63,980 nt of DNA, filler included, from Aduncisulcus paluster (GCA_024181965.1; 7 parts of 7 records of this genome joined end to end with filler, not necessarily neighbours in it); one strand, 5' to 3'. Shown: positions 1 to 63,980, counted from the first letter of the whole stretch. Numbers and translations: made by a program. The notes: generated by a model not told the origin, from the letters alone.

Positions 1-1328
1 GAAGGAAGGGAGAGAGAAGGGAGATGGAAATTGTTTCCAACAGTAGACTGGTCCAAGGCAGTTTTTGACGAAGCTCTTTCAAACAAGGCTCTGTCAACTC
101 TCGATAAGACTGACAAAACGTCATTGCCTCTCCATAATCCACTCCTAAGATTAACACACTCTAGAGCAGCGGAATCAATGTCACCTTTATCCAAATACTC
201 TTGAACTAGCTTGAGAGAAGCAGCAGACTGTTGCTGGATGAAGGGGGAGACTGGGATGGGATACGGAGTGGACATGATTTCAGTGACAATTGGGGGGAAA
301 GATTTCATCACAATGGAATATGGATACACAATACACATCATACAATCCAGTAGATGAGAGTGGATAATGGCAGAAATGAAAGAGTCTTCCTTGTTATCCT
401 TTCTTCGCTCTGAATACTTCTTCATTTCCTTCAGAATACCTGAGCCAAGCTTTGTAATATCTTTTTCAGCTTCAATGACATCAACTTCAACCAGTTTGGA
501 TTCAATGGATTCGAGCATAGAAACGGCTTCAGAAACGAGATCTGGAGGGAAAGCGGAAGCATGCTCGCATGAAAGGAGTTCAGATAGTGCTTTAGAGGAC
601 TTACAAAGGTTGGAGATAGCAACAGGAGAAGACAAATTTCCAGAGAGAATCTTAGTCAACTTATTGAGCTCCAGCCCAAATTTCTTAACAGCACTACTTT
701 CGGTCATTGAAGGCTGTGGGCGCTTCGAAGAAGATGGACCTGGTGGTTTTATCGTCTTGGGGGGGACCTTAGGTTTAGGCTTTGAAGAGGAACCAGATGA
801 TGGCTTCACGGGAGTGGGCATAAGTGTGGAGGGTTTGAGAGAAACAGTAGGAGCTGGATCAGATGAACCTTCTTCCAAAATTTTGATCAATTCAAGGCAT
901 TGAGAATGAATTTCTTTCAATTCTGGAAGAATCTCAATTAATTCAGACGGAGTTTGTTCCACTGCCTTCTTAAGCAAAGGAAGATTCCGTTTTAACATTG
1001 AAGCATTGGTTTTTTTGGATTCAACACTTTTATAGGATGTGGAAAGTTTGGTAACCATTTTTTTGGCTTTCTCTTCTTGTTGAATAATCTCAGATTTAGC
1101 TTCAAAATCATCGAACAAAGTATGAATTTCATGTACAAGAGGGATTAAATCTGAAGAAGATGGGATATCTTCAAGAGGTGGTAACTTATCGAGCTCTTTT
1201 TGGACATTTTTTTTGGACATATCAATATTTCGAGCATTTCCTCCTCCAATCGCCTTCCTCAGGTTAATATAGTGACGATTGAGTAAGTCAAACTTTTTTT
1301 GAGCTTGTGATTCAGTTAAAGGGGGCAT
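1..1328 (-). CDS. Hypothetical protein, 3'-partial (>440 aa), helical with a Pro/Ser/Lys-rich linker
   Basis: Manual translation from ATG at 1328 (MPPLTESQAQKKFDLLNRHY...) stays open and in frame to the window edge. It is absent from the ORF track because no stop lies inside the window. Confidence 0.8.
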   Translation of the reverse strand, partial: MPPLTESQAQKKFDLLNRHYINLRKAIGGGNARNIDMSKKNVQKELDKLPPLEDIPSSSDLIPLVHEIHTLFDDFEAKSEIIQQEEKAKKMVTKLSTSYKSVESKKTNASMLKRNLPLLKKAVEQTPSELIEILPELKEIHSQCLELIKILEEGSSDPAPTVSLKPSTLMPTPVKPSSGSSSKPKPKVPPKTIKPPGPSSSKRPQPSMTESSAVKKFGLELNKLTKILSGNLSSPVAISNLCKSSKALSELLSCEHASAFPPDLVSEAVSMLESIESKLVEVDVIEAEKDITKLGSGILKEMKKYSERRKDNKEDSFISAIIHSHLLDCMMCIVYPYSIVMKSFPPIVTEIMSTPYPIPVSPFIQQQSAASLKLVQEYLDKGDIDSAALECVNLRSGLWRGNDVLSVLSRVDRALFERASSKTALDQSTVGNNFHLPSLSLP

Positions 1329-1507
1329 TATGAAATGTCTTTGTGACAAAATACAGTGGGCACATCATGACAACGATTGTTCAGGAAATTTATGGACCGG
1401 GAAATCATTGACAAAACAAGTATAAAAAATAATTGAAAACAACTTAATAATTTAAATTTTCAAACATTTGGTTGTTTACATAGTAAATAGCAGCACATAC
1501 GACACAT

Positions 1508-2394
1508 TTATTCAACAATTTCTTCTTCTTTTGGCACAACACGAACATCTTTGATAACAAAATAAGCAACAGGAGCCATTTCGTCATGATCAGTGACAAT
1601 TATCTCACTTTCAATAATTTCTATTTTTTTCTTGTAGCAAGGACTATCAATAGTGAAAGTTTCGAATTCACCACCTTCACCAGCGACATTCATTCCATAC
1701 AATTCTCCTAATTTCTTCAACTGAGGTACAATATTGACGATAGATTTACCAAGTACACTGGTTTTCAAACCCATAGAAGCAACCTTAATCAAGATACCAT
1801 GATGCTTGGCAGAGGCCATCTCCTCAATGAGTTCTCCTTGATCACAATGCCACAATGGAGATAATGGAGTTAAATCTAATCTCTCACAACTAATGAAATC
1901 AACAAAATATAAACAATGGCATAAAGGAAGAAGAAAAATATACATTAAAATATGATTTTTAACTAACAAAAATCTTGACATAAATATGATTCAATTGAAC
2001 TCTATACATACACATTTTCTATTCTTACACGTTGATAATCTGACCACAGAGCTCCAGTACACACACCTTTAACTTCTGGAAATCTTGCCTTAACCTCGGT
2101 TAATAACACAAAAAGATCCTCAACTTCATCTCCATCTGTGGGTTTATATGAACTGTCGAGAAGAACAGCCTCACCAACCAAATCACGTTTGATCAAGGGT
2201 AAATCCATACATTCAGCAATAAAATCAATAAAACGAGTTCCTACAGTTTGAAATGAGAAAGAATCCTTCTCCTCAGGACCAGAACCAGGAGATATCAAAG
2301 AAGCAATACAAAGAGGAATGTGGCCGTCCAAAACACACTTCCAATGTGCGAAAGTCGAATCTTTCCCACCACTAATAAGAGAGACAAATTTCAT
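1508..2394 (-). CDS. DPH6: Diphthine--ammonia ligase (Dph6/DUF71 PP-loop ATPase); 2 exons (2394-2012, 1889-1508), 122-nt GTATGT..TAG intron at 2011-1890
   Basis: Motifs SGGKDS, GDEVEDL, GALWSDYQRVR and GEGGEFET are present. Splicing restores the conserved RIENV|CERLDLTPLSPLW. Confidence 0.93.
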
Positions 2395-2743
2395 TATTTT
2401 ATGGAATCAAGGGATCCAGAGAAATAACCGATTTTCGAAAAATCAACATCATCATGAGCAAAGCTAATTATTTGAAAATTTTAAGATATAATTTTGGAGT
2501 TAATTAAAATATTATTTCGAAATTCTCTAATATTCTTAAACCAATGATCATGTACCGTCCAGTAGAGACAAACCATTTTAAAGAAGGGAATAAAGTATAA
2601 AATGAAGATATTAAAGAGAAAAGTCGTTAAAACATTAATGTTGAACTTATTTTGATAATTATTGCTCATGCTGTATTTCTTCTTCCAATAGACTAAATCA
2701 CTTTTGGTATGAGTCTTGTCTTTTGCCTACACAAAAGAAGAAT

Positions 2744-3766
2744 ATGCACCCATTCACTTTATTATGTGTTATACTTGCTTTGTGCGGACTAGTTCTTGCC
2801 GATTCCTCCTCACATGTTGATTTTGTTGAAGCCCAAAACGATAAAGCTTCCTATACCATATTTTTCCATGATCCAACTCTTGAAAAGTCCATAAAAGCAC
2901 TTGAAGTCTTTGAAGATGCGGTAAATATGTCATCAAATGAAGGCGTAAAATATTATATTGTTGATGTTACGACTGAAGAGAATTCCTTTTTACAGCGTCA
3001 AGAATTTCTTCCTGAATTCCCTCAAATATTTGCAATGAATCATTTCGAGTCATTGGAAATATATCCATTTGATTTTATGGATACATTCAAAGTTTTTGAG
3101 TTTCTGTCTCTCAAGTTCCAATCAACTGATTCTTCTCTTGTTCAAATTATCACTGAAGATGAAGATATGATCGAAATCAAAGAACTTCTTCTTGATAGCA
3201 ATGCCATTATTGATGAAGACAAATCCCATAGGACTTATAAGAAGTGGAGTGGCAAGCCTTTCTTGCTATTTGCTTATTCCTCCCAAAAATGTGATAAATG
3301 TAAATCAACTGCTTCAATGTTCTACAAACTTTCCCATAGAAATTATGATGATGTTGCCTTTGGGATGATTGATTGTGCTGGAGATGTATATGCAAACAAC
3401 TTTTGTGGAAACCTTAATCTCAAGAGAATGCCCCAACTTATCTTATACATTGACGAAAGAACCATTCAATATGATGGAGCTGAGACCGTGTACGGTGTCG
3501 AAGAATGGCTCGCTCACAGGATGCTTCTCGCTGATGTTGAATATGATCAGTGGTATAATGAACAAATCGAAGCTGGTTCATACGAATCCCGTGCAGCATT
3601 TGAAAAGAAAGAAAAGGAAGCCGATGCTTATTTAGAAAAGAAAGGAATGCCCATGTTCTTCCCACCCTTGCCTAATCCTTCCAAAACCGCTCTTAAACTT
3701 GATGCTATCGATTCCAGCATACTTGAGATACAAATATTATTGGATAGAATAAACAAATTAATGTGA
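2744..3766 (+). CDS. Secreted/ER thioredoxin-fold (PDI-like) protein
   Basis: ATG at 2744 is followed by a hydrophobic signal peptide (LLCVILALCGLVLA). Two Trx-like segments follow; the second has CxxC (CDKC), FGMIDC and MPQLILY. Confidence 0.65.
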   Translation: MHPFTLLCVILALCGLVLADSSSHVDFVEAQNDKASYTIFFHDPTLEKSIKALEVFEDAVNMSSNEGVKYYIVDVTTEENSFLQRQEFLPEFPQIFAMNHFESLEIYPFDFMDTFKVFEFLSLKFQSTDSSLVQIITEDEDMIEIKELLLDSNAIIDEDKSHRTYKKWSGKPFLLFAYSSQKCDKCKSTASMFYKLSHRNYDDVAFGMIDCAGDVYANNFCGNLNLKRMPQLILYIDERTIQYDGAETVYGVEEWLAHRMLLADVEYDQWYNEQIEAGSYESRAAFEKKEKEADAYLEKKGMPMFFPPLPNPSKTALKLDAIDSSILEIQILLDRINKLM

Positions 3767-3890
3767 TGATCTCATCGCTCTGAAATTTCTTGCACTGATC
3801 TTGGATGTCACAAACTTAGAATGAAAAACAATAAATATAAATATTTACAGATAAGAAAAAAATAGATTTCTTGGATTGAGATCTTTAGAT

Positions 3891-4396
3891 TTATTCGAGA
3901 GCATGTATTTTCTTAATTCTATCGCTGTGCCTCCCTCCTTCAAATTCTGTACTCAAAAATGTATCCACCATATCTTTGGCAATCTCTATTCCGGTAGTTC
4001 TGCATCCCATTGCAAGAACATTTCCATTGTTATGCTGTCTGAATAATTTTGCAGTAAAATGATCGTGACAAAGACCACATCTGATTCCTTTAACTTTGTT
4101 GGCAGCTATGGAAATACCGATTCCAGTTCCACAGATAACAATTCCATAGTTGACAGCTTCAGAAACAACCATATCACACACCAGTTTAGCAAAATCGGGA
4201 TAATCACACTAAAATTTACATAATTAATACGAAAATCATAAATAATCTTATCAAATCGAATTTTTTTTTGTCAACATACTCTCTCAGGTTTTTCACAACC
4301 ACAATCAATAACTTCCACTCCTTTTGAGATCAAATGTGTTTTAATGACCTCTTTAAGATCAAATCCTCCATGATCAGAACCAATAGCAACCTTCAT
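3891..4396 (-). CDS. rpiB: Ribose-5-phosphate isomerase B, 144 aa; 2 exons (4396-4280, 4208-3891), 71-nt phase-0 intron at 4279-4209
   Basis: Spliced product reads MKVAIGSDHGGFDLK...CDYPDFA...CGTGIG.SIAANKV.GIRC...RQHNNGNVL...FEGGRH, the canonical RpiB motifs. Confidence 0.95.
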
Positions 4397-4752
4397 GTGT
4401 TATTTTGTTTTATAAAAATTTCAGCTTGCACTACAATCCATATTTTTTTTGTCATTCCCTGACTGACCAACTTGGGCCTTGTTATGACACTTTTTCTGAC
4501 AATATATCATCATAACCATTAATATTATTGCAATATATCATTTTATTTTTATAATTATTATTCGATATTGAGCCGAAAACGATTCGTTTAATACGAAAGA
4601 TTCCATGGAATCAATGGAAAAGATTCTCGATAACAGAAAATTCAAAAATAGTAGTTTAACACATTGAATATCGAATTATCAGATCATGATCTCTCAAAAC
4701 TAACCTGAAGGATCTCATTTGAATCAAATGATTTGATAACTGTGCAATATAT

Positions 4753-5215
4753 TTATAACAAATCCCCACTGAAAATCATAAGAGTTATAGAAAATGCAAA
4801 AAGTTAGTGAAATTATTACATAAATTCAATACAATATTGGATAAAGCAACGAGACATACACAAATTTACAGAAGAAAGCTTCATCTATTTCTGCTGGAAT
4901 TTCATCTTTAGACGGAAAATCATCTCTTAATACATTTAAACGCAAACATGCTCTCTTCAAATCGCTATAAGTTATAGTTCCCTTTTTCAGAATATCAAGA
5001 CGACCAAAAAGAACAGATAGATCCGATTCATCATATAATTCAATCATGGCTTTAACATCAGATTTTTTCAAATCTTCAATTGCCAATTGCAAGAAACGAA
5101 TATGATCTTCTGGCTTTTTTAACACCAATAATGATGTTAGAGTCTCAAATAACGTTGAAACATTACGATCTGTTAAATATTTTTTTGCTAATGCTTTCTG
5201 TTCTTCAGCTGACAT
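4753..5215 (-). CDS. EFCAB10-like protein (RIIa/Dpy-30-type docking domain + EF-hand); probable 3' intron 4859-4769
   Basis: YLTDRNVSTLFETLTSLLVLKKPED is RIIa-like and LDILKKGTITYSDL is EF-hand-like. A GTATGT donor sits at 4859. The last exon is tentative (unspliced stop at 4826). Confidence 0.6.
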
Positions 5216-5444
5216 CGTATAGGTGACCAAAAAATACAAAAAACCAGGAATTCTATGTTAACGCACTTGAATAAAACAGACACAATTTCAAATAAAGTAT
5301 ACACCAATGATTATCATTATATTTATTATATTTTAGGGTTTAACCAGAATAGACGTCATGTAATAGGAAAATTATGAAAAAAATAATTAAAAAAGGAATT
5401 ATGAATTGTTGCATAAAAATAAGACAATATTATTCGCCGAGATC

Positions 5445-6146
5445 TTATTCCATTTGTTCAACAGCAGTAATTTCTGGAATAAATTTCTTGAGTACTTGAA
5501 GAACAAATCCTTGAAGAGTTGCGGTAGATTGAGAACATCCTTTGCATGCACCAAGTAAATATACATACACCGAAACTTCCTTAGCACTGCCATCGTCATT
5601 TCTGGAAAGAACATTGACGGAAGCTAGGTCACAATTACCACCATCAGCAGCAAGTACAGGACGAATTACAAGCTCGAGAATTTCGAGCACACAACTCGTG
5701 AGAAGATCATCGTTTGAGTTTGGAGCTCTCCCTTGACATATTTTTTCAAGGGCTTCCTCAACATCAAGAACAGTTGGAGCATGTGGGATGGTAACTGCCT
5801 GTCTTGACTCATCATCCTTGTAGAAATCCTTAATAACTTTCATAACCTTAGGCTCAATACCATCTTTCCAAGATTCCTCTTTGTCTAAGCGAACTACAAC
5901 ATTGTTAGATCCCATTAATACCGATTGAATTCTATCATCGGACTTAAATATATCAGCGGCCAATGGAGATAATGAATCAGCATTCTTTCTGGAAAACTCT
6001 TTAAAGGGAGTTTGTCCCTCAGGGGGACTATATACGGGTACAGATAATACATATCGGTAAAACCTAGGAACAGGGGTTTCTGTTGCTTTAACTGTAATAC
6101 ATCTGGCCAAAACAGAGCTTAAACTGAATGTAACTGAGGATAACAT
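5445..6146 (-). CDS. NFU1: Nfu-type Fe-S cluster scaffold/carrier with a putative organellar presequence
   Basis: Nfu_N-like ETP..SPLA..IF..V segment and NifU-C IRPVLAADGG...LLGACKGCSQSTATL (CxxC). The N-terminus MLSSVTFSLSSVLAR has no acidic residues. Confidence 0.9.
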   Translation of the reverse strand: MLSSVTFSLSSVLARCITVKATETPVPRFYRYVLSVPVYSPPEGQTPFKEFSRKNADSLSPLAADIFKSDDRIQSVLMGSNNVVVRLDKEESWKDGIEPKVMKVIKDFYKDDESRQAVTIPHAPTVLDVEEALEKICQGRAPNSNDDLLTSCVLEILELVIRPVLAADGGNCDLASVNVLSRNDDGSAKEVSVYVYLLGACKGCSQSTATLQGFVLQVLKKFIPEITAVEQME

Positions 6147-6484
6147 ATTATAATATAAATTTTAATATTTGTACGCAGCGAAAAAGGGAAAATGACTTTT
6201 TCGCCCATCAATTACTTTTGATTCTTGGGCTTTCATCATATCAAAAAATATAAAGACAATATTCTCAATGCAATCAAAAAGAAATAATATCATATACTTG
6301 ATATTTGACAACCTTGATGAGCTCCAACTCAAATCGATTATGATGAAAGAAATTGTACAAAGCAAAATCCACAAATCCAACATATTGAACGAGTCTAATA
6401 TAAATATGCTTTTATTGTCATCGTATTAAAGTCACCAAAAGATGATAAAGTATACTCCTTTTTTTCTTCCCTTGAATCTAAGCA

Positions 6485-7498
6485 ATGCCCGCTCACCCAA
6501 TTGAAGTTCTTTTGTTATGTGCTCTCCCAGCCTCTGGTAAGTCTGAGACCCGTAAATTTTTGAAATCTCTCACTCCTGAAGAAAACTTGGTTAAGTTCAG
6601 GATTGGTGACACTTCCACCCAATGTGATGATTATCCTTATGTTCACATGATGCGTCAAATTGATGATGCCCTTGAAAGTTTCTCTGCTCCTCGTTTCTTC
6701 TTTGAGGCTGCCGACAAGGGATTCAAGGAAAGTGCTGACTGGGGAACTCTTATCGAGATGGTCAATGAAGATTTCGCTGATTTGTACTCCGTTGCTAAGA
6801 AACCTGAAATCAAGTCTGCTGCTGAATGGCTTCTTAACCGTTACGATGCTGCTCGTACCAAAGTTGGTGTTAAGTCCCTCTTTGCTGGATTAGATTCGGA
6901 GGTTGTCGCCAAGCTTTCTGCCCTCATCGAGGAAGAATGCCGTGGTATTTTTGACGAGAAATACGATGCCATTCCCGAATCCCTTGAAGGTAAGACCGTT
7001 GTTATCGAGTTTGCTAGGGGTGGTCCTCACGGATCTACCTTCCCTCTTCCCGAGCCTTTTGGTTACCAATATTCCTTCAGCCGTCTCTCCCCTCTCATCC
7101 TTGAGAGAGCTGCTATCCTCTACGTTTGGGTTACCCCCGAGCAATCTCGTGCCAAGAACGTTGCCAGAGCTATGGAGAAGGCTGGAGATCCTACCACTGT
7201 TGCTCTTTCCCTCAACCACGGTGTTCCTCACGCCGTTATGATGGGTGATTACGGTTGTGATGATATGGTTTACCTTGAATCTGTTTCCGGCAAACCATCC
7301 ACCATCAAGATCACTTGCGCTGCTGACAAGAAGGATTATTTCATGCCCATTGGTAAGTTTGACAACAGAGATGACAAGACCACTTTCGCCAGAGGCCCTA
7401 AAGCTGAGTGGAAAACGGAAGATGTTGCTGCTATCAGCAAGGGTCTTGAAGATGCCTTCAAGGGTCTCGTTGAACAGTACGATGCTATGAAGAAATAA
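6485..7498 (+). CDS. Uncharacterised P-loop-type protein, probably highly expressed
   Basis: 337-aa intronless ORF with Walker-A-like LLLCALPASGKS and Walker-B-like VVIEF. Codon use is strongly biased (AAG, GAG, ATC, TTC, GCC/GCT). Confidence 0.8.
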   Translation: MPAHPIEVLLLCALPASGKSETRKFLKSLTPEENLVKFRIGDTSTQCDDYPYVHMMRQIDDALESFSAPRFFFEAADKGFKESADWGTLIEMVNEDFADLYSVAKKPEIKSAAEWLLNRYDAARTKVGVKSLFAGLDSEVVAKLSALIEEECRGIFDEKYDAIPESLEGKTVVIEFARGGPHGSTFPLPEPFGYQYSFSRLSPLILERAAILYVWVTPEQSRAKNVARAMEKAGDPTTVALSLNHGVPHAVMMGDYGCDDMVYLESVSGKPSTIKITCAADKKDYFMPIGKFDNRDDKTTFARGPKAEWKTEDVAAISKGLEDAFKGLVEQYDAMKK

Positions 7499-7798
7499 GC
7501 ACCCCTTCCCACAATAAATTATTTTTTATTTTGAGCACAGATATGTTATTTTACGGAACAAATAATCTCGATTCAATGGCTTGACTTCAATACTTGACCA
7601 AGTTGGCAACTTTCCCCGTTTCTGCAAAATCAGATAATTCATTATTATCAAAATTACTTATTCCATTTCTCTAGTCCCCAAGATATTTTAATTGTGAGCG
7701 ATATTCCCAAGCAGTAGCGATTTATGAATTTGCAACGTAATATTAGTCTATCTTTACTTATATTCATTACTGTTATTGCCTTAATTCTTTTTTTGATA

Positions 7799-8000
7799 AC
7801 TTACCTGATTTTTGGACCAATTGTTATCAGTCCTTCAAATTAATAATGGTTAGTGGATCGGTTTATTCTCATATCCGGATATCCTCAACGCTCGCAGTGA
7901 GGATGAAGTTCTCCCTTTCGATCCGCTAAAATTAAGTTTTACTACTTCTTTTCGAAAAAGTGTCAAATGGTAGATCTATTGCTAACCCATGATGGGTTGT
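7799..8000 (+). ncRNA. Candidate structured ncRNA, U1 snRNA-like 5' end
   Basis: Begins ACTTACCTG. Helices 7816-7826/7841-7850, 7851-7860/7919-7928 and 7881-7887/7898-7904, a UUCG-capped hairpin near 7944-7961, and a hairpin 7984-7998. G-U pairs work only on the + strand. Confidence 0.4.
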
Positions 8001-8125
8001 TTGGATGATCGAATAGAATACAACTAATACAACAATAACAATAAAATAAAATCAAACAATAGATTCTAACATCACTGCACAAAAATTCTTCACTATTTAT
8101 ACTTTATATTATAATCTAATTGATT

Positions 8126-9046
8126 CTACAACAAATCGGGATTTGGGAATCCCATTCCACCGGTGCTGCCTGGAGGTTTCATTGGATGGATTGGATCAAA
8201 TTTTGCTCCAAATGGAATTTTTTTCTTATCAACATGCATAGGATTACAAGCATCAGGCTCATCGAAGAATATTGGAGCAGTATCAGATCTCCTCGAGAAA
8301 GATGATGAAAGTTGCTTAGAACTAAATATTTCATGCCTTGGTCCCACTAACATTCCATTTGGCTGCCCAAAAATTCCAGCTCTCTCTTCATCCTCTTTCG
8401 TAGCGAACAAATTGGGTTGATCAGAATGAAATGTGGGATGAATATCAGAAGTACCAACAAAAAGAGACTTTCCGGGAGAAGAATGTGTTTTAGGAGGTGT
8501 AAATGGGAAAATATCTTGTTCTTCACCTTTCCAAAATAATTGAGGGGAGCTATCAGATGTGGGAAATAGAGGACTCGAAGCAACATGCTTATCGCCCTCA
8601 TATTTTGGCTTTTTCACCATTTTAACCCTCGAAGTTTCACGTTTAGCTGTTGTTGTAAAAGGAGATAACAGATTTTCCGGAACTGATTTCTTCTCCTCTT
8701 CTGCCTCAACCTTCCCACGAACAGGAGAAGCAAAGAGATTTAAAGGTTTCATTTCTGTTTTGGGGGATTCAAATGCAATTAATAAACTAAGATACTGGAT
8801 GATAACTGATGAGGAGAAGGATGAGGCTTTTAATGTAAATGATTGTGTCGAAGAATATTTCATTAATAATCCAATAGGAGAAACAGAATTTATATTCAAA
8901 ACACACAATATTTCATCAAATGTTAATGTACATGACATATTGACACATAATGGCCCATACTTGAAAGAAGCAAGTGATCCAGAACTTTCAAACTCTTTAA
9001 CCTCTGGATAAGTCGATAAAAGTTCAAAAAAAGTTTTTATATTCAT
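8126..9046 (-). CDS. PSMF1: PI31 proteasome-inhibitor-like protein
   Basis: C-terminal GMLVGP.H.IF...PFGAKFDPI.P...PNPDLL matches the PI31 Pro-rich C-terminal motif. First ATG is at 9046. Confidence 0.6.
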   Translation of the reverse strand: MNIKTFFELLSTYPEVKEFESSGSLASFKYGPLCVNMSCTLTFDEILCVLNINSVSPIGLLMKYSSTQSFTLKASSFSSSVIIQYLSLLIAFESPKTEMKPLNLFASPVRGKVEAEEEKKSVPENLLSPFTTTAKRETSRVKMVKKPKYEGDKHVASSPLFPTSDSSPQLFWKGEEQDIFPFTPPKTHSSPGKSLFVGTSDIHPTFHSDQPNLFATKEDEERAGIFGQPNGMLVGPRHEIFSSKQLSSSFSRRSDTAPIFFDEPDACNPMHVDKKKIPFGAKFDPIHPMKPPGSTGGMGFPNPDLL

Positions 9047-9257
9047 ATTGTTTCTTGGGGAAGGTGTCAAAAGAGATTTTGAAATTCTTTCACATACTGA
9101 AAATGATTGGTGAGTATTATAACTCTACTTGGAAATTCAACAAAGGATCACATAGTATATTTTGATGAACTGTCATTCTTCTCTGTAGATTATCCCAATC
9201 CGACGCCACCTCACGGTTTTGGATTTTTGTTACGAACATATCAAAATTAATTAAAAT

Positions 9258-10447
9258 ATGGGTTGTCAGTCAAGCAAAGTATTTGAACCTAAGAAAGTTG
9301 AAACCCTCAGCAAAGCTGACCTGAAAGATCAACAAATTTCAGTCGTTGTCGTTGAAGGTGGAAAAATCGAAGAAGTGAGGGGTGTTATTGAGAGTACAAT
9401 CAAGAAAGTAGCTAAAGACACTAAGGTATACCTTATTGCTCCTGGAATTGAGAGTGATCTTGGCATTGGAAAGCTTCTTTCTGTGTATGTTTTCTACGCT
9501 GATTGTCTTCTCTGCAATTTCATTGGTGCTAAAGCCATTAAAAAGGGATTCCCCACCAAATTTGAGTCCATTATTGAAAAACTTAAGGTGGTTTCCGAGC
9601 AAAGAGATAAGGATTACCAAATGGGTGATGCCAACCCATTGAAATCCCTATCTGCTTTCCAAATGTACAAGCGTCCTGAAATCAAGAAGTTTATTTCTGA
9701 TCCTATTGAGGGTGAATCTTCCAATATCAATGTTTTGTGTGTTGTCAAATCATTCTCTTTGGAGCAAGGCGAGCTTTTCCGTCATCTTTTGAATGATGTT
9801 GTTGATTGTGGGAAGAGCGAGGCCATTACATGCCGCTTCCTTGATCTTGATACAAATGCTTTCGTTGGATTCCTTGTTGGTCTCATCGACACTCCTCGTA
9901 TCATTGTTAACTCTGCCAAGGGTATTAAGAGTTTCAAGATGGAAACTGAACAAATGAAACAATTAAAAGAATATATTGAAGTTGAAGATAAGACAGAGGA
10001 ACGTTTGAAGAGCGAAGAGGCTATGTTTGAAGAAGCTAAGGCCGCCATTGCCAAACAACAAGAGGAGATGAAGAAGGCTCAAGAAGAGGCCGAGAAGAAG
10101 GCAAAGGAAGAGAAGGTTGAAGAAGAAGAGAAGGTTGAAGAAGAAGAGAAGGTTGAAGAAGAAGAGAAGGTTGAGGANNNNNNNNNNNNNNNNNNNNAAA
10201 AGAATATATTGAAGTTGAAGATAAGACAGAGGAACGTTTGAAGAGCGAAGAGGCTATGTTTGAAGAAGCTAAGGCCGCCATTGCCAAACAACAAGAGGAG
10301 ATGAAGAAGGCTCAAGAAGAGGCCGAGAAGAAGGCAAAGGAAGAGAAGGTTGAAGAAGAAGAGAAGGTTGAAGAAGAAGAGAAGGTTGAAGAAGAAGAGA
10401 AGGTTGAGGAAGAAAAGGTCGAGGAGGAAGAAAAAGTTGAAGAATAA
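9258..10447 (+). CDS. Putative N-acylated protein with acidic KVEEEE-repeat tail; 3' part duplicated across a 20-N gap
   Basis: MGCQSSK myristoylation/palmitoylation motif and an 18-bp repeat encoding KVEEEE. Sequence ~9966-10176 recurs at ~10198-10408 either side of N10178-10197. Confidence 0.75.
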
Positions 10448-10842
10448 GATGTTTTTGGAGGAGTGGACATTTCCAAAAGAACAATTAGATAAATATTAGT
10501 TGGAATAGCAACTTGAACGAGAATGCTTTGTAGTTTTTATTATTATTATTTTATGGCCTTTTCGTTCTTCGTATTATTATACTTTTTAATAACTGTCCAA
10601 TAAACCCATTGATTCATTCAATCATGTCAATATCATAGAATACATCAAAATACATCAAAACAATATGAAAAACAAAAAAAATTACTATTGATATAAATAA
10701 TGATCATAATTTGTTATTAATCATTTATTGCAATCAACCCGACTTGAGTGGATTCATCATCAATTTCAAGAATTAAATAATTGATTGATCTCAATCCTTC
10801 CTCTTTCGACTTTTCCGCCGCAATTTTTTGTAACAAGTCACA

Positions 10843-13155
10843 ATGTCTGTTGTAGGAATTGATTTTGGATCACTTAATATTGTTGTGGGAGTTCCCCGTT
10901 CAAGAGGGATTGATATCGTACGCGATGAAATATCTTCCGCTCTAATCAAGTATGTGAATGTCTTATTCACTTAATTTTACCTTTTAATTCTTCAAATATA
11001 TATTTATATTTATTATTTAATTATCATTTTAGGAATTATGTCTCATTTGATACTCAGCAACAGGATCGTAAAATTGGCAATCCTGGTTATCAACAACATA
11101 TTAGGAATGTTAGAAATTGTGTCTTTGGATTAAAAAATATTTTGGCCCGTCAATATGACGATGAAGAAGTTCAACAAGAACTCAAGCATCTTCCATACAG
11201 AACTGAACCTCTTCCAAATGGTCAAGTTGGTATTCGTGTTGAATGTCCCGTTTCTTCAGGAAAGGAAGAGGAAGATGATGGAACCTGTCTTTTCTCATGT
11301 GAACAAGTAATTGGAATGATTTTCGGTCAGCTCAAACGTACTATTGCTCTTGAAATAGAAGATGTTAATTCATGTGTCATTTCTGTACCTGCCTGGTACA
11401 CTCAAGAACAACGTAAAGCTATTGTAGATGGTGCTGTTATTGGCGGGTGGACCGTTCTCCAACTCTTAAATGAACACACTGCCTCTCTGAACACTTACGC
11501 AATGAAAGTATTCAAAATCTTGAAAGATGATAACAAACGTACTATTGTTCTCTTTGACTCTGGTTATTCTCAAACATCTGTTTCTGTTGCCCGTATTAAG
11601 CATGCTTCTGTTGAAGTTTTATCCACCTTCACCGATAGATCTCTCGGAGGAAGAGAGCTTAACAATGTTCTATTTGACCATTTAAACGAGAGATTCCAAA
11701 AGAAATATAAAATGGATATTAGGGAGAACAAGCGTGGTACCCAAAAGGTTTATGATGCCATTGAGTCCTTGAAGAAACTTCTTTCTCAGAATTCTGAAGG
11801 TCGTTTCACAGCCGAATGCATTGGTGATGTTGACGTCTTTAGTGGAATTGTAACTTTGGCTGAGTTTGAAGAAATGCTCACCAAGACAGGATATTATCAC
11901 AGACTTAATGAACTCATCGAGAAGGCCCTTGTTCAGGCCGGTCTTTCCGATGCCAAGAGTATCAAGAAGAATATTGAAGCCGTTGAAATTGTTGGAGGTA
12001 ACAGCCGTGTCCCAAGTGTGATCACACACCTTCTTTCCCACTTCCCTCACATTTCCAAGGTCTCCCGTTCCCTCAATGGTGATGAAGCCGTCTGTAAGGG
12101 TTGTGCCTGGCGTGGAGCTGTTCTCAGTACCAAATACCATGCCCCTCCCGTCATGATCAAGGATTGCTGGCTCCATTCCCTCATTGTCCGCAGTGATGAT
12201 GTTGTCCTGAGTAGCGGTAATGTATTGGAGCGTGAGCTTGTGAGTGTTGGAAAGTCTTTCCCTCTTCACAAACCCAAGACTCTCGTCTTCCCTGTCCCTC
12301 TCGTTCGTGAAGAGGAGGAAGAAGCTGCCGACACCCGTAAGTGTTCCCATGAGCCCCAACACCCCACTATCAATGGTTCTTCCCTTAAACTCCCCTTTGA
12401 TCTGGTTCTCTCATACGGTTCCACCTCCTCCTCATGTTCCTCTATTCCCTCTGGTTGTTCTCAGAGAATAGCCACTGTTCGTGTCGAGGATGGACCCATT
12501 GGAGCTCTTCCCTTGGGCGAGGATGCTCCCCCGATGAAAGAAGGAGATGCTCCATGGAGTGTTGATGATGTGACTCAACGTAAGATCAAACTGAAGGTCA
12601 AGATCGATGACAGTGGATTCGTCCGTGTGCTTGGTGTCAAGGGATCCAAGTGGAGCTATGAGTGTGTGACCGAGTATGAGGAGAAAGAAGTTGAAGAGGA
12701 AGTGGAGGTCGAGGAGGAGGTGCCATTGTCCCCAGAGGAACTTAAGGAGGAAGAGGCCAAGGAAGCCGAGAACGCCCCTGTCGTCGAGTCTCCTCCTCCT
12801 GAACCCAAAGAAGAAGAGGTGAAGGATGAAGAGAAAGAGGAAGATAAGGAAGAAAAGAAGGAAGAGGAAGCCCCCAAGGAGGAAGCCAAGAAAGAAGAAG
12901 CCAAGAAGGTTGTTAAGACCAAGAAAGTCAAAGTGAAGAAGCTTCAGAAGAAGAAGATCCAAATCCCCCACGAATTCACCAAACCCGTTGAGTTCAGCAC
13001 CAGTATTCCCCACTATGTTTACTACTGTGGAAATTCAGATGATGCCCTACGTGAGTACTATAAAATTGAAGAGAAATTGCTCAAGAAAGACCATGAAGTT
13101 AAAGAGAAGGAGACTATTTACAACGATCTTGAAGCCTTTATTTACCGCATGAGAG
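10843..13155 (+). CDS. Hsp110/Sse1-type Hsp70-family chaperone, 3'-partial; 83-nt intron at 10950-11032
   Basis: Spliced N-terminus MSVVGIDFGS. Further motifs VISVPAWYT, LLNE, DSGYS, LGGRE, VEIVGGNSRVP, LNGDEAVCKG, an acidic insertion, and NDLEAFIY at the contig end. Confidence 0.9.
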
Positions 13156-13255
13156 NNNNNNNNNNNNNNNNNNNNNNNNNNNNNNNNNNNNNNNNNNNNT
13201 TAATTAATTAANNNNNNNNNNNNNNNNNNNNNNNNNNNNNNNNNNNNNNNNNNNN
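13156..13255. other. Artificial contig-joining spacer (also at 17561-17660, 22120-22219, 28169-28268, 56607-56706, 61051-61150)
   Basis: Identical N44-TTAATTAATTAA-N44 blocks with stops in all six frames. Genes are truncated at these spacers. Confidence 0.98.
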
Positions 13256-16200
13256 GGAGGAAAGAAAGGAACAACATCTTCAGCTACAAAGGGAAACAAT
13301 GGGAAAGGAAAGGGCGGTGTAGTTAATAATAGCGATGATACTGACACTGATGCTGACACTGGTTCTGCTACGGCTGGTTCTTCTTCTTCAAACAACAAGG
13401 ATGACATTCCGATTGATTTACTGCTTGGCCATTCGCTGTACCCCTATGTCAGTACAAACACAGTGACAATGACTCAGAAGGATCCATTCTTGCATAATCC
13501 CATGGATATCTCGATAACCACCGACTCATATTGTCTCCCCAATGCTCTACCGTTGGTTGATTACAAGTTAATCGATACTTTATTGGTGCCCATGGTTGAG
13601 AAGAAACGGATGGATCCAACGAGTCTCAAAGCAATGCAAGAGAAGCAAATGGAAGACCATGAGCAATATGATAAAGAACAAGAAGACCTCAAACGTCCAT
13701 GGAGAAAAGGCAGTGCCAGTAGTAGTGCCAGTAGTAGTACTAGTAGTATGACAATGATGAAGAGAAAGAAAGAAAGACTTACATCCACATCTGGGATTGG
13801 AACGAGGTCTAACTCTAAAAATAGATCTGATTCTAAAAATAGGTCTGGTTCTAAAAATAGGTCTGATGATATGACGAGTGATGATATGACGAGAGACAAA
13901 AGTTCCTCAATTATCCCCACTGACATTACCCCCATCGGTGACAAGATGCAAGATAGTGTTGAACAACTCTCCGAATCACCCACTTCAACCAAAGATATCT
14001 TCACTGTCGATTTTGGTTCCATTCCTCTTCATATACCTGTGTCCATCCCATTACTGTTCGTGTCACACTCTGCTCTTCCCCTCACATTCTCTCTGCCCCT
14101 TGAGCTTCCCCCAGAGATATCCTTTGAGCACTGTGGGTTTGGAGCTCTTGGGATTCCTGATCGACACCACCAAGAGGAAATGGCACGGATATCACGAGCT
14201 TTGCAGTGTATCTCGATTGAGGACACTCGCATCTCACGAGAGATTGACTGTGTGATGTCCAGAATGACTGCTTGGAGAACTGATGAAACGACTCGTGATG
14301 TTCTTGAAGCGAGTAGTGTTTCGTCCAAATACACAATGCAGGAAATCGAAGAGTTTTTGCACCACGAGGCTGAAGATCAGGCTTACATTGATGGTCTTGT
14401 CGAGAGGAGAAAGGGATTACAGAACATCTCAAGGCGTCTTAGCAATTGTCTTAGTCTTGGTCTTGGTCGTAGCAGTGGCAGTGGCAGTGGTGGTAACAAT
14501 AGCATTTCATCGTTTGGCGCCGTGATCCTTGGGTCAGCCCTGACTGGTGATGCCACCCAAGAGGTGAACCTCAGTGTGTGTTGTAACAGTGAGGGTGAAA
14601 GGAGTGAAGATGTGGAGCTTGTGGGTGCACAGTGGGGTTGGAAACGTATTGTTCGAGTCAAGTGGACAGGTGTTCCTCCACTCATCGTGCCCTCACATAC
14701 GCTGATCAAGAGTGCTGTCAATGTGTGTGGAGAAAGAGCATCCGTGGAGGTAACCATTAAGAATGTCGACAAGGTTGCATCCAACAAACGAAAGGTCAGA
14801 CTTGATTGCAGACCTACGATGATGTTGAAGCAAGATCTGTTGTCTCGTCCGAAGTTGAATAAGTTGAAGAAGTTGAAGAACAAGAGTTATAAGGCAGAAA
14901 GAGAAAGAGATATTAGCAATAATAATGATAGTAATGATAATACAGATGTTGACGGTGATGACGGTGATGATGGTGATGATGATATTCATCACGAACAAGA
15001 ACAACTTATGGCATTGAATGGCATTCGTTTTGTCGTGTCTCCATCTTCGTTCATTCTGGGGAGTGGCGAGTCAAAGAAAGTCAAGATCAGTGCCGATATT
15101 CCGATCGGTGCCACGGATGATGCGCTTCTTGCTCGAACTGTTGTGCTGATCAGTGCGAGTGAGCCTCTTGGTGCTCTTGAATGCGATGATCTGTTGTTCC
15201 CACCGATTGAGGATCTTTCTATCCCTCGCTCTGCTGTCGAAGCCATCTTCCCTGTTGTCAAGATCCCTGTGTGTGTTGAAGTGCTGTCCGATGTAGTTCT
15301 GTCTGATGCAGTACATAAGGGAGAAGAAGAAGAAGAAGAAGAGAGGGAAGGAATGAAAGAGGGAAAAGGGAAACCTTCTTCAAAGACTCTATCTTCCACT
15401 TCCAAGAGTGCTGCTGCATCCAAGTCTCAAGGCAATCATCATCAAAAATCCAAGAAGGATGTCAGTGTTACAGGAAACGATAAAGAAGAGAGAGAAGAAA
15501 ATGAGAAAGATGGGAACTGTGGAAGTGATGGACACTCACAGGAATATATTGAGATGCTCCGTCATTCGATCCCCGTTCTCTTCCCAAGAACACTACCAGG
15601 TGAGAAGAAATCTAAAAATATCTCGATCAATTTAGAAACTGCTCTTCTTGAGAAACTAACCTCTAATGTTGCTCTATCACCTGACTATAAAAATGGAGTT
15701 CAGTATAGTCGTGCAGTACACGTGGGATCACTGCATACCGCTGAACCTGTCACCCCCACGGTACACCATGATGCTTTGAAAGGATTGGAAGGAGATCACC
15801 CACATGGGGATAGAGTGGAGTCTTATCCACAACAACATGTTCCAGGCCATCCGTCATATGCTGGCTTAGAAATGTCATCTACTACTACTGGTGGTGGTGG
15901 TGGTGGTGGTGGTGCTCTTGCTCCCTTGAATCATCTGCCCACTTCAGACACAGTGATGCATGGTAGATGTGGTGCCAGTGGTAGTGCTAGAGGTAGTGCT
16001 AGTGGTAGTGGTAGTGCTAGTGGTAGTGGTAGTGGTGGAGAGCTCAGTTTCTCTCCTCTTTTGTCACTTGACTCTCTTCTCCTTCCCCCACTTTCGCCCT
16101 TCTCCATGACTCGAGGAGTTATGCAACGGTTGTTGAGTCCACACAAGAAGCATATAATATCCTTGGCATACCAACCCATCCATGAAGGAGTGAGTGAAGA

Positions 16201-17125
16201 GTTCTGTGAGATTGATGGTAAGTTATGGTTACGAATGGATCCATCGTCTTCCTCTTCCTCTTGTTCTTCCTCTTCCTCTTGTTCTGTATCCAGTGATAGT
16301 GGTATGGTGAATGCTCTTCTACCAAAGGGAATACATTTGACTTCTGACAATCCCATCCTTCCCATCTCCTCTTCTTCATCTTCTTCTTCAACGTCCAATG
16401 ACACTCCCCATGCTCCCTCGATGATGAGTCTTCCTTTCCATATCTCATTGTGCTTGAAAGGGGAGTGTGTTGGAGGCAAGACAAAGATCTGGATGGACAC
16501 CAGTAAGGAACAAAGTAGTGCATCTGTCAGTGGTGGAAAAGATAAGAAAGGGGGGGGTTCAAATACAAAGGTCAAACAACCTTCCTCTTCCTCTTCCTCT
16601 TCCTCTCCCTCTTCCTCTGGTGACGGTACTGATGAACAGCTTTGTCTATTGGATGATTCCATTGTGTTCCCCGACTCACGAGGTCCTGGGAGATTCTCTG
16701 TAATGTATCTCCATCTCATGAACATGGAAGACCCATCAGAAAGAGCAGACACCCAACATGGAGCTGCACCATCGACTAAGGGTGTCAAGGCTTCCAGTCG
16801 AGGTGGGAATGATGATACTTGTACTGGCGATGCTGCGGATGATATGATGGACAGGGGAAAGTCGTCGTATTACTCAATCGCTGTTTCGCCCATCTCAGAG
16901 CATTTGTGTTCTCTGAAAGGATTCCACGTGTCGTCCGCGTGTGTCCCATCTTTTGGAGTCGACGTGCTTGTTGCAGAAGAAAAGGGTGTCATCAAGGCTG
17001 GTGAGGAAGTGATCGTTCCCATCGTGTTCCGTACTTCATCAAAGGGTACTTTCTCAGCTTTTCTAAAAATAGAATTGAATGGGAAAGTTGTCAAGGAGCC
17101 ATTGATGATTGGGAAATGTAAGTAG
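13256..17125 (+). CDS. Large 5'-partial protein (>1280 aa) with Ig/ASH-like beta segments (CFAP74/HYDIN-like?) separated by low-complexity inserts
   Basis: Frame is open from the contig edge. Recurring ASH-like motifs VDFGSIP, FVVSPSSFILGSGESKKVKI, FPRTLPGEKKSKNI and GVIKAGEEVIVPIVF. The family call is tentative. Confidence 0.5.
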   Translation, partial: GGKKGTTSSATKGNNGKGKGGVVNNSDDTDTDADTGSATAGSSSSNNKDDIPIDLLLGHSLYPYVSTNTVTMTQKDPFLHNPMDISITTDSYCLPNALPLVDYKLIDTLLVPMVEKKRMDPTSLKAMQEKQMEDHEQYDKEQEDLKRPWRKGSASSSASSSTSSMTMMKRKKERLTSTSGIGTRSNSKNRSDSKNRSGSKNRSDDMTSDDMTRDKSSSIIPTDITPIGDKMQDSVEQLSESPTSTKDIFTVDFGSIPLHIPVSIPLLFVSHSALPLTFSLPLELPPEISFEHCGFGALGIPDRHHQEEMARISRALQCISIEDTRISREIDCVMSRMTAWRTDETTRDVLEASSVSSKYTMQEIEEFLHHEAEDQAYIDGLVERRKGLQNISRRLSNCLSLGLGRSSGSGSGGNNSISSFGAVILGSALTGDATQEVNLSVCCNSEGERSEDVELVGAQWGWKRIVRVKWTGVPPLIVPSHTLIKSAVNVCGERASVEVTIKNVDKVASNKRKVRLDCRPTMMLKQDLLSRPKLNKLKKLKNKSYKAERERDISNNNDSNDNTDVDGDDGDDGDDDIHHEQEQLMALNGIRFVVSPSSFILGSGESKKVKISADIPIGATDDALLARTVVLISASEPLGALECDDLLFPPIEDLSIPRSAVEAIFPVVKIPVCVEVLSDVVLSDAVHKGEEEEEEEREGMKEGKGKPSSKTLSSTSKSAAASKSQGNHHQKSKKDVSVTGNDKEEREENEKDGNCGSDGHSQEYIEMLRHSIPVLFPRTLPGEKKSKNISINLETALLEKLTSNVALSPDYKNGVQYSRAVHVGSLHTAEPVTPTVHHDALKGLEGDHPHGDRVESYPQQHVPGHPSYAGLEMSSTTTGGGGGGGGALAPLNHLPTSDTVMHGRCGASGSARGSASGSGSASGSGSGGELSFSPLLSLDSLLLPPLSPFSMTRGVMQRLLSPHKKHIISLAYQPIHEGVSEEFCEIDGKLWLRMDPSSSSSSCSSSSSCSVSSDSGMVNALLPKGIHLTSDNPILPISSSSSSSSTSNDTPHAPSMMSLPFHISLCLKGECVGGKTKIWMDTSKEQSSASVSGGKDKKGGGSNTKVKQPSSSSSSSSPSSSGDGTDEQLCLLDDSIVFPDSRGPGRFSVMYLHLMNMEDPSERADTQHGAAPSTKGVKASSRGGNDDTCTGDAADDMMDRGKSSYYSIAVSPISEHLCSLKGFHVSSACVPSFGVDVLVAEEKGVIKAGEEVIVPIVFRTSSKGTFSAFLKIELNGKVVKEPLMIGKCK

Positions 17126-17382
17126 TAAGTAGGTAGTACATACCGAAGTAAAAAAGGGGGTTTTTACAAGAAGGTTATTTTCTTATTTTATTTTTTTTTT
17201 TGCAGCTGGTAGCAGAGTGGTAGATCTAGTCCTCTGAGTACTAACTCAGTTTCTGAATCAGTTCTGCAGAATCTGCAAGAAGGTTGAAGACGGAGAAATG
17301 AACTCTTCTCTCAATTGTTCCATTAACTTGATGGCATTAAGAATAAAGAATAAAATCTTACATCATAATCTTTCCACATCAC

Positions 17383-17560
17383 TCACTGACTCTGATCCCA
17401 ACCTTCCTCATGCTCAACACCAGCAACACCACATCTCATTCCTTCAATGGTTCCAACAGAGCCACCATACTTCTTGCGTTGCTCACGGATAATGGCTTCA
17501 ATGCTTGGACACTCATAGTCTTCGCCAATCGTGGGAAGGAAAGGTTTGATGCATTGGACC
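17383..17560 (-). CDS. C-terminal fragment of another member of the expanded kinase family
   Basis: Translates VQCIKPFLPTIGEDYECPSIEAIIREQRKKYGGSVG...GWDQSQ*, homologous to the tail of the 41770 kinase (VQSIKPLLPKIGEGWKCPSIE...KKYGGSVG...GWDDSRK). Confidence 0.85.
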
Positions 17561-17660
17561 NNNNNNNNNNNNNNNNNNNNNNNNNNNNNNNNNNNNNNNN
17601 NNNNTTAATTAATTAANNNNNNNNNNNNNNNNNNNNNNNNNNNNNNNNNNNNNNNNNNNN

Positions 17661-19330
17661 TCTCAATCTCGCCGATACATCCATTATTGATGTTAGTGCT
17701 CTTCTTGTTGCTGCCGACTCTACCAATGTTTCGTTGACGGAGCTGATAATGAATGGTGTGTCGTTGTATGATGATGTTGCAGAAACGACTTCATTGTTTG
17801 ACCCATCCATTCTTGTGAGTTTCTCTTCCATTTCCTCCTTAGGCCTTGCCTCCCTGGGTCTTGTAGATTCCGATCTCTTATCCATTGTGCATCTTCCTCT
17901 TGTTGAGTTGAATGTTGCACACAATTCCCTTGTTGACATCTCTCCTTTATATCATCTGAATGGTGACTTGGCCACACTCGACGTCAGCTACAATTCCATC
18001 TGTCTTGATGGAGTTGATTATGATGACGATTCTGCATTGTATGTTTTCTTCCCTGGAGCTAATGCGAGTGCTAATCCTCCTTCCATCACATCTTCCTCAC
18101 AGGACACTTCTTCCTGTGGTTTCTGTTCATCCTCTGAGACTGCTGGTGATGGTGCTGATAATGGTGCTGGTGATCCCGTTATTCATTGTTCAGATACTTC
18201 TTCTGCCACATCTCTTTCCTCCAACACGATCTGTCGTAAAGTGTAGGACTGGACAGAAACTGTTGAAGAAGACGATGGCAACGATGGAGTGACCACAACC
18301 ACAATTTACCACGAACAATGGAGCGTGGAGTGTAATCTGTATAGTTACAAAGTAGACAATGGAGATGGCTCAAGTTTATGTGTGTCATATCTTGATGAAT
18401 CGGATAACTACACTCCTCCTGACACATTCCCCACGTGTGTGAACTCATCCATGGACAATGTAAATGTTGAGTGTTGTAGCATTGATGGTGTTGAAAATTC
18501 ACTCAACCTTGGTGCTGATACAGATTTCTCAATGTTCACATATCTTTCAATTCTATCTGTCACAAACAACACATCTTTCAATATCTCATCAATCACGTAT
18601 TTGCCTGTTTCACTCACATATCTTAACATCAGTGGGTTCGTCATTCTCAGATTTAAGTGTTCTCTTAGTCGATGATTATGATGAGAATCTCACAACTTTG
18701 ATTGTGGATGACGTTTTTTTGACGAACAAACAAACTCTTGGATCGTTTTCCTCATTGAGTGCTCTAAGTGTGTCCAACACTGGGTTGACTGACGATGACT
18801 TGTACCACATTGTCTCAATTTCATCTCTACAGACATTAGATCTGTCGAACAATTCTCTGACAGACATCTCTCTGCTGTTCCAGTTGTCCGAGTTGACTTC
18901 CTTGGATGTGTCTCAGAACAGGCGCTGTGGAGTGACGGATGAGATATTTAAGCCACATTGGGAATGATCACTTATCATCCCTTGAAAATTTCTCTTATTG
19001 GGGAACAAATTCTCAGATAACTTATACTGTATATAATACATTTAATGAAGTAATTTCTAACGTCAAATTTAGAATCACTTGTTATGCAATATTGTGGAGT
19101 TCATAATATCCCTGATCTTTCGAAAAGTGCAAATTCTATTATGAAAATAGATCTAATACACAATTCAATTTCTGATATTTCATCTCTTCAGATCTTGATG
19201 GATATTTATTGTGCTGCATTATTAGAGAAATACAATCAATTCACCATCTGGAACATCGGTTACTGAAATATCCAACTTGGAACAAAACATTGGAACCGAA
19301 TATCTCAGGTCATCCACTGACATTGTTAAT
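17661..19330 (+). pseudogene. Disrupted Cys-rich leucine-rich-repeat (surface-type) protein gene
   Basis: LRRs LVELNVAHNSLVDISPL, LQTLDLSNNSLTDIS and IDLIHNSISDISSL. In-frame TAG at 18244-18246, a frameshift near 18635 and further breaks after 18960. Confidence 0.75.
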
Positions 19331-19499
19331 TTGCATTCTACTTTATACACATAGATTAATCCCAACTCACCAACTATTCTGGAGGAAACACTAATTGTGC
19401 GGTCGAACTCATGACAAAGTCCAGATACCATTCCACTGGCCGAAACTATGGAAGGGACGAGAACCTTCCTTTCATCATCAGCGATCACCCATACTTTTC

Positions 19500-21230
19500 C
19501 TTTCACAGTCTCGGTTTTTCCCAATGTCAGTGGGTTTGTGGATCCTATGAAAGGCAACGTTCGAGCAGCAAGCAGATGACGAGTAGGTTGCTTCCGAATG
19601 AACCTATAGGTTCGGAGAATTGTCGAATTCAATCGTTCACCAGCCTGGGAGTCATAATTACATAGAGGTCCATTGTACACCACCCATTGTTTTAGGTGAA
19701 CCATAAAGTGAGGTTTCACCATTTTCACCGGATCCCGAGCAAGCACTTTCTTGTGAAGACATAACGGAATTATGATCTGTCGTTGAAAATGAACATCTTG
19801 TTCAACGGCATCGCACTCCATCTCGTTCCATGCAGTTAGGCAGTGCTTCGTGTAACGTCTTGTCAATGCCAAGGCCGCGATGAAATCACACCACTGGAGA
19901 TTTTCTACATAGCCAACCCAGCTCTCAACTTCGCCTGGGGTCGTGTGGAGGTCTTTAGGAGCCTTTATGGTCGCAGGGGACAATGAGAAAAGAAACTTGT
20001 AACTGGCCTTCACATCGTCAACATTAAATGAGTTGAGGCAAGGGGCAGCAGCTATCGCGAATCCGCGGAAATCGTTTCCGTTTCTGAAGGAGTTGCTCAA
20101 CTTCACTCGAAGGCCCAGGTTTCCCAACCTTGTGTCCAGCTTGTTTTGACCACTCTTCGAAAGCATTTGAACTCTGAGACTCATCCAAAATTGGAGCTTC
20201 ACATCGAGTTACTCTTGTTGGGAGTCGTTCTCCTATTTGAGGTGATCGGGAGCTTTCTGGTTCTTTCTCCAGTTCATCTTCCTCCTCCAGTTCATCAACA
20301 ATTTGATGAGTTTGTTCTCTTCGCTTTCTTTTCTTCTCTTCCTCCTCGTCTTGAAGCATTTCACGGACTTTTTCTCTTGATACTTGTTCCATTAAATCTT
20401 CGAGTTCACTAATACATTTCACTCGGGCTTCTTTTTCTGCGCAATCGGTCATCTTTGAAACATTCTCTGATGCACGTGTAAATCTTGAAAAAATATTAGA
20501 AATGGCAATGAAAGGTAAAAAAAGAAAGGGTTTAGACAAAAACAAAATGATACCACTGGCACATGGGTGAACTTCAAACGGAGAAACTATCTTGTTAATT
20601 TGACTCAATTTCCTGATTTCCTTCTTGGCACTGAGGGTGAGGCTGATTTCAAGAAATTGGAGCATATATGATCCAATCCGAAGAACTTCAAGATGCATGT
20701 AGTCATGTGGCATGTGGTACTGCGGATGAAAAAACAGAGCAGAATCCATCAAGACACAATGATAATCCGAGGATGGCCGAGTCCACTCGCTTCACAGATT
20801 TGGCATCTTTTCAAATGAGGGTGAAGCCCCAAGATCTTCGTGCGTTCTGAAGTGTCGGCTGTGAGACATGATAGGTATCCGATAACTGTATCTCCATCGG
20901 GAGTCAAAATTCCTCGCTGAAGAGTAAGTATATCCTCCTTTATCGCATTTAGAATGCTGACACGACATTCCTTTGTGTCTGGTAGGGTTGAGTGTTCCCA
21001 TATCCATTGAAACTTGACTCGGGCTTTACGAGTTATACTGCTCTTTGTTGCAAGGACACTTGTCTTTGCATTTCGAACAATGGCAACTCCATCCATAAAT
21101 ACTTGGAAACCTAGACAGTATACTCTCAACACTTTGGGATCCTTATCTTTGATGCGATCTTTCCATCTTATGAGTTTTTTCTCGAGCGGTGATCCTACTC
21201 TTCCATAATGAGATGCAATTTCCTCCACCT
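19500..21230 (-). mobile_element. Fragmented CMC/EnSpm- or Plavaka-like DNA transposase
   Basis: Motifs in order across three frames: FMDG...LTADTSER..ILG...CQIC, HDYMHLEV, and KPHFMVHL..W...GPL..Y....GERLN. The same motif series occurs in the 59294-61050 transposase. Confidence 0.7.
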
Positions 21231-21234
21231 CCTG

Positions 21235-21618
21235 AATATCTCATCGACAAAGACAACGCACTTCCCACGAAGTACAGGTTCCAAACAACACTGCATTGCA
21301 TACTGGAAGTGGTTTGGGGCATTACGTAGCCCGAACGGCATACGCTTCCACTCGAATTGACCATTATAAGTCACGAACGAGGTATATTTCATCGACTCAG
21401 GGCTCATCTTGATCTGAAAGAACCCATTCCTTAGGTCCATGGATCCAAAGATCGTGGCTCCTGCCAATTGGTCCAGAGTCTCGTCCATCTTAGGCAACGG
21501 ATGTCTAATTGGAGTGGTTACCTCATTTAACTTCACGTAATCGATGCACATCCTCTTTGTGCCATCTCGTTTCGGCACCATAACCACAGGGAAAGCCCAG
21601 GGAGAAGTTGACGGTGTG
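21235..21618 (-). mobile_element. Ty3/Gypsy-type reverse transcriptase fragment (fingers/palm), truncated
   Basis: SPWAFPVVMVPKRDG..RMCIDY..LN, HPLP, DLRNGFFQI, TSFVT..GQFEW.RMPFGL.NAP..FQ. The catalytic YxDD appears as FVDE and homology ends there. Confidence 0.92.
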
Positions 21619-21969
21619 GTAATCGCAATTAAAATGATTTGGTGTGGTTCACAATTTTCTTCTTTTATACCATTCCTATGAAAGGTCTTGTCAACCAACC
21701 TGTGACAACTGTTGCCTGTCAAATTCACAATAGAGCGACGGTGTGGGACGTCATGATTTATTGACCAAAATACGGTGTGGTGACCATCTTGTTTTCGTGA
21801 ATCTCTAACATATTATTATTTATTATTTTGTTTTATTAATATTATTTCTATTTTATTATTATTTATATTCTTAATTTATTATATTTATTATGTTCCAACT
21901 TAGTCAATATTCTATTTTTAGATAATCTTGATTCTTCGTATAACTCAGTAAATTGTCTTCAAGCTTAGA

Positions 21970-22119
21970 TTAAATTCCTTTCGGAAGCCTACTTGATACC
22001 ACAATATAGTCTTTCAGGTATGTCACAGAGCCAATAAAACTCCGAAGGTCTTTCTTGGATTTCAAAGCTTTCATTCTTTTTAACACAGCAAGTTTCTTCG
22101 GGCATCGTCTTATTCTCAG
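21970..22119 (-). mobile_element. Second Ty3/Gypsy pol fragment (RT thumb region)
   Basis: Manual translation gives PKKLAVLKRMKALKSKKDLRSFIGSVTYLKDYI, resembling the Gypsy KxLRSFLGxxxY thumb motif. Confidence 0.65.
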
Positions 22120-22219
22120 NNNNNNNNNNNNNNNNNNNNNNNNNNNNNNNNNNNNNNNNNNNNTTAATTAATTAANNNNNNNNNNNNNNNNNNNNNNNNN
22201 NNNNNNNNNNNNNNNNNNN

Positions 22220-25200
22220 CGTTTATCTTTGTATGATTCAAATCAAAACAAGACAACTAAGACCTTTTCTCTTTGTCCAGCTGCTCAATCAATTACACCC
22301 AAGGCCTCTCTAGATGGAGAGAAAGCCCTTGACGATGCCATGAAAGAATGTACTGTTCCGACAATTTCAGACCATTGTGTTAGAGATCAACACAATCAAA
22401 TAACATATAACGTTGATGGGCCAGCTTTGTTGACAATTCCAACATTTTCTTCTGATTCCACTTCCCCAATATCATCCTCACCCCGACAGAGTCCCTATCC
22501 ATCCCATGATACAAATTGGAGTTGTTCCAAGAGTGATAGTCAAGGAGATGAGACATCGAAAAAATTCTATTCATGGTATTACTTACCAATTTGCTGCTCT
22601 TCTCGTGGTCTGGAAGTGGAAAGAATAGATGTCGAAAGCCTTGCAGAAAATGACGAACAGATACCTTTGATATCCATGGGAAAAATGATCTTTGTTGGAC
22701 CAGAATATGATAGTTTCTCAGATGGACTGAGTATTGTTGGCCCAAGTGATAGCGATTCTAGTGGCAGAAAAGATTCTTCGGATACTGATGATTCTTCGGA
22801 TACTTCTCCATTGGATCGAATCAGGGAGTTGAAAAAAAAGAATGGTGATGGCAGATCTGTATCTAAAACACCAGAGGCAACACTTCGATATGGTTTTGGA
22901 GATCAATATCGTATTTCTCCCGACCACAACACAAATCCCCACATCTCAACAATAAGACTAATATCACATACGGCTATAGAAAATGAGCACGAAGAACAAG
23001 AATATGAATATGCAGCAGAAACAGAATCTGTTGAATCTGGTTATCTTGAGTTTGGACAGCTCAATCCTCAAGAAGATCAAGATCAAGATCAAACGATTTC
23101 CAATGTATCCGATAAGTATACTGTTCTTACTCAAATTGATTCTTGTTTTAAAAATAACGCACTTTTCTTTAAATGTGAAACATCGAAAAGTCTTGATCCT
23201 CAGAAACATTCTCGACTATCTTCCTCTTCCTCTTCTTCTTCTTCTGATTCAACACAGGGCAGCCCTAAACCCCCTGAATTGAATGAAGATCATTGCGCAC
23301 CTCCCAACCCCCAAGCTCCATTCAAACGGATAGGTGGAGTTAGTAATCATAAGATAGTTCATTCTGAACAGTTATCTTCTTCTTTTGGCCCTGTGTGTTC
23401 CTCTATGATTACTCAGCAACAATATGGAACTCAAACAACACAAACTCATCAACCTTTCAGTTCAAGAGCTAGTCTTTCTTCTATTTATAGCACAAGAGTG
23501 ACATCCTCTCTTGAACCTGGAGCTGGAAGTGAAAATGACATTGGTCCATATTCCAATCCCATAGCTTCCTCTCCCTCGTTAATACATTCGACTCATGATA
23601 CTCATGATACTCATGATACTCATGATACCCATGAGACACGAATTTATTATGATTATGCTGCATCATATGATACATATTGCGAGGAAAAACATGATCTTTC
23701 TCAATATGAACATCATGAAGGAAACACTCCTTTGATGGAATGCCGTCATTATCAAGATGGAACTCGTCTTTCGACTGAAATAGAGAGCGAAGATCAACAG
23801 GACAGTATAGATGAATTTTCTCAAAGCATGATGTATAGTAGTTATAGAAATAATGGAGATTATTGTCCATTCTCATCAAAGGGAGATGAAAGGGATGTTC
23901 ATACACCCTCATTTAACAAGGAGTCAACCACATTTAAAACAGATCATTATCCTCTCAAGTACAAACCTAAGAAAGATTCTTTTACTTTGACTTCATCGTC
24001 AACAATCACTCGTTTGCGCTCCATTGGTCATGGTGGGTTTGGAGAGGTTCTTCTTGTCAAGGTTGACGGCATTGATTCTCCATGTGTTCTGAAGAAAATG
24101 CTCCGTGAAGCTGATGAAAGGGTTGTGAAAGATTGTCGAAAGGAGTTCAAGATGCAACTCAAATTGTTTACGAATGGCAAATGTTACAACCGTATCCCAC
24201 GTCCTCTGTATATCCTTGACCTGCTTGATTCCGACATGAAAGGTGTTTATGGCTTCCTGATGGAGTTCTGTGTTGGAGGCAGTGTTAGTGCGTTTGCCAA
24301 GCATTGGTGTGCTGATGGCAAGTATGTGAGTGTTGATGATACTGCTGATGATAGTGAACCCTCAGACTCTAGTTCTGCTTCTGACAGTGACGATCACAAG
24401 GATTTTGATCCCATGACACTGAACCCTGTGAAAGTGTGTTCATTATGTGTTGGAATGATCGAATGTCTTGCTGATGTGTTTAAGGCTAAACCAAAGCTTG
24501 TGCATCGAGACATTAAACCTGACAACTTCCTTGTTCGTGTTGATCCCGATTCTAAGAAATGCACCATAGTTCTTGCTGATCTCGGTCTTGCTCAGATCCG
24601 AAACTCCATCTCCTCTTCCACAAGCTATAAAAGCTTCGAATCCTCCCCCTCTCCTTTTTCTGATATTTCATTCCCAGAAGAGATTAAAGAGAAAAAAAAA
24701 TCACCTTTCAAGAAAATCTGCGGAACTCTAGTGTATAATTCATACCAAGCTCTTCATGGATGGTTTAGTCAAGCGAGTGATGCTTACTCACTCGGAATTT
24801 CAATATTGGCTCTGTTTATATGCCGAGACCCTTTCATAGAAATGCCAATATTTCGAAAGATTCTAGAAACTCCCGACGAAAATAGCAACATCAATCTCGT
24901 CAAAACTCTCATAAAAGTCATAGAAGAAGGAATGAGTCCCAAAATACACCAGTCAGTTCTGTTTAAATCGCTAAAAACACTCGAAGATGGTAAATTTTTG
25001 CCCATTTATTCATGTTTAAATCAGGTATTCGAAGGATTGACAAAATTTGATACTGACGAACGAATGACTGTTAATGTAGCCCGATCACATGTACAAACGA
25101 TTAAGCACTTGCTTCCAAAGATTGGAGAAGGATTAAATTGGGAGAAATGTTCAGCAATTCCTGTATCACCACTAATCACCTACCCTCAATCGTTGTATGA

Positions 25201-25252
25201 TCATTCAGAAGCTTCCATAGAAAATAGTGTGGCTGAAAGTCTGATTATGTAG
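22220..25252 (+). CDS. Ser/Thr protein kinase of the expanded family, 5'-partial, with a long low-complexity N-terminal region
   Basis: IGHGGFGEV, VLKK, HRDIKPDN, ADLG, CGTLVYNS and SDAYSLG are present. The frame is open to the contig edge. The remnant TSKKFYSWYYLPI resembles the repeat domain. Confidence 0.9.
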   Translation, partial: RLSLYDSNQNKTTKTFSLCPAAQSITPKASLDGEKALDDAMKECTVPTISDHCVRDQHNQITYNVDGPALLTIPTFSSDSTSPISSSPRQSPYPSHDTNWSCSKSDSQGDETSKKFYSWYYLPICCSSRGLEVERIDVESLAENDEQIPLISMGKMIFVGPEYDSFSDGLSIVGPSDSDSSGRKDSSDTDDSSDTSPLDRIRELKKKNGDGRSVSKTPEATLRYGFGDQYRISPDHNTNPHISTIRLISHTAIENEHEEQEYEYAAETESVESGYLEFGQLNPQEDQDQDQTISNVSDKYTVLTQIDSCFKNNALFFKCETSKSLDPQKHSRLSSSSSSSSSDSTQGSPKPPELNEDHCAPPNPQAPFKRIGGVSNHKIVHSEQLSSSFGPVCSSMITQQQYGTQTTQTHQPFSSRASLSSIYSTRVTSSLEPGAGSENDIGPYSNPIASSPSLIHSTHDTHDTHDTHDTHETRIYYDYAASYDTYCEEKHDLSQYEHHEGNTPLMECRHYQDGTRLSTEIESEDQQDSIDEFSQSMMYSSYRNNGDYCPFSSKGDERDVHTPSFNKESTTFKTDHYPLKYKPKKDSFTLTSSSTITRLRSIGHGGFGEVLLVKVDGIDSPCVLKKMLREADERVVKDCRKEFKMQLKLFTNGKCYNRIPRPLYILDLLDSDMKGVYGFLMEFCVGGSVSAFAKHWCADGKYVSVDDTADDSEPSDSSSASDSDDHKDFDPMTLNPVKVCSLCVGMIECLADVFKAKPKLVHRDIKPDNFLVRVDPDSKKCTIVLADLGLAQIRNSISSSTSYKSFESSPSPFSDISFPEEIKEKKKSPFKKICGTLVYNSYQALHGWFSQASDAYSLGISILALFICRDPFIEMPIFRKILETPDENSNINLVKTLIKVIEEGMSPKIHQSVLFKSLKTLEDGKFLPIYSCLNQVFEGLTKFDTDERMTVNVARSHVQTIKHLLPKIGEGLNWEKCSAIPVSPLITYPQSLYDHSEASIENSVAESLIM

Positions 25253-25398
25253 ACAATTATGAACAATTACAAACAATTTAGACCTTAGATTTTGGAATAG
25301 ATCTATCTTAGATCTATATCAATCAATGGAAATTATTTATAAATAGAATGAGTGTAAAAAACAAATGACAAGCAGATCAAGAAAGCAAAGTAACAAGT

Positions 25399-25634
25399 TT
25401 CTCATATTCTGACAGTGATATTCCCAAATGGGAACTTTGTCAATAGTTTGCCATGGAAGATGGAACAGTCCTCGACAGGGGGGAAGAGCTCAGAGATACA
25501 TTGCGCCATTTTTAGAAAGAATTTAATAAAAACTTCCTAATAATTTCCTTATGTATATATAGCGTTCACCAGTATTTTTCGAGCGGGGCTGAAAATTATT
25601 GGTAAGGAACTTCTCATATTCTGACAGTGATATT
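25399..25634. repeat. Exact 24-bp direct repeat TTCTCATATTCTGACAGTGATATT (25399-25422, 25611-25634)
   Basis: Seen directly. The two copies bracket 188 bp of intergenic DNA. Confidence 0.85.
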
Positions 25635-26575
25635 ACAGTATACCGAACGGAAAACTAAATCTATTATGGCTCCGGAGCCTCCGAGATGCTGAGCATCTCA
25701 AAACTTTGGTGGACTAAAAGTAACTTTTGGTATGAAGAAGCATTGTATTTTTGCAGTTTTGGGGGAATAACTGCTCGAGGCAAAAATTATTATCATGAGA
25801 TTATCATTATCTCGAGATCTTGATCAAAAACAGGAAAAATTGTATGGACATGACTAAGAACTATCGAGATTGTGACATGCGGGGTTCATTCAGAGCAAGA
25901 TTGGATGCATGGATCTACTAAGAAACTTTCTTAATGATTTGAAGGTGAAAAGTGAAAGCAGAGAACGGCTCACTCATTACACCGGCCATATTTCAGATTT
26001 GGTGAAATGATAGACTTATCATTCAAAAACTAAACAGAAACTGAAGTTCGAAATCGAAAAAAAATAAAGGATGTTATTTGGAGTGCATTTCATCCTATTT
26101 AATCGGTCGTGGTGTCTGACAACAACTCATCCAATTTAATCCAACTTCGAGGAGAAAAACGGAGATTTTATCTGCCGCATACATGACAAGGCGTCATAGA
26201 AATGCCAATCTACTGTAGATTATCTACAGTAGTAAGACCATTGTGGCACAATTGTCTCAATTGTCACTGAGAGTGACAATGAACAACTCAATACAATTAT
26301 TAATGAAGATATTATCATAATATTGCATTTTGTATGACAATTATCCATTAATTTATTCGTTTCATACAGTTATATATCATTTTCATTTGGATTTTTCCTA
26401 TATCGTGGGACCATGTGGTAATATCAAGTTAAATAAAATAATCACAATTTTATTTCAATATAATGTAATTACCTCCCAATAGAATTCCCAGTAATTAAAC
26501 AAACTAAAACTAATCAAGATTAAGTGTGGTTTTGTACTTAATATAAGGTTATTTTGATCTTAATAACTGTATTAA

Positions 26576-28168
26576 ATGTTCATCTCTTTGCTAAACAATT
26601 GCTTTATGACAAATATATTCTCAGTCATGAATTATAGTACAGTATATTCAAAATGTGTTTCTCCGACTAATTATAATTCATTTTTTTCATTTATTTTGGC
26701 AATTTGGGTTTTAATGGTGCTCATGTCAGTTTTCTTTGGGAATATCCCGTTGATTTCTTCTCTTCAAATTTTTTCAGAGTTCTCCCATCCCTTCCAAATC
26801 ATGTCACCGACGGAAATTTTATCGAACAATTCTTCATCTCTATTTCCTTTTCAATGCTTATCCTGTGAAGATCGTGCATATTATCAACATTCTTTACTGC
26901 CACATCCAGTTGGGAGAAATCTTCTCCATATTCTTGCTGTTCTCTCCATCACTCTTGTTGCCATTGGTCTGGTCATTAAAATGAGGTCTTCTATTCCCAC
27001 CATCCTCATCTTCTTGGTTGTTCTGAGTCTGTCCTTCCAGTCTGTCCTTTGTGATGGATATTTCTCTGACGAATGTTCCATGCATATCTCTGAAGACGAC
27101 CATTTGGAGTGCAATGAGGTATATCCTGGTCGTTATGCAGCCGAGTGTGAGGATGGGTATTATTATGACCAAGGAGAGTATTCTTGTGTTTATGATACCA
27201 ATACTGACTGTCCCAATGACATGAATGATAATCAAATGTGTGTCAAAACAGCAGATGATGATGTTATTACATCTGATTGTCGATCTGCCTGGTATGGCGA
27301 TAATTGTGACCAGTTGTATTCCGTTCATATCCCTGATAAGTTGTTCAGAGGTAAAGTTTGTGATGCTATAAGCAATAGTGATCCACTATGCGATGTCACA
27401 GAGTTTGAAATGGCTGGTATAAATGGGGAATTTTATTCTCAGGTTTCCCATATTACGTCCTTTGAAGGTGCTCAGTATTTGATAAACATTTATTTTTTCC
27501 GTGGAGCAAATACAGATGTAACATCAGTTTATTCTATTTCTTTCCTTGAACAACTATCATACTTATCTTTTAATCAGAATTTAACTACCTATAATGGCAA
27601 TATTTATGATCTCAATTCCTTGTTCACATTGAATAGATTGTATGGATTGCCTATTTATGGGAATGAACAAATCTATGATATATCTTTCTCATTTAGGAAT
27701 GTTGGATTGTATTATATGTCTATTGCGAATACAAATTATTCTGCATTCATACCTCTCTGTAGATCAGAAGATGATACCGATTATTGGACATTTATAACGA
27801 CTGTCTTTCCAATTCATTCATCAGACTCAGACAATAAGGATATATACTATATTCCCAATAGTTGTGCTTTGAACAATGTGGATGATTATGTATGTGACTC
27901 AGAAACATTTCCAACGCAATGCCCTTCAATAGTTCTGAATGAGGTGTACAACAGTGTTGCTGATCCTGCAGTCAAAGAATGTGCTTTCATTGCCAAGTCT
28001 TCTGATGGTAAATGTTACACTGTTCATGATGATTATATTCGTCAGTACTTGGTTGCTAATTGTTTACCTGGAGGAACTAATGATCTAGACTCTGGAATAA
28101 TCAGTGTTGCCACGATGAGGAGTGTTTTGTCATGTCCATTGGATACTAATAGTAATGAGTCATTGTCA
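26576..28168 (+). CDS. Cys-rich/LRR membrane or surface protein, 3'-partial
   Basis: Several N-terminal hydrophobic segments, EGF-like Cys spacing (CRSAWYGDNC), internalin-like VHIPDKLFR..VC / ITSFEGAQYLINI cap, and degenerate LRRs. Confidence 0.75.
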
Positions 28169-28268
28169 NNNNNNNNNNNNNNNNNNNNNNNNNNNNNNNN
28201 NNNNNNNNNNNNTTAATTAATTAANNNNNNNNNNNNNNNNNNNNNNNNNNNNNNNNNNNNNNNNNNNN

Positions 28269-30242
28269 TCTGCACACCAACGCTTGGAGAATGCACTCAC
28301 ACTGCCTCCAACACAGAACTCCATCAGGAAGCCATATATACCTTTCATATCGCAATCAAGCAGGTCAAGGATATACAGAGGACGTGGGATACGGTTGAAA
28401 CATTTGGGATTGTTAAACAACTTGAGTTGCACCTTAAACTCCTTCCGACAATCTTTCACAACCTTTTCATCCGCGATTTTAAGCATCTTCTTCAGAACAC
28501 ATGGGAAAGGAATGCCATCAACTTTGACAAGAAGAACCTCTCCGAACCCACCACTGCCAATGATGCACTGGGGAGTCAGGGTGGAGGCAGATGTCAGGGT
28601 TAGCGAGTCGTGCTTGGGTTTGTGCTCTTTTCTTTCTTTTTCTTTTTCTTTTTCTTTGGAAGATGACTCTTGGACTTTAGCAGTCTCTGTGGCTAGATCA
28701 AGAGCTTCACAGGAGACATCATTCTTTTCTTTCAATACAATCTCTCTCTTTAATTCTATAGATTTGTATTCTTTCTCTTCTTCTCCTTCTTCTCTCCTTT
28801 CTTTCTCTTTCTTTGGGTATGATTCAGTAAGACTTGAATAAGATTCTGATCCAAACCCAGAATCCAAAGACAACAAGGCAGAATGCTGGGGGGTTGAAGA
28901 CGAATGAATAGGAGTTCGTTCGAAAGGAGATGAAGATGTTTTTTTCGATGATGATTGAATTTTTTGGATTGATGGATTTGTAACGGTCTGGAACATTTCA
29001 GGTCTTCCACTCTTCACGAAAAAGAGCGAGAATATGAAGAAATGTCGACAACTACGATACTCCCATGTTCCTTTCCCTTGAATTATACATAACACAACAT
29101 TAGAGAGATCAGTGGGGAGGAAATACCATTCGTCCCACTCCTTAGGTCTTGGGAAGCTGAAACGCTTCAATGTATTTGTACCATCTGTGTGAACAAAAGT
29201 AAATAAAAGATCAGGGGAACTAAATTTCTTGTGAACACAGATATAAACACCGGCAATAACCTTTGGAGAAGGGAAAGGAATGGAAAGATGAGACGCTGTG
29301 AGACTATCTTTTCCTTGTATCATTCTCAAAGCATTGGAATTCTGGTTGTATCCTTTCGATTCCTTGCCAAAAGATGAGTTTGTTGATTTAATCATTGTGA
29401 AAGTTGGTTTGATGACGGTGTAATCATCTCGAGGAACTGGAGGATGTTTCAGACCTGAAGTACAATATTCAGCATTCGCAAGAATCTAATTGATATTTGA
29501 AGATGGATAAAATGTAAGGTTTTAAGAATAAGATTAGCATATATAATTCAATAATAATATAACGAATAGTACAGTATAGTATAGTACAGTATAGTATAGT
29601 ACAGTATAGTATAGATCAATAGATAATAGAATAACAACATACAGCAGATACCCATTGCTTTGAAAAGGAATCTTCTTTGAATTTACGAGCAACGGATTCC
29701 TTTGGGGTTTCTTTTCGGACAAAAACAAGGGAATCGATACAAAAATACTCAGTTTTTTGACCTCTTCCTTCGATTTCACAGCGAACGGCAGGACTAGAAA
29801 GATCAATGGGAAGGTAAAACCAACAAGGGCCTTCAATTTCATGAAATTCATACTTTTTGGATATCCTTTGTTTCTTTAAGGTGAAAACAAGGGACGACGG
29901 TGAGGAGTCAGTATTCCAGAGGCATATATAAGCACCTTTGATATATGTGGGTGAGGAGAAGGGAATGGAAATATGGGTAAAAAATCCAGAATTATATTCT
30001 CTCTTAACCATCCACCGAGCTTCATAACTTTGATCTGGTTTAATGTCAGGATCTTGTCCGGAATCATTTCTAGCTGTGAGATTGGAAACATTCAGAGAAA
30101 TGATAGTGGGATCGGTTCCGGGGATTGGAATGCAATTTCTATCACCTTTATGAATAAAAACAGGTTGAACAATTTCCTGAGTGACAGGAAGAGACACTTT
30201 AGCTTTCTTTGAACGAGAACTGAATCGAGAGAAAATACCCAT
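28269..30242 (-). CDS. Repeat-domain (x2) + kinase protein, 3'-partial; exon 1 30242-29643, 157-nt phase-0 intron 29642-29486
   Basis: The splice QWVSA|ILANAEY joins the 208-aa and 392-aa ORFs in frame. Two copies of the SIPF..KGAYIC..W.FLP.DL..CEI.G domain precede the kinase N-lobe. Confidence 0.88.
29567..29614. repeat. Intronic microsatellite (TAGTACAGTATAGTA)x3
   Basis: Pentamer-based TAGTA/CAGTA array inside intron 29486-29642. Confidence 0.9.
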
Positions 30243-30660
30243 GATATTTTAATCTAATAAGATAAAAAAATCGAAAAGGTATTGATTTGTTAAGAATATC
30301 ATAAGATTCAACGAGAAAAAATAAGAAATTCGATAACGAGTCCAATTGGTTATGAACTACGGTTAATAATACAAAGATTAAAATCTAATAGTGAATATAA
30401 AAAAATATTGGCCATACAAAGTGATAATAATCGACTAAGACAGGAAAACAAGACTGATCATGATCAAGTTCTAAAATAGGTTAGTTGATGTATAATATTT
30501 ATTTAAAAAAAAGTAAATTCCAGAGAAAACAAAAGTGTGGTTTTTTAAATCGAAATTAGGCAATGTTCTGATTGAATAACAGACTTTTCTAATAAATAGG
30601 TGAAATTATCGGAAATGGTGCAGGACAGTGCAAATCGGAGGAAATATATCGGATATTTAA

Positions 30661-33600
30661 TCAAATAATCCACATTTTTTCATCGTTATCGGATGGTTTC
30701 ATGAGACTTGTGATTAGTGGGAAAGTAATTTCTCCACAAAATGGACATTCCTTTTGTAGAACTTCAATTGAAGGTTGAATTGCACTATCAAAGACCCCTG
30801 TTGACCCGTAAGAAAGCTGTAATTGAGAGATGTTTCTGCTTTCTTCCTCTTCAATTTCTTCTTTGGTCATAGTTTTCTCTTCTTCTTTCTCTTTTCGTTT
30901 TAATATCTGACTAATTCTCTTCCAAAACACTCTTTCTGTCGTTTGTTCTGCATGGCGATCCTTCTGTTCCTGGCGACCTTCTCTCTCTCTCTTCCATTCA
31001 TGAATGCACACTCGTTCCGCATCAATCAATTCTTCTTTTAGACATTCTCCACGCGCATTCAAGGGCAATGAGTAAGAACGAAGGAAAGAGGCAATGCATT
31101 TAACATGAACATAATGTCCACAGCCAAATAATATTGACGGGGGGATCGAACTGCTGGGGGGCACGATTAGTCGCTGACAAATCTCACATTTAGATCTTGG
31201 TTCTATTTTTAGACATTGTGAGAAAATCTCATACTCTGCTTCACTCTTTCTGGCACCAGCTCTTCCTCGATCCATAAGATCTGAGAATTCCTTTGATCTG
31301 GCTTGGATCTTGGCGAGCTCAGTCGAAACAAGTTCAAGAACATCATGATCGAATTCCCGAAGAATATCGTGTGAAAACTTGAGGACATCTTCAGGACTAA
31401 TCATAACTGTGGGTGGAATAAGCTGGAGCAATGAGAATACTTGTTGTTTCTCAGAGATATATATAGAAACTTCTTGAATCCAGGTTAGCCACATGTTTCT
31501 CAAAACTTCATTAAATGATTTTCTAGATGTTACAACACTGTTTTCACTCATAATATCATTTATATATTTAAACGTTTCTAAAAATAGACCATGTTTGATA
31601 AGAAGGTCGAATCCTTCACTGATTCTGTGAAGATATCTATACAAATGTGCACAGAGCTCGAACTCATCATTCCTTTCTGTTTCTCTGAGAACAACACTGA
31701 GAGATACCTTGCGAAGGTCAACCACCGATCTTGGTGGAAGAAGAGCAAATCCTTCCTTGTTCTGAATAAGGAGAACTGCAGCAACAGTGTGGATTCTTGG
31801 ATCGGTCCAATACTGATGATTCAAAGCATACAAAAGTATTTTGAGGGAATAGAAACGAATTGTTTTTGTGTTTATCCCACGTTTAGAGCAAATGAGCCAA
31901 GGTTCATCAGCTGAAATTTGTTCTTCATCTTCCTCTTCTTCTCGCTGATTTGGTGAGCAAAAAATCTCTTCTCTTTCCGCTTGTGACTTTCTCCACCCCT
32001 CAAGAACACTATTAATATCTTTCCCCTCAACAAGCTCACTGATACAGTCGAACAACTTATCGCCAAACATCCTTCGTTCTTCCTCATTCACATGCCCAAG
32101 AAGGGTTGAGTCATGTCCATGTTCTTGAGGAGAAGCATCAAGGGTTGGAGAGGGTTCTATTTTTAGCTCAGGGCTACTCTCAGGGTGACTTGAGGAAGGG
32201 TTATAAATAGACCCTGAGAAAGATGATCCTGAGAAAGATGATTCAGGAGAGGGTGATGCAGAGTGAACCTCAGATAAGGGAGGAGAAGAAGGAGTATGTT
32301 CATCGGTTTCTTGATCATCAATTTCAATAGTGTTGCTATTTTTAGCATGAGGAATATTTTGAGAGTCAATAGTTGTTAAGAGATCGCTTCCTTTCTGAGT
32401 ATCTCCTTCCTTTCCTTCTTCTTCATGAAGTTTATCTTTGGCGTGAGTTTGAAGATCAACCCCTTTTTGTTCTTGTTCGAAGGTATCAGATAACTTCTCA
32501 TATATATTAATAGAAACATTTGAGAAACATTCTCTTCTTTCTACTCCATCCAGCAATGTTCCAATGAGATGTTCGTGTTTAAGATATATTTTGTTATCCA
32601 CACAAGACATGAATATTCTTGCACATTGTTGAGGCCGATGAGCAAAGAAAAGTCGAATGTAATGTTCAATATCAGAAACTAATTCTTTCCTCAAAATTGA
32701 TGTCATATCGCCATCTTCCTTGGCTTTTTCAAGAAAGAAACAATCATGGGAATATTCAAACTCAGCAGAGATGTGATGGATATTCTTGAGTAAATTTCCA
32801 TAAAGTTGTTCGGCATCGTGCCAATTTCCACTGATCATATAATTATGGGCTAATCTGCGGAAAAATAGTGGATTTTGTTGAAGGACTTGATTGGCAATAT
32901 CCTGTTCTCCATTGTTCTTCAGAATATTGTGCAAAGTTAGGGGTAATTTTGTATTATGAAAATACCATTGGATCTGTTCATTCGAAATAAAATCTCCCAT
33001 AAATGATGTGATTCCAATTGACAAAGAATGGAAAACATCGATTTCATTTGATATGACAAGAATAGAATCTTCGATCTTGGATATTTTCTTTGAGGGTTTC
33101 TTCTTTTTCTTGAGAGCACTCAAATCCAATTTACCACTTTTTGAAACTGAATGAGTAAAATCCTCCTCAACACGTGTGAACAGATCCATATGAACTCGGC
33201 TCCTTGATGTTATTCGACTTCTATTCGACCCGGATGAAAATGTACGATCATGTTCGAGTAACAACGACTCACTCACCCGACTCTCATCTCGAATATGCAA
33301 TGTGCTCATAGATAATGCATTATTCTGAACAACATTGGTATTAGAACTCATATTGATCGATCCTTCAAACACAGACATTATCATATTTTCTTTTGATTTG
33401 TCAGTTTGGCGCTGAAGCATTCTCTTCCTTTTGCGCTGGAGATTTCGTTCATGTCTAATGGTTTCTTTTAGGACTTCAATTCGTTTGGTTTCTTCCGCTT
33501 CCTCTCTCTCCTTTTTCCGCCTGATAATTTGCTTGTTGATAATTCCTTTGCAAGAACACCATATTTGTGCCAGCAATCCCATTGCAGAAGAACAAGCGCC

Positions 33601-36600
33601 GGTTATAAACGAAAGGAAAGACATTGGGGGAACGAAATCGCTGGCAGGCGACTCTGGGGCTTTATATTCTCCAATTACGTCATCAACATCTCCTCGAGCA
33701 AGCTTAAGCTTCTTCTCCTGCTCATGATCTCTCTTGATTGATTGTTTTTTTGACCAGATCTTCAGTTCTTCCTCAAATATTGGGACAGCGCTTGTACAAA
33801 TGGTTGATAACAGCTCTAACAAAGAGATATAAACGCCAGCACAGCTCACAGTTAAGCCAAAAGAGAAAGAAGACAAGAGAGGAAGAAGAGAGAGCAAAGT
33901 GGATGGGATTATTGATAATATATATCTAAATACGAGTGTAATGTTACGTCTCGAGTAAGCGTCTTGAGTGTGATCACAAACATGCTTAACACAGTCAGAA
34001 AAACAAGACAGAGCATCGGTAATAGAGCTTTGGAAATGGCGAGCAAATGAGGCGGATGAAAGACGTCGTTTCTGAATTGAAGAAAGACCTTCCTGAATAA
34101 GAGGAAATACTGTGGAGAATAGATCAGCTTGTGATACAACATCCATTCGATCGACTCGTTCTATTTTTGGATGATAGTAAAACCGATTTTCCTTTGGACT
34201 GATTCCGATTCTAAATGCGGTCGAAGTGAGAATATCTGACAGTGATTTCATTCCTGTCAAGAGTTTCACGTGGACTAACTCTTCTGTGTTCATGCATAGA
34301 GATATGGAAAAGGGAAAGAAAGATGGGGAAGAAAGAGAATATCGAACAGATTGCTCCAAAATGTCGATTTCTTCCATATCAATGAAAACTTCGTACAAAG
34401 ACGTGTTTGAATACACATATATACACCGAGTAAAAGACATTCCTTCATACAAATCACTCAAAGGGGAAGAAGAGGAAAGAGAGGAAGAGGAAGAAGAGGA
34501 GAGAGAAGAGTGGCTATCAAAGATTCCCTTGAAGGAGTAAGAAGGATTTTTAAGCAGGAATAGGGATTCTGGAGAACGGAAAATATCCAAAGCTTCCTCA
34601 TAATCATTAATATTATTATTCGAATCGTCATCTCCAAATCCCTTGATAAAACGACGTAATACTTTTCTTCGCCGTTTTAATGCCCATAAAACTTTATCTT
34701 TATATTCCTCAGCAATGACATCACTGGAAATAGAATCGTCTTGGTCAGAATCACTCTTGGATCTATATTTAGATTTCGAGGAAGAGGAAGAAGAAGAGGA
34801 AGAGGAAGAAGAGGATTCCATAGTTTGGTTTAATTCACAACATAAATCGACANNNNNNNNNNNNNNNNNNNNGAGAGGAAGAGGAAGAAGAGGAGAGAGA
34901 AGAGTGGCTATCAAAGATTCCCTTGAAGGAGTAAGAAGGATTTTTAAGCAGGAATAGGGATTCTGGAGAACGGAAAATATCCAAAGCTTCCTCATAATCA
35001 TTAATATTATTATTCGAATCGTCATCTCCAAATCCCTTGATAAAACGACGTAATACTTTTCTTCGCCGTTTTAATGCCCATAAAACTTTATCTTTATATT
35101 CCTCAGCAATGACATCACTGGAAATAGAATCGTCTTGGTCAGAATCACTCTTGGATCTATATTTAGATTTCGAGGAAGAGGAAGAAGAAGAGGAAGAGGA
35201 AGAAGAGGAGAGAGAAGAGTGGCTATCAAAGATTCCCTTGAAGGAGTAAGAAGGATTTTTAAGCAGGAATAGGGATTCTGGAGAACGGAAAATATCCAAA
35301 GCTTCCTCATAATCATTAATATTATTATTCGAATCGTCATCTCCAAATCCCTTGATAAAACGACGTAATACTTTTCTTCGCCGTTTTAATGCCCATAAAA
35401 CTTTATCTTTATATTCCTCAGCAATGACATCACTGGAAATAGAATCGTCTTGGTCAGAATCACTCTTGGATCTATATTTAGATTTCGAGGAAGAGGAAGA
35501 AGAGGAGAGAGAAGAGTGGCTATCAAAGATTCCCTTGAAGGAGTAAGAAGGATTTTTAAGCAGGAATAGGGATTCTGGAGAACGGAAAATATCCAAAGCT
35601 TCCTCATAATCATTAATATTATTATTCGAATCGTCATCTCCAAATCCCTTGATAAAACGACGTAATACTTTTCTTCGCCGTTTTAATGCCCATAAAACTT
35701 TATCTTTATATTCCTCAGCAATGACATCACTGGAAATAGAATCGTCTTGGTCAGAATCACTCTTGGATCTATATTTAGATTTCGAGGAAGAGGAAGAAGA
35801 AGAGGAAGANNNNNNNNNNNNNNNNNNNNGGAAGAAGAGGAGAGAGAAGAGTGGCTATCAAAGATTCCCTTGAAGGAGTAAGAAGGATTTTTAAGCAGGA
35901 ATAGGGATTCTGGAGAACGGAAAATATCCAAAGCTTCCTCATAATCATTAATATTATTATTCGAATCGTCATCTCCAAATCCCTTGATAAAACGACGTAA
36001 TACTTTTCTTCGCCGTTTTAATGCCCATAAAACTTTATCTTTATATTCCTCAGCAATGACATCACTGGAAATAGAATCGTCTTGGTCAGAATCACTCTTG
36101 GATCTATATTTAGATTTCGAGGAAGAGGAAGAAGAAGAGGAAGAGGAAGAAGAGGATTCCATAGTTTGGTTTAATTCACAACATAAATCGACACTAATGA
36201 CCCCACTGATTTTGCCACACCGATCAACACTCACGATGTATTGGTCGAATAAGATAACAATATGATGAGGAGTGGCAATGGCACCTCGAATAAACCCAAA
36301 AATAGATTGTAATTCATGAGGAACTCTCCACTCTTTCTGATCTAAAAATAGCCCATCTGAATTGTTCACACTGATATTTCCAAAAATAACCCCAATGGGC
36401 TTGGCGAATACTCCTCTAAGCGGTGTTTTCACAGTGAATGGTTCTGGTATTTTTGAAGGGGGAGAAACAGGAGAAGAATTTATCGTGATAGGACGAAGAG
36501 AGGAATCAGAATTTCCGAAATATTCATCACCACGAATGGAAAGGTCTTTAGGGATGATAGTTTCTCTGTTTAAACAGCAATGGAACGAAGGGAAAGGAGG

Positions 36601-37407
36601 TTTCTCTTTAAGAAGTGTGGCACGTGTTTTGAAAGAAGGATCTTTACGTTTCAAAATAGACGAACCATAGGTGTATTCCTCAAGAACAGTCCTGGAAAGA
36701 CATGAAGACATTGTTGCAGTGCTTGGAAGCTTTGTAAAAGAGGAGATAAGCATTGACTGGGAAAAAGTGTCCATGGATGGGGGCAATTTAATACTATTAC
36801 GAATAACTGACGAACTACTGCTCACAAAACTCACTAATGATGCTTTTTTGGAAGGAGAGGAGGACAATGGAGGGCAGAAACAGGATTGGATAGAAGCAAC
36901 ACCGAAAAATGGGGCATACATGCTAGGATGGGTTTCTCCAGGGTTCATTATTTGAATACTATCGATTTTTTTACATTTTCCTGATTCAAATGCGGCTATC
37001 TTGAGAGTACCATCGGTAAAACCACAAACAACATTTCCGGTTCCATTAAGACAGGGATCAAGCCATTTTACGTCGGAAAGTCGTAAACTATTTCTTCCAA
37101 AATCTTTTTCCAATGCTTTACATGTTATATTCTTTGCAGATTTAGATAATATAATAGCATGAGAACTTCCGAACTCTTCTACAACAATAGCAAATGTACC
37201 ACTATCATTGAGAAATCCTTGAATACATTTTGGATTATCTACACGCTTTTTTAGGGAAATATCATGAACAACTCCATTGTTACGTTGAAAGATGATTCTG
37301 CCAGTGCTTAAACACGTCAATATATTTCCATTTGCAACTGTTATTGAATTAATTTTTTCATTATGTAGAAATTTAAACTTTGTAGGAACCTTCTTTATGT
37401 GTAACAT
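30661..37407 (-). CDS. VPS18: Vps18/Pep3 (HOPS/CORVET subunit); reading frame interrupted by a gap-associated repeat block
   Basis: Beta-propeller-like N-terminus (TPHHIVILF), helical middle, coiled coil, and a C-terminal split RING CEIC...FGCGHYVHVKC...ECPFCGEI typical of Vps18. Confidence 0.72.
34490..36192. repeat. Five near-identical ~300-390-bp tandem copies bounded by (GAA/GAG)n poly-Ser tracts
   Basis: The same sequence starts at 34643, 35037, 35352, 35649 and 35984. Two 20-N gaps (34853, 35810) lie inside. Probably mis-assembled. Confidence 0.9.
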
Positions 37408-37570
37408 GACAAAATATGGAAATTCTGTTACATCACATCTATGAATATTAAGAAACTTTTGATTTTGTAAATTGGTAGAATAATCAATATTAAAATATAT
37501 TATTATGGAATTTTGTCTTTTTCTTTATTTATCGAGTTTGTACGTTCATTTTGTTTGCAATCATTCGAAA

Positions 37571-38107
37571 ATGAAATTAAAGGCATTCGGAGGATGCATA
37601 GAATTGGGAGTACGAGAAAAATCATGGAAGAATGTTAGACATAGTGCAATGGAAAATGAAGATTCGTTTATTTATCTACCAGCTGTTAAATCGGAGGATA
37701 AGAAGTATCCACCAATGATGATGACTGTTGGATTGTATCAATACGCAAAAGACTCATTGGATGAATCGATCAAAGAACATTTTCTCGATATTCTAAGTTG
37801 TTCAAAAGCTGGAGCTGTTAAAGAACCTGAAATGACGCCACTCTTACCCCCACCGCCCTCTTTAGAAGGTGAAAAGCCAGGGCATCCAATGTCTTCAATG
37901 GGATTTTCTGCCTCTTTGCGGCCAATCGCTGATAGCCATCCTGATGAAGTTCCAGTTGGAGTTGGTGGAATATTGATTAGAATGCCCCGTGTGACCTCTG
38001 ATATTTTGGTTACAATTCAGGGGAGAGCAAATCCAAGTGTTTTATTAACTATTGCAAAATCAGCTGTTCGAGAACTCAAAATCCTTCATTGGGAATTGTT
38101 TGTGTGA
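37571..38107 (+). CDS. MOG1: Mog1/PsbP-like Ran guanine-nucleotide release factor
   Basis: N-terminal AFGGCI, C-terminal IRMPRVTSDILVTI and LKILHWELF, and a ~180-aa size consistent with Mog1. Confidence 0.65.
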   Translation: MKLKAFGGCIELGVREKSWKNVRHSAMENEDSFIYLPAVKSEDKKYPPMMMTVGLYQYAKDSLDESIKEHFLDILSCSKAGAVKEPEMTPLLPPPPSLEGEKPGHPMSSMGFSASLRPIADSHPDEVPVGVGGILIRMPRVTSDILVTIQGRANPSVLLTIAKSAVRELKILHWELFV

Positions 38108-38204
38108 TCCTACAACGCTTTTTGTGTTTATTCTGAATTTTTATGGTTTAAATTAATATTTTGAGTGTATTAAATATAAAAATAATGAGAACATATTGTA
38201 ATAT

Positions 38205-38370
38205 TGCATGTTGGAAATTATTGGGATGTCACTTTCCAACGGTCCGCCCACCACCGTTTGGCAAGTACTCTTTTGCTCGTCTGAAGAGCCCGTCGATGAA
38301 GCTCTCTGACGGCCATCACTGGATATGTAGCCCTTTCGAGCACAGGGGGTGTGACCCAGGATATGCTGAC
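38205..38370 (-). ncRNA. Candidate structured ncRNA (multibranch fold), identity unknown
   Basis: GC-rich island in an AT-rich spacer. A closing helix GGGUCAC/GUGAC(AU)CCC encloses four hairpins, including GCUC-GAAA-GGGC, whose U-G pair and GNRA loop work only on the - strand. Confidence 0.45.
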
Positions 38371-38624
38371 AAAATAACTGGAATAAATTCCATGGCATTG
38401 TGACCTTTCAAATTAAAACCTACAAAGGTTGTACAATGTAGGGAAAAAAAATATGGTGGTTTTTTTGTTTTATCTATATTTTGTCATTATAATCATTAAA
38501 TTTGCTGAGCAAATTTAAAAATACAATTTTTGTGTCAATGAATATTATATAGATCTTTTTTTCGTCACATTTATTTTTTTCTTATAGATTTATTCAATTT
38601 TTAAATATAATTAAAGGTATTTAT

Positions 38625-41273
38625 ATGGAGAAACAACTCTTAGAGATATTGTTATCAATCCAGGATGAATCTCTTAGTATTGCCATGTGTAATGAGTTAT
38701 TTGCTGAAAAAATTAGATTATCATTAATCAAACCCGAGCAACTTAACTATTTCTGTTCCACAGGATCCAAGATACTAATTGCTAGAAATTCTTCCTTCAC
38801 ATCTCGCATTACAAGTCAAAAATTAAATTTATATGCAGAACAAAATGGTTTTCACTCCCATTGTTCTATTATTCAACAACCTTCCGAACGTCCTGACTCT
38901 GAACTTGTTGTCACCACTCATCGTTGTCTTCTTTCTATTTTCCAAAATGATGAAATAATGGATGATTATTCTCTTATTTTGATATGTGATACTGATTGTC
39001 GGTCGGTTTCTTGTGAACTTATCCTTTGTTATATCAAATTTAAACTCCAATCCTTAAAATCTTTGCCTTCCGGTCAAATTCAATCCATTGCACAGCCCTT
39101 TTTAATTTTGTGCGCTGAAGATGATACTGTTACTCCGGCATTCTTTGATTATTGCTCAAATCCGGAATCTTTGGCGTCTTCTCGCCCACCCATTTCGTCT
39201 TCTTCAAGCATTGAAAGTGTAGAAATTGTTCATGCTAAGTTCTTTCTTGTCAATCGATTTAGAAAGCTTCCTGTTATTTCTCATTATTATCCAAAAATAG
39301 AACAATATCCATCTTCCTTTGAATCTGTATTATTTGATATTTCCATTGAATGTCAACGGATCATTTTGGGAGCATCAGGAGATATTTTGATAATTTTGCC
39401 CAATATTTCTATATTATATCAATGTTATTTAATAATATGTCGGCAAATTGAAACAATTAAAACGTCTTTGACGCCGTATCCAGATATTTTTATTGTTGAT
39501 TATTCTGAAGCATCTGTTGAAAATTTAATGAAAAGAAATGATTATTGGAGGAAAACAGAGAAAGCTATTGGGAAATTATTGTCTGATTCGACTTCCACCG
39601 AGAGTCAAGGAACTATTAAACTTGAAACTTTGGGATTATCTGAAATTCGAGGGAAACGACACATTATCCTCGCTCTTCCGGCATTCTCAGATCATTATTC
39701 ATGGCTTGGTGTGTCACATATTCTTGATCTCGGGTTTTCTTTTCTTGATTCTGATATTGGAATTCCTTATCAAGATAGAAGAAGAACTATAAAACGATGT
39801 AAGCAAATGGAATTCTTTCATTCATATAAGACTTTGAAGTGTTTTTATATGACTCGATTGGAATTTGATCATAGTGATTCGGATGATTCTATTTTTAGAA
39901 TTGGAAAAGGAACAGATGAGAAAAAAAGTTCTTGTTTTACTTCTGATACCAGTACAAAAATTAGAGGTTCTTTTGGGACTAAAATATCCGCTTTTGAGAG
40001 AAAATCTGATTCTTTTGGAGGTTTATCCGATGAAATTGTTCGAGGCATCAATTCTAATTATTCTGCCGAAATCGTTGAACAACAGAGAGAATTCGCTGTT
40101 ATTTCTCTTCTTAATTTGCATATTAATCCACTTTCGTGTGATGTTACTCCCCTTTTATCTTCAATATTATTCCCAAGATCACCCACATCTCTGGTCGATG
40201 ATTTTTACTCAAAGAATTCAATAGTTAATACATTGGAAATGCTCACAAAAATGAATCTCTATGTGAATAACAAATTAACTAAGCTTGGGCGAAGTGTTTT
40301 TGGATTTGTTGATTATTCTATTCGGAATTCTGTTGTTTTATTTCTTTCAGTGCGAAAACCATATCGTTGCTCGAATATCACATCGATATTGGTTCCTTTA
40401 ATTGAGTTCGCTGGAAAAAATAGCATTATTGTCTCAACTTCTCCCGATTGTATTGCGAAACGACAATCCATGATGGTTTATTCCAATGATCTCTTCTCTC
40501 TTGTGTCTATTTTCACTCATTTTATTTCCATTGTCAAGACTTTTGCGATAGAATCTTTATCTTCCAAGCATGATGAAGCTTTAATCGATTCACAACATCG
40601 GCAGGATTCTTCGGCTGTTCGGTTAGAATCTGTAACAGCTTTCATTGCCTCAAGTTCGCCGATATCTGACTCAAGTCCAAATATTCACAGCCGTAAGAAA
40701 ACTCGCTCAAGCTTTTCGTCTGCATACTCCTCTGATCGTTCTCTGTTCTTCTCAACCTCTTCTCGTGAAGAAACGTTATTGATGACATGTTTCTCTATCA
40801 TTTCTGAGATTGATCTGATTCAAATTCAATCGAATTTACAGGATTCTAAAACCAAAGCAAAGGCCAATATTTGGTGTTCTGAAATGGGATTTTCTCTTCT
40901 TAACCTCTGTTCTTGCCTTGATAATATTGTTTTCCTGCGTTCTGGTGTCATTCGTATTGTTTCTTCGTTACATCGAGTGTCCCCAAAGGATTCCATGTAT
41001 CGATCTTTTGATAACACATTAAAGTGTTTTGTTCAAGTGTATCGTGATTGTATTTGTGAATTGGTTGAAAAAACCATGAAGGAACAGGAGTTTGTATATA
41101 CTTATAAACGGCTTTGTAATGAACAATATATTCAATTCTTTGATTCTGCTCAGCCAAAGTATTCTAAATATATTCTATATTATCCTGTTCAGTGTGGAAA
41201 TGCTCTTATATCGAGTCTTCGAAGTTCTTGGGTGGAGGGTATATTTGTTGGAGAAGAGGAAGAGTCGGGATGA
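38625..41273 (+). CDS. Degenerate DEAH/RHA-family helicase-like protein (probable pseudo-helicase)
   Basis: Collinear relics of DEAH motifs: TTHRCLL, DYSLILICDTDCRS (DEAHER position), GDILIILP, RHIILALPAFSDHYSWLGVSHILDLGF, HA2-like LTKLGR and NDLFSLV. No GKT motif found. Confidence 0.7.
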   Translation: MEKQLLEILLSIQDESLSIAMCNELFAEKIRLSLIKPEQLNYFCSTGSKILIARNSSFTSRITSQKLNLYAEQNGFHSHCSIIQQPSERPDSELVVTTHRCLLSIFQNDEIMDDYSLILICDTDCRSVSCELILCYIKFKLQSLKSLPSGQIQSIAQPFLILCAEDDTVTPAFFDYCSNPESLASSRPPISSSSSIESVEIVHAKFFLVNRFRKLPVISHYYPKIEQYPSSFESVLFDISIECQRIILGASGDILIILPNISILYQCYLIICRQIETIKTSLTPYPDIFIVDYSEASVENLMKRNDYWRKTEKAIGKLLSDSTSTESQGTIKLETLGLSEIRGKRHIILALPAFSDHYSWLGVSHILDLGFSFLDSDIGIPYQDRRRTIKRCKQMEFFHSYKTLKCFYMTRLEFDHSDSDDSIFRIGKGTDEKKSSCFTSDTSTKIRGSFGTKISAFERKSDSFGGLSDEIVRGINSNYSAEIVEQQREFAVISLLNLHINPLSCDVTPLLSSILFPRSPTSLVDDFYSKNSIVNTLEMLTKMNLYVNNKLTKLGRSVFGFVDYSIRNSVVLFLSVRKPYRCSNITSILVPLIEFAGKNSIIVSTSPDCIAKRQSMMVYSNDLFSLVSIFTHFISIVKTFAIESLSSKHDEALIDSQHRQDSSAVRLESVTAFIASSSPISDSSPNIHSRKKTRSSFSSAYSSDRSLFFSTSSREETLLMTCFSIISEIDLIQIQSNLQDSKTKAKANIWCSEMGFSLLNLCSCLDNIVFLRSGVIRIVSSLHRVSPKDSMYRSFDNTLKCFVQVYRDCICELVEKTMKEQEFVYTYKRLCNEQYIQFFDSAQPKYSKYILYYPVQCGNALISSLRSSWVEGIFVGEEEESG

Positions 41274-41769
41274 GATGATTAGTGATATATGATACTGACA
41301 TATCCAATTATTTTTATTCCCTGATCTTTCTTTCTGCAATCTCTCATATCACATTCAATAAAATGGTTCATATTTTCCCTATTCGTATTTGAACTCCTTA
41401 TATCCCCCTCCAAAAAAATGCTTAATCTGAGAATTTCCTTCTTCTGTCCCAAAATCACCTTGATTTGGAAACAATTTCAATGCAGTAAATGCACAAAAGA
41501 ATAAAATTCTTTCATTTTAAGGTTAGTATCGAGTGTTTCCTTGAAAATATAGCCATTTTGAAAATCCATGTTCTATTTTTAGATTTTCTATTTTTAGAAA
41601 TGATCTTGTCAAAACTTCATAATGCATCGTTATATGTGTAGAAACTCCATTAAAACGATGGGAATTCAATGGGAATGTTGTGAATAGATTTTCTGACTTC
41701 TCTTCACGAGATAACACGACATTGCAAGAAATTTCCACATTTATTCACCATACAACTCTACAATACAAC

Positions 41770-44700
41770 TCACTTCCGACTATCATCCCATCCTTTCTTC
41801 AAATTAACACCTGCAACATGTCCAATGATTCCAACAGATCCACCATATTTCTTGAGTTGTTTGGAGACAGTTGTTTCAATGCTGGGACATTTCCATCCTT
41901 CTCCAATCTTGGGCAGAAGAGGCTTTATGGATTGTACACTCATTCGAGCCTGATGCACACTCATTCGTTTCTCAGCATCAAATTCTGTGAGACCAAGGAA
42001 AACTTTGTTCAGACATTCGTACACAGACTTAAACTTCCCAACTTCGATGGTTTTCAGAGATTTGAACAGCTCCGATTCCACAATTGTCGTGCAAGACCTC
42101 TTTTGGATGAGCACCATAAGCTCACTCACAAATTCCGCCCCACTATCAATCCATTGTAGGGCAGGCATTTGAAGGAATGGAGTACACCCCAAGAATAGAG
42201 CAAGCATCGATATTCCAAGAGAATAAGCATCACTCTTTTGACTATGGATCCCTCGAAGAGCTTCGTATGAGTTGTACACAAGGGTGCCACAGATCGAACG
42301 TTTTGGTTGTTGTGCCTTTCCTTTCACATCCGACTTGGACAACTGGTAGGAAGAAGAACCCACGAAACTCTTGGAAAAAGAAGAAGATGAGATGGAATCC
42401 TGGATATGAACAAATCCAAGATCAGCAAGGACAACAGTACATTCTCCATCTTTGGGATCAACACGAACGAGGAAGTTGTCGGGTTTCACGTCTCGATGCA
42501 CAAGCTTTGGTTTGGCGGTGAACACATCATCAAGACACTCGATCATCCCAACACACAACGAACACACTTTCACAGGGTTCATTGCCTTGGGGCCGAATGA
42601 CGCACAGACATCATCTGCAGATTCAGAGGAAGAGCACTCAGAGTCTTCATCATCGACACCACTCTCATACTTGCCATCTGCACACCAACGCTTGGAGAAT
42701 GCACTCACACTGCCTCCAACACAGAACTCCATCAGGAAGCCATATATACCTTTCATATCGCAATCAAGCAGGTCAAGGATATACAGAGGACGTGGGATAC
42801 GNNNNNNNNNNNNNNNNNNNNCTTTCACAGGGTTCATTGCCTTGGGGCCGAATGACGCACAGACATCATCTGCACGAGTCAGAGTCTGAGTCTGAGGGTT
42901 CACTATCATCAGCAGTATCATCAACACTCACATACTTGCCATCAGCACACCAACGCTTGGCAAACGCCCTCACACTGCCTCCAACACAGAACTCCATCAG
43001 GAAGCCATACACACCTTTCATATCGCAATCAAGCAGGTCAAGGATATACAGAGGACGTGGGATACGGTTGAAACATTTGGGATTGTTAAACAACTTGAGT
43101 TGCACCTTAAACTCCTTCCGACAATCTTTCACAACCTTTTCATCAGCGATTTTAAGCATCTTCTTCAGAACACATGGGAAAGGAATGCCATCAACTTTGA
43201 CAAGAAGAACCTCCCCAAACCCACCACTGCCAATGATGCACTGGGGAGTCAGGGTGGCGGCAGAAGTCAGGGTTAGCGAGGGGTGCTTGAGTTTATATTT
43301 GGGCATGCCTTCCTTGGGTTTCTTCTGTTTGGTGTCTTTTGACGCTGAATCCTTATCATTTCCTTGAATGACATCTTCTATTCCTTCTTTCATAACCTTT
43401 GACGGCAAAGATGAAGTTGATGTGGGTGTCTTGGAGGAACTAGAAGGAACAGGAACAGGAGTAAGAAGAGGAGAGGAGAGAATATCATCACCTCGAATGA
43501 AAACAAGAGATAGGATAGAGAAATGACGACTATTCTTTTCCCACCACGTTCCTTTCCCTTCAATCTCACACAATACAACATTATTCAAATCAATAGGAAG
43601 GAAGTACCATCCATAATCACGTCTAAGTCTTGTGAATTCATACTTCTTATATGTTTTCTTGCCATCACAATCAGTGAAAGTGAAGAGAAGAGTTGGTGAA
43701 CCATAAGTTAAATCCACACAAATACATGCACCTTTTACAGGACTAGGTGCTGGGAAAGGAATAGAAAAATGGGATAAGGAAACACCACATTCTCCTTTTA
43801 ACATTCTTTGTGCATCTGAACTCCGATCATAATTCCCAGATTCCATACTCACCGAATCATCCTTGCACTTAACCATTGAGAATGAAGGATCAACAAGCTT
43901 TGGATCATCACGTGGAATGGGAATAGATTTTCTATCTCCTTTCTTAACAAACTCTGGTTTCACAACTGGAGCTTCAGACCATAGTTTCTCTCTGGCTTCA
44001 CGAGATTTGATTTCTTCAGGGGTTTCTTCCCTGCTAATGAAAACAAGGGATTCGATTCGAAAATACTCTTCTTCTCTTCCTTTCCCTGTAATCTCACACA
44101 TAACAACATCAGGGAGATCAACAGGAAGGAAATACCAATGTTCATCTTCAAATTCAGGAAACTCGTATTTCTTGGATGTTTTCTCACCCTTTGAAGATGT
44201 GAGAGTGAAAATAAGATGTGATGGAGGTGAAGGATAGCTTGATAGAGAGATAAAAGCCCCTTTCATTGGGGAAGATGAAGAGAAAGAAATAGAGATATTG
44301 GTAAAATGTCCTATATTATACTCTCCTTTCATCATCTCTTGTGCTTCAGAACTCTGATTGTACTTTTCATCACCTTCTTCCTTGGTTCCAGCTATTGCTT
44401 TGATTGTAGAAAACTCTGGACTCTTAATATTGGGGGAATCTCGAGGAATTGGAGAGCAAGAGGAATGTCCTTTATGAATAAACTCGGGTTCCACAGTTTG
44501 AATTACAGCATCTGTGGATGAACTCATGTGACAAGTGTCTTCTTCTTCTTCTTCTTTCACAACTTTTGATGGCAAAGATGAAGTTGATGTGGGTGTCTTG
44601 GAGGAACTGGAAGTAACAGGAACAGGAGTAAGAAGAGGAGGAGAAGTGGGAATATCATCACCTCGAAGGAAAACAAGGGAGTGCATCCAGAAATATCGAC

Positions 44701-47700
44701 AATTCTTATCACACCAATCTCCTTTCCCTTCAATCTCACACAACACAACATTATCCAAATCAATAGGAAGGAAATGCCATTCATATTTATGTTTAGGTTT
44801 TGTGAATTCATACTTCTTGAATGTCTTCTTACCATCACAATCAGTAAAAGTGAAGAGAAGAGAGGGTGAACTCAAATCCTTATTCACACAGATATAAGCA
44901 CCTTTCATAGGACTAGGTGAAGGGAAAGGGATGAAAAGATTGGATAACCATACATCACATTCCCCTTTTAACATTATTTGTGCCTGTGAACTCCGATCAT
45001 ACCACTTAGATTCCTTACTATACGAATCATCCTTGCACTTAACCATTGAGAATGAAGGATATACAAGCTTTGGATCATCACGTGGAATGGGAATAGAATC
45101 TCTACCATTAGATTTTCTATCTCCTGCCTTCACAAACTTTGGTTTCACAACTGGAGCTTCAGACCATAGTTTCTCTTTGGCTTCACGAGCTATGGTTTCC
45201 TCATGAGTTTCTTCTCGAATGAAAATAAGGGATCTGATTCCAAAATATCTTTTCTTTCTTCCTTTCCCTGTAATCTCACACAGAACAACATCAGGAAGGT
45301 CAACAGGAAGGAAATACCAATGATAATCAAAAAATTTAGGAAATTCGTACTTTTTGAATGTTTTATCACCCTTTGAAGATGTGAGAGTGAAGATAAGATG
45401 TGATGGAGGATGATTATCCTTTTGATAAGAAAAACGATCTAGAGAGATATAAGCACCCTTCATTGGGGAAGATGAAGGGAAAGGAATGGAAATATGGGTA
45501 AAGTGTCCAACATTTAACTCTTCTTTCATCATCTCTAGTGCTTTATATCTCTGATCGTGGTCAGAATCACCTTCTTCCTTGGTTCCATCTATTGCTTTGA
45601 TAGTTGAAAACTCTGGGCTCATAACATTGGGGGAATCTCTAGGAATTGGAGAGCAAGAAGAATGTCCTTCATGAACAAACTCAGGTTCCACAGTTTGTAT
45701 ATCAGTCGTCAATGAACTCATTAACAAAGAAAAAGAGTCGGAAGAGGAAATGAATAGTTTTTCACCTCCAATAAAAACAAGTGAGTTGATGCAGAATTTA
45801 AGACTATTTTTCTTGAACCACTGCCCTTTTCCTTGGATTTCACACAGACCAACATTATATAAATAAACAGGAAGGAAAAGCCATTCATGTTCATGTTGAG
45901 GTTCTGAGAAATCATACTTCTTGGATGTCTTCCTTCCATGAGAATCTGTGAAAGTGAAGAGAAGAGACGGTGAACTTGTATCCTTATGCACACAGATATA
46001 AGCACCTTTCACAGAACAAGGGGATTTAAAAGGAATCGAAAGGTATGATATGAATACTCCTTTTTTCAGTTTCCCTTTCAACATCTTTTTTGCATCAACA
46101 CTCTTATCATAATCCATCAATACTTGATCTTTTGCTGAAACGGCTGATATTGAAAGTTTTAACACCGACTCAGCACGTGGAATAGAATATTTCTCACCTT
46201 CTTTCATGAACTTGGGCTTTATGGATTGCTGAGAAAATAATATTGTTAACAAAAATTATCATTGAATAAAAGATAAACATAAGAAATTAAATTTAAACAT
46301 ACAGCTTCATCCCAAAATTGTTCAAGGGTAGATACTTGGGATTTTCGAGCAATAGATTCCTCTGGAGTTTCTTTTCGACAGAAAATAAGAGAAAAGATGG
46401 GAAATTCTCGAGTGAGAGCTTTATCGCACTGTTTTTTACCCTGAATTTCACACATTACAACATTTGTTAGATCGATTGGAAGAAAATGCCATTCAGTTTC
46501 ATCATCTTGTTTGGATTTTGGAATATCATATCTTATAGCAATTTGCACTCCATCAGAAAGAGTGAAAAGAATTGTAAGAGAGAGTGAACAAGTAGTATGC
46601 TCATCCAGACAGATATAAGCCCCTTTCATGGCGCTGGGGGATGGGAAAGGGATGGAAAGATGGGATAGGTATAAACCATCTACGTGTTCCTCTAAATCGC
46701 TCCAGGGAGTGGTGCAATATGAAAAACATGAAAATCCTTGTAACATTTCTTGTGCTCTCAAACTCACATCATAATGTTTCCCTCCAATAGAAACTCCATC
46801 ATTCTCTCCCTTGACTCTTAAGAATGAAGGGTTTATAACAATTGGATTATCACGAAGAATAGGAGGACAACATACCCCTCCTTTGTACAAAAACTCTGCT
46901 TGTACGACCTTCTACAATACGAAACAAATATCATTGAAATATATAGAAATAAGATATATAAGATAATTATATGACTAGAAATAGAAATATGAGAAACATA
47001 CAGCTTCAGATAGTAACTTTCGAGATGCTTTTTCATCTGTAGTTTCTTCTCGAACGAAAGAAAGTTGCATTAGACAAAATCTCCTCTCCTCTTCCCCTAT
47101 TTCCCCTGTAATCTCACACATAACAACATTCGAAAGTTCAATAGGGAGAAAAAACCAAGAGTGCCTTGTAAATATAGGAAATTTGTATCTTTTTGTTATT
47201 TTTTGCTTATTAGACAAAGTAAATGAGAAAAGGAGATTCATTGTTGGTGTATAATAATAATCAATCATCGACCCGTCAAAAATACGTGGTGGTTTTGGAT
47301 ATACATAAGCCCCTTTAATCTGAGAAGAAGAAAATGGGATGCTAATCTCATCTGTCTGTCCAAAATAATGGTTTTGGAGGACGGTAGGATCATCTTGAGG
47401 AATTGGAAGACAACGTGAAGAATCTTCATGAAGAAATATGGCATCATTAATTGTTTGAACCTCCTGGATGGAAGATTTATGATGAGAATGCCAGAGAAAG
47501 AGACAAAGAAATAGAAACGATTAAAAATGTTAGAAAATGGAATNNNNNNNNNNNNNNNNNNNNATAATGGTTTTGGAGGACGGTAGGATCATCTTGAGGA
47601 ATTGGAAGACAACGTGAAGAATCTTCATGAAGAAATATGGCATCATTAATTGTTTGAACCTCCTGGATGGAAGATTTATGATGAGAATGCCAGAGAAAGA

Positions 47701-47844
47701 GACAAAGAAATAGAAACGAGTAAAAATGTTAGAAAATGGAATGAAGCATGCTAATGATATTCACATATTACAATATCATGCCTTAAATGGGAAACACCCC
47801 TGGGATAACGATGGACATACTCCAGGACTTTCGGAAGAACTCAT
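41770..47844 (-). CDS. Repeat-domain (x7) + Ser/Thr kinase; exons 47844-47821, 47463-47002, 46911-46303, 46228-41770; assembly problems at gaps 42802-42821 and 47544-47563
   Basis: Three GTATGT..AG phase-0 introns join the ORFs in frame (MSSSESPG|EVQTI, LLSEA|KVVQAEF, FWDEA|QSIKPKF). Kinase motifs GSGGFG, HRDVKPDN, ADLG and GTLVYNS are present. Confidence 0.8.
43385..45722 (-). repeat. Recent ~1.15-1.2-kb intragenic tandem duplication encoding an A+B domain pair
   Basis: 43385-44527 and ~44550-45722 share long identical DNA runs (IQTVEPEF.H.GHSSCSPIPRDSPN...LWSEAPVVKP...SSSSKTPTSTSSLPSKV). Confidence 0.9.
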
Positions 47845-48172
47845 ATTACTTTTCAACGGCTAAGAGTAATAATATAATAAGACGATGTGATGATCTGGAC
47901 ACAAAATATGATCGATATAAAAATATAATGCACGTACAAGATGATAATACTCTTATTATAGCCAAAAGAACATTTTTTTTTTGTATGTCTCTTTCGTTGT
48001 CCACTAACATTTACACGATTAAAAATCGAAAAAACATCAATAAAAAGAATATCTTTTTTTATTTTAAATCAAGAGAGAGTATTGACCACTACAGAGGAAC
48101 CAATGCAATTCGAAAATTCAATTTTTAAATAAGGCTTATTTAGGTGTTAACAATGAAAATTAAATGATTTAT

Positions 48173-51100
48173 TCACATCTTTTTAACAGTTTTCTTCAGA
48201 GTGTGCATATATTCTCTTGTGATAGATTCAGAATAACGCCTGAAATTTAACACGCGCAAGGCCTTGGCATTTATCTTGAGATTTCCCGCGTATTGTGGAA
48301 CATCACAATTCTTAGCTGCGGCAAGAGCAACCTTATTCATCAAAAACAAATGATCTCCGACACTATCAAAGTTTTTCTTGTATTTCTGGAAATCACAACT
48401 TGCAGCAATACAAGCAAGTTCGGCACTTGTTTTGAGATGAAGAGAAATGCACCCAAGCGCTGGAGTAAACAACCTTTTCACCAACAATGGAGACAATCCA
48501 ACGACCACCACAGCCTGCTTTGTCGAATCGAGATCAGTCTGAGAAACCCTACCATCTTTCTTTGACGATCTTCTCGATTCTCCAACGACAGCTCCCGCCA
48601 GTTTACCAATATCTCTCTTGATATCAGCAGTCTCTCCAAGGGAAATGGCACGAGTCCGAGGTCCACTATCGAGCAATACACTTTCCACGACGGCACAGAG
48701 GGCATTTGAGAGACATGTCAATGTGTGGTTAACTTTATCTTGGAGCTGAGACACATGTGGACGAACTGTTTCATCGCCATTCCCAATCCGAACTCCACGA
48801 CAGCCAATGTATTTACCAATCATATTAACAACACACACGACACCTTCGTATATGATATCAGCACGATGTTCACTGACGGATGGAAGATAGAGTTGTCTCC
48901 AAAGGGGTCGTAAACCAATAAAGACAAATCTCCACATTAAGACACGTCTCCAGGCATCGAGTTTAGCTTCAGCTTGGGTCTTAATGCTTTCAAACAACAT
49001 CTTTATGCTGGATTGAGTTGAATGTGCACGGCCTTGACTCAATTCTTTGCTCATAATACTGCAAAACAGTATAACAGCCTGGAAAGAATTAATCCTGATC
49101 ATACAACACTCAATCTTCTTCAAAACAAGAGATAAATGCCGTTTTAATGTTAATATATGGGGATCTGTAGAGTATAATATTGATGATGCGGGGGCCAATG
49201 AAGAAGAATATGCCGATTTGAAGCCAGAACTTGCTGTCGGGAAGGATCTATCATCGGTGCCTCGATAACTCCTAGGATGAGTCGGGGGTGAACTAAATAC
49301 CCCAAAGAACTTTGTTGATTTCCTGTGCATCATGGTCACATCGTCATCCTCGGGGTATGGCGTCAGTGGAGTGTACTGAGATGTCGGTGGATCTGTGTGA
49401 TGAGTAAACATAGGACCAAGTAATGGGACAAGAGAGGACACGGGGTCTTCTTTCTCAAGAGAAAAGTTAAGATCATCTTCAAGGAATTTGCTCTGCTGTT
49501 GACAATATACTCTAAACATAGTCGCAACCATAGATGCAACCCTCACATGCACACTCTCTCCCTCAAGCTCTATGCTCTTATCTGCATAAAGAGTCTCCAC
49601 AATATTCCTGATGAACATCACAACGGCAAAGAGCGAAGAATCATAGATGATGCCAAGATAGTTGGCCACTGTGACAATGTCTTTGTTCGGAGGCGGGGAA
49701 AGGCCAGAGGAAGAGGGAGAAGCAATTGTGCTTGACGGCAGGGATACTTTCTGTGTGAGATCAACACTATTGCACTCGAACTCGGTCGACAACGTGACTC
49801 TTCGTTGCGAGGGAAGGGTGGACTGACGTAAGCATCGAATGGCCACCTGAGAGAGCTCACCTTCTTTGAGGCTACAATATCTCTGGATGGCCATAACAGC
49901 TAACACGGCTGGATCAGGTTTTCCTGGGGCAAGCGCAGTGAAAGTGGGTACAACGGCCATCTTTCGCATCTCCTTGACTCCCTTCTGGACAGCGGAAAGC
50001 ATTGAAAGCATGACACCTAGTTTGACAGCCAGTTGAGACGAATCCATGATAGATTCGGCCACAGATATGGCTGTCCTCGTAATGAACGAACAGCAATGGT
50101 GTTTCAAAGCCTTGTCAAACTCACCTGCATGTGAGATTAAAGGTGCGATAATATCCAAGATAAACAGTGTTGAAGTTGAGCATTGGTTTCCTAGAGTTTT
50201 GATGACTTTAGCAGGAACAGGAGGATTCTCAAGTAAAAGTTTATCCGATGACATACAAACATTTCCTGTATCGGGCATATCTGATTGCCCACCGTCTGCA
50301 TCTGATTCATCATCAAACAAAGTCATATGTGTAAGATCAGACACATCGAAGGAAGCCTTCGCCAAGAAATCTGGTTTCCTTTTCTGTAAATCATCACGTC
50401 CGCCCTTTGTTTTGTCATTCTCCAATAATTCAATATAATGCATCAAGTCATGTACAATACACAACCCTTCGTATTCAATGGATTGGATCACGATCTTCTT
50501 CAGAACATTTTGTTCTTGACCCCAAAGCACAGACAATGGACCACTTGCACAGTCAGCCACCTCAGCTCCTGCCAAAGAAAATGAGATCAAGGACGAAGAG
50601 AGAGCTTTAGAGTCTCGCTGGGAATCCATATCAGACATTGAGAGCGGCTTTGGAGTTTTTGATGCAGAAACATTATATTTAGATCCCAATTCATGCTCAA
50701 CGACATGTCTGGCCACTTCTCTATCAAGCTTATCCACTTGTTTCCTAGGACGTCTCTTATCCCACCATCCCTGTTGTTCTTCATCTTTCTGCTCTTCCTC
50801 AGGCTGGTAGGGCGAAGATTCAGACAATGCAGCCTCTTTCTTCTCTCTTGCCTCACGCAAATGCTTCATCCGAGAAATACGGGCACGTTCTCTTTCTGCA
50901 GCTACAAATAAGTGTTGTCCAAGAAGGTCATTCAGTTCGATTGGAGTATAAGAGTGAATATGAGGAGAAATATCTTCGTTCTGCTCTTCAATCTCTCCCG
51001 TGGAACCAGTAGTTTCTCTTTTCGAACCCCCGCCAGCATCACGGGTCTCTTCCTCTTTCTGCTTCTTTTCGAGAGACGTCACAGACATTCCACAAACGTC

Positions 51101-53836
51101 ACACAATCGACAGCACATCACTGTTTGTAGGACACCCTGGGAGATAATGTCGAAGGCGATTGCTTCGTCAGATGGCAGTGGAACCTCTTCATCGGTGCCC
51201 ACAGTGCCAGACGAAACACCAGAAGGGGAAGAGGAAATAGGAGAAGCAAGCTTAAGAGAGTCGAGACGGGTTGAATCCCTCACGGCTCCCATAATTACTG
51301 AAGTGCGATGCAGAAGATATTCGCAGTTCTTGACAATATTTGAACATATTTTGCATACCTCATTCAGCTGAACAGATGAGTGAAACAGTCGCCACTGTGA
51401 ATATCCTGACACCCAACAATGGTTCAACATCAAGGGTTCATCTTCAGCAGCCGTGGGGGACGTATAACGCTTCAGGGAGAGTCGTCTATCTCCTCCTAGG
51501 AATGGTGAGTGTTCTGACTTGAGCGACGATGACCCCATTCCATGAGATGTCGATAGAGGTGGAATCAGAGATCCACGGCCATGCGAGAGGGTTGTTACGA
51601 TACGTTTGACACCGGCTGAATGCATATTCTCAACGGGCACACCCAGACAGAACAAAAGAATGGTTGTTAACAGTTCAGAACACAGAGAAAGAGCATTGGA
51701 GAGCGCAAACAGTTCCTTAGTAGATGTTCCAGCGAGAGACAAATCAACCGATGAGGGTTCACCACCATATCCGTTCTCCTCTTTGAGTTTTTCTCTGGCC
51801 TGTTTCTTTTTCAGCTTTTCACGACGCTTCACATGATCGATGACGCCCTGAACACATCTCCCACTGACACGTTCGCAAATATATGACAACAAAAGAGCTG
51901 GAGTCACCGAGAATACTGAAGATATGAAAGGGCTAAGCACACTCACATATGAAACAATATCAAGACAATTCCTCTCCAGAGAGAAGTTACGGACAATAGT
52001 GAAGGCCAACGAGAGTGACAGGGGGCATGGAGTACATGAAGAACGGGAGGAAGAGTGGATAATCTTACCAATGAAGTCACGACGGATGCTACCAAGTTGG
52101 TTAAGTTTCCGCCGTTTCCGACTCTTCTTTGCATTGCTCTTGTTCTTCTTTGATCTCTGACACACAGAACTGTTTGCTCCACTCGAATCAACCATCGTGT
52201 GAACTCCTGATGGATCACCAGTGGTTGTCGCAGGGGGCATTGAAGAAACAGTGACATCTTGTGGAATATCAACGTCCAGCGGGTCTTCAAGAGCTTCTTT
52301 CCTCATTATAAATCCCCCACTTCGACTGATGGAAGATCCACTACTTCCGAGACGAGTACCAATCCCGCCTGCACCGGTCGACATGTGGGTATGGGAACTC
52401 TCCCCACCATAGCGTTGTTCCGTGTCAGTAAAAGTGTATGTTCTGGAGAACTGTTCCTCATCATCTTCCTGTCTTTTGGCCTCTTCTTGGCGCTCTTTGA
52501 CGCTATTCCACACACCGTCACTCTCCATCATAGACACAGCCTCTTCGATTCGTGTGACCAGGGCAAGGCATTCAACATAACAACCTCTTTTCGAATGGGA
52601 AGGGAAGAGAGTGCCAGAAACAGGGTCTTTCACACGACCAAGAACGACAGAGAGATTGAAGAGAGAAGAGGCAAGCTTCGTCTTGAGTTCGATATATTCT
52701 TTTCTACGTGTCACACCACGACTCCCATTTGTGAGTCGATTGCACACAAAAGCAGTACTCACAGAGAGAATACGATGGATCAGGGAGAGGGCAGAGGGGA
52801 AGGACAGGGGTGTCGGAGGGTGAAGATTCAGGTCTGACCCAAGAGAAGAAGTAGGAGTTGAACATGTTGATGGGGCCTCTGAGTTGGGGGAGGAAACACT
52901 CGGATCCGTCATTGTTGAACTTGGATCATCAACTTTGGATTCACCAGAAGCTACGGGAGTGCCCTTATCCTCTTCTTCATCCCCTAACAAGGAATTAATA
53001 AAATTTTTGAGTAGTTTTGCTTGACATAGCATCGGAATATCGGTTAAAACTTGTTCTCCACAAACATATTTCATTTCGTTACATACTTCACGGTGCGTAT
53101 TCGACACGATATTAAATGATGTTCTTACCATTGATACAACGCATTCGATCACATCAGTGTCATATTCTTTTGAATGGTATAATTCTCCAGGAACGACACA
53201 ATCAGAGTTTAGGAGAGGAATTAAATATGAGCATATGGATTGACCAAGCTGTTTTTTAGAGTAACCTTTGGCTCGTGGAACCCTAACACGACCAATATGA
53301 TGACCCAATGAAGCGATGAAGAGACTGTATGCAGTCCTTACTCTATCACCTTCTGTTGAGAGAATATCCGACAGGGATAACAAATGGAGTGGAGAAGTCG
53401 ACCACAGCGGTGATGGTGGTGGAGGGCGAGGAAATAGAGAAGATGGGGCCGGTGGCAATGAAGGGGCTTGGTGAATAATACCAGAGTTGTGGATAGATGG
53501 TTTCTTCTTTGACATAATAGAAGAATCATTTTCAATTAGTCCAATTCTTGTACTATTTATGGAATTTGCAAAAGATTTATCTAAATCTTCACGAGATGGG
53601 AAGGGCTTGGGAAAAGCATCCCGGAATAACAAATAGTCAGGATAAGGTCTTGAAGAAGGAATAAGGGGTAAAGATTGAGGAACGAGTTCTTTTTTGAGAA
53701 TATCAACAAGTTTTTTGCCATCAACTTCTGATAGATCAGCTGGACGAGGCAATTCGCGTAATTTTGGGTGAGAAGTCAGTAAATAGAATAATAAAGTTTC
53801 ATAATCTTGAACAACTGGCCGATAGAAGGGCCTCAT
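48173..53836 (-). CDS. 1887-aa MUN-domain (Munc13 homology / DUF810, PATROL1-like) tethering protein
   Basis: C-terminal FVFIGLR...LY...V...R, VLLDSGP.TRA......IKRD...L and LRVLNFR recall the MHD2 region of DUF810/unc-13 homologues. Confidence 0.55.
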   Translation of the reverse strand: MRPFYRPVVQDYETLLFYLLTSHPKLRELPRPADLSEVDGKKLVDILKKELVPQSLPLIPSSRPYPDYLLFRDAFPKPFPSREDLDKSFANSINSTRIGLIENDSSIMSKKKPSIHNSGIIHQAPSLPPAPSSLFPRPPPPSPLWSTSPLHLLSLSDILSTEGDRVRTAYSLFIASLGHHIGRVRVPRAKGYSKKQLGQSICSYLIPLLNSDCVVPGELYHSKEYDTDVIECVVSMVRTSFNIVSNTHREVCNEMKYVCGEQVLTDIPMLCQAKLLKNFINSLLGDEEEDKGTPVASGESKVDDPSSTMTDPSVSSPNSEAPSTCSTPTSSLGSDLNLHPPTPLSFPSALSLIHRILSVSTAFVCNRLTNGSRGVTRRKEYIELKTKLASSLFNLSVVLGRVKDPVSGTLFPSHSKRGCYVECLALVTRIEEAVSMMESDGVWNSVKERQEEAKRQEDDEEQFSRTYTFTDTEQRYGGESSHTHMSTGAGGIGTRLGSSGSSISRSGGFIMRKEALEDPLDVDIPQDVTVSSMPPATTTGDPSGVHTMVDSSGANSSVCQRSKKNKSNAKKSRKRRKLNQLGSIRRDFIGKIIHSSSRSSCTPCPLSLSLAFTIVRNFSLERNCLDIVSYVSVLSPFISSVFSVTPALLLSYICERVSGRCVQGVIDHVKRREKLKKKQAREKLKEENGYGGEPSSVDLSLAGTSTKELFALSNALSLCSELLTTILLFCLGVPVENMHSAGVKRIVTTLSHGRGSLIPPLSTSHGMGSSSLKSEHSPFLGGDRRLSLKRYTSPTAAEDEPLMLNHCWVSGYSQWRLFHSSVQLNEVCKICSNIVKNCEYLLHRTSVIMGAVRDSTRLDSLKLASPISSSPSGVSSGTVGTDEEVPLPSDEAIAFDIISQGVLQTVMCCRLCDVCGMSVTSLEKKQKEEETRDAGGGSKRETTGSTGEIEEQNEDISPHIHSYTPIELNDLLGQHLFVAAERERARISRMKHLREAREKKEAALSESSPYQPEEEQKDEEQQGWWDKRRPRKQVDKLDREVARHVVEHELGSKYNVSASKTPKPLSMSDMDSQRDSKALSSSLISFSLAGAEVADCASGPLSVLWGQEQNVLKKIVIQSIEYEGLCIVHDLMHYIELLENDKTKGGRDDLQKRKPDFLAKASFDVSDLTHMTLFDDESDADGGQSDMPDTGNVCMSSDKLLLENPPVPAKVIKTLGNQCSTSTLFILDIIAPLISHAGEFDKALKHHCCSFITRTAISVAESIMDSSQLAVKLGVMLSMLSAVQKGVKEMRKMAVVPTFTALAPGKPDPAVLAVMAIQRYCSLKEGELSQVAIRCLRQSTLPSQRRVTLSTEFECNSVDLTQKVSLPSSTIASPSSSGLSPPPNKDIVTVANYLGIIYDSSLFAVVMFIRNIVETLYADKSIELEGESVHVRVASMVATMFRVYCQQQSKFLEDDLNFSLEKEDPVSSLVPLLGPMFTHHTDPPTSQYTPLTPYPEDDDVTMMHRKSTKFFGVFSSPPTHPRSYRGTDDRSFPTASSGFKSAYSSSLAPASSILYSTDPHILTLKRHLSLVLKKIECCMIRINSFQAVILFCSIMSKELSQGRAHSTQSSIKMLFESIKTQAEAKLDAWRRVLMWRFVFIGLRPLWRQLYLPSVSEHRADIIYEGVVCVVNMIGKYIGCRGVRIGNGDETVRPHVSQLQDKVNHTLTCLSNALCAVVESVLLDSGPRTRAISLGETADIKRDIGKLAGAVVGESRRSSKKDGRVSQTDLDSTKQAVVVVGLSPLLVKRLFTPALGCISLHLKTSAELACIAASCDFQKYKKNFDSVGDHLFLMNKVALAAAKNCDVPQYAGNLKINAKALRVLNFRRYSESITREYMHTLKKTVKKM

Positions 53837-54163
53837 TATTGTTAAATATTTAAAGCATCAACAAAAAGCGACTCTGAAACACATCGATGGATCGACTGGC
53901 AGACTGATCACTTCTATCGACAGAAGAAATATACATAAAAGATTTTAATCGACGAAATATTATTTACTGAATAATGTCAACCCCAAATAAGCCCAAAAAA
54001 CTTTCTTTATTTTGGCGGTTATATAAATTCCCAGAATCCGACCTCAACGCTCAATTCAGTAATATTGATGGGATATTTTTGTAAATATCAAACTTAATGT
54101 ACATCATATTATAAAATTACCCCAAGATTTGCAATAATTTTATTTCATTCAGCAGGAATTATA

Positions 54164-54940
54164 ATGCCATTTTTTGACCTCAAGAGCATCACAAGAATGG
54201 ACGGGACAGGACAGGAAAGATTTTTTCAACTCTCAAAAAGGTTATCCCATGTTAGAAAAGGAATTACCACTGAGAAGCAACTCCACTATTCGGCTATCTC
54301 CAAAAAACTGGATGCCACAGAAAAAGCGATTAAAAATTATACCATTAAAATGGATGAAAACTTAGCCTCTTTTAGAGATCAGATTGAGATCATCACAAAG
54401 GGTCTTGATTCTGAAGCTGCCGAACGGGAAAAATTGTCAGATGAAAAATCTAAAAGTATCGAAGCCCTTTCAGTATCTTTAAGAGATATTTTGACAAAAG
54501 AAACTGAAGAACGGAGGAAAGGGAAGAATAAGCTTACTAATCAGCTTGAGAGTGAAATATCTTCTCTCTCGCGTGATCTCAGTGAAATTGTATCCGAAAG
54601 ATGTGTCTCACGGGAGGAACAGAAGGCAATTTTCTCCTCCGATATTCAAAAACTCCAAGAACTTATTGAGGCCGAGAGAACTGATCGTCTCGAGACTGAA
54701 AAGGCAGCTTCTATTACCATCGATTCTACACTCGAAACAGTTGCCCGGATGATTGATGAGCAGAAAAGAGCACATGATTCGGCTGAAGAGAGGTTTATTT
54801 CAACATTAGAAGAAATATCCACCAGGTGTCGCATTCGTTTGGCCACTGAAAAGAAAGAAAGAGAAGAAGGGGAAGATATGCTTTTAAGGTTATTGGAAGA
54901 TACATGTAAAACAGAAAGAATGTATTTTAAAGGTGTATAA
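54164..54940 (+). CDS. SF-assemblin / beta-giardin family striated-fibre protein
   Basis: 258-aa segmented coiled coil with periodic E..ER motifs and a C-terminal EKKEREEGEDMLLRLLEDTC. Confidence 0.75.
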   Translation: MPFFDLKSITRMDGTGQERFFQLSKRLSHVRKGITTEKQLHYSAISKKLDATEKAIKNYTIKMDENLASFRDQIEIITKGLDSEAAEREKLSDEKSKSIEALSVSLRDILTKETEERRKGKNKLTNQLESEISSLSRDLSEIVSERCVSREEQKAIFSSDIQKLQELIEAERTDRLETEKAASITIDSTLETVARMIDEQKRAHDSAEERFISTLEEISTRCRIRLATEKKEREEGEDMLLRLLEDTCKTERMYFKGV

Positions 54941-55117
54941 TATTGTTTGACAATAAATTATTTCGGTTTTTATACCATTTCAGATGGCTTTCGTTCAATC
55001 CCTGATTGGCATGAACTTCATGATCGAACTTCCACAAAAATTGACAATTTTTTTATGATATATTACAAAATATAAAGAATAATTAATAAATTGTCTCTAA
55101 TATATGAAATATTTTCT

Positions 55118-56606
55118 TTATTTTCTCAAAGAATTCAAAGCTAAGGATCCATAGGGCCTTGTTATCCCTAACGAATAAGAAGACCCAAGTTGAGAATAAC
55201 AATCTCTAACTCCTGCCAAAGGAGGAGTGTATCCTTCCCTTTCTCTGATTGAGAATGCACCGGACGATGACATAGAGCTCGATGGAAGGGAAGCATGCAC
55301 AATGAAGGGATCTGAGGAGCGATATTCACTCGGGGCAAACGAAGAACCACTGCTTACAACGTCTAACTTGGACGATGGCTGTTCAAATGCAAAAGGATTC
55401 GAAGAGGAAGGGAAGATATGATGCTGAGTAACTACATTGGGTTGTGAATAGGCTTCTGGAGCCATTTGAGGGAATGAATGCATTAATTGAGGATGAATAG
55501 GCCTGTAATGTGGAACGGGACATGTTTTCCCAAAGTTCATAACACGTGCTCGTCCGCTTAACCAAGCTTCCCGTCTGAGTTGAGGATCTGAGCATGAAGC
55601 GTTGGAAAGGAAAGAACTAGTCATAGGCCTGAATGGAAGACTTGATTGTATATCAGATCCGTAAGATTCCGAGGTATCAGAAGAATCAGAAGTTGACTCA
55701 TCGATGGATGTTTCTTCTTCACCAATTTCTTCTTCAATAAGCTCATTGGCTTCAATTTCTTCTTTCTTTTGAGATTTAGATTTTAATTTCTTCTTTTTCT
55801 TCGCTTCTTTTTTCCGGAATTCCAATTCCCACTCAAGTTTCTTCTTCTGCAAAAATAAAGCATTTTCTTCTTTAATTTTTTTAGCCGCAGCAACTTTTCG
55901 TTCTTCTTCCTCCACAAATCCCATTGAAGGCACTCCAGAGCTCATGTCTGGCATAAAAGGCGTGCTTCCATAGAAATATACTTGGGAATTAGCAAAGGAC
56001 ATGACAGGCATGAAAGAAACACGCTTAGCATCCATAGTTGTATGCAATGGGCCTAGATCCTTTGTTTTCTTTTTTTTATCAAGTTCAACACTACTTCCAA
56101 TATTAGTAACATTCTCTTTTGCCTTCACTCTTTCACTCTCCCTCTCTCTTTCTCTCTCTTCTTCTTCTTCTCTTCTCTTTTTATCTTCTTCTCTCTTCTT
56201 TTTGTCCTCTTCTCTTCTCCTTTCATCGTCTCTCCTCCTCTCTTCTTCTCTTCTTCTATCATCTTCCCATCTTCTCTTCTCCTCTTCCCATCGTCTTCTT
56301 TCTTCCTCCCATTTCCTTTCATCGGCTATTCTTCTATCTTCAGCAAGTCGTTTCTCTTCAGCAAGTCGTTTTTCTTCGGCAATTCTTTTTTCGTCAGCAA
56401 TTTGTTTCTCATTTGCTATTCTTTTTTCCTCCGCGATTCTTTCTACTTCTTTTCTTATCATTTCTGCCCTTATTCTTTCTTCTTCTCTTATTCTTTCTTC
56501 TTCTCTAATTCTTTTTTCTCTTTCTTCTTCTTCTTTTCTCCTTTCTTCAGCTTTTTCTTTTTCTATTCTTATTCTTTCGTTTTCTCTTATTTTCGCTTCA
56601 TCTATT
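55118..56606 (-). CDS. 5'-partial protein with a long E/K/R single-alpha-helix or coiled-coil region and a Ser/Pro-rich tail
   Basis: Frame is open to the contig edge, with EEKRLA/EEERRR repeats. Confidence 0.75.
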
Positions 56607-56982
56607 NNNNNNNNNNNNNNNNNNNNNNNNNNNNNNNNNNNNNNNNNNNNTTAATTAATTAANNNNNNNNNNNNNNNNNNNNNNNNNNNNNNNNNNNNNN
56701 NNNNNNGTTACAAGTTTATTTCAGTTGTAAAAAATAGTATTTTAAGTTGTTAAAAACTATATTTTACAACTTAAAATTAAAAATACGTTTTAATGGGTAT
56801 CTAATAAATTTTATTGTCTTATTTTCTTAAATTTAATGTTGAAATGCTATTTAATGCATTCTACGAGCAGGAAAAAGAAAAATAAAATGACTGAAACAGA
56901 TTTGCCTTTATTTTACTATAAAAATTTCTTAAATAATGAAAAATGAAAAATAAAAACAAAAAAAATGAAAAATCGTTGGAGT

Positions 56983-57106
56983 CCCCCCCTTTTTTTACAT
57001 TGTAAGACAGATTAAGGGGGGGGGCATATCGGGGGAACGAGGAGCAGCATAATATAAAAAATAAATAAGACTTACGCCTCCCCTGGGTTGGCCAAACCCA
57101 AGGGAG
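56983..57106. other. Two GC-rich hairpins in very AT-rich DNA flanking the transposase locus
   Basis: CCCCCCCTT...AAGGGGGGG (56983-57022) and CTCCC-C-TGGGTT-GGCCA-AACCCA-A-GGGAG (57078-57106). Confidence 0.6.
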
Positions 57107-58296
57107 ACCGCTTTTAAGGACACGATGTTGACAAATAAAGAAGATAAAAATGGCAACTTGGTGCAAACATGTTGCTTGCATAAAAATGATATAAAAATGA
57201 AATAAATGTTAATAAAAATGATAATTTTGAAAAATATTTTTATTTAAGGTCCATATAAATTTGGAAAACGCCCGATACAAAAACCTTCAGTGGAATGCCT
57301 TCCAAGGCCTGTTTTTGTCTGGCTGATCTGACACGAAAATGGGTGAAATTTTGGCAAATTTAGTCAAATAATATACGGAAAAATTCAAATAATGGCAATT
57401 CTTCCAGTAAATTTGCGCATATAATTTTTACTAAAAACCGACAGATTTGGCAAATCAGGATAAGTGATTTCAATTTTGTTCAAATAAACCCTGATTTTTT
57501 ATGGTATTAAGAAGTAGTAATTGAATTGTTGTTCTTAAATTATTGTATATAAAGCACCAACAAATTCACAAAAATAGTGAAAATGAAGTCATAAAGAGCC
57601 GAATCATCAAGAAAAGCATAATGAAGCAGAATCAGCTAGCAAACATGATGTTATATTTCTGAACAGTTTGATAGACAGTATTCAACCAAAACAGACTGAT
57701 CATAAATAAAATGAGCCAAATTTCAGCATATGTTCACAAATAAGAAACATTTCAAACGCTTGGCAAGAATTCGATAACAATATCTCTGACAAATAAATAG
57801 CAATGTATAAAAGCAATATTTATAAATCAAAGAACGAAAAAATAAAGAAATAGAACGGTTAGAGAAAAAAAACCTGAAAGAAAAAAAAAAAGAAACAGCA
57901 AAAAATCACATACCAAATGAGAGGGCTTACTACACGTGCAATACTCTTATATCGGCGAAAACACAAAAATATTGCATAAAAACTGCAATTTGGGTCGCGA
58001 CTCCAAATTTCAATTACATGTCTTGCCCAAAACCAAACATCGATTCTGCTCCAAAATTTTTCGATGTAATCATACATTTATTTTATGATACAAATCAAGT
58101 AATATTAAATAAAATTACGTCATTAACAAATTGCAAAGTTTATTAATATTGTATACTGGGAAATTCGCAACATATAGAAAAACACCGGTACAAAGGTTAC
58201 TGGGTTAATGGGATTCACTCAACGTGCAAGAATCAACAACTGAACCAATAAGAAGAAGACTGTAAGTTCGAATTGCACCAGAATAATCACAATTAA

Positions 58297-59016
58297 TCAT
58301 AATACCAACGAGTCTTCAGAAGTTCCACTAGAATTGTCCCCTTCAGACACGCTCTCTTCCTCCCGTTCACAATGACTCTCCACAGCACTACTAGTGGTTC
58401 TGGTAGTACTACTATTAGTGGTAGTTATTTCATCTGATTGAGTTCTTGTTAATTGTGCGGATGACCTCCGTTTCTTACTTTCATTTTGTTTTGCATGGCG
58501 TAAAGCATTAGTGATTTTTTTGGTCTGTCTACAATATGAGATGACGGATGAGATTTCCATTTTCTTGATATCAGTGGAGTCAAATTCAAGGAATGGAAGA
58601 GTTTTTAAAACGTATCGTTCAGCCTCTTCTTTTAGGATATGGGAATAAAGCGAATATTTGATTTCTGAGGCTTCCATAATCCTTTTTTTGCAGTCACGAT
58701 TCGAAAAAACCTTTTCAACAACCACTTTAACAAGATTATGGAATATATCTTCCTCTCGTTCCTTAATGACCGATCGAATATCCAGAAATCTACTCATCGT
58801 TAAAGATTGCTGACTAATAGGCCTTGCCCATTCTAAAGCAGCTTGTATTTCAACTAATTTCTGTTCTACTGCTTTTCTGTCTTTTCGACAACCCTCTCGA
58901 ATGTATTTTGCTGTTTTATGTAGATCTTTCTTCACAATTGGTTCAGGAACTTCCCGTAATATTTCACTTGAGTCTAATGGTTGATATGGAGTCGGCAAAA
59001 ACGAGGGATTCGACAT
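58297..59016 (-). CDS. 239-aa hypothetical helical protein divergent from the transposase (possible element accessory gene)
   Basis: Intact ATG-to-TGA ORF with an NLS-like SKKRR and an acidic Ser/Thr tail, head-to-head with the transposase 277 bp away. Confidence 0.65.
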   Translation of the reverse strand: MSNPSFLPTPYQPLDSSEILREVPEPIVKKDLHKTAKYIREGCRKDRKAVEQKLVEIQAALEWARPISQQSLTMSRFLDIRSVIKEREEDIFHNLVKVVVEKVFSNRDCKKRIMEASEIKYSLYSHILKEEAERYVLKTLPFLEFDSTDIKKMEISSVISYCRQTKKITNALRHAKQNESKKRRSSAQLTRTQSDEITTTNSSTTRTTSSAVESHCEREEESVSEGDNSSGTSEDSLVL

Positions 59017-59293
59017 TGATTAATTTTGATGTTGATAAAATTGATGCCAAATCCAAATCACTGTTTCTAAATTTCAAATTTATGCAAGGTAAGAGTTGAA
59101 CTGTGACCAAAATATAAAAATAAATTTGGATTTATGTAAATCATATTAAATATAGTTAAATCGGCGATTGAAACTCGCCATTTATTTATATTAAAGGGCT
59201 TGATAAAAAAAACCAATTTAAATAAAGAAAAATCCTTGCATAAAGTCCAGAAGCTTCCCAAACGGTAAAAAAAAGTATATTTGTTAAAATTAT

Positions 59294-61050
59294 ATGCTTG
59301 ATATACCATTAAGAGCAAAATATGTATGTTATATGGGTCTTTCTTTTCTTTCCATAACCATTTGAACTTCTAAGACTAACTTTAATATTTTTTTCAAGAG
59401 ATTCTACTGTGTGTCGTGTGATAAGTTGCTTAGGACCCAAAGATCCATGAGAGACCACGTGAAAGAGGCAGGAGATCACGAAATCCTGGACAGAGCCGTC
59501 ACCCCGAACTTCTACGCACATCTGAGTGAGAAAGGGGTTCCTCAGGCCCGAATAGGGCAGTTACGCGATACCATTAATCCGAGATCAGCTCTGGATCCAA
59601 TGCTTGACGAAGAATCTTCCTCTTGTTCCGAGTTAAGTGAAGAGTCTGAGATCGATGACAGTTCCACGTGTTTTGTTACAGATCGACATCACCTGTCCGA
59701 GGTTTGGTCGACAACTGCACTGCCGGTGAAGAAGAGAGCCTCTGTACGAAGGAGAGGTGTCAGTACTGGAGACTTTGAGATTGTGAGGGACGTTTTCGAA
59801 AAGAGTGATGATATGTGGGCATCTGACTCTGGGTACGCCAAGTTTGATAAAAGACTTCGGTCTTGTACCATTGTTAGAACCATGAGATCTGGTTCACTCG
59901 AGGTCGGGGCTATGACCCCCATGACAAATGTTATTGAAGGCTACGTCCTTCATAATTTAAGAAACTCCAATCTTTTTTCTCTTCCCATTTCTTCTTTTTG
60001 TTATTCTCCTTTTTTTTCACGTGTTTTTCTTTCTTTTAAGCTGGTTCTCTATGTTGATGGTTTCCAGAACGTTAGAGACCAGTCTTCTTCTCTAAGTGAC
60101 ATTTGTGGCGTGTATCTCCAGGACGTTTCAGGAGATAACAGAAGATTATCATCTATCATGACTTATGGCCTCTGTCCTGTTGCAGATAAAAAAGGGATTT
60201 CTCTATGCCCTTCAATTAAGAAAGATGATAAAATTCTCCGCAAAGGTTTTTCTTTTTCCCTTTTTTCTTTTGTTTTTTTTGTTTCTGGTAGCATTTGTTG
60301 TGTAAGTGCTGATACCCCACAAAAATGTGCTCTAGCGGGGCTCACAGCGTCTTTTCCGAAGAACTGTGCCTTCTGTTCTGGTCTACTCTCCAAACCAGAC
60401 TATCGCCAAGTGACACCAGAAGAATGGATATCAGGAGAGAGGACAATGCCGAGAGAAGAGGTGGCAAGTCTAGTATCTGATAATACCCTGACCCGTAATC
60501 TTTTTGGTTTAGACTTCCTTCACATGGAGGTAAAGGGTGTCGGCAAATATTATCTCGATCTCTCATTATTTTTTTTAAGGACATCGAGAGGAGGAGTTGC
60601 AGTGGCCACTGATATTCTTAATCAGCGGTTAAAACAGTTCAGTTTACCAGCGATACACGATTCCTCATGTAGCAACTGGGAGGGATATCATCATATATGG
60701 ATTACCCACCTATCGAATCTCATCCTCGGAGATCTAGTCAGAGAACCTCTTGTCCTCCTAATGTGGGAGGAGAGACAACTTTATATGTCCCATTTAAGTT
60801 CTGTCAGTTTATCCAATGCTTCGATTGTACAGGAGTACATCAAGAGAAGCAGACGGTCCTACATCTCTCTCCATAAGCTGATGGTAACTGAATTAAGGCA
60901 GGAAGTTCAAAGGAGACGTTTAGGAAGAGAAGATATTCACGTTCCAAGTCTTCCTAAGTCTGTGGTTCTCCATGGATTTGCGGCCCACCTGAAAGATCAT
61001 CTCAAGATCCACAAAGAGATTCGGATAGGGGATACTTCTCTTTTTGAAAG
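59294..61050 (+). mobile_element. CMC/EnSpm- or Plavaka-like DNA transposase with N-terminal C2H2 finger, 3'-partial; predicted 75-nt intron 59324-59398
   Basis: MLDIPLRAKY|RFYCVSCDKLLRTQRSMRDHVKEAGDH, then LYVDG...GVYL, SADTP....LAG...CAFC, DFLHMEVKG and H...HL...FE at the contig end. The intron has GTATGT, ACTAAC and a T-tract. Confidence 0.72.
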
Positions 61051-61152
61051 NNNNNNNNNNNNNNNNNNNNNNNNNNNNNNNNNNNNNNNNNNNNTTAATT
61101 AATTAANNNNNNNNNNNNNNNNNNNNNNNNNNNNNNNNNNNNNNNNNNNNAC

Positions 61153-63980
61153 GGTACACTCAATGAGGAAGGTATTGATAACTCGAATGGTATCATTATG
61201 ATGGAACATTGGCTCCATCAGATCGCGATATGCACACCTCCACGTGTGTGGGGAAGGAAAGGAGTTGGTAGACGAGGCCATGAGACAGAATCTAAGAGAA
61301 AAGGAGGTGAGGCAGAAGAGGAGTTCTTATCCTATCCAAATCACAATTCTATTCTTGATTATCGAACAAAAATGGCTGATTCTAACCCCAAAGCTACTTC
61401 TTTGAACAAGAAATATCGTAAGAAGGAAATAGGTATGCTATGGGGTGTCGTTGGACATGCTCACTCTCTTCGACGGGATAAACGAAAAGATCACCACCAC
61501 CATCGAAGGATATCACACTCAGCTTCTCATCGTCACCCTTCAAGAGCTCATACGGGGAAATATGATATTTGGGATCAACAATCCGTCATTTCGAATTCAT
61601 TCTTTCCTCGTTTCCCTTCCCTCTTGCCAATCAATTCTCCATTTTCAATCCCAAATGGTCAGATGAAACACCTTTCTTCAGCGCTATTCTCATTTCTTTC
61701 TTCCTCTCTTCACCTTTCATACTCATCTTTCCTCTCCTCTGCATCCGCTGTAAGTGTCAGTGTCGGAACTGATCCCAAAATAGATATTTCTGGAGGCGTC
61801 GAACAACAAACTTCATGCATGTCCGCTGAAGAAATGTCCTCAAAAGGCATTAATAACGTTGATTTTAGTATTTGGTTGTGGCTTGAAATGGAAGGAGAAG
61901 AAATGGTTAGTGAACGAAGGAAAAGAAAACGAATTGAATCTGGATGGATAAGTTATATGAATACGGAACTTAGGAGAGCTGTCATAGGAGCAGATACTCT
62001 TGGAATTGTTGATGAAGAGTTTGAAACTTGGAACTTCCGAAGTCCAGCTTCGATGGTTCTTCCTCTATCATCTTCAATCACATATCTCGACATAAAGAAG
62101 CATTTAAGCCATTCTCTTTGTTTTTACTTGTATGTTCTGTTCCGAATTGAACTATATCGTGTGATTAGACCACTTCAAATGTGCTCAGCTACAAGCTCTA
62201 GCGGTGAGAATGTTTCATCTCCAACGAAATCTCCTTCTTTGGAAACTCTGTCATCTGTTTGTTTCTCCTATATTCCGGTATTTTCTCATATTTTCCCTGT
62301 TGTCCGTTCTAAAAATAGTTCAAACCCCTCTTACAGTGTTCTTGTTGGTGTGACTGGAGTTTCTGAAGATGGGGGATTTGGTGGAAAGAAGACAGCGGTT
62401 ATTCTTGAACGATTGATTGATAGGTGTCTAATTGAATGGATCAAAACGGCCAATCTTAATGATTTAATATGTGTCCTTTGTGATTTGCTTCTCATTTCAA
62501 TGTGCATGATTGAACAACGTCGAAGAATAGCAAGAAAACACATAAAGTATATTCTACATCTTAAACCATTCCTTTTGTGGCAGCAGCCATGTGTATCTGT
62601 GCTTCTTGACCTGTTGTCATTCTTTCTCTTGGAGGAGAGAAAGAATCAATTGTTTGGCCGTTCTCGTGGAACTCCAACATCATCTGTGTTGTGCAATTTT
62701 GTTGATTCGCCTCCTTTTGTCTCTGTTGAGTTCTCTCCACCTTCTTATATCGAACAAAATAGCTGTGTGCATTGTTTGAAGCGCCTTGTCGATATGTGGA
62801 TGGCTCAGAGCATGCTTTTGAACGCTGATACGGCGATTGTTGCTATTTCTCATGCACTCAGAAATCCCCTGACTCCACTATTCTGGAATACTGGAACGCA
62901 AGAGAGAGATGCATCTTTGCATGAATATACAATGGAGGCTGGCAGATCTATGGGTTCAGTGCAGTCATTTCAGAAAGTCATGAGCAACGAAACGATGTCT
63001 GGCATGATGTCTCCAGCACTTCCTTTTATCCTCTCTTCTTTGTCAATGCATTCCACTTCGTTGGGATCTTTAGGCCTCGTTATCTCCGACTTATCCCTAA
63101 CTCCTCCATCAATTCCCTCCATGATCATCTCTATTCTTCAGAACTCATCAAGTTTTGATCTATTTAATCCATATTCTGGCTCTGATAGAACAAACTCTAT
63201 TGGTGATTGGACTGGTTCGGTCAGTGGTTGGTCTATTCCTGGAGATTCTGCTCGAACAAGAGGGTATAGAAAGACTGATGTTGAAGGCAAGGACAATACA
63301 ATGCATCCATCATTCTTCACCTCTCATGAATCTCCTTTGGCATCCTTTATTCATTTGTTTGGACAGATCACTCATTCAATTCCCGTCGGACATGATAAAT
63401 TGAAATCAAAAATTAATATTTCACATGCTGACTATCATTTTATTAATGTTATTCCAATACTCATTAGTAGAATGCGTAAATGTGGAGATATTAATGAATT
63501 GAAAGCTTTCCAATCCAAATATTTCCCTGTGCCAACGATATCTACTGGTAATATCGGCAACAATGTCGGTAAGAAAAATGCAATGAGAGCAGATGAAGAT
63601 GCATTTGATGTCGAGTTTTCTGTGTTTTTATCATTGACATCTCTCCTCCTTTCTTCAACATTTTCCTCAAAAAATTCGATAGAATCATGTCACGCCACGA
63701 TGTCACTTATTTTTAGAGTTTCATACACTCTCCTCCATATCTTCAATATATCTCCTCTTCCAGTGAGTGTGGGAATTGTAGCTTGGTTACAAGATAGAAT
63801 GGAACGAAAACAAGGATTATGGGCTGAGAAAATTAATATCCAATGTGAATGTCATGATCATCGTAGACAAAAATCAGGAAGATCTAAGAAATCTAGGACA
63901 ATTTCACGAGATTCCAAAGGTTCGTGTGATGATACTTCTCTTCAAGATGGTCTTTGTTCAGTTTGCTTGAATCGTGCCTA
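61153..63980 (+). CDS. Internal part of a very large hypothetical protein (>940 aa, open at both ends)
   Basis: Manual translation from 61153 (GTLNEEGIDNSNGIIMMEHW...) has no stop through to the window end. It is missed by the ORF track. Confidence 0.85.

Follow-up and report, generated by a model that had tools for sequence, protein, structure and literature searches.

INTRODUCTION

Arrays of folded domains attached to protein kinases are known from several systems. Titin, twitchin and obscurin are intracellular proteins in which two types of beta-sandwich domain alternate ahead of a Ser/Thr kinase. Jelly rolls with a galactose-binding-domain-like (GBD-like) fold serve as intracellular protein-binding modules in APC10/Doc1, in the DOC domains of HECTD3, HERC2 and CUL7, in IFT25, in the muskelin discoidin domain and in PITH, each present once per protein. 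CBM32 and F5/8 type C (discoidin) modules are secreted bacterial and animal binders of glycans and lipids, and two of them stand in tandem in Clostridium perfringens ZmpB (CBM32-1/2). The discoidin domain receptors DDR1/2, which are type-I membrane tyrosine kinases of animals and have a single extracellular domain, carry a GBD-like jelly roll and a protein kinase in one polypeptide, and the ligand-binding domain of Eph receptors belongs to the same fold class.

Within Fornicata, a massive species-specific expansion of cytosolic kinases with repeat arrays has been described in the related parasite Giardia. In an account of its kinases (PMC3218828), 198 of 278 are Neks, 133 of these 198 carry variable ankyrin arrays, and the repeat-only Protein 21.1 proteins probably belong to the same family as the Nek-ankyrin proteins.

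Here we describe a kinase family of the fornicate Aduncisulcus paluster, starting from a window of 63,980 nucleotides in which seven contigs are joined by N spacers. The family resembles the Nek/TALM-ankyrin/Protein 21.1 expansion in its very variable array length, its abundant repeat-only paralogues, its rapid duplication and its lack of receptor features. It differs in that the repeats are ~180-aa GBD-like jelly rolls in a-c pairs instead of ankyrin repeats, and in that the kinase is C-terminal instead of N-terminal.

RESULTS

Gene A (Table 1) is a single spliced, transcribed gene of A. paluster, a free-living flagellate. The window sequence agrees with the annotated proteins P0001 and P0132, of which P0001 (ADUPG1_008997, 1449 aa) covers only part of gene A. 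The locus is covered by DNA run X1, a single open reading frame of 1128 codons extends without a break from unit 3 through unit 7 and the linker to the kinase N-lobe, and contigs of run X2 show splicing of two GT..AG introns, each located at a border between units. RNA contigs confirm the exon joins of units 1-3, one RNA contig spans the unit 5/unit 6 junction (identity of 95% or more) with a 3-nt insertion, and exon 2 is unbroken in an RNA contig, which leaves the extra intron of the annotated model unsupported by that contig. The phase-0 introns at unit borders are a new finding. Unit 6 opens with the usual N-terminus of family genes, a trace left by fusion to an a-c-kinase gene that lay downstream.

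Four family members on three contigs had been announced by the original prediction, and all were found in place as genes A, B, C and a fourth piece. A unit HMM built here, whose consensus agrees with the motif string proposed earlier, detected nine units in the window, seven in gene A and two in gene B. The predicted range of N-terminal regions thus holds for these two genes, whereas the "degenerate remnant" ascribed to gene C is only a motif-level match of 2.3 bits. The kinase of gene C is complete at 23975-25234. The fourth piece is a kinase C-terminal tail, not an N-lobe.

Table 1. Coordinates of gene A, its assembly gaps and the other family members in the window.
Feature	Position	Strand	Remarks
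Gene A, whole locus	41770..47844	minus	~1,750 aa; seven predicted GBD-like units, linker and Ser/Thr kinase
Exon 1	47821..47844	minus	ATG to GGA, MSSSESPG; intron (GTATGT) from 47820
20-N scaffold gap	47544..47563		spurious; 179 nt repeated on both sides, one mismatch
Exon 2 (unit 1)	47002..47463	minus	divergent; HMM match split in two pieces
Intron 2	46912..47001	minus	90 nt, GTATGT..AG, phase 0, unit 1/unit 2 border; removed in RNA contig record 14
Exon 3 (unit 2)	46303..46911	minus	divergent "b" type with loop insertion
Intron 3	46229..46302	minus	74 nt, GTATGT..CAG, phase 0, unit 2/unit 3 border; removed in RNA contig record 13
Unit 3 (type c)	45725..46228	minus	unit HMM
Unit 4 (type a)	45173..45751	minus	unit HMM
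Unit 5 (type c)	44618..45196	minus	modelled as m37c70688f3d5; followed by a pre-kinase-type linker without kinase
Unit 6 (type a)	43985..44539	minus	opens with MSSSTDAVIQTVEPEF
Unit 7 (type c)	43448..44008	minus	modelled jointly with unit 6 as didomain m6eae85a6be56
Ser/Thr/Pro/Lys-rich linker, last unit to kinase	43295..43447	minus	
Kinase N-lobe and start of acidic Ser-rich insert	42866..43294	minus	GSGGFGEV, VLKK
20-N scaffold gap	42802..42821		overlap of 246 nt between the flanks, 87.8% identical
Remaining kinase	41770..42801	minus	HRDVKPDN, DLG, C-lobe, tail; stop codon 41772-41770
Gene B (P0132)	28269..30242	minus	N-lobe cut by contig start; starts MGIFSRFSSRSKKAK
Gene B unit a	29658-30224	minus	
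Gene B intron	29642-29486	minus	phase 0, between unit a and unit c
Gene B unit c	28928-29482	minus	followed by linker and kinase N-lobe
Gene C	22220..25252	plus	5' end cut by contig start; low-complexity N-terminal region
Fourth piece	17383..17559	minus	C-terminal tail and stop codon of a family kinase; cut by contig end

The exact gene structure is clouded by the fragmented short-read assembly (N50 4.6 kb), which breaks exactly in the conserved kinase segment. Owing to the 179-nt repeat around the gap at 47544-47563, the acceptor site and the start of exon 2 are present twice (47662 and 47463). At the gap at 42802-42821, the sequence that follows matches the end of gene B at 100% identity across 125 nt; the join could link paralogues, and the kinase C-lobe of gene A may be that of a paralogue. 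Chimeric contigs or gene models could explain some array lengths, the junction of repeats and C-lobe in gene A and part of the kinase/repeat discordance reported below. In its strongest form, this explanation would keep the family as real and would trace the seven-unit array, the kinase link and the apparent mosaic or "constant" kinase to gene models that were merged and to short-read contigs that were collapsed or chimeric. It would account for the two gaps with duplicated flanks inside gene A and the identity of the post-gap segment to gene B, for a contig that ends within the same kinase segment, for the 8,805 short DNA contigs of run X1 that align at 95% identity or more to a stretch of 4.7 kb, for gene models plainly fused with unrelated genes (DRG1, importin, AAA, LRR) and for the mis-splicing of unit 1 in the annotated model. 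We nevertheless consider it improbable, given the uninterrupted reading frame, the RNA support for both introns, the exon joins and the unit 5/unit 6 junction, and the recurrence of the units-then-kinase order in 77 of 225 scanned family proteins (82 of 267 in a later, larger set).

Structural models support a beta jelly roll with a GBD-like fold for the ~180-aa unit, as had been guessed from sequence. AlphaFold2 modelled unit 5 with a pLDDT of 92.6 and a pTM of 0.86, and the didomain of units 6 and 7 with values of 93.4 and 0.88. VIA-align returned 65 chains at Z of 8 or more for the single unit, the best structural match being a CBM32 (Z 12.0, 138 aa, 3.1 Å), followed by yeast APC10 (11.7, 154 aa), the HECTD3 DOC domain (10.7), muskelin (10.6), IFT25 (10.4) and PITH (10.3), while Foldseek ranked APC10 first (E 6e-5) and DDR1 33rd (E 1.4e-3). 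IFT25 was also among the best matches of a type a unit (Z 11.3, 118 aa, 2.6 Å). The fold is thus shared with the intracellular APC10/DOC group at Z 10.2-11.7 over 118-154 residues and 8-13% identity, and with CBM32/discoidin modules at 4-8% identity; across this 4-13% range, a shared fold in itself shows no function. The unit lies outside any named sequence family, as originally stated, with no Pfam family or PDB sequence match even at an E-value of 10. Its arrangement also departs from these relatives, since the units form tandem a-c arrays fused to a kinase, unlike the single APC10/DOC-type domains, and the domain orientation differs from that of the ZmpB CBM32 tandem (rmsd 11.6 Å over 271 residues, TM 0.29).

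Judged from its sequence, the gene A product is a soluble, cytosolic-type protein. The pieces of gene A contain no transmembrane segment (highest 19-residue Kyte-Doolittle mean, 1.64), almost no family protein reaches 1.8 on the same scale, and none of the N-termini inspected resembles a signal peptide, in line with the initial description. Free didomains start with MSSSTDAV, and 22 of the 235 members that begin with M start with MG, several of them as MGxxxS/T or MGC, which is myristoylation-like. Secreted carbohydrate-binding modules, factor V/VIII C domains and DDR1 are among the best fold matches, and one could picture lectin-type receptor kinases similar to the discoidin domain receptors, with the units facing outward and binding glycans or matrix. 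Such a topology is hardly credible for proteins that have no hydrophobic segment at the N-terminus or between units and kinase, that begin with MSSSTD or MG and whose kinase carries the Ser/Thr-type motif HRDxKxxN; a reducing compartment would also suit the conserved free cysteines and CC pairs. DDR1/2 further differ in carrying a single such domain, as against 2-12 units here.

The kinase is divergent (Pfam Pkinase, 49.4 bits against a cutoff of 31.7) and retains its catalytic residues, with K72 in 48 of 48 full kinases, E91 in 47, and D166, N171 and D184 in 46 each; together with the Ser/Thr-type motif HRDVKPDN, it is predicted to be active. This retention in 46-48 of 48 kinases contrasts with the Giardia Neks, 71% of which lack a catalytic residue (PMC3218828). 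As first proposed, conservation is higher in the kinase than in the repeats. The best PDB profile matches were mixed (STK38, CDPK1, RIPK1 and CaMK1), and profile comparison assigned the kinase neither to the Nek family nor to the CAMK/MLCK group.

Units fall into two subtypes, a and c, which alternate: neighbour transitions were a to c in 119 cases, c to a in 50, c to kinase in 60, a to a in 4 and a to kinase in 3. In the models, the two pack via a short helix into what is predicted to be a rigid a-c didomain, the building block of the family. This predicted rigid, alternating pair is a new finding. It occurs as free proteins of ~365 aa and in arrays of up to ~12 units before the kinase, and units 4/6 and 5/7 of gene A reflect a recent two-unit duplication, the two didomains being 74% identical. 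The family is large, as foreseen, with at least 267 predicted proteins: 267 of 268 fetched database proteins carry the unit (~695 units in total), 82 of these 267 also have the kinase, and at least 27 are free-standing a-c proteins ending in LLPWK, the unit-only gene models including many partial or truncated ones. All named matches belong to A. paluster (91/91, 28/28 and 50/50). A profile search of 1.84 billion representatives gave 171 matches, 21 of them outside those listed, and all 20 of the weakest looked up among the matches listed were again from A. paluster. So far, the family has been seen only in this species, a range that depends on public database holdings for relatives. The original prediction had mentioned neither the alternating pair nor the many kinase-less a-c proteins, nor the assembly problems.

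Intracellular arrays of two alternating beta-sandwich types, variable in length and followed by a C-terminal Ser/Thr kinase, would also suit scaffold kinases of the cytoskeleton or flagellum, in which the arrays act as rulers, spacers or cargo adaptors on the excavate microtubular and fibrous cytoskeleton and the kinase acts locally. Such proteins would resemble titin/twitchin-type arrays or IFT25, which ranks high in the structural comparison of the type a unit. The likeness to titin, twitchin and obscurin is one of layout: the domains are GBD-like instead of Ig and Fn3, neither of which was found by Pfam, there are hundreds of paralogues instead of a few giant animal genes, and the profile matches, as far as they can test it, do not place the kinase in the titin-type group. 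Four active Giardia Neks do sit on cytoskeletal structures (PMC3218828). However, with a kinase outside CAMK/MLCK as far as assignable and hundreds of variable-loop paralogues exceeding structural need, we regard a scaffold role as unlikely.

Comparison of kinase and repeat histories showed them to be discordant. Between genes A and B, the synonymous difference (pS) lies at 0.55-0.9 across units and linker, then falls to 0.04-0.18 once the kinase begins. Spearman correlations of pairwise identities reached 0.82 for the last two units and 0.7-0.8 inside the kinase, compared with 0.25-0.30 between kinase and units. AU tests rejected the clade of each cassette on the data of the other (p 0.002 and 1.6e-66), for clades chosen after inspection of the trees. 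The discordance and the sharp synonymous drop at the kinase start are new findings, and kinase cassettes appear to have been exchanged or homogenised independently of repeat cassettes. The kinase N-lobe had been called almost identical at the DNA level, which stands for A versus B (95.75% over 353 nt) and, at 90.3% over 351 nt, for A versus C; because synonymous sites are also nearly identical, the "constant" kinase owes at least part of its uniformity to recent homogenisation, to recombination or to collapse in the assembly.

Variability is higher in loops than in strands (1.88 versus 1.14 bits, p 1.5e-6), and 11 of 14 hypervariable positions lie in loops. Residues common at the hypervariable positions are Tyr, Trp, Asp, Glu, Gly, Asn and Arg, with Tyr at 9.6% and Trp at 4.2%, compared with 3.0% and 0.2% in moderately variable columns. 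The earlier picture of a fixed framework with loops that differ in every copy therefore holds for the contrast itself but not for every copy, units 4/6 and 5/7 being recent duplicates. The excess of non-synonymous loop change was not borne out: in two recent unit pairs, dN/dS was 0.58 overall and, for the more variable half of the columns, 1.17 (95% CI 0.77-1.96), not significantly above 1 even with columns picked by amino-acid variability, which biases the ratio upward. Values near 1 at about half of unit positions could reflect relaxed or weak constraint on many copies as well as selection.

These data bear on a speculative immune-receptor reading, in which hypervariable jelly-roll loops of an intracellular immune or sensory repertoire would recognise non-self or environmental ligands (prey bacteria, viruses, effectors), ligand binding would activate the constant kinase and cassette recombination would generate diversity. 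A very large, species-restricted and fast-evolving family with retained catalytic residues, recombining repeat and kinase cassettes, the loop bias and composition of hypervariable positions, and dN/dS of about 1.0-1.4 in variable columns of recent duplicates are all compatible with it. Yet loop variability is usual in any beta-sandwich family, the dN/dS interval includes 1, and the comparable Giardia Nek expansion is cytoskeletal or developmental, not immune (PMC3218828). We find such a repertoire unlikely.

DISCUSSION

Tandem duplication of a-c cassettes and their fusion expand the family. By analogy of fold and from the shared architecture, we propose, at a probability of roughly 0.5, that it constitutes a lineage-specific modular targeting-kinase system, in which arrays of a-c didomains would direct the kinase to intracellular partners. 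The didomains would be binding modules for such partners, either proteins, as with APC10/DOC, IFT25, muskelin and PITH among the cytosolic domains of this fold, or glycans; with carbohydrate-binding modules as the closest structural match, glycans are as plausible as proteins. Under this targeting model, loop residues of the didomains would set partner specificity, and the arrays would tether or cluster the active kinase at its partners. In some members, N-terminal acylation may place the kinase at membranes, and the kinase-less a-c proteins could act as adaptors or as competitors for shared partners.

Results

The original prediction placed four members of a repeat-plus-kinase family in the window, and each of them was found again: gene A, in which an array of units leads through a linker into a kinase, genes B and C, and a short piece encoding the tail of a kinase (see the table below). 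A unit is a jelly-roll repeat of about 180 aa. A unit HMM, made from five units of one long ORF and rebuilt once on 297 units of 91 relatives, assigned seven units to gene A and two to gene B, a total of nine for the window. Unit number differs between these two genes as predicted, and the supposed unit remnant in gene C amounts to a 2.3-bit match. Where units would be, gene C has long Ser-rich low-complexity stretches and a run of THD repeats (HDTHDTHDTHDTHE), the latter at 23500-23560 near the N-terminus. The near-identity of the kinase N-lobe at the DNA level was also recovered, with 95.75% identity between genes A and B (353 nt) and 90.3% between genes A and C (351 nt).

Features of the four family members in the window
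Feature	Position	Strand	Remarks
Gene A exon 1	47844-47821	minus	
Gene A intron 1	begins 47820	minus	
Gene A exon 2	47463-47002	minus	unit 1
Gene A intron 2	47001-46912	minus	90 nt; absent from X2 contigs
Gene A exon 3	46911-46303	minus	unit 2
Gene A intron 3	46302-46229	minus	74 nt; absent from X2 contigs
Gene A last long exon		minus	units 3-7, linker, kinase
Gene B	30242-28269	minus	database protein P0132; cut by contig start
Gene C	22220-25252	plus	complete kinase
Fourth piece	17559-17383	minus	kinase C-terminal tail

The long ORF of gene A (1128 codons, minus strand, 42866-46252) matches ADUPG1_008997 of Aduncisulcus paluster at 100% identity, an entry listed as P0001 among the database proteins of the family (P-numbers). 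Both internal introns of gene A are exactly skipped in the contigs of sequencing run X2, so gene A is expressed as a spliced transcript; X2 was taken as RNA solely because its contigs miss these two introns. One X2 contig runs uninterrupted through 47002-47463, leaving a further intron that the annotated model draws within unit 1 unsupported, and the same public model ends at a scaffold gap and therefore lacks the kinase C-lobe. Introns of the window genes are short and of the GTATGT...AG form. Those that separate units in genes A and B fall at the same position (after ...SEA or ...VSA), all in phase 0, which suits duplication of whole units. The gene B intron at 29486-29642 includes a tandem short repeat of the CTATA/CTGTA type (…actatactgtactatactatactgt…).

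The 63,980 bases of the window comprise seven contigs with 44N-12-44N spacers and five additional scaffold gaps of 20 N, and GC content ranges from 0.30 to 0.46. Of 13 large ORFs nearby, 11 have no Pfam family, among them the 1887-aa ORF at 48173-53836. Those large ORFs, which include 11142-13155 and 54164-54940, also comprise a fragment of Hsp70 where a contig ends (E 1e-64) and one ORF with a weak SF-assemblin/beta-giardin-like match, whose 24 bits fall short of the 30.6 cutoff.

Sequence searches gave the unit no name, in line with the original prediction. Pfam returned 0 families for five repeat ORFs at E 0.01; at E 10, the 25 units searched gave just seven unrelated families, each in a single unit (best E 0.013), and the unit profile had 0 matches at E 10 among all PDB sequences. 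AlphaFold2 nonetheless produced a confident model of unit 5 from a 25-sequence alignment (mean pLDDT 92.6, pTM 0.86), in which a beta sandwich comes after an N-terminal helix. Aligned by VIA-align with 48,161 PDB representatives, this model matched best the CBM32 of ZmpB (Z 12.0, 138 aa, 3.1 A), along with yeast APC10/Doc1 (Z 11.7, 154 aa), human APC10 (11.2), the DOC domain of HECTD3 (10.7), the muskelin discoidin domain (10.6), IFT25 (10.4), the CUL7 DOC domain (10.4), the PITH domain (10.3) and XRCC1-N (9.0). A Z of at least 8 was reached by 65 chains. The best 50, spanning Z 12.0-8.8, are, where recognised, what we take to be galactose-binding-domain-like jelly rolls (CBM32, APC10, F5/8C, muskelin, IFT25, PITH, XRCC1-N), presumably the class that Pfam calls clan GBD and SCOP b.18. 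Foldseek likewise ranked APC10 first (E 6e-5).

The confident model and its structural matches thus bear out the predicted jelly-roll, galactose-binding-like module: as modelled, the unit is a two-sheet jelly-roll beta sandwich of that fold. The named Pfam families of the fold (F5_F8_type_C, ANAPC10, CBM32, PITH and others) gave no sequence match above cutoff; the fold of the unit is thus known, and its sequence family is new. A viral structure library yielded the same fold class and nothing nearer than the PDB, so the models offer no hint of a viral origin. The ESM Atlas homologue P0117 gave weak leads to the same fold class (scores of at most 0.87, TM about 0.5, Atlas model pLDDT 0.55), which were not counted as stand-alone evidence. 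The likeness to APC10/DOC is one of fold; those domains are single-copy in a ubiquitin-ligase context, and the tandem arrays with a kinase found here are a different one. A cytoskeletal or flagellar scaffold is an unlikely reading of such arrays.

Average-linkage clustering of the units split off outliers alone, and Ward clustering was therefore adopted, which divided 454 full units into types a (152), c (235) and a divergent type b (67). Neighbouring units followed one another in a strongly ordered way (a to c 119, c to a 50, c to c 39, a to a 4), and the kinase was preceded by type c in 60 cases and by type a in 3. Arrays can thus be written as (a-c)n followed by the kinase, the order in gene A being x-b-c-a-c-a-c-kinase. 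The AlphaFold2 model of units 6-7, computed from 47 didomain sequences (pLDDT 93.4, pTM 0.88), has a helix between the domains at residues 170-185, from which a fixed mutual orientation of a and c is predicted. Each unit of this model separately matches the galactose-binding-domain-like fold, and the arrangement of the pair was absent from the solved two-domain proteins compared (TM of at most 0.34, or rmsd of at least 11 A). A large class of complete proteins of about 365 aa (P0231-P0265) consists of one a-c didomain alone. Free didomains (n = 27, 340-410 aa) start with MSSSTDAVIQTVEPEF... and end with ...ERLSLLPWK, a C-terminal tail that is conserved among them and missing from kinase-linked arrays.

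The same family N-terminus, MSSSTDAVIQTVEPEF, lies in frame within gene A at 44480-44540, where the unit 5 linker meets unit 6. The sequence there reads …LPSKVVKEEEEEDTCH and continues directly as MSSSTD…, so that a linker of the pre-kinase type, without its kinase, immediately precedes the N-terminus string. This suggests that gene A arose when an array upstream, having lost its kinase, was fused to a complete a-c-kinase gene, and an internal start may yield a shorter a-c-kinase product. Two assembly gaps interrupt the gene. The one at 47544-47563 is spurious, as its flanks duplicate 179 nt with one mismatch. At 42802-42821, the flanks overlap at just 87.8% identity and the sequence past the gap equals the end of gene B (100% over 125 nt), so the kinase C-lobe joined to gene A may be that of a paralogue. 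It is decidedly unlikely that the exact structure of gene A is mainly an assembly artefact. In the DNA run X1, 8,805 short contigs map to 4.7 kb of gene A at an identity of at least 95%; this pile-up fits very many similar copies and, like summed contig depths in general, was not read as a copy number.

The kinase was recognised by PF00069 (Pkinase) at 49.4 and 48.9 bits (cutoff 31.7), and at as much as 109 bits in the paralogue P0175. Catalytic residues are intact across 48 full-length family kinases (K72 in 48/48, E91 in 47/48, and D166, N171 and D184 in 46/48 each); the DFG motif reads DLG in 44 of the 48, and HRDxKPxN is a signature of the Ser/Thr type. By its Pkinase score and catalytic residues, the domain is classed as a divergent eukaryotic protein kinase (ePK) of Ser/Thr type. 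A single kinase sequence found CDPK1 as its best PDB match (1.6e-5), with NEK1 at just 0.012, and the kinase profile found STK38 (1.3e-11), then CDPK1, RIPK1 and CaMK1. Given these mixed matches, no kinase group was named for the family. An acidic Ser-rich insert follows the N-lobe, and the assembly gap sits within it. A titin-like kinase with an Ig/Fn3 array was rejected, as Pfam detected no Ig or fn3 domain in the window members; nor did Ig or Fn3 entries occur among the matches listed for the AlphaFold2 models, which are galactose-binding-domain-like folds.

No signal peptide or transmembrane segment had been seen in these genes, and closer inspection agrees. Hydropathy averaged over 19 residues peaks at 1.64 in gene A, a segment of at least 1.8 between units and kinase is absent in nearly all of 119 proteins scanned, and the N-termini inspected, reading MSSSTD... 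or MG..., do not resemble signal peptides. Receptor kinases of the DDR, Eph or plant RLK type were rejected on these two grounds, the missing membrane segment between units and kinase and the N-termini. For proteins of this make-up, an extracellular lectin receptor is hardly credible, even with CBM32 as the top structural match. An MG start occurs in 22 of 235 M-starting members, a number not far above the chance expectation for Gly at position 2, and several of these carry MGxxxS/T or MGC motifs. Motifs of these types are N-myristoylated or palmitoylated. CaaX-like C-termini (e.g., CCIV, CDIM, CTVV) are found in eight members. Family proteins noted for such termini include P0162, P0164, P0015 and P0049. 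A subset of the family may therefore be lipid-anchored from the cytosolic side of a membrane. The N-terminus of gene B (30242-30198) is MGIFSRFSSRSKKAK, with a basic patch.

[quoted passage not shown] Named matches in our searches all came from this species, whether the query was the 1128-codon ORF (91/91) or a profile of the most divergent units (50/50), and so did a further set of 28/28, one of them transcriptome-derived. HMMER, run exhaustively against 1.84 billion representatives, retrieved 171 proteins at E<=1e-3, of which 141 reached E<=1e-10. The 20 weakest looked up among the matches listed were all from A. paluster, 21 of the 171 lying outside that list. Genome-wide counts were taken from database proteins: 267 of the 268 fetched contain the unit (about 695 units in total), 82 also contain the kinase, and the largest array, in one protein, has 12-13 units. 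The family is thus large, as predicted, amounting to about 1.7% of the predicted proteome (267/15,316), where it is annotated just as "hypothetical". As far as public data show, it appears to be restricted to this species.

Outside the units, Pfam detected further domains in family proteins (DRG1, importin, AAA, LRR, nitroreductase, chromo/integrase and PARP). Seven proteins (P0007, P0052, P0065, P0087, P0122, P0207 and P0041) look like fusions to unrelated domains, namely, fidgetin-like AAA, LRR, nitroreductase, DRG1 with ferredoxin, PARP, importin-beta and integrase/chromo; these are probably merged models of neighbouring genes. In P0055, an MSP domain lies between the units and the kinase and may be a genuine part of the protein.

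Conservation differs sharply along the proteins, with a median pairwise identity family-wide of 0.735 in the N-lobe, 0.76 in the catalytic core, 0.53 in the C-terminal lobe and 0.47 in the last unit. Within type c units, mean entropy is 1.14 bits in strands versus 1.88 bits in loops (p 1.5e-6), and 11 of the 14 positions with at least 3 bits fall in loops. Glu, Asp, Tyr, Gly, Asn, Arg and Trp are over-represented there. Selection at the DNA level was evaluated on the recent pairs, units 4/6 and 5/7 only, which gave a dN/dS of 0.58 overall (CI 0.40-0.83) and 0.19 in conserved columns; values of 1.17 in the variable half (CI 0.77-1.96) and 1.00 in the top quartile are inflated, since variable columns were picked by amino-acid variability. 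The loops are more variable than the strands, as predicted; a significant non-synonymous excess was not found in these unit pairs. An immune or sensory repertoire, as originally proposed, is unlikely.

The "constant" kinase of the original prediction is indeed better conserved than the units, although part of this constancy is recent. Synonymous difference per site between genes A and B is 0.55-0.9 across units and linker and falls to 0.04-0.18 from the first kinase residues onward, so the near-identity of the N-lobe reflects recent homogenisation or exchange and not protein constraint alone. Among 741 pairs of 39 proteins, parts of the kinase tracked one another in identity (Spearman 0.69-0.81), as did the two last units (0.82); the correlation of kinase with units was just 0.25-0.30. 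Quick maximum-likelihood trees of kinase and didomain cassettes were discordant as well. In AU tests, for which clades were selected with the trees already in view, the didomain data rejected a kinase clade (p-AU 0.002) and the kinase data rejected a didomain clade (p-AU 1.6e-66). The two halves of the family thus evolve as modules. Recombination or gene conversion at the linker would explain the drop, the weak correlation and the tree conflict together; chimeric short-read contigs, with the assembly breaking in the same segment, could mimic part of this decoupling.

Discussion

Two things appear to be new here, the sequence family, though its fold is known, and a cytosolic architecture of tandem arrays plus a kinase; no description of the family turned up in literature searches on A. 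paluster, fornicate kinase expansions, Kipferlia bialata kinases and galactose-binding-domain-like/kinase fusions. What the data show directly is the architecture, the fold, intact catalytic motifs, expression, family size and modular evolution. In the mechanism we propose, a-c didomains would bind intracellular partners via their variable loops, arrays would tether or cluster active kinase at those partners, and free didomains would act as adaptors or competitors. We give these three steps jointly a probability of about 0.5.

A bolder version would see the family as an intracellular repertoire of receptor kinases assembled combinatorially. In it, hundreds of a-c cassettes, with hypervariable loops rich in Tyr, Trp and acidic residues, would be recombined at the linker onto a few homogenised, active kinase cassettes, with a-c proteins that lack a kinase as decoys or adaptors, and the ligands would be changing intracellular ones (e.g., from prey bacteria, viruses or symbionts). 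We regard this as speculative and unlikely; if true, it would be an innate-immunity-like system built on a fold and an architecture not known to serve this purpose in animals or plants.

The nearest system to the tethered-kinase mechanism is the Nek-ankyrin/Protein 21.1 expansion of Giardia (PMC3218828), whose repeats have another fold, whose domains come in a different order and whose kinases are mostly inactive. Kinase-repeat expansions in Giardia are known and their purpose is unsolved, and the A. paluster family adds a second, apparently independent one in the same lineage, in a free-living relative, with another binding fold and kinases that look active. These findings are relevant to protist genomics and to the evolution of signalling, within the limit set by assembly quality. 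The galactose-binding-like fold gains a new sequence family and, with a confident predicted didomain model and signs of cassette exchange, the case is a tractable one for studying why targeting-kinase genes multiply in fornicate flagellates.
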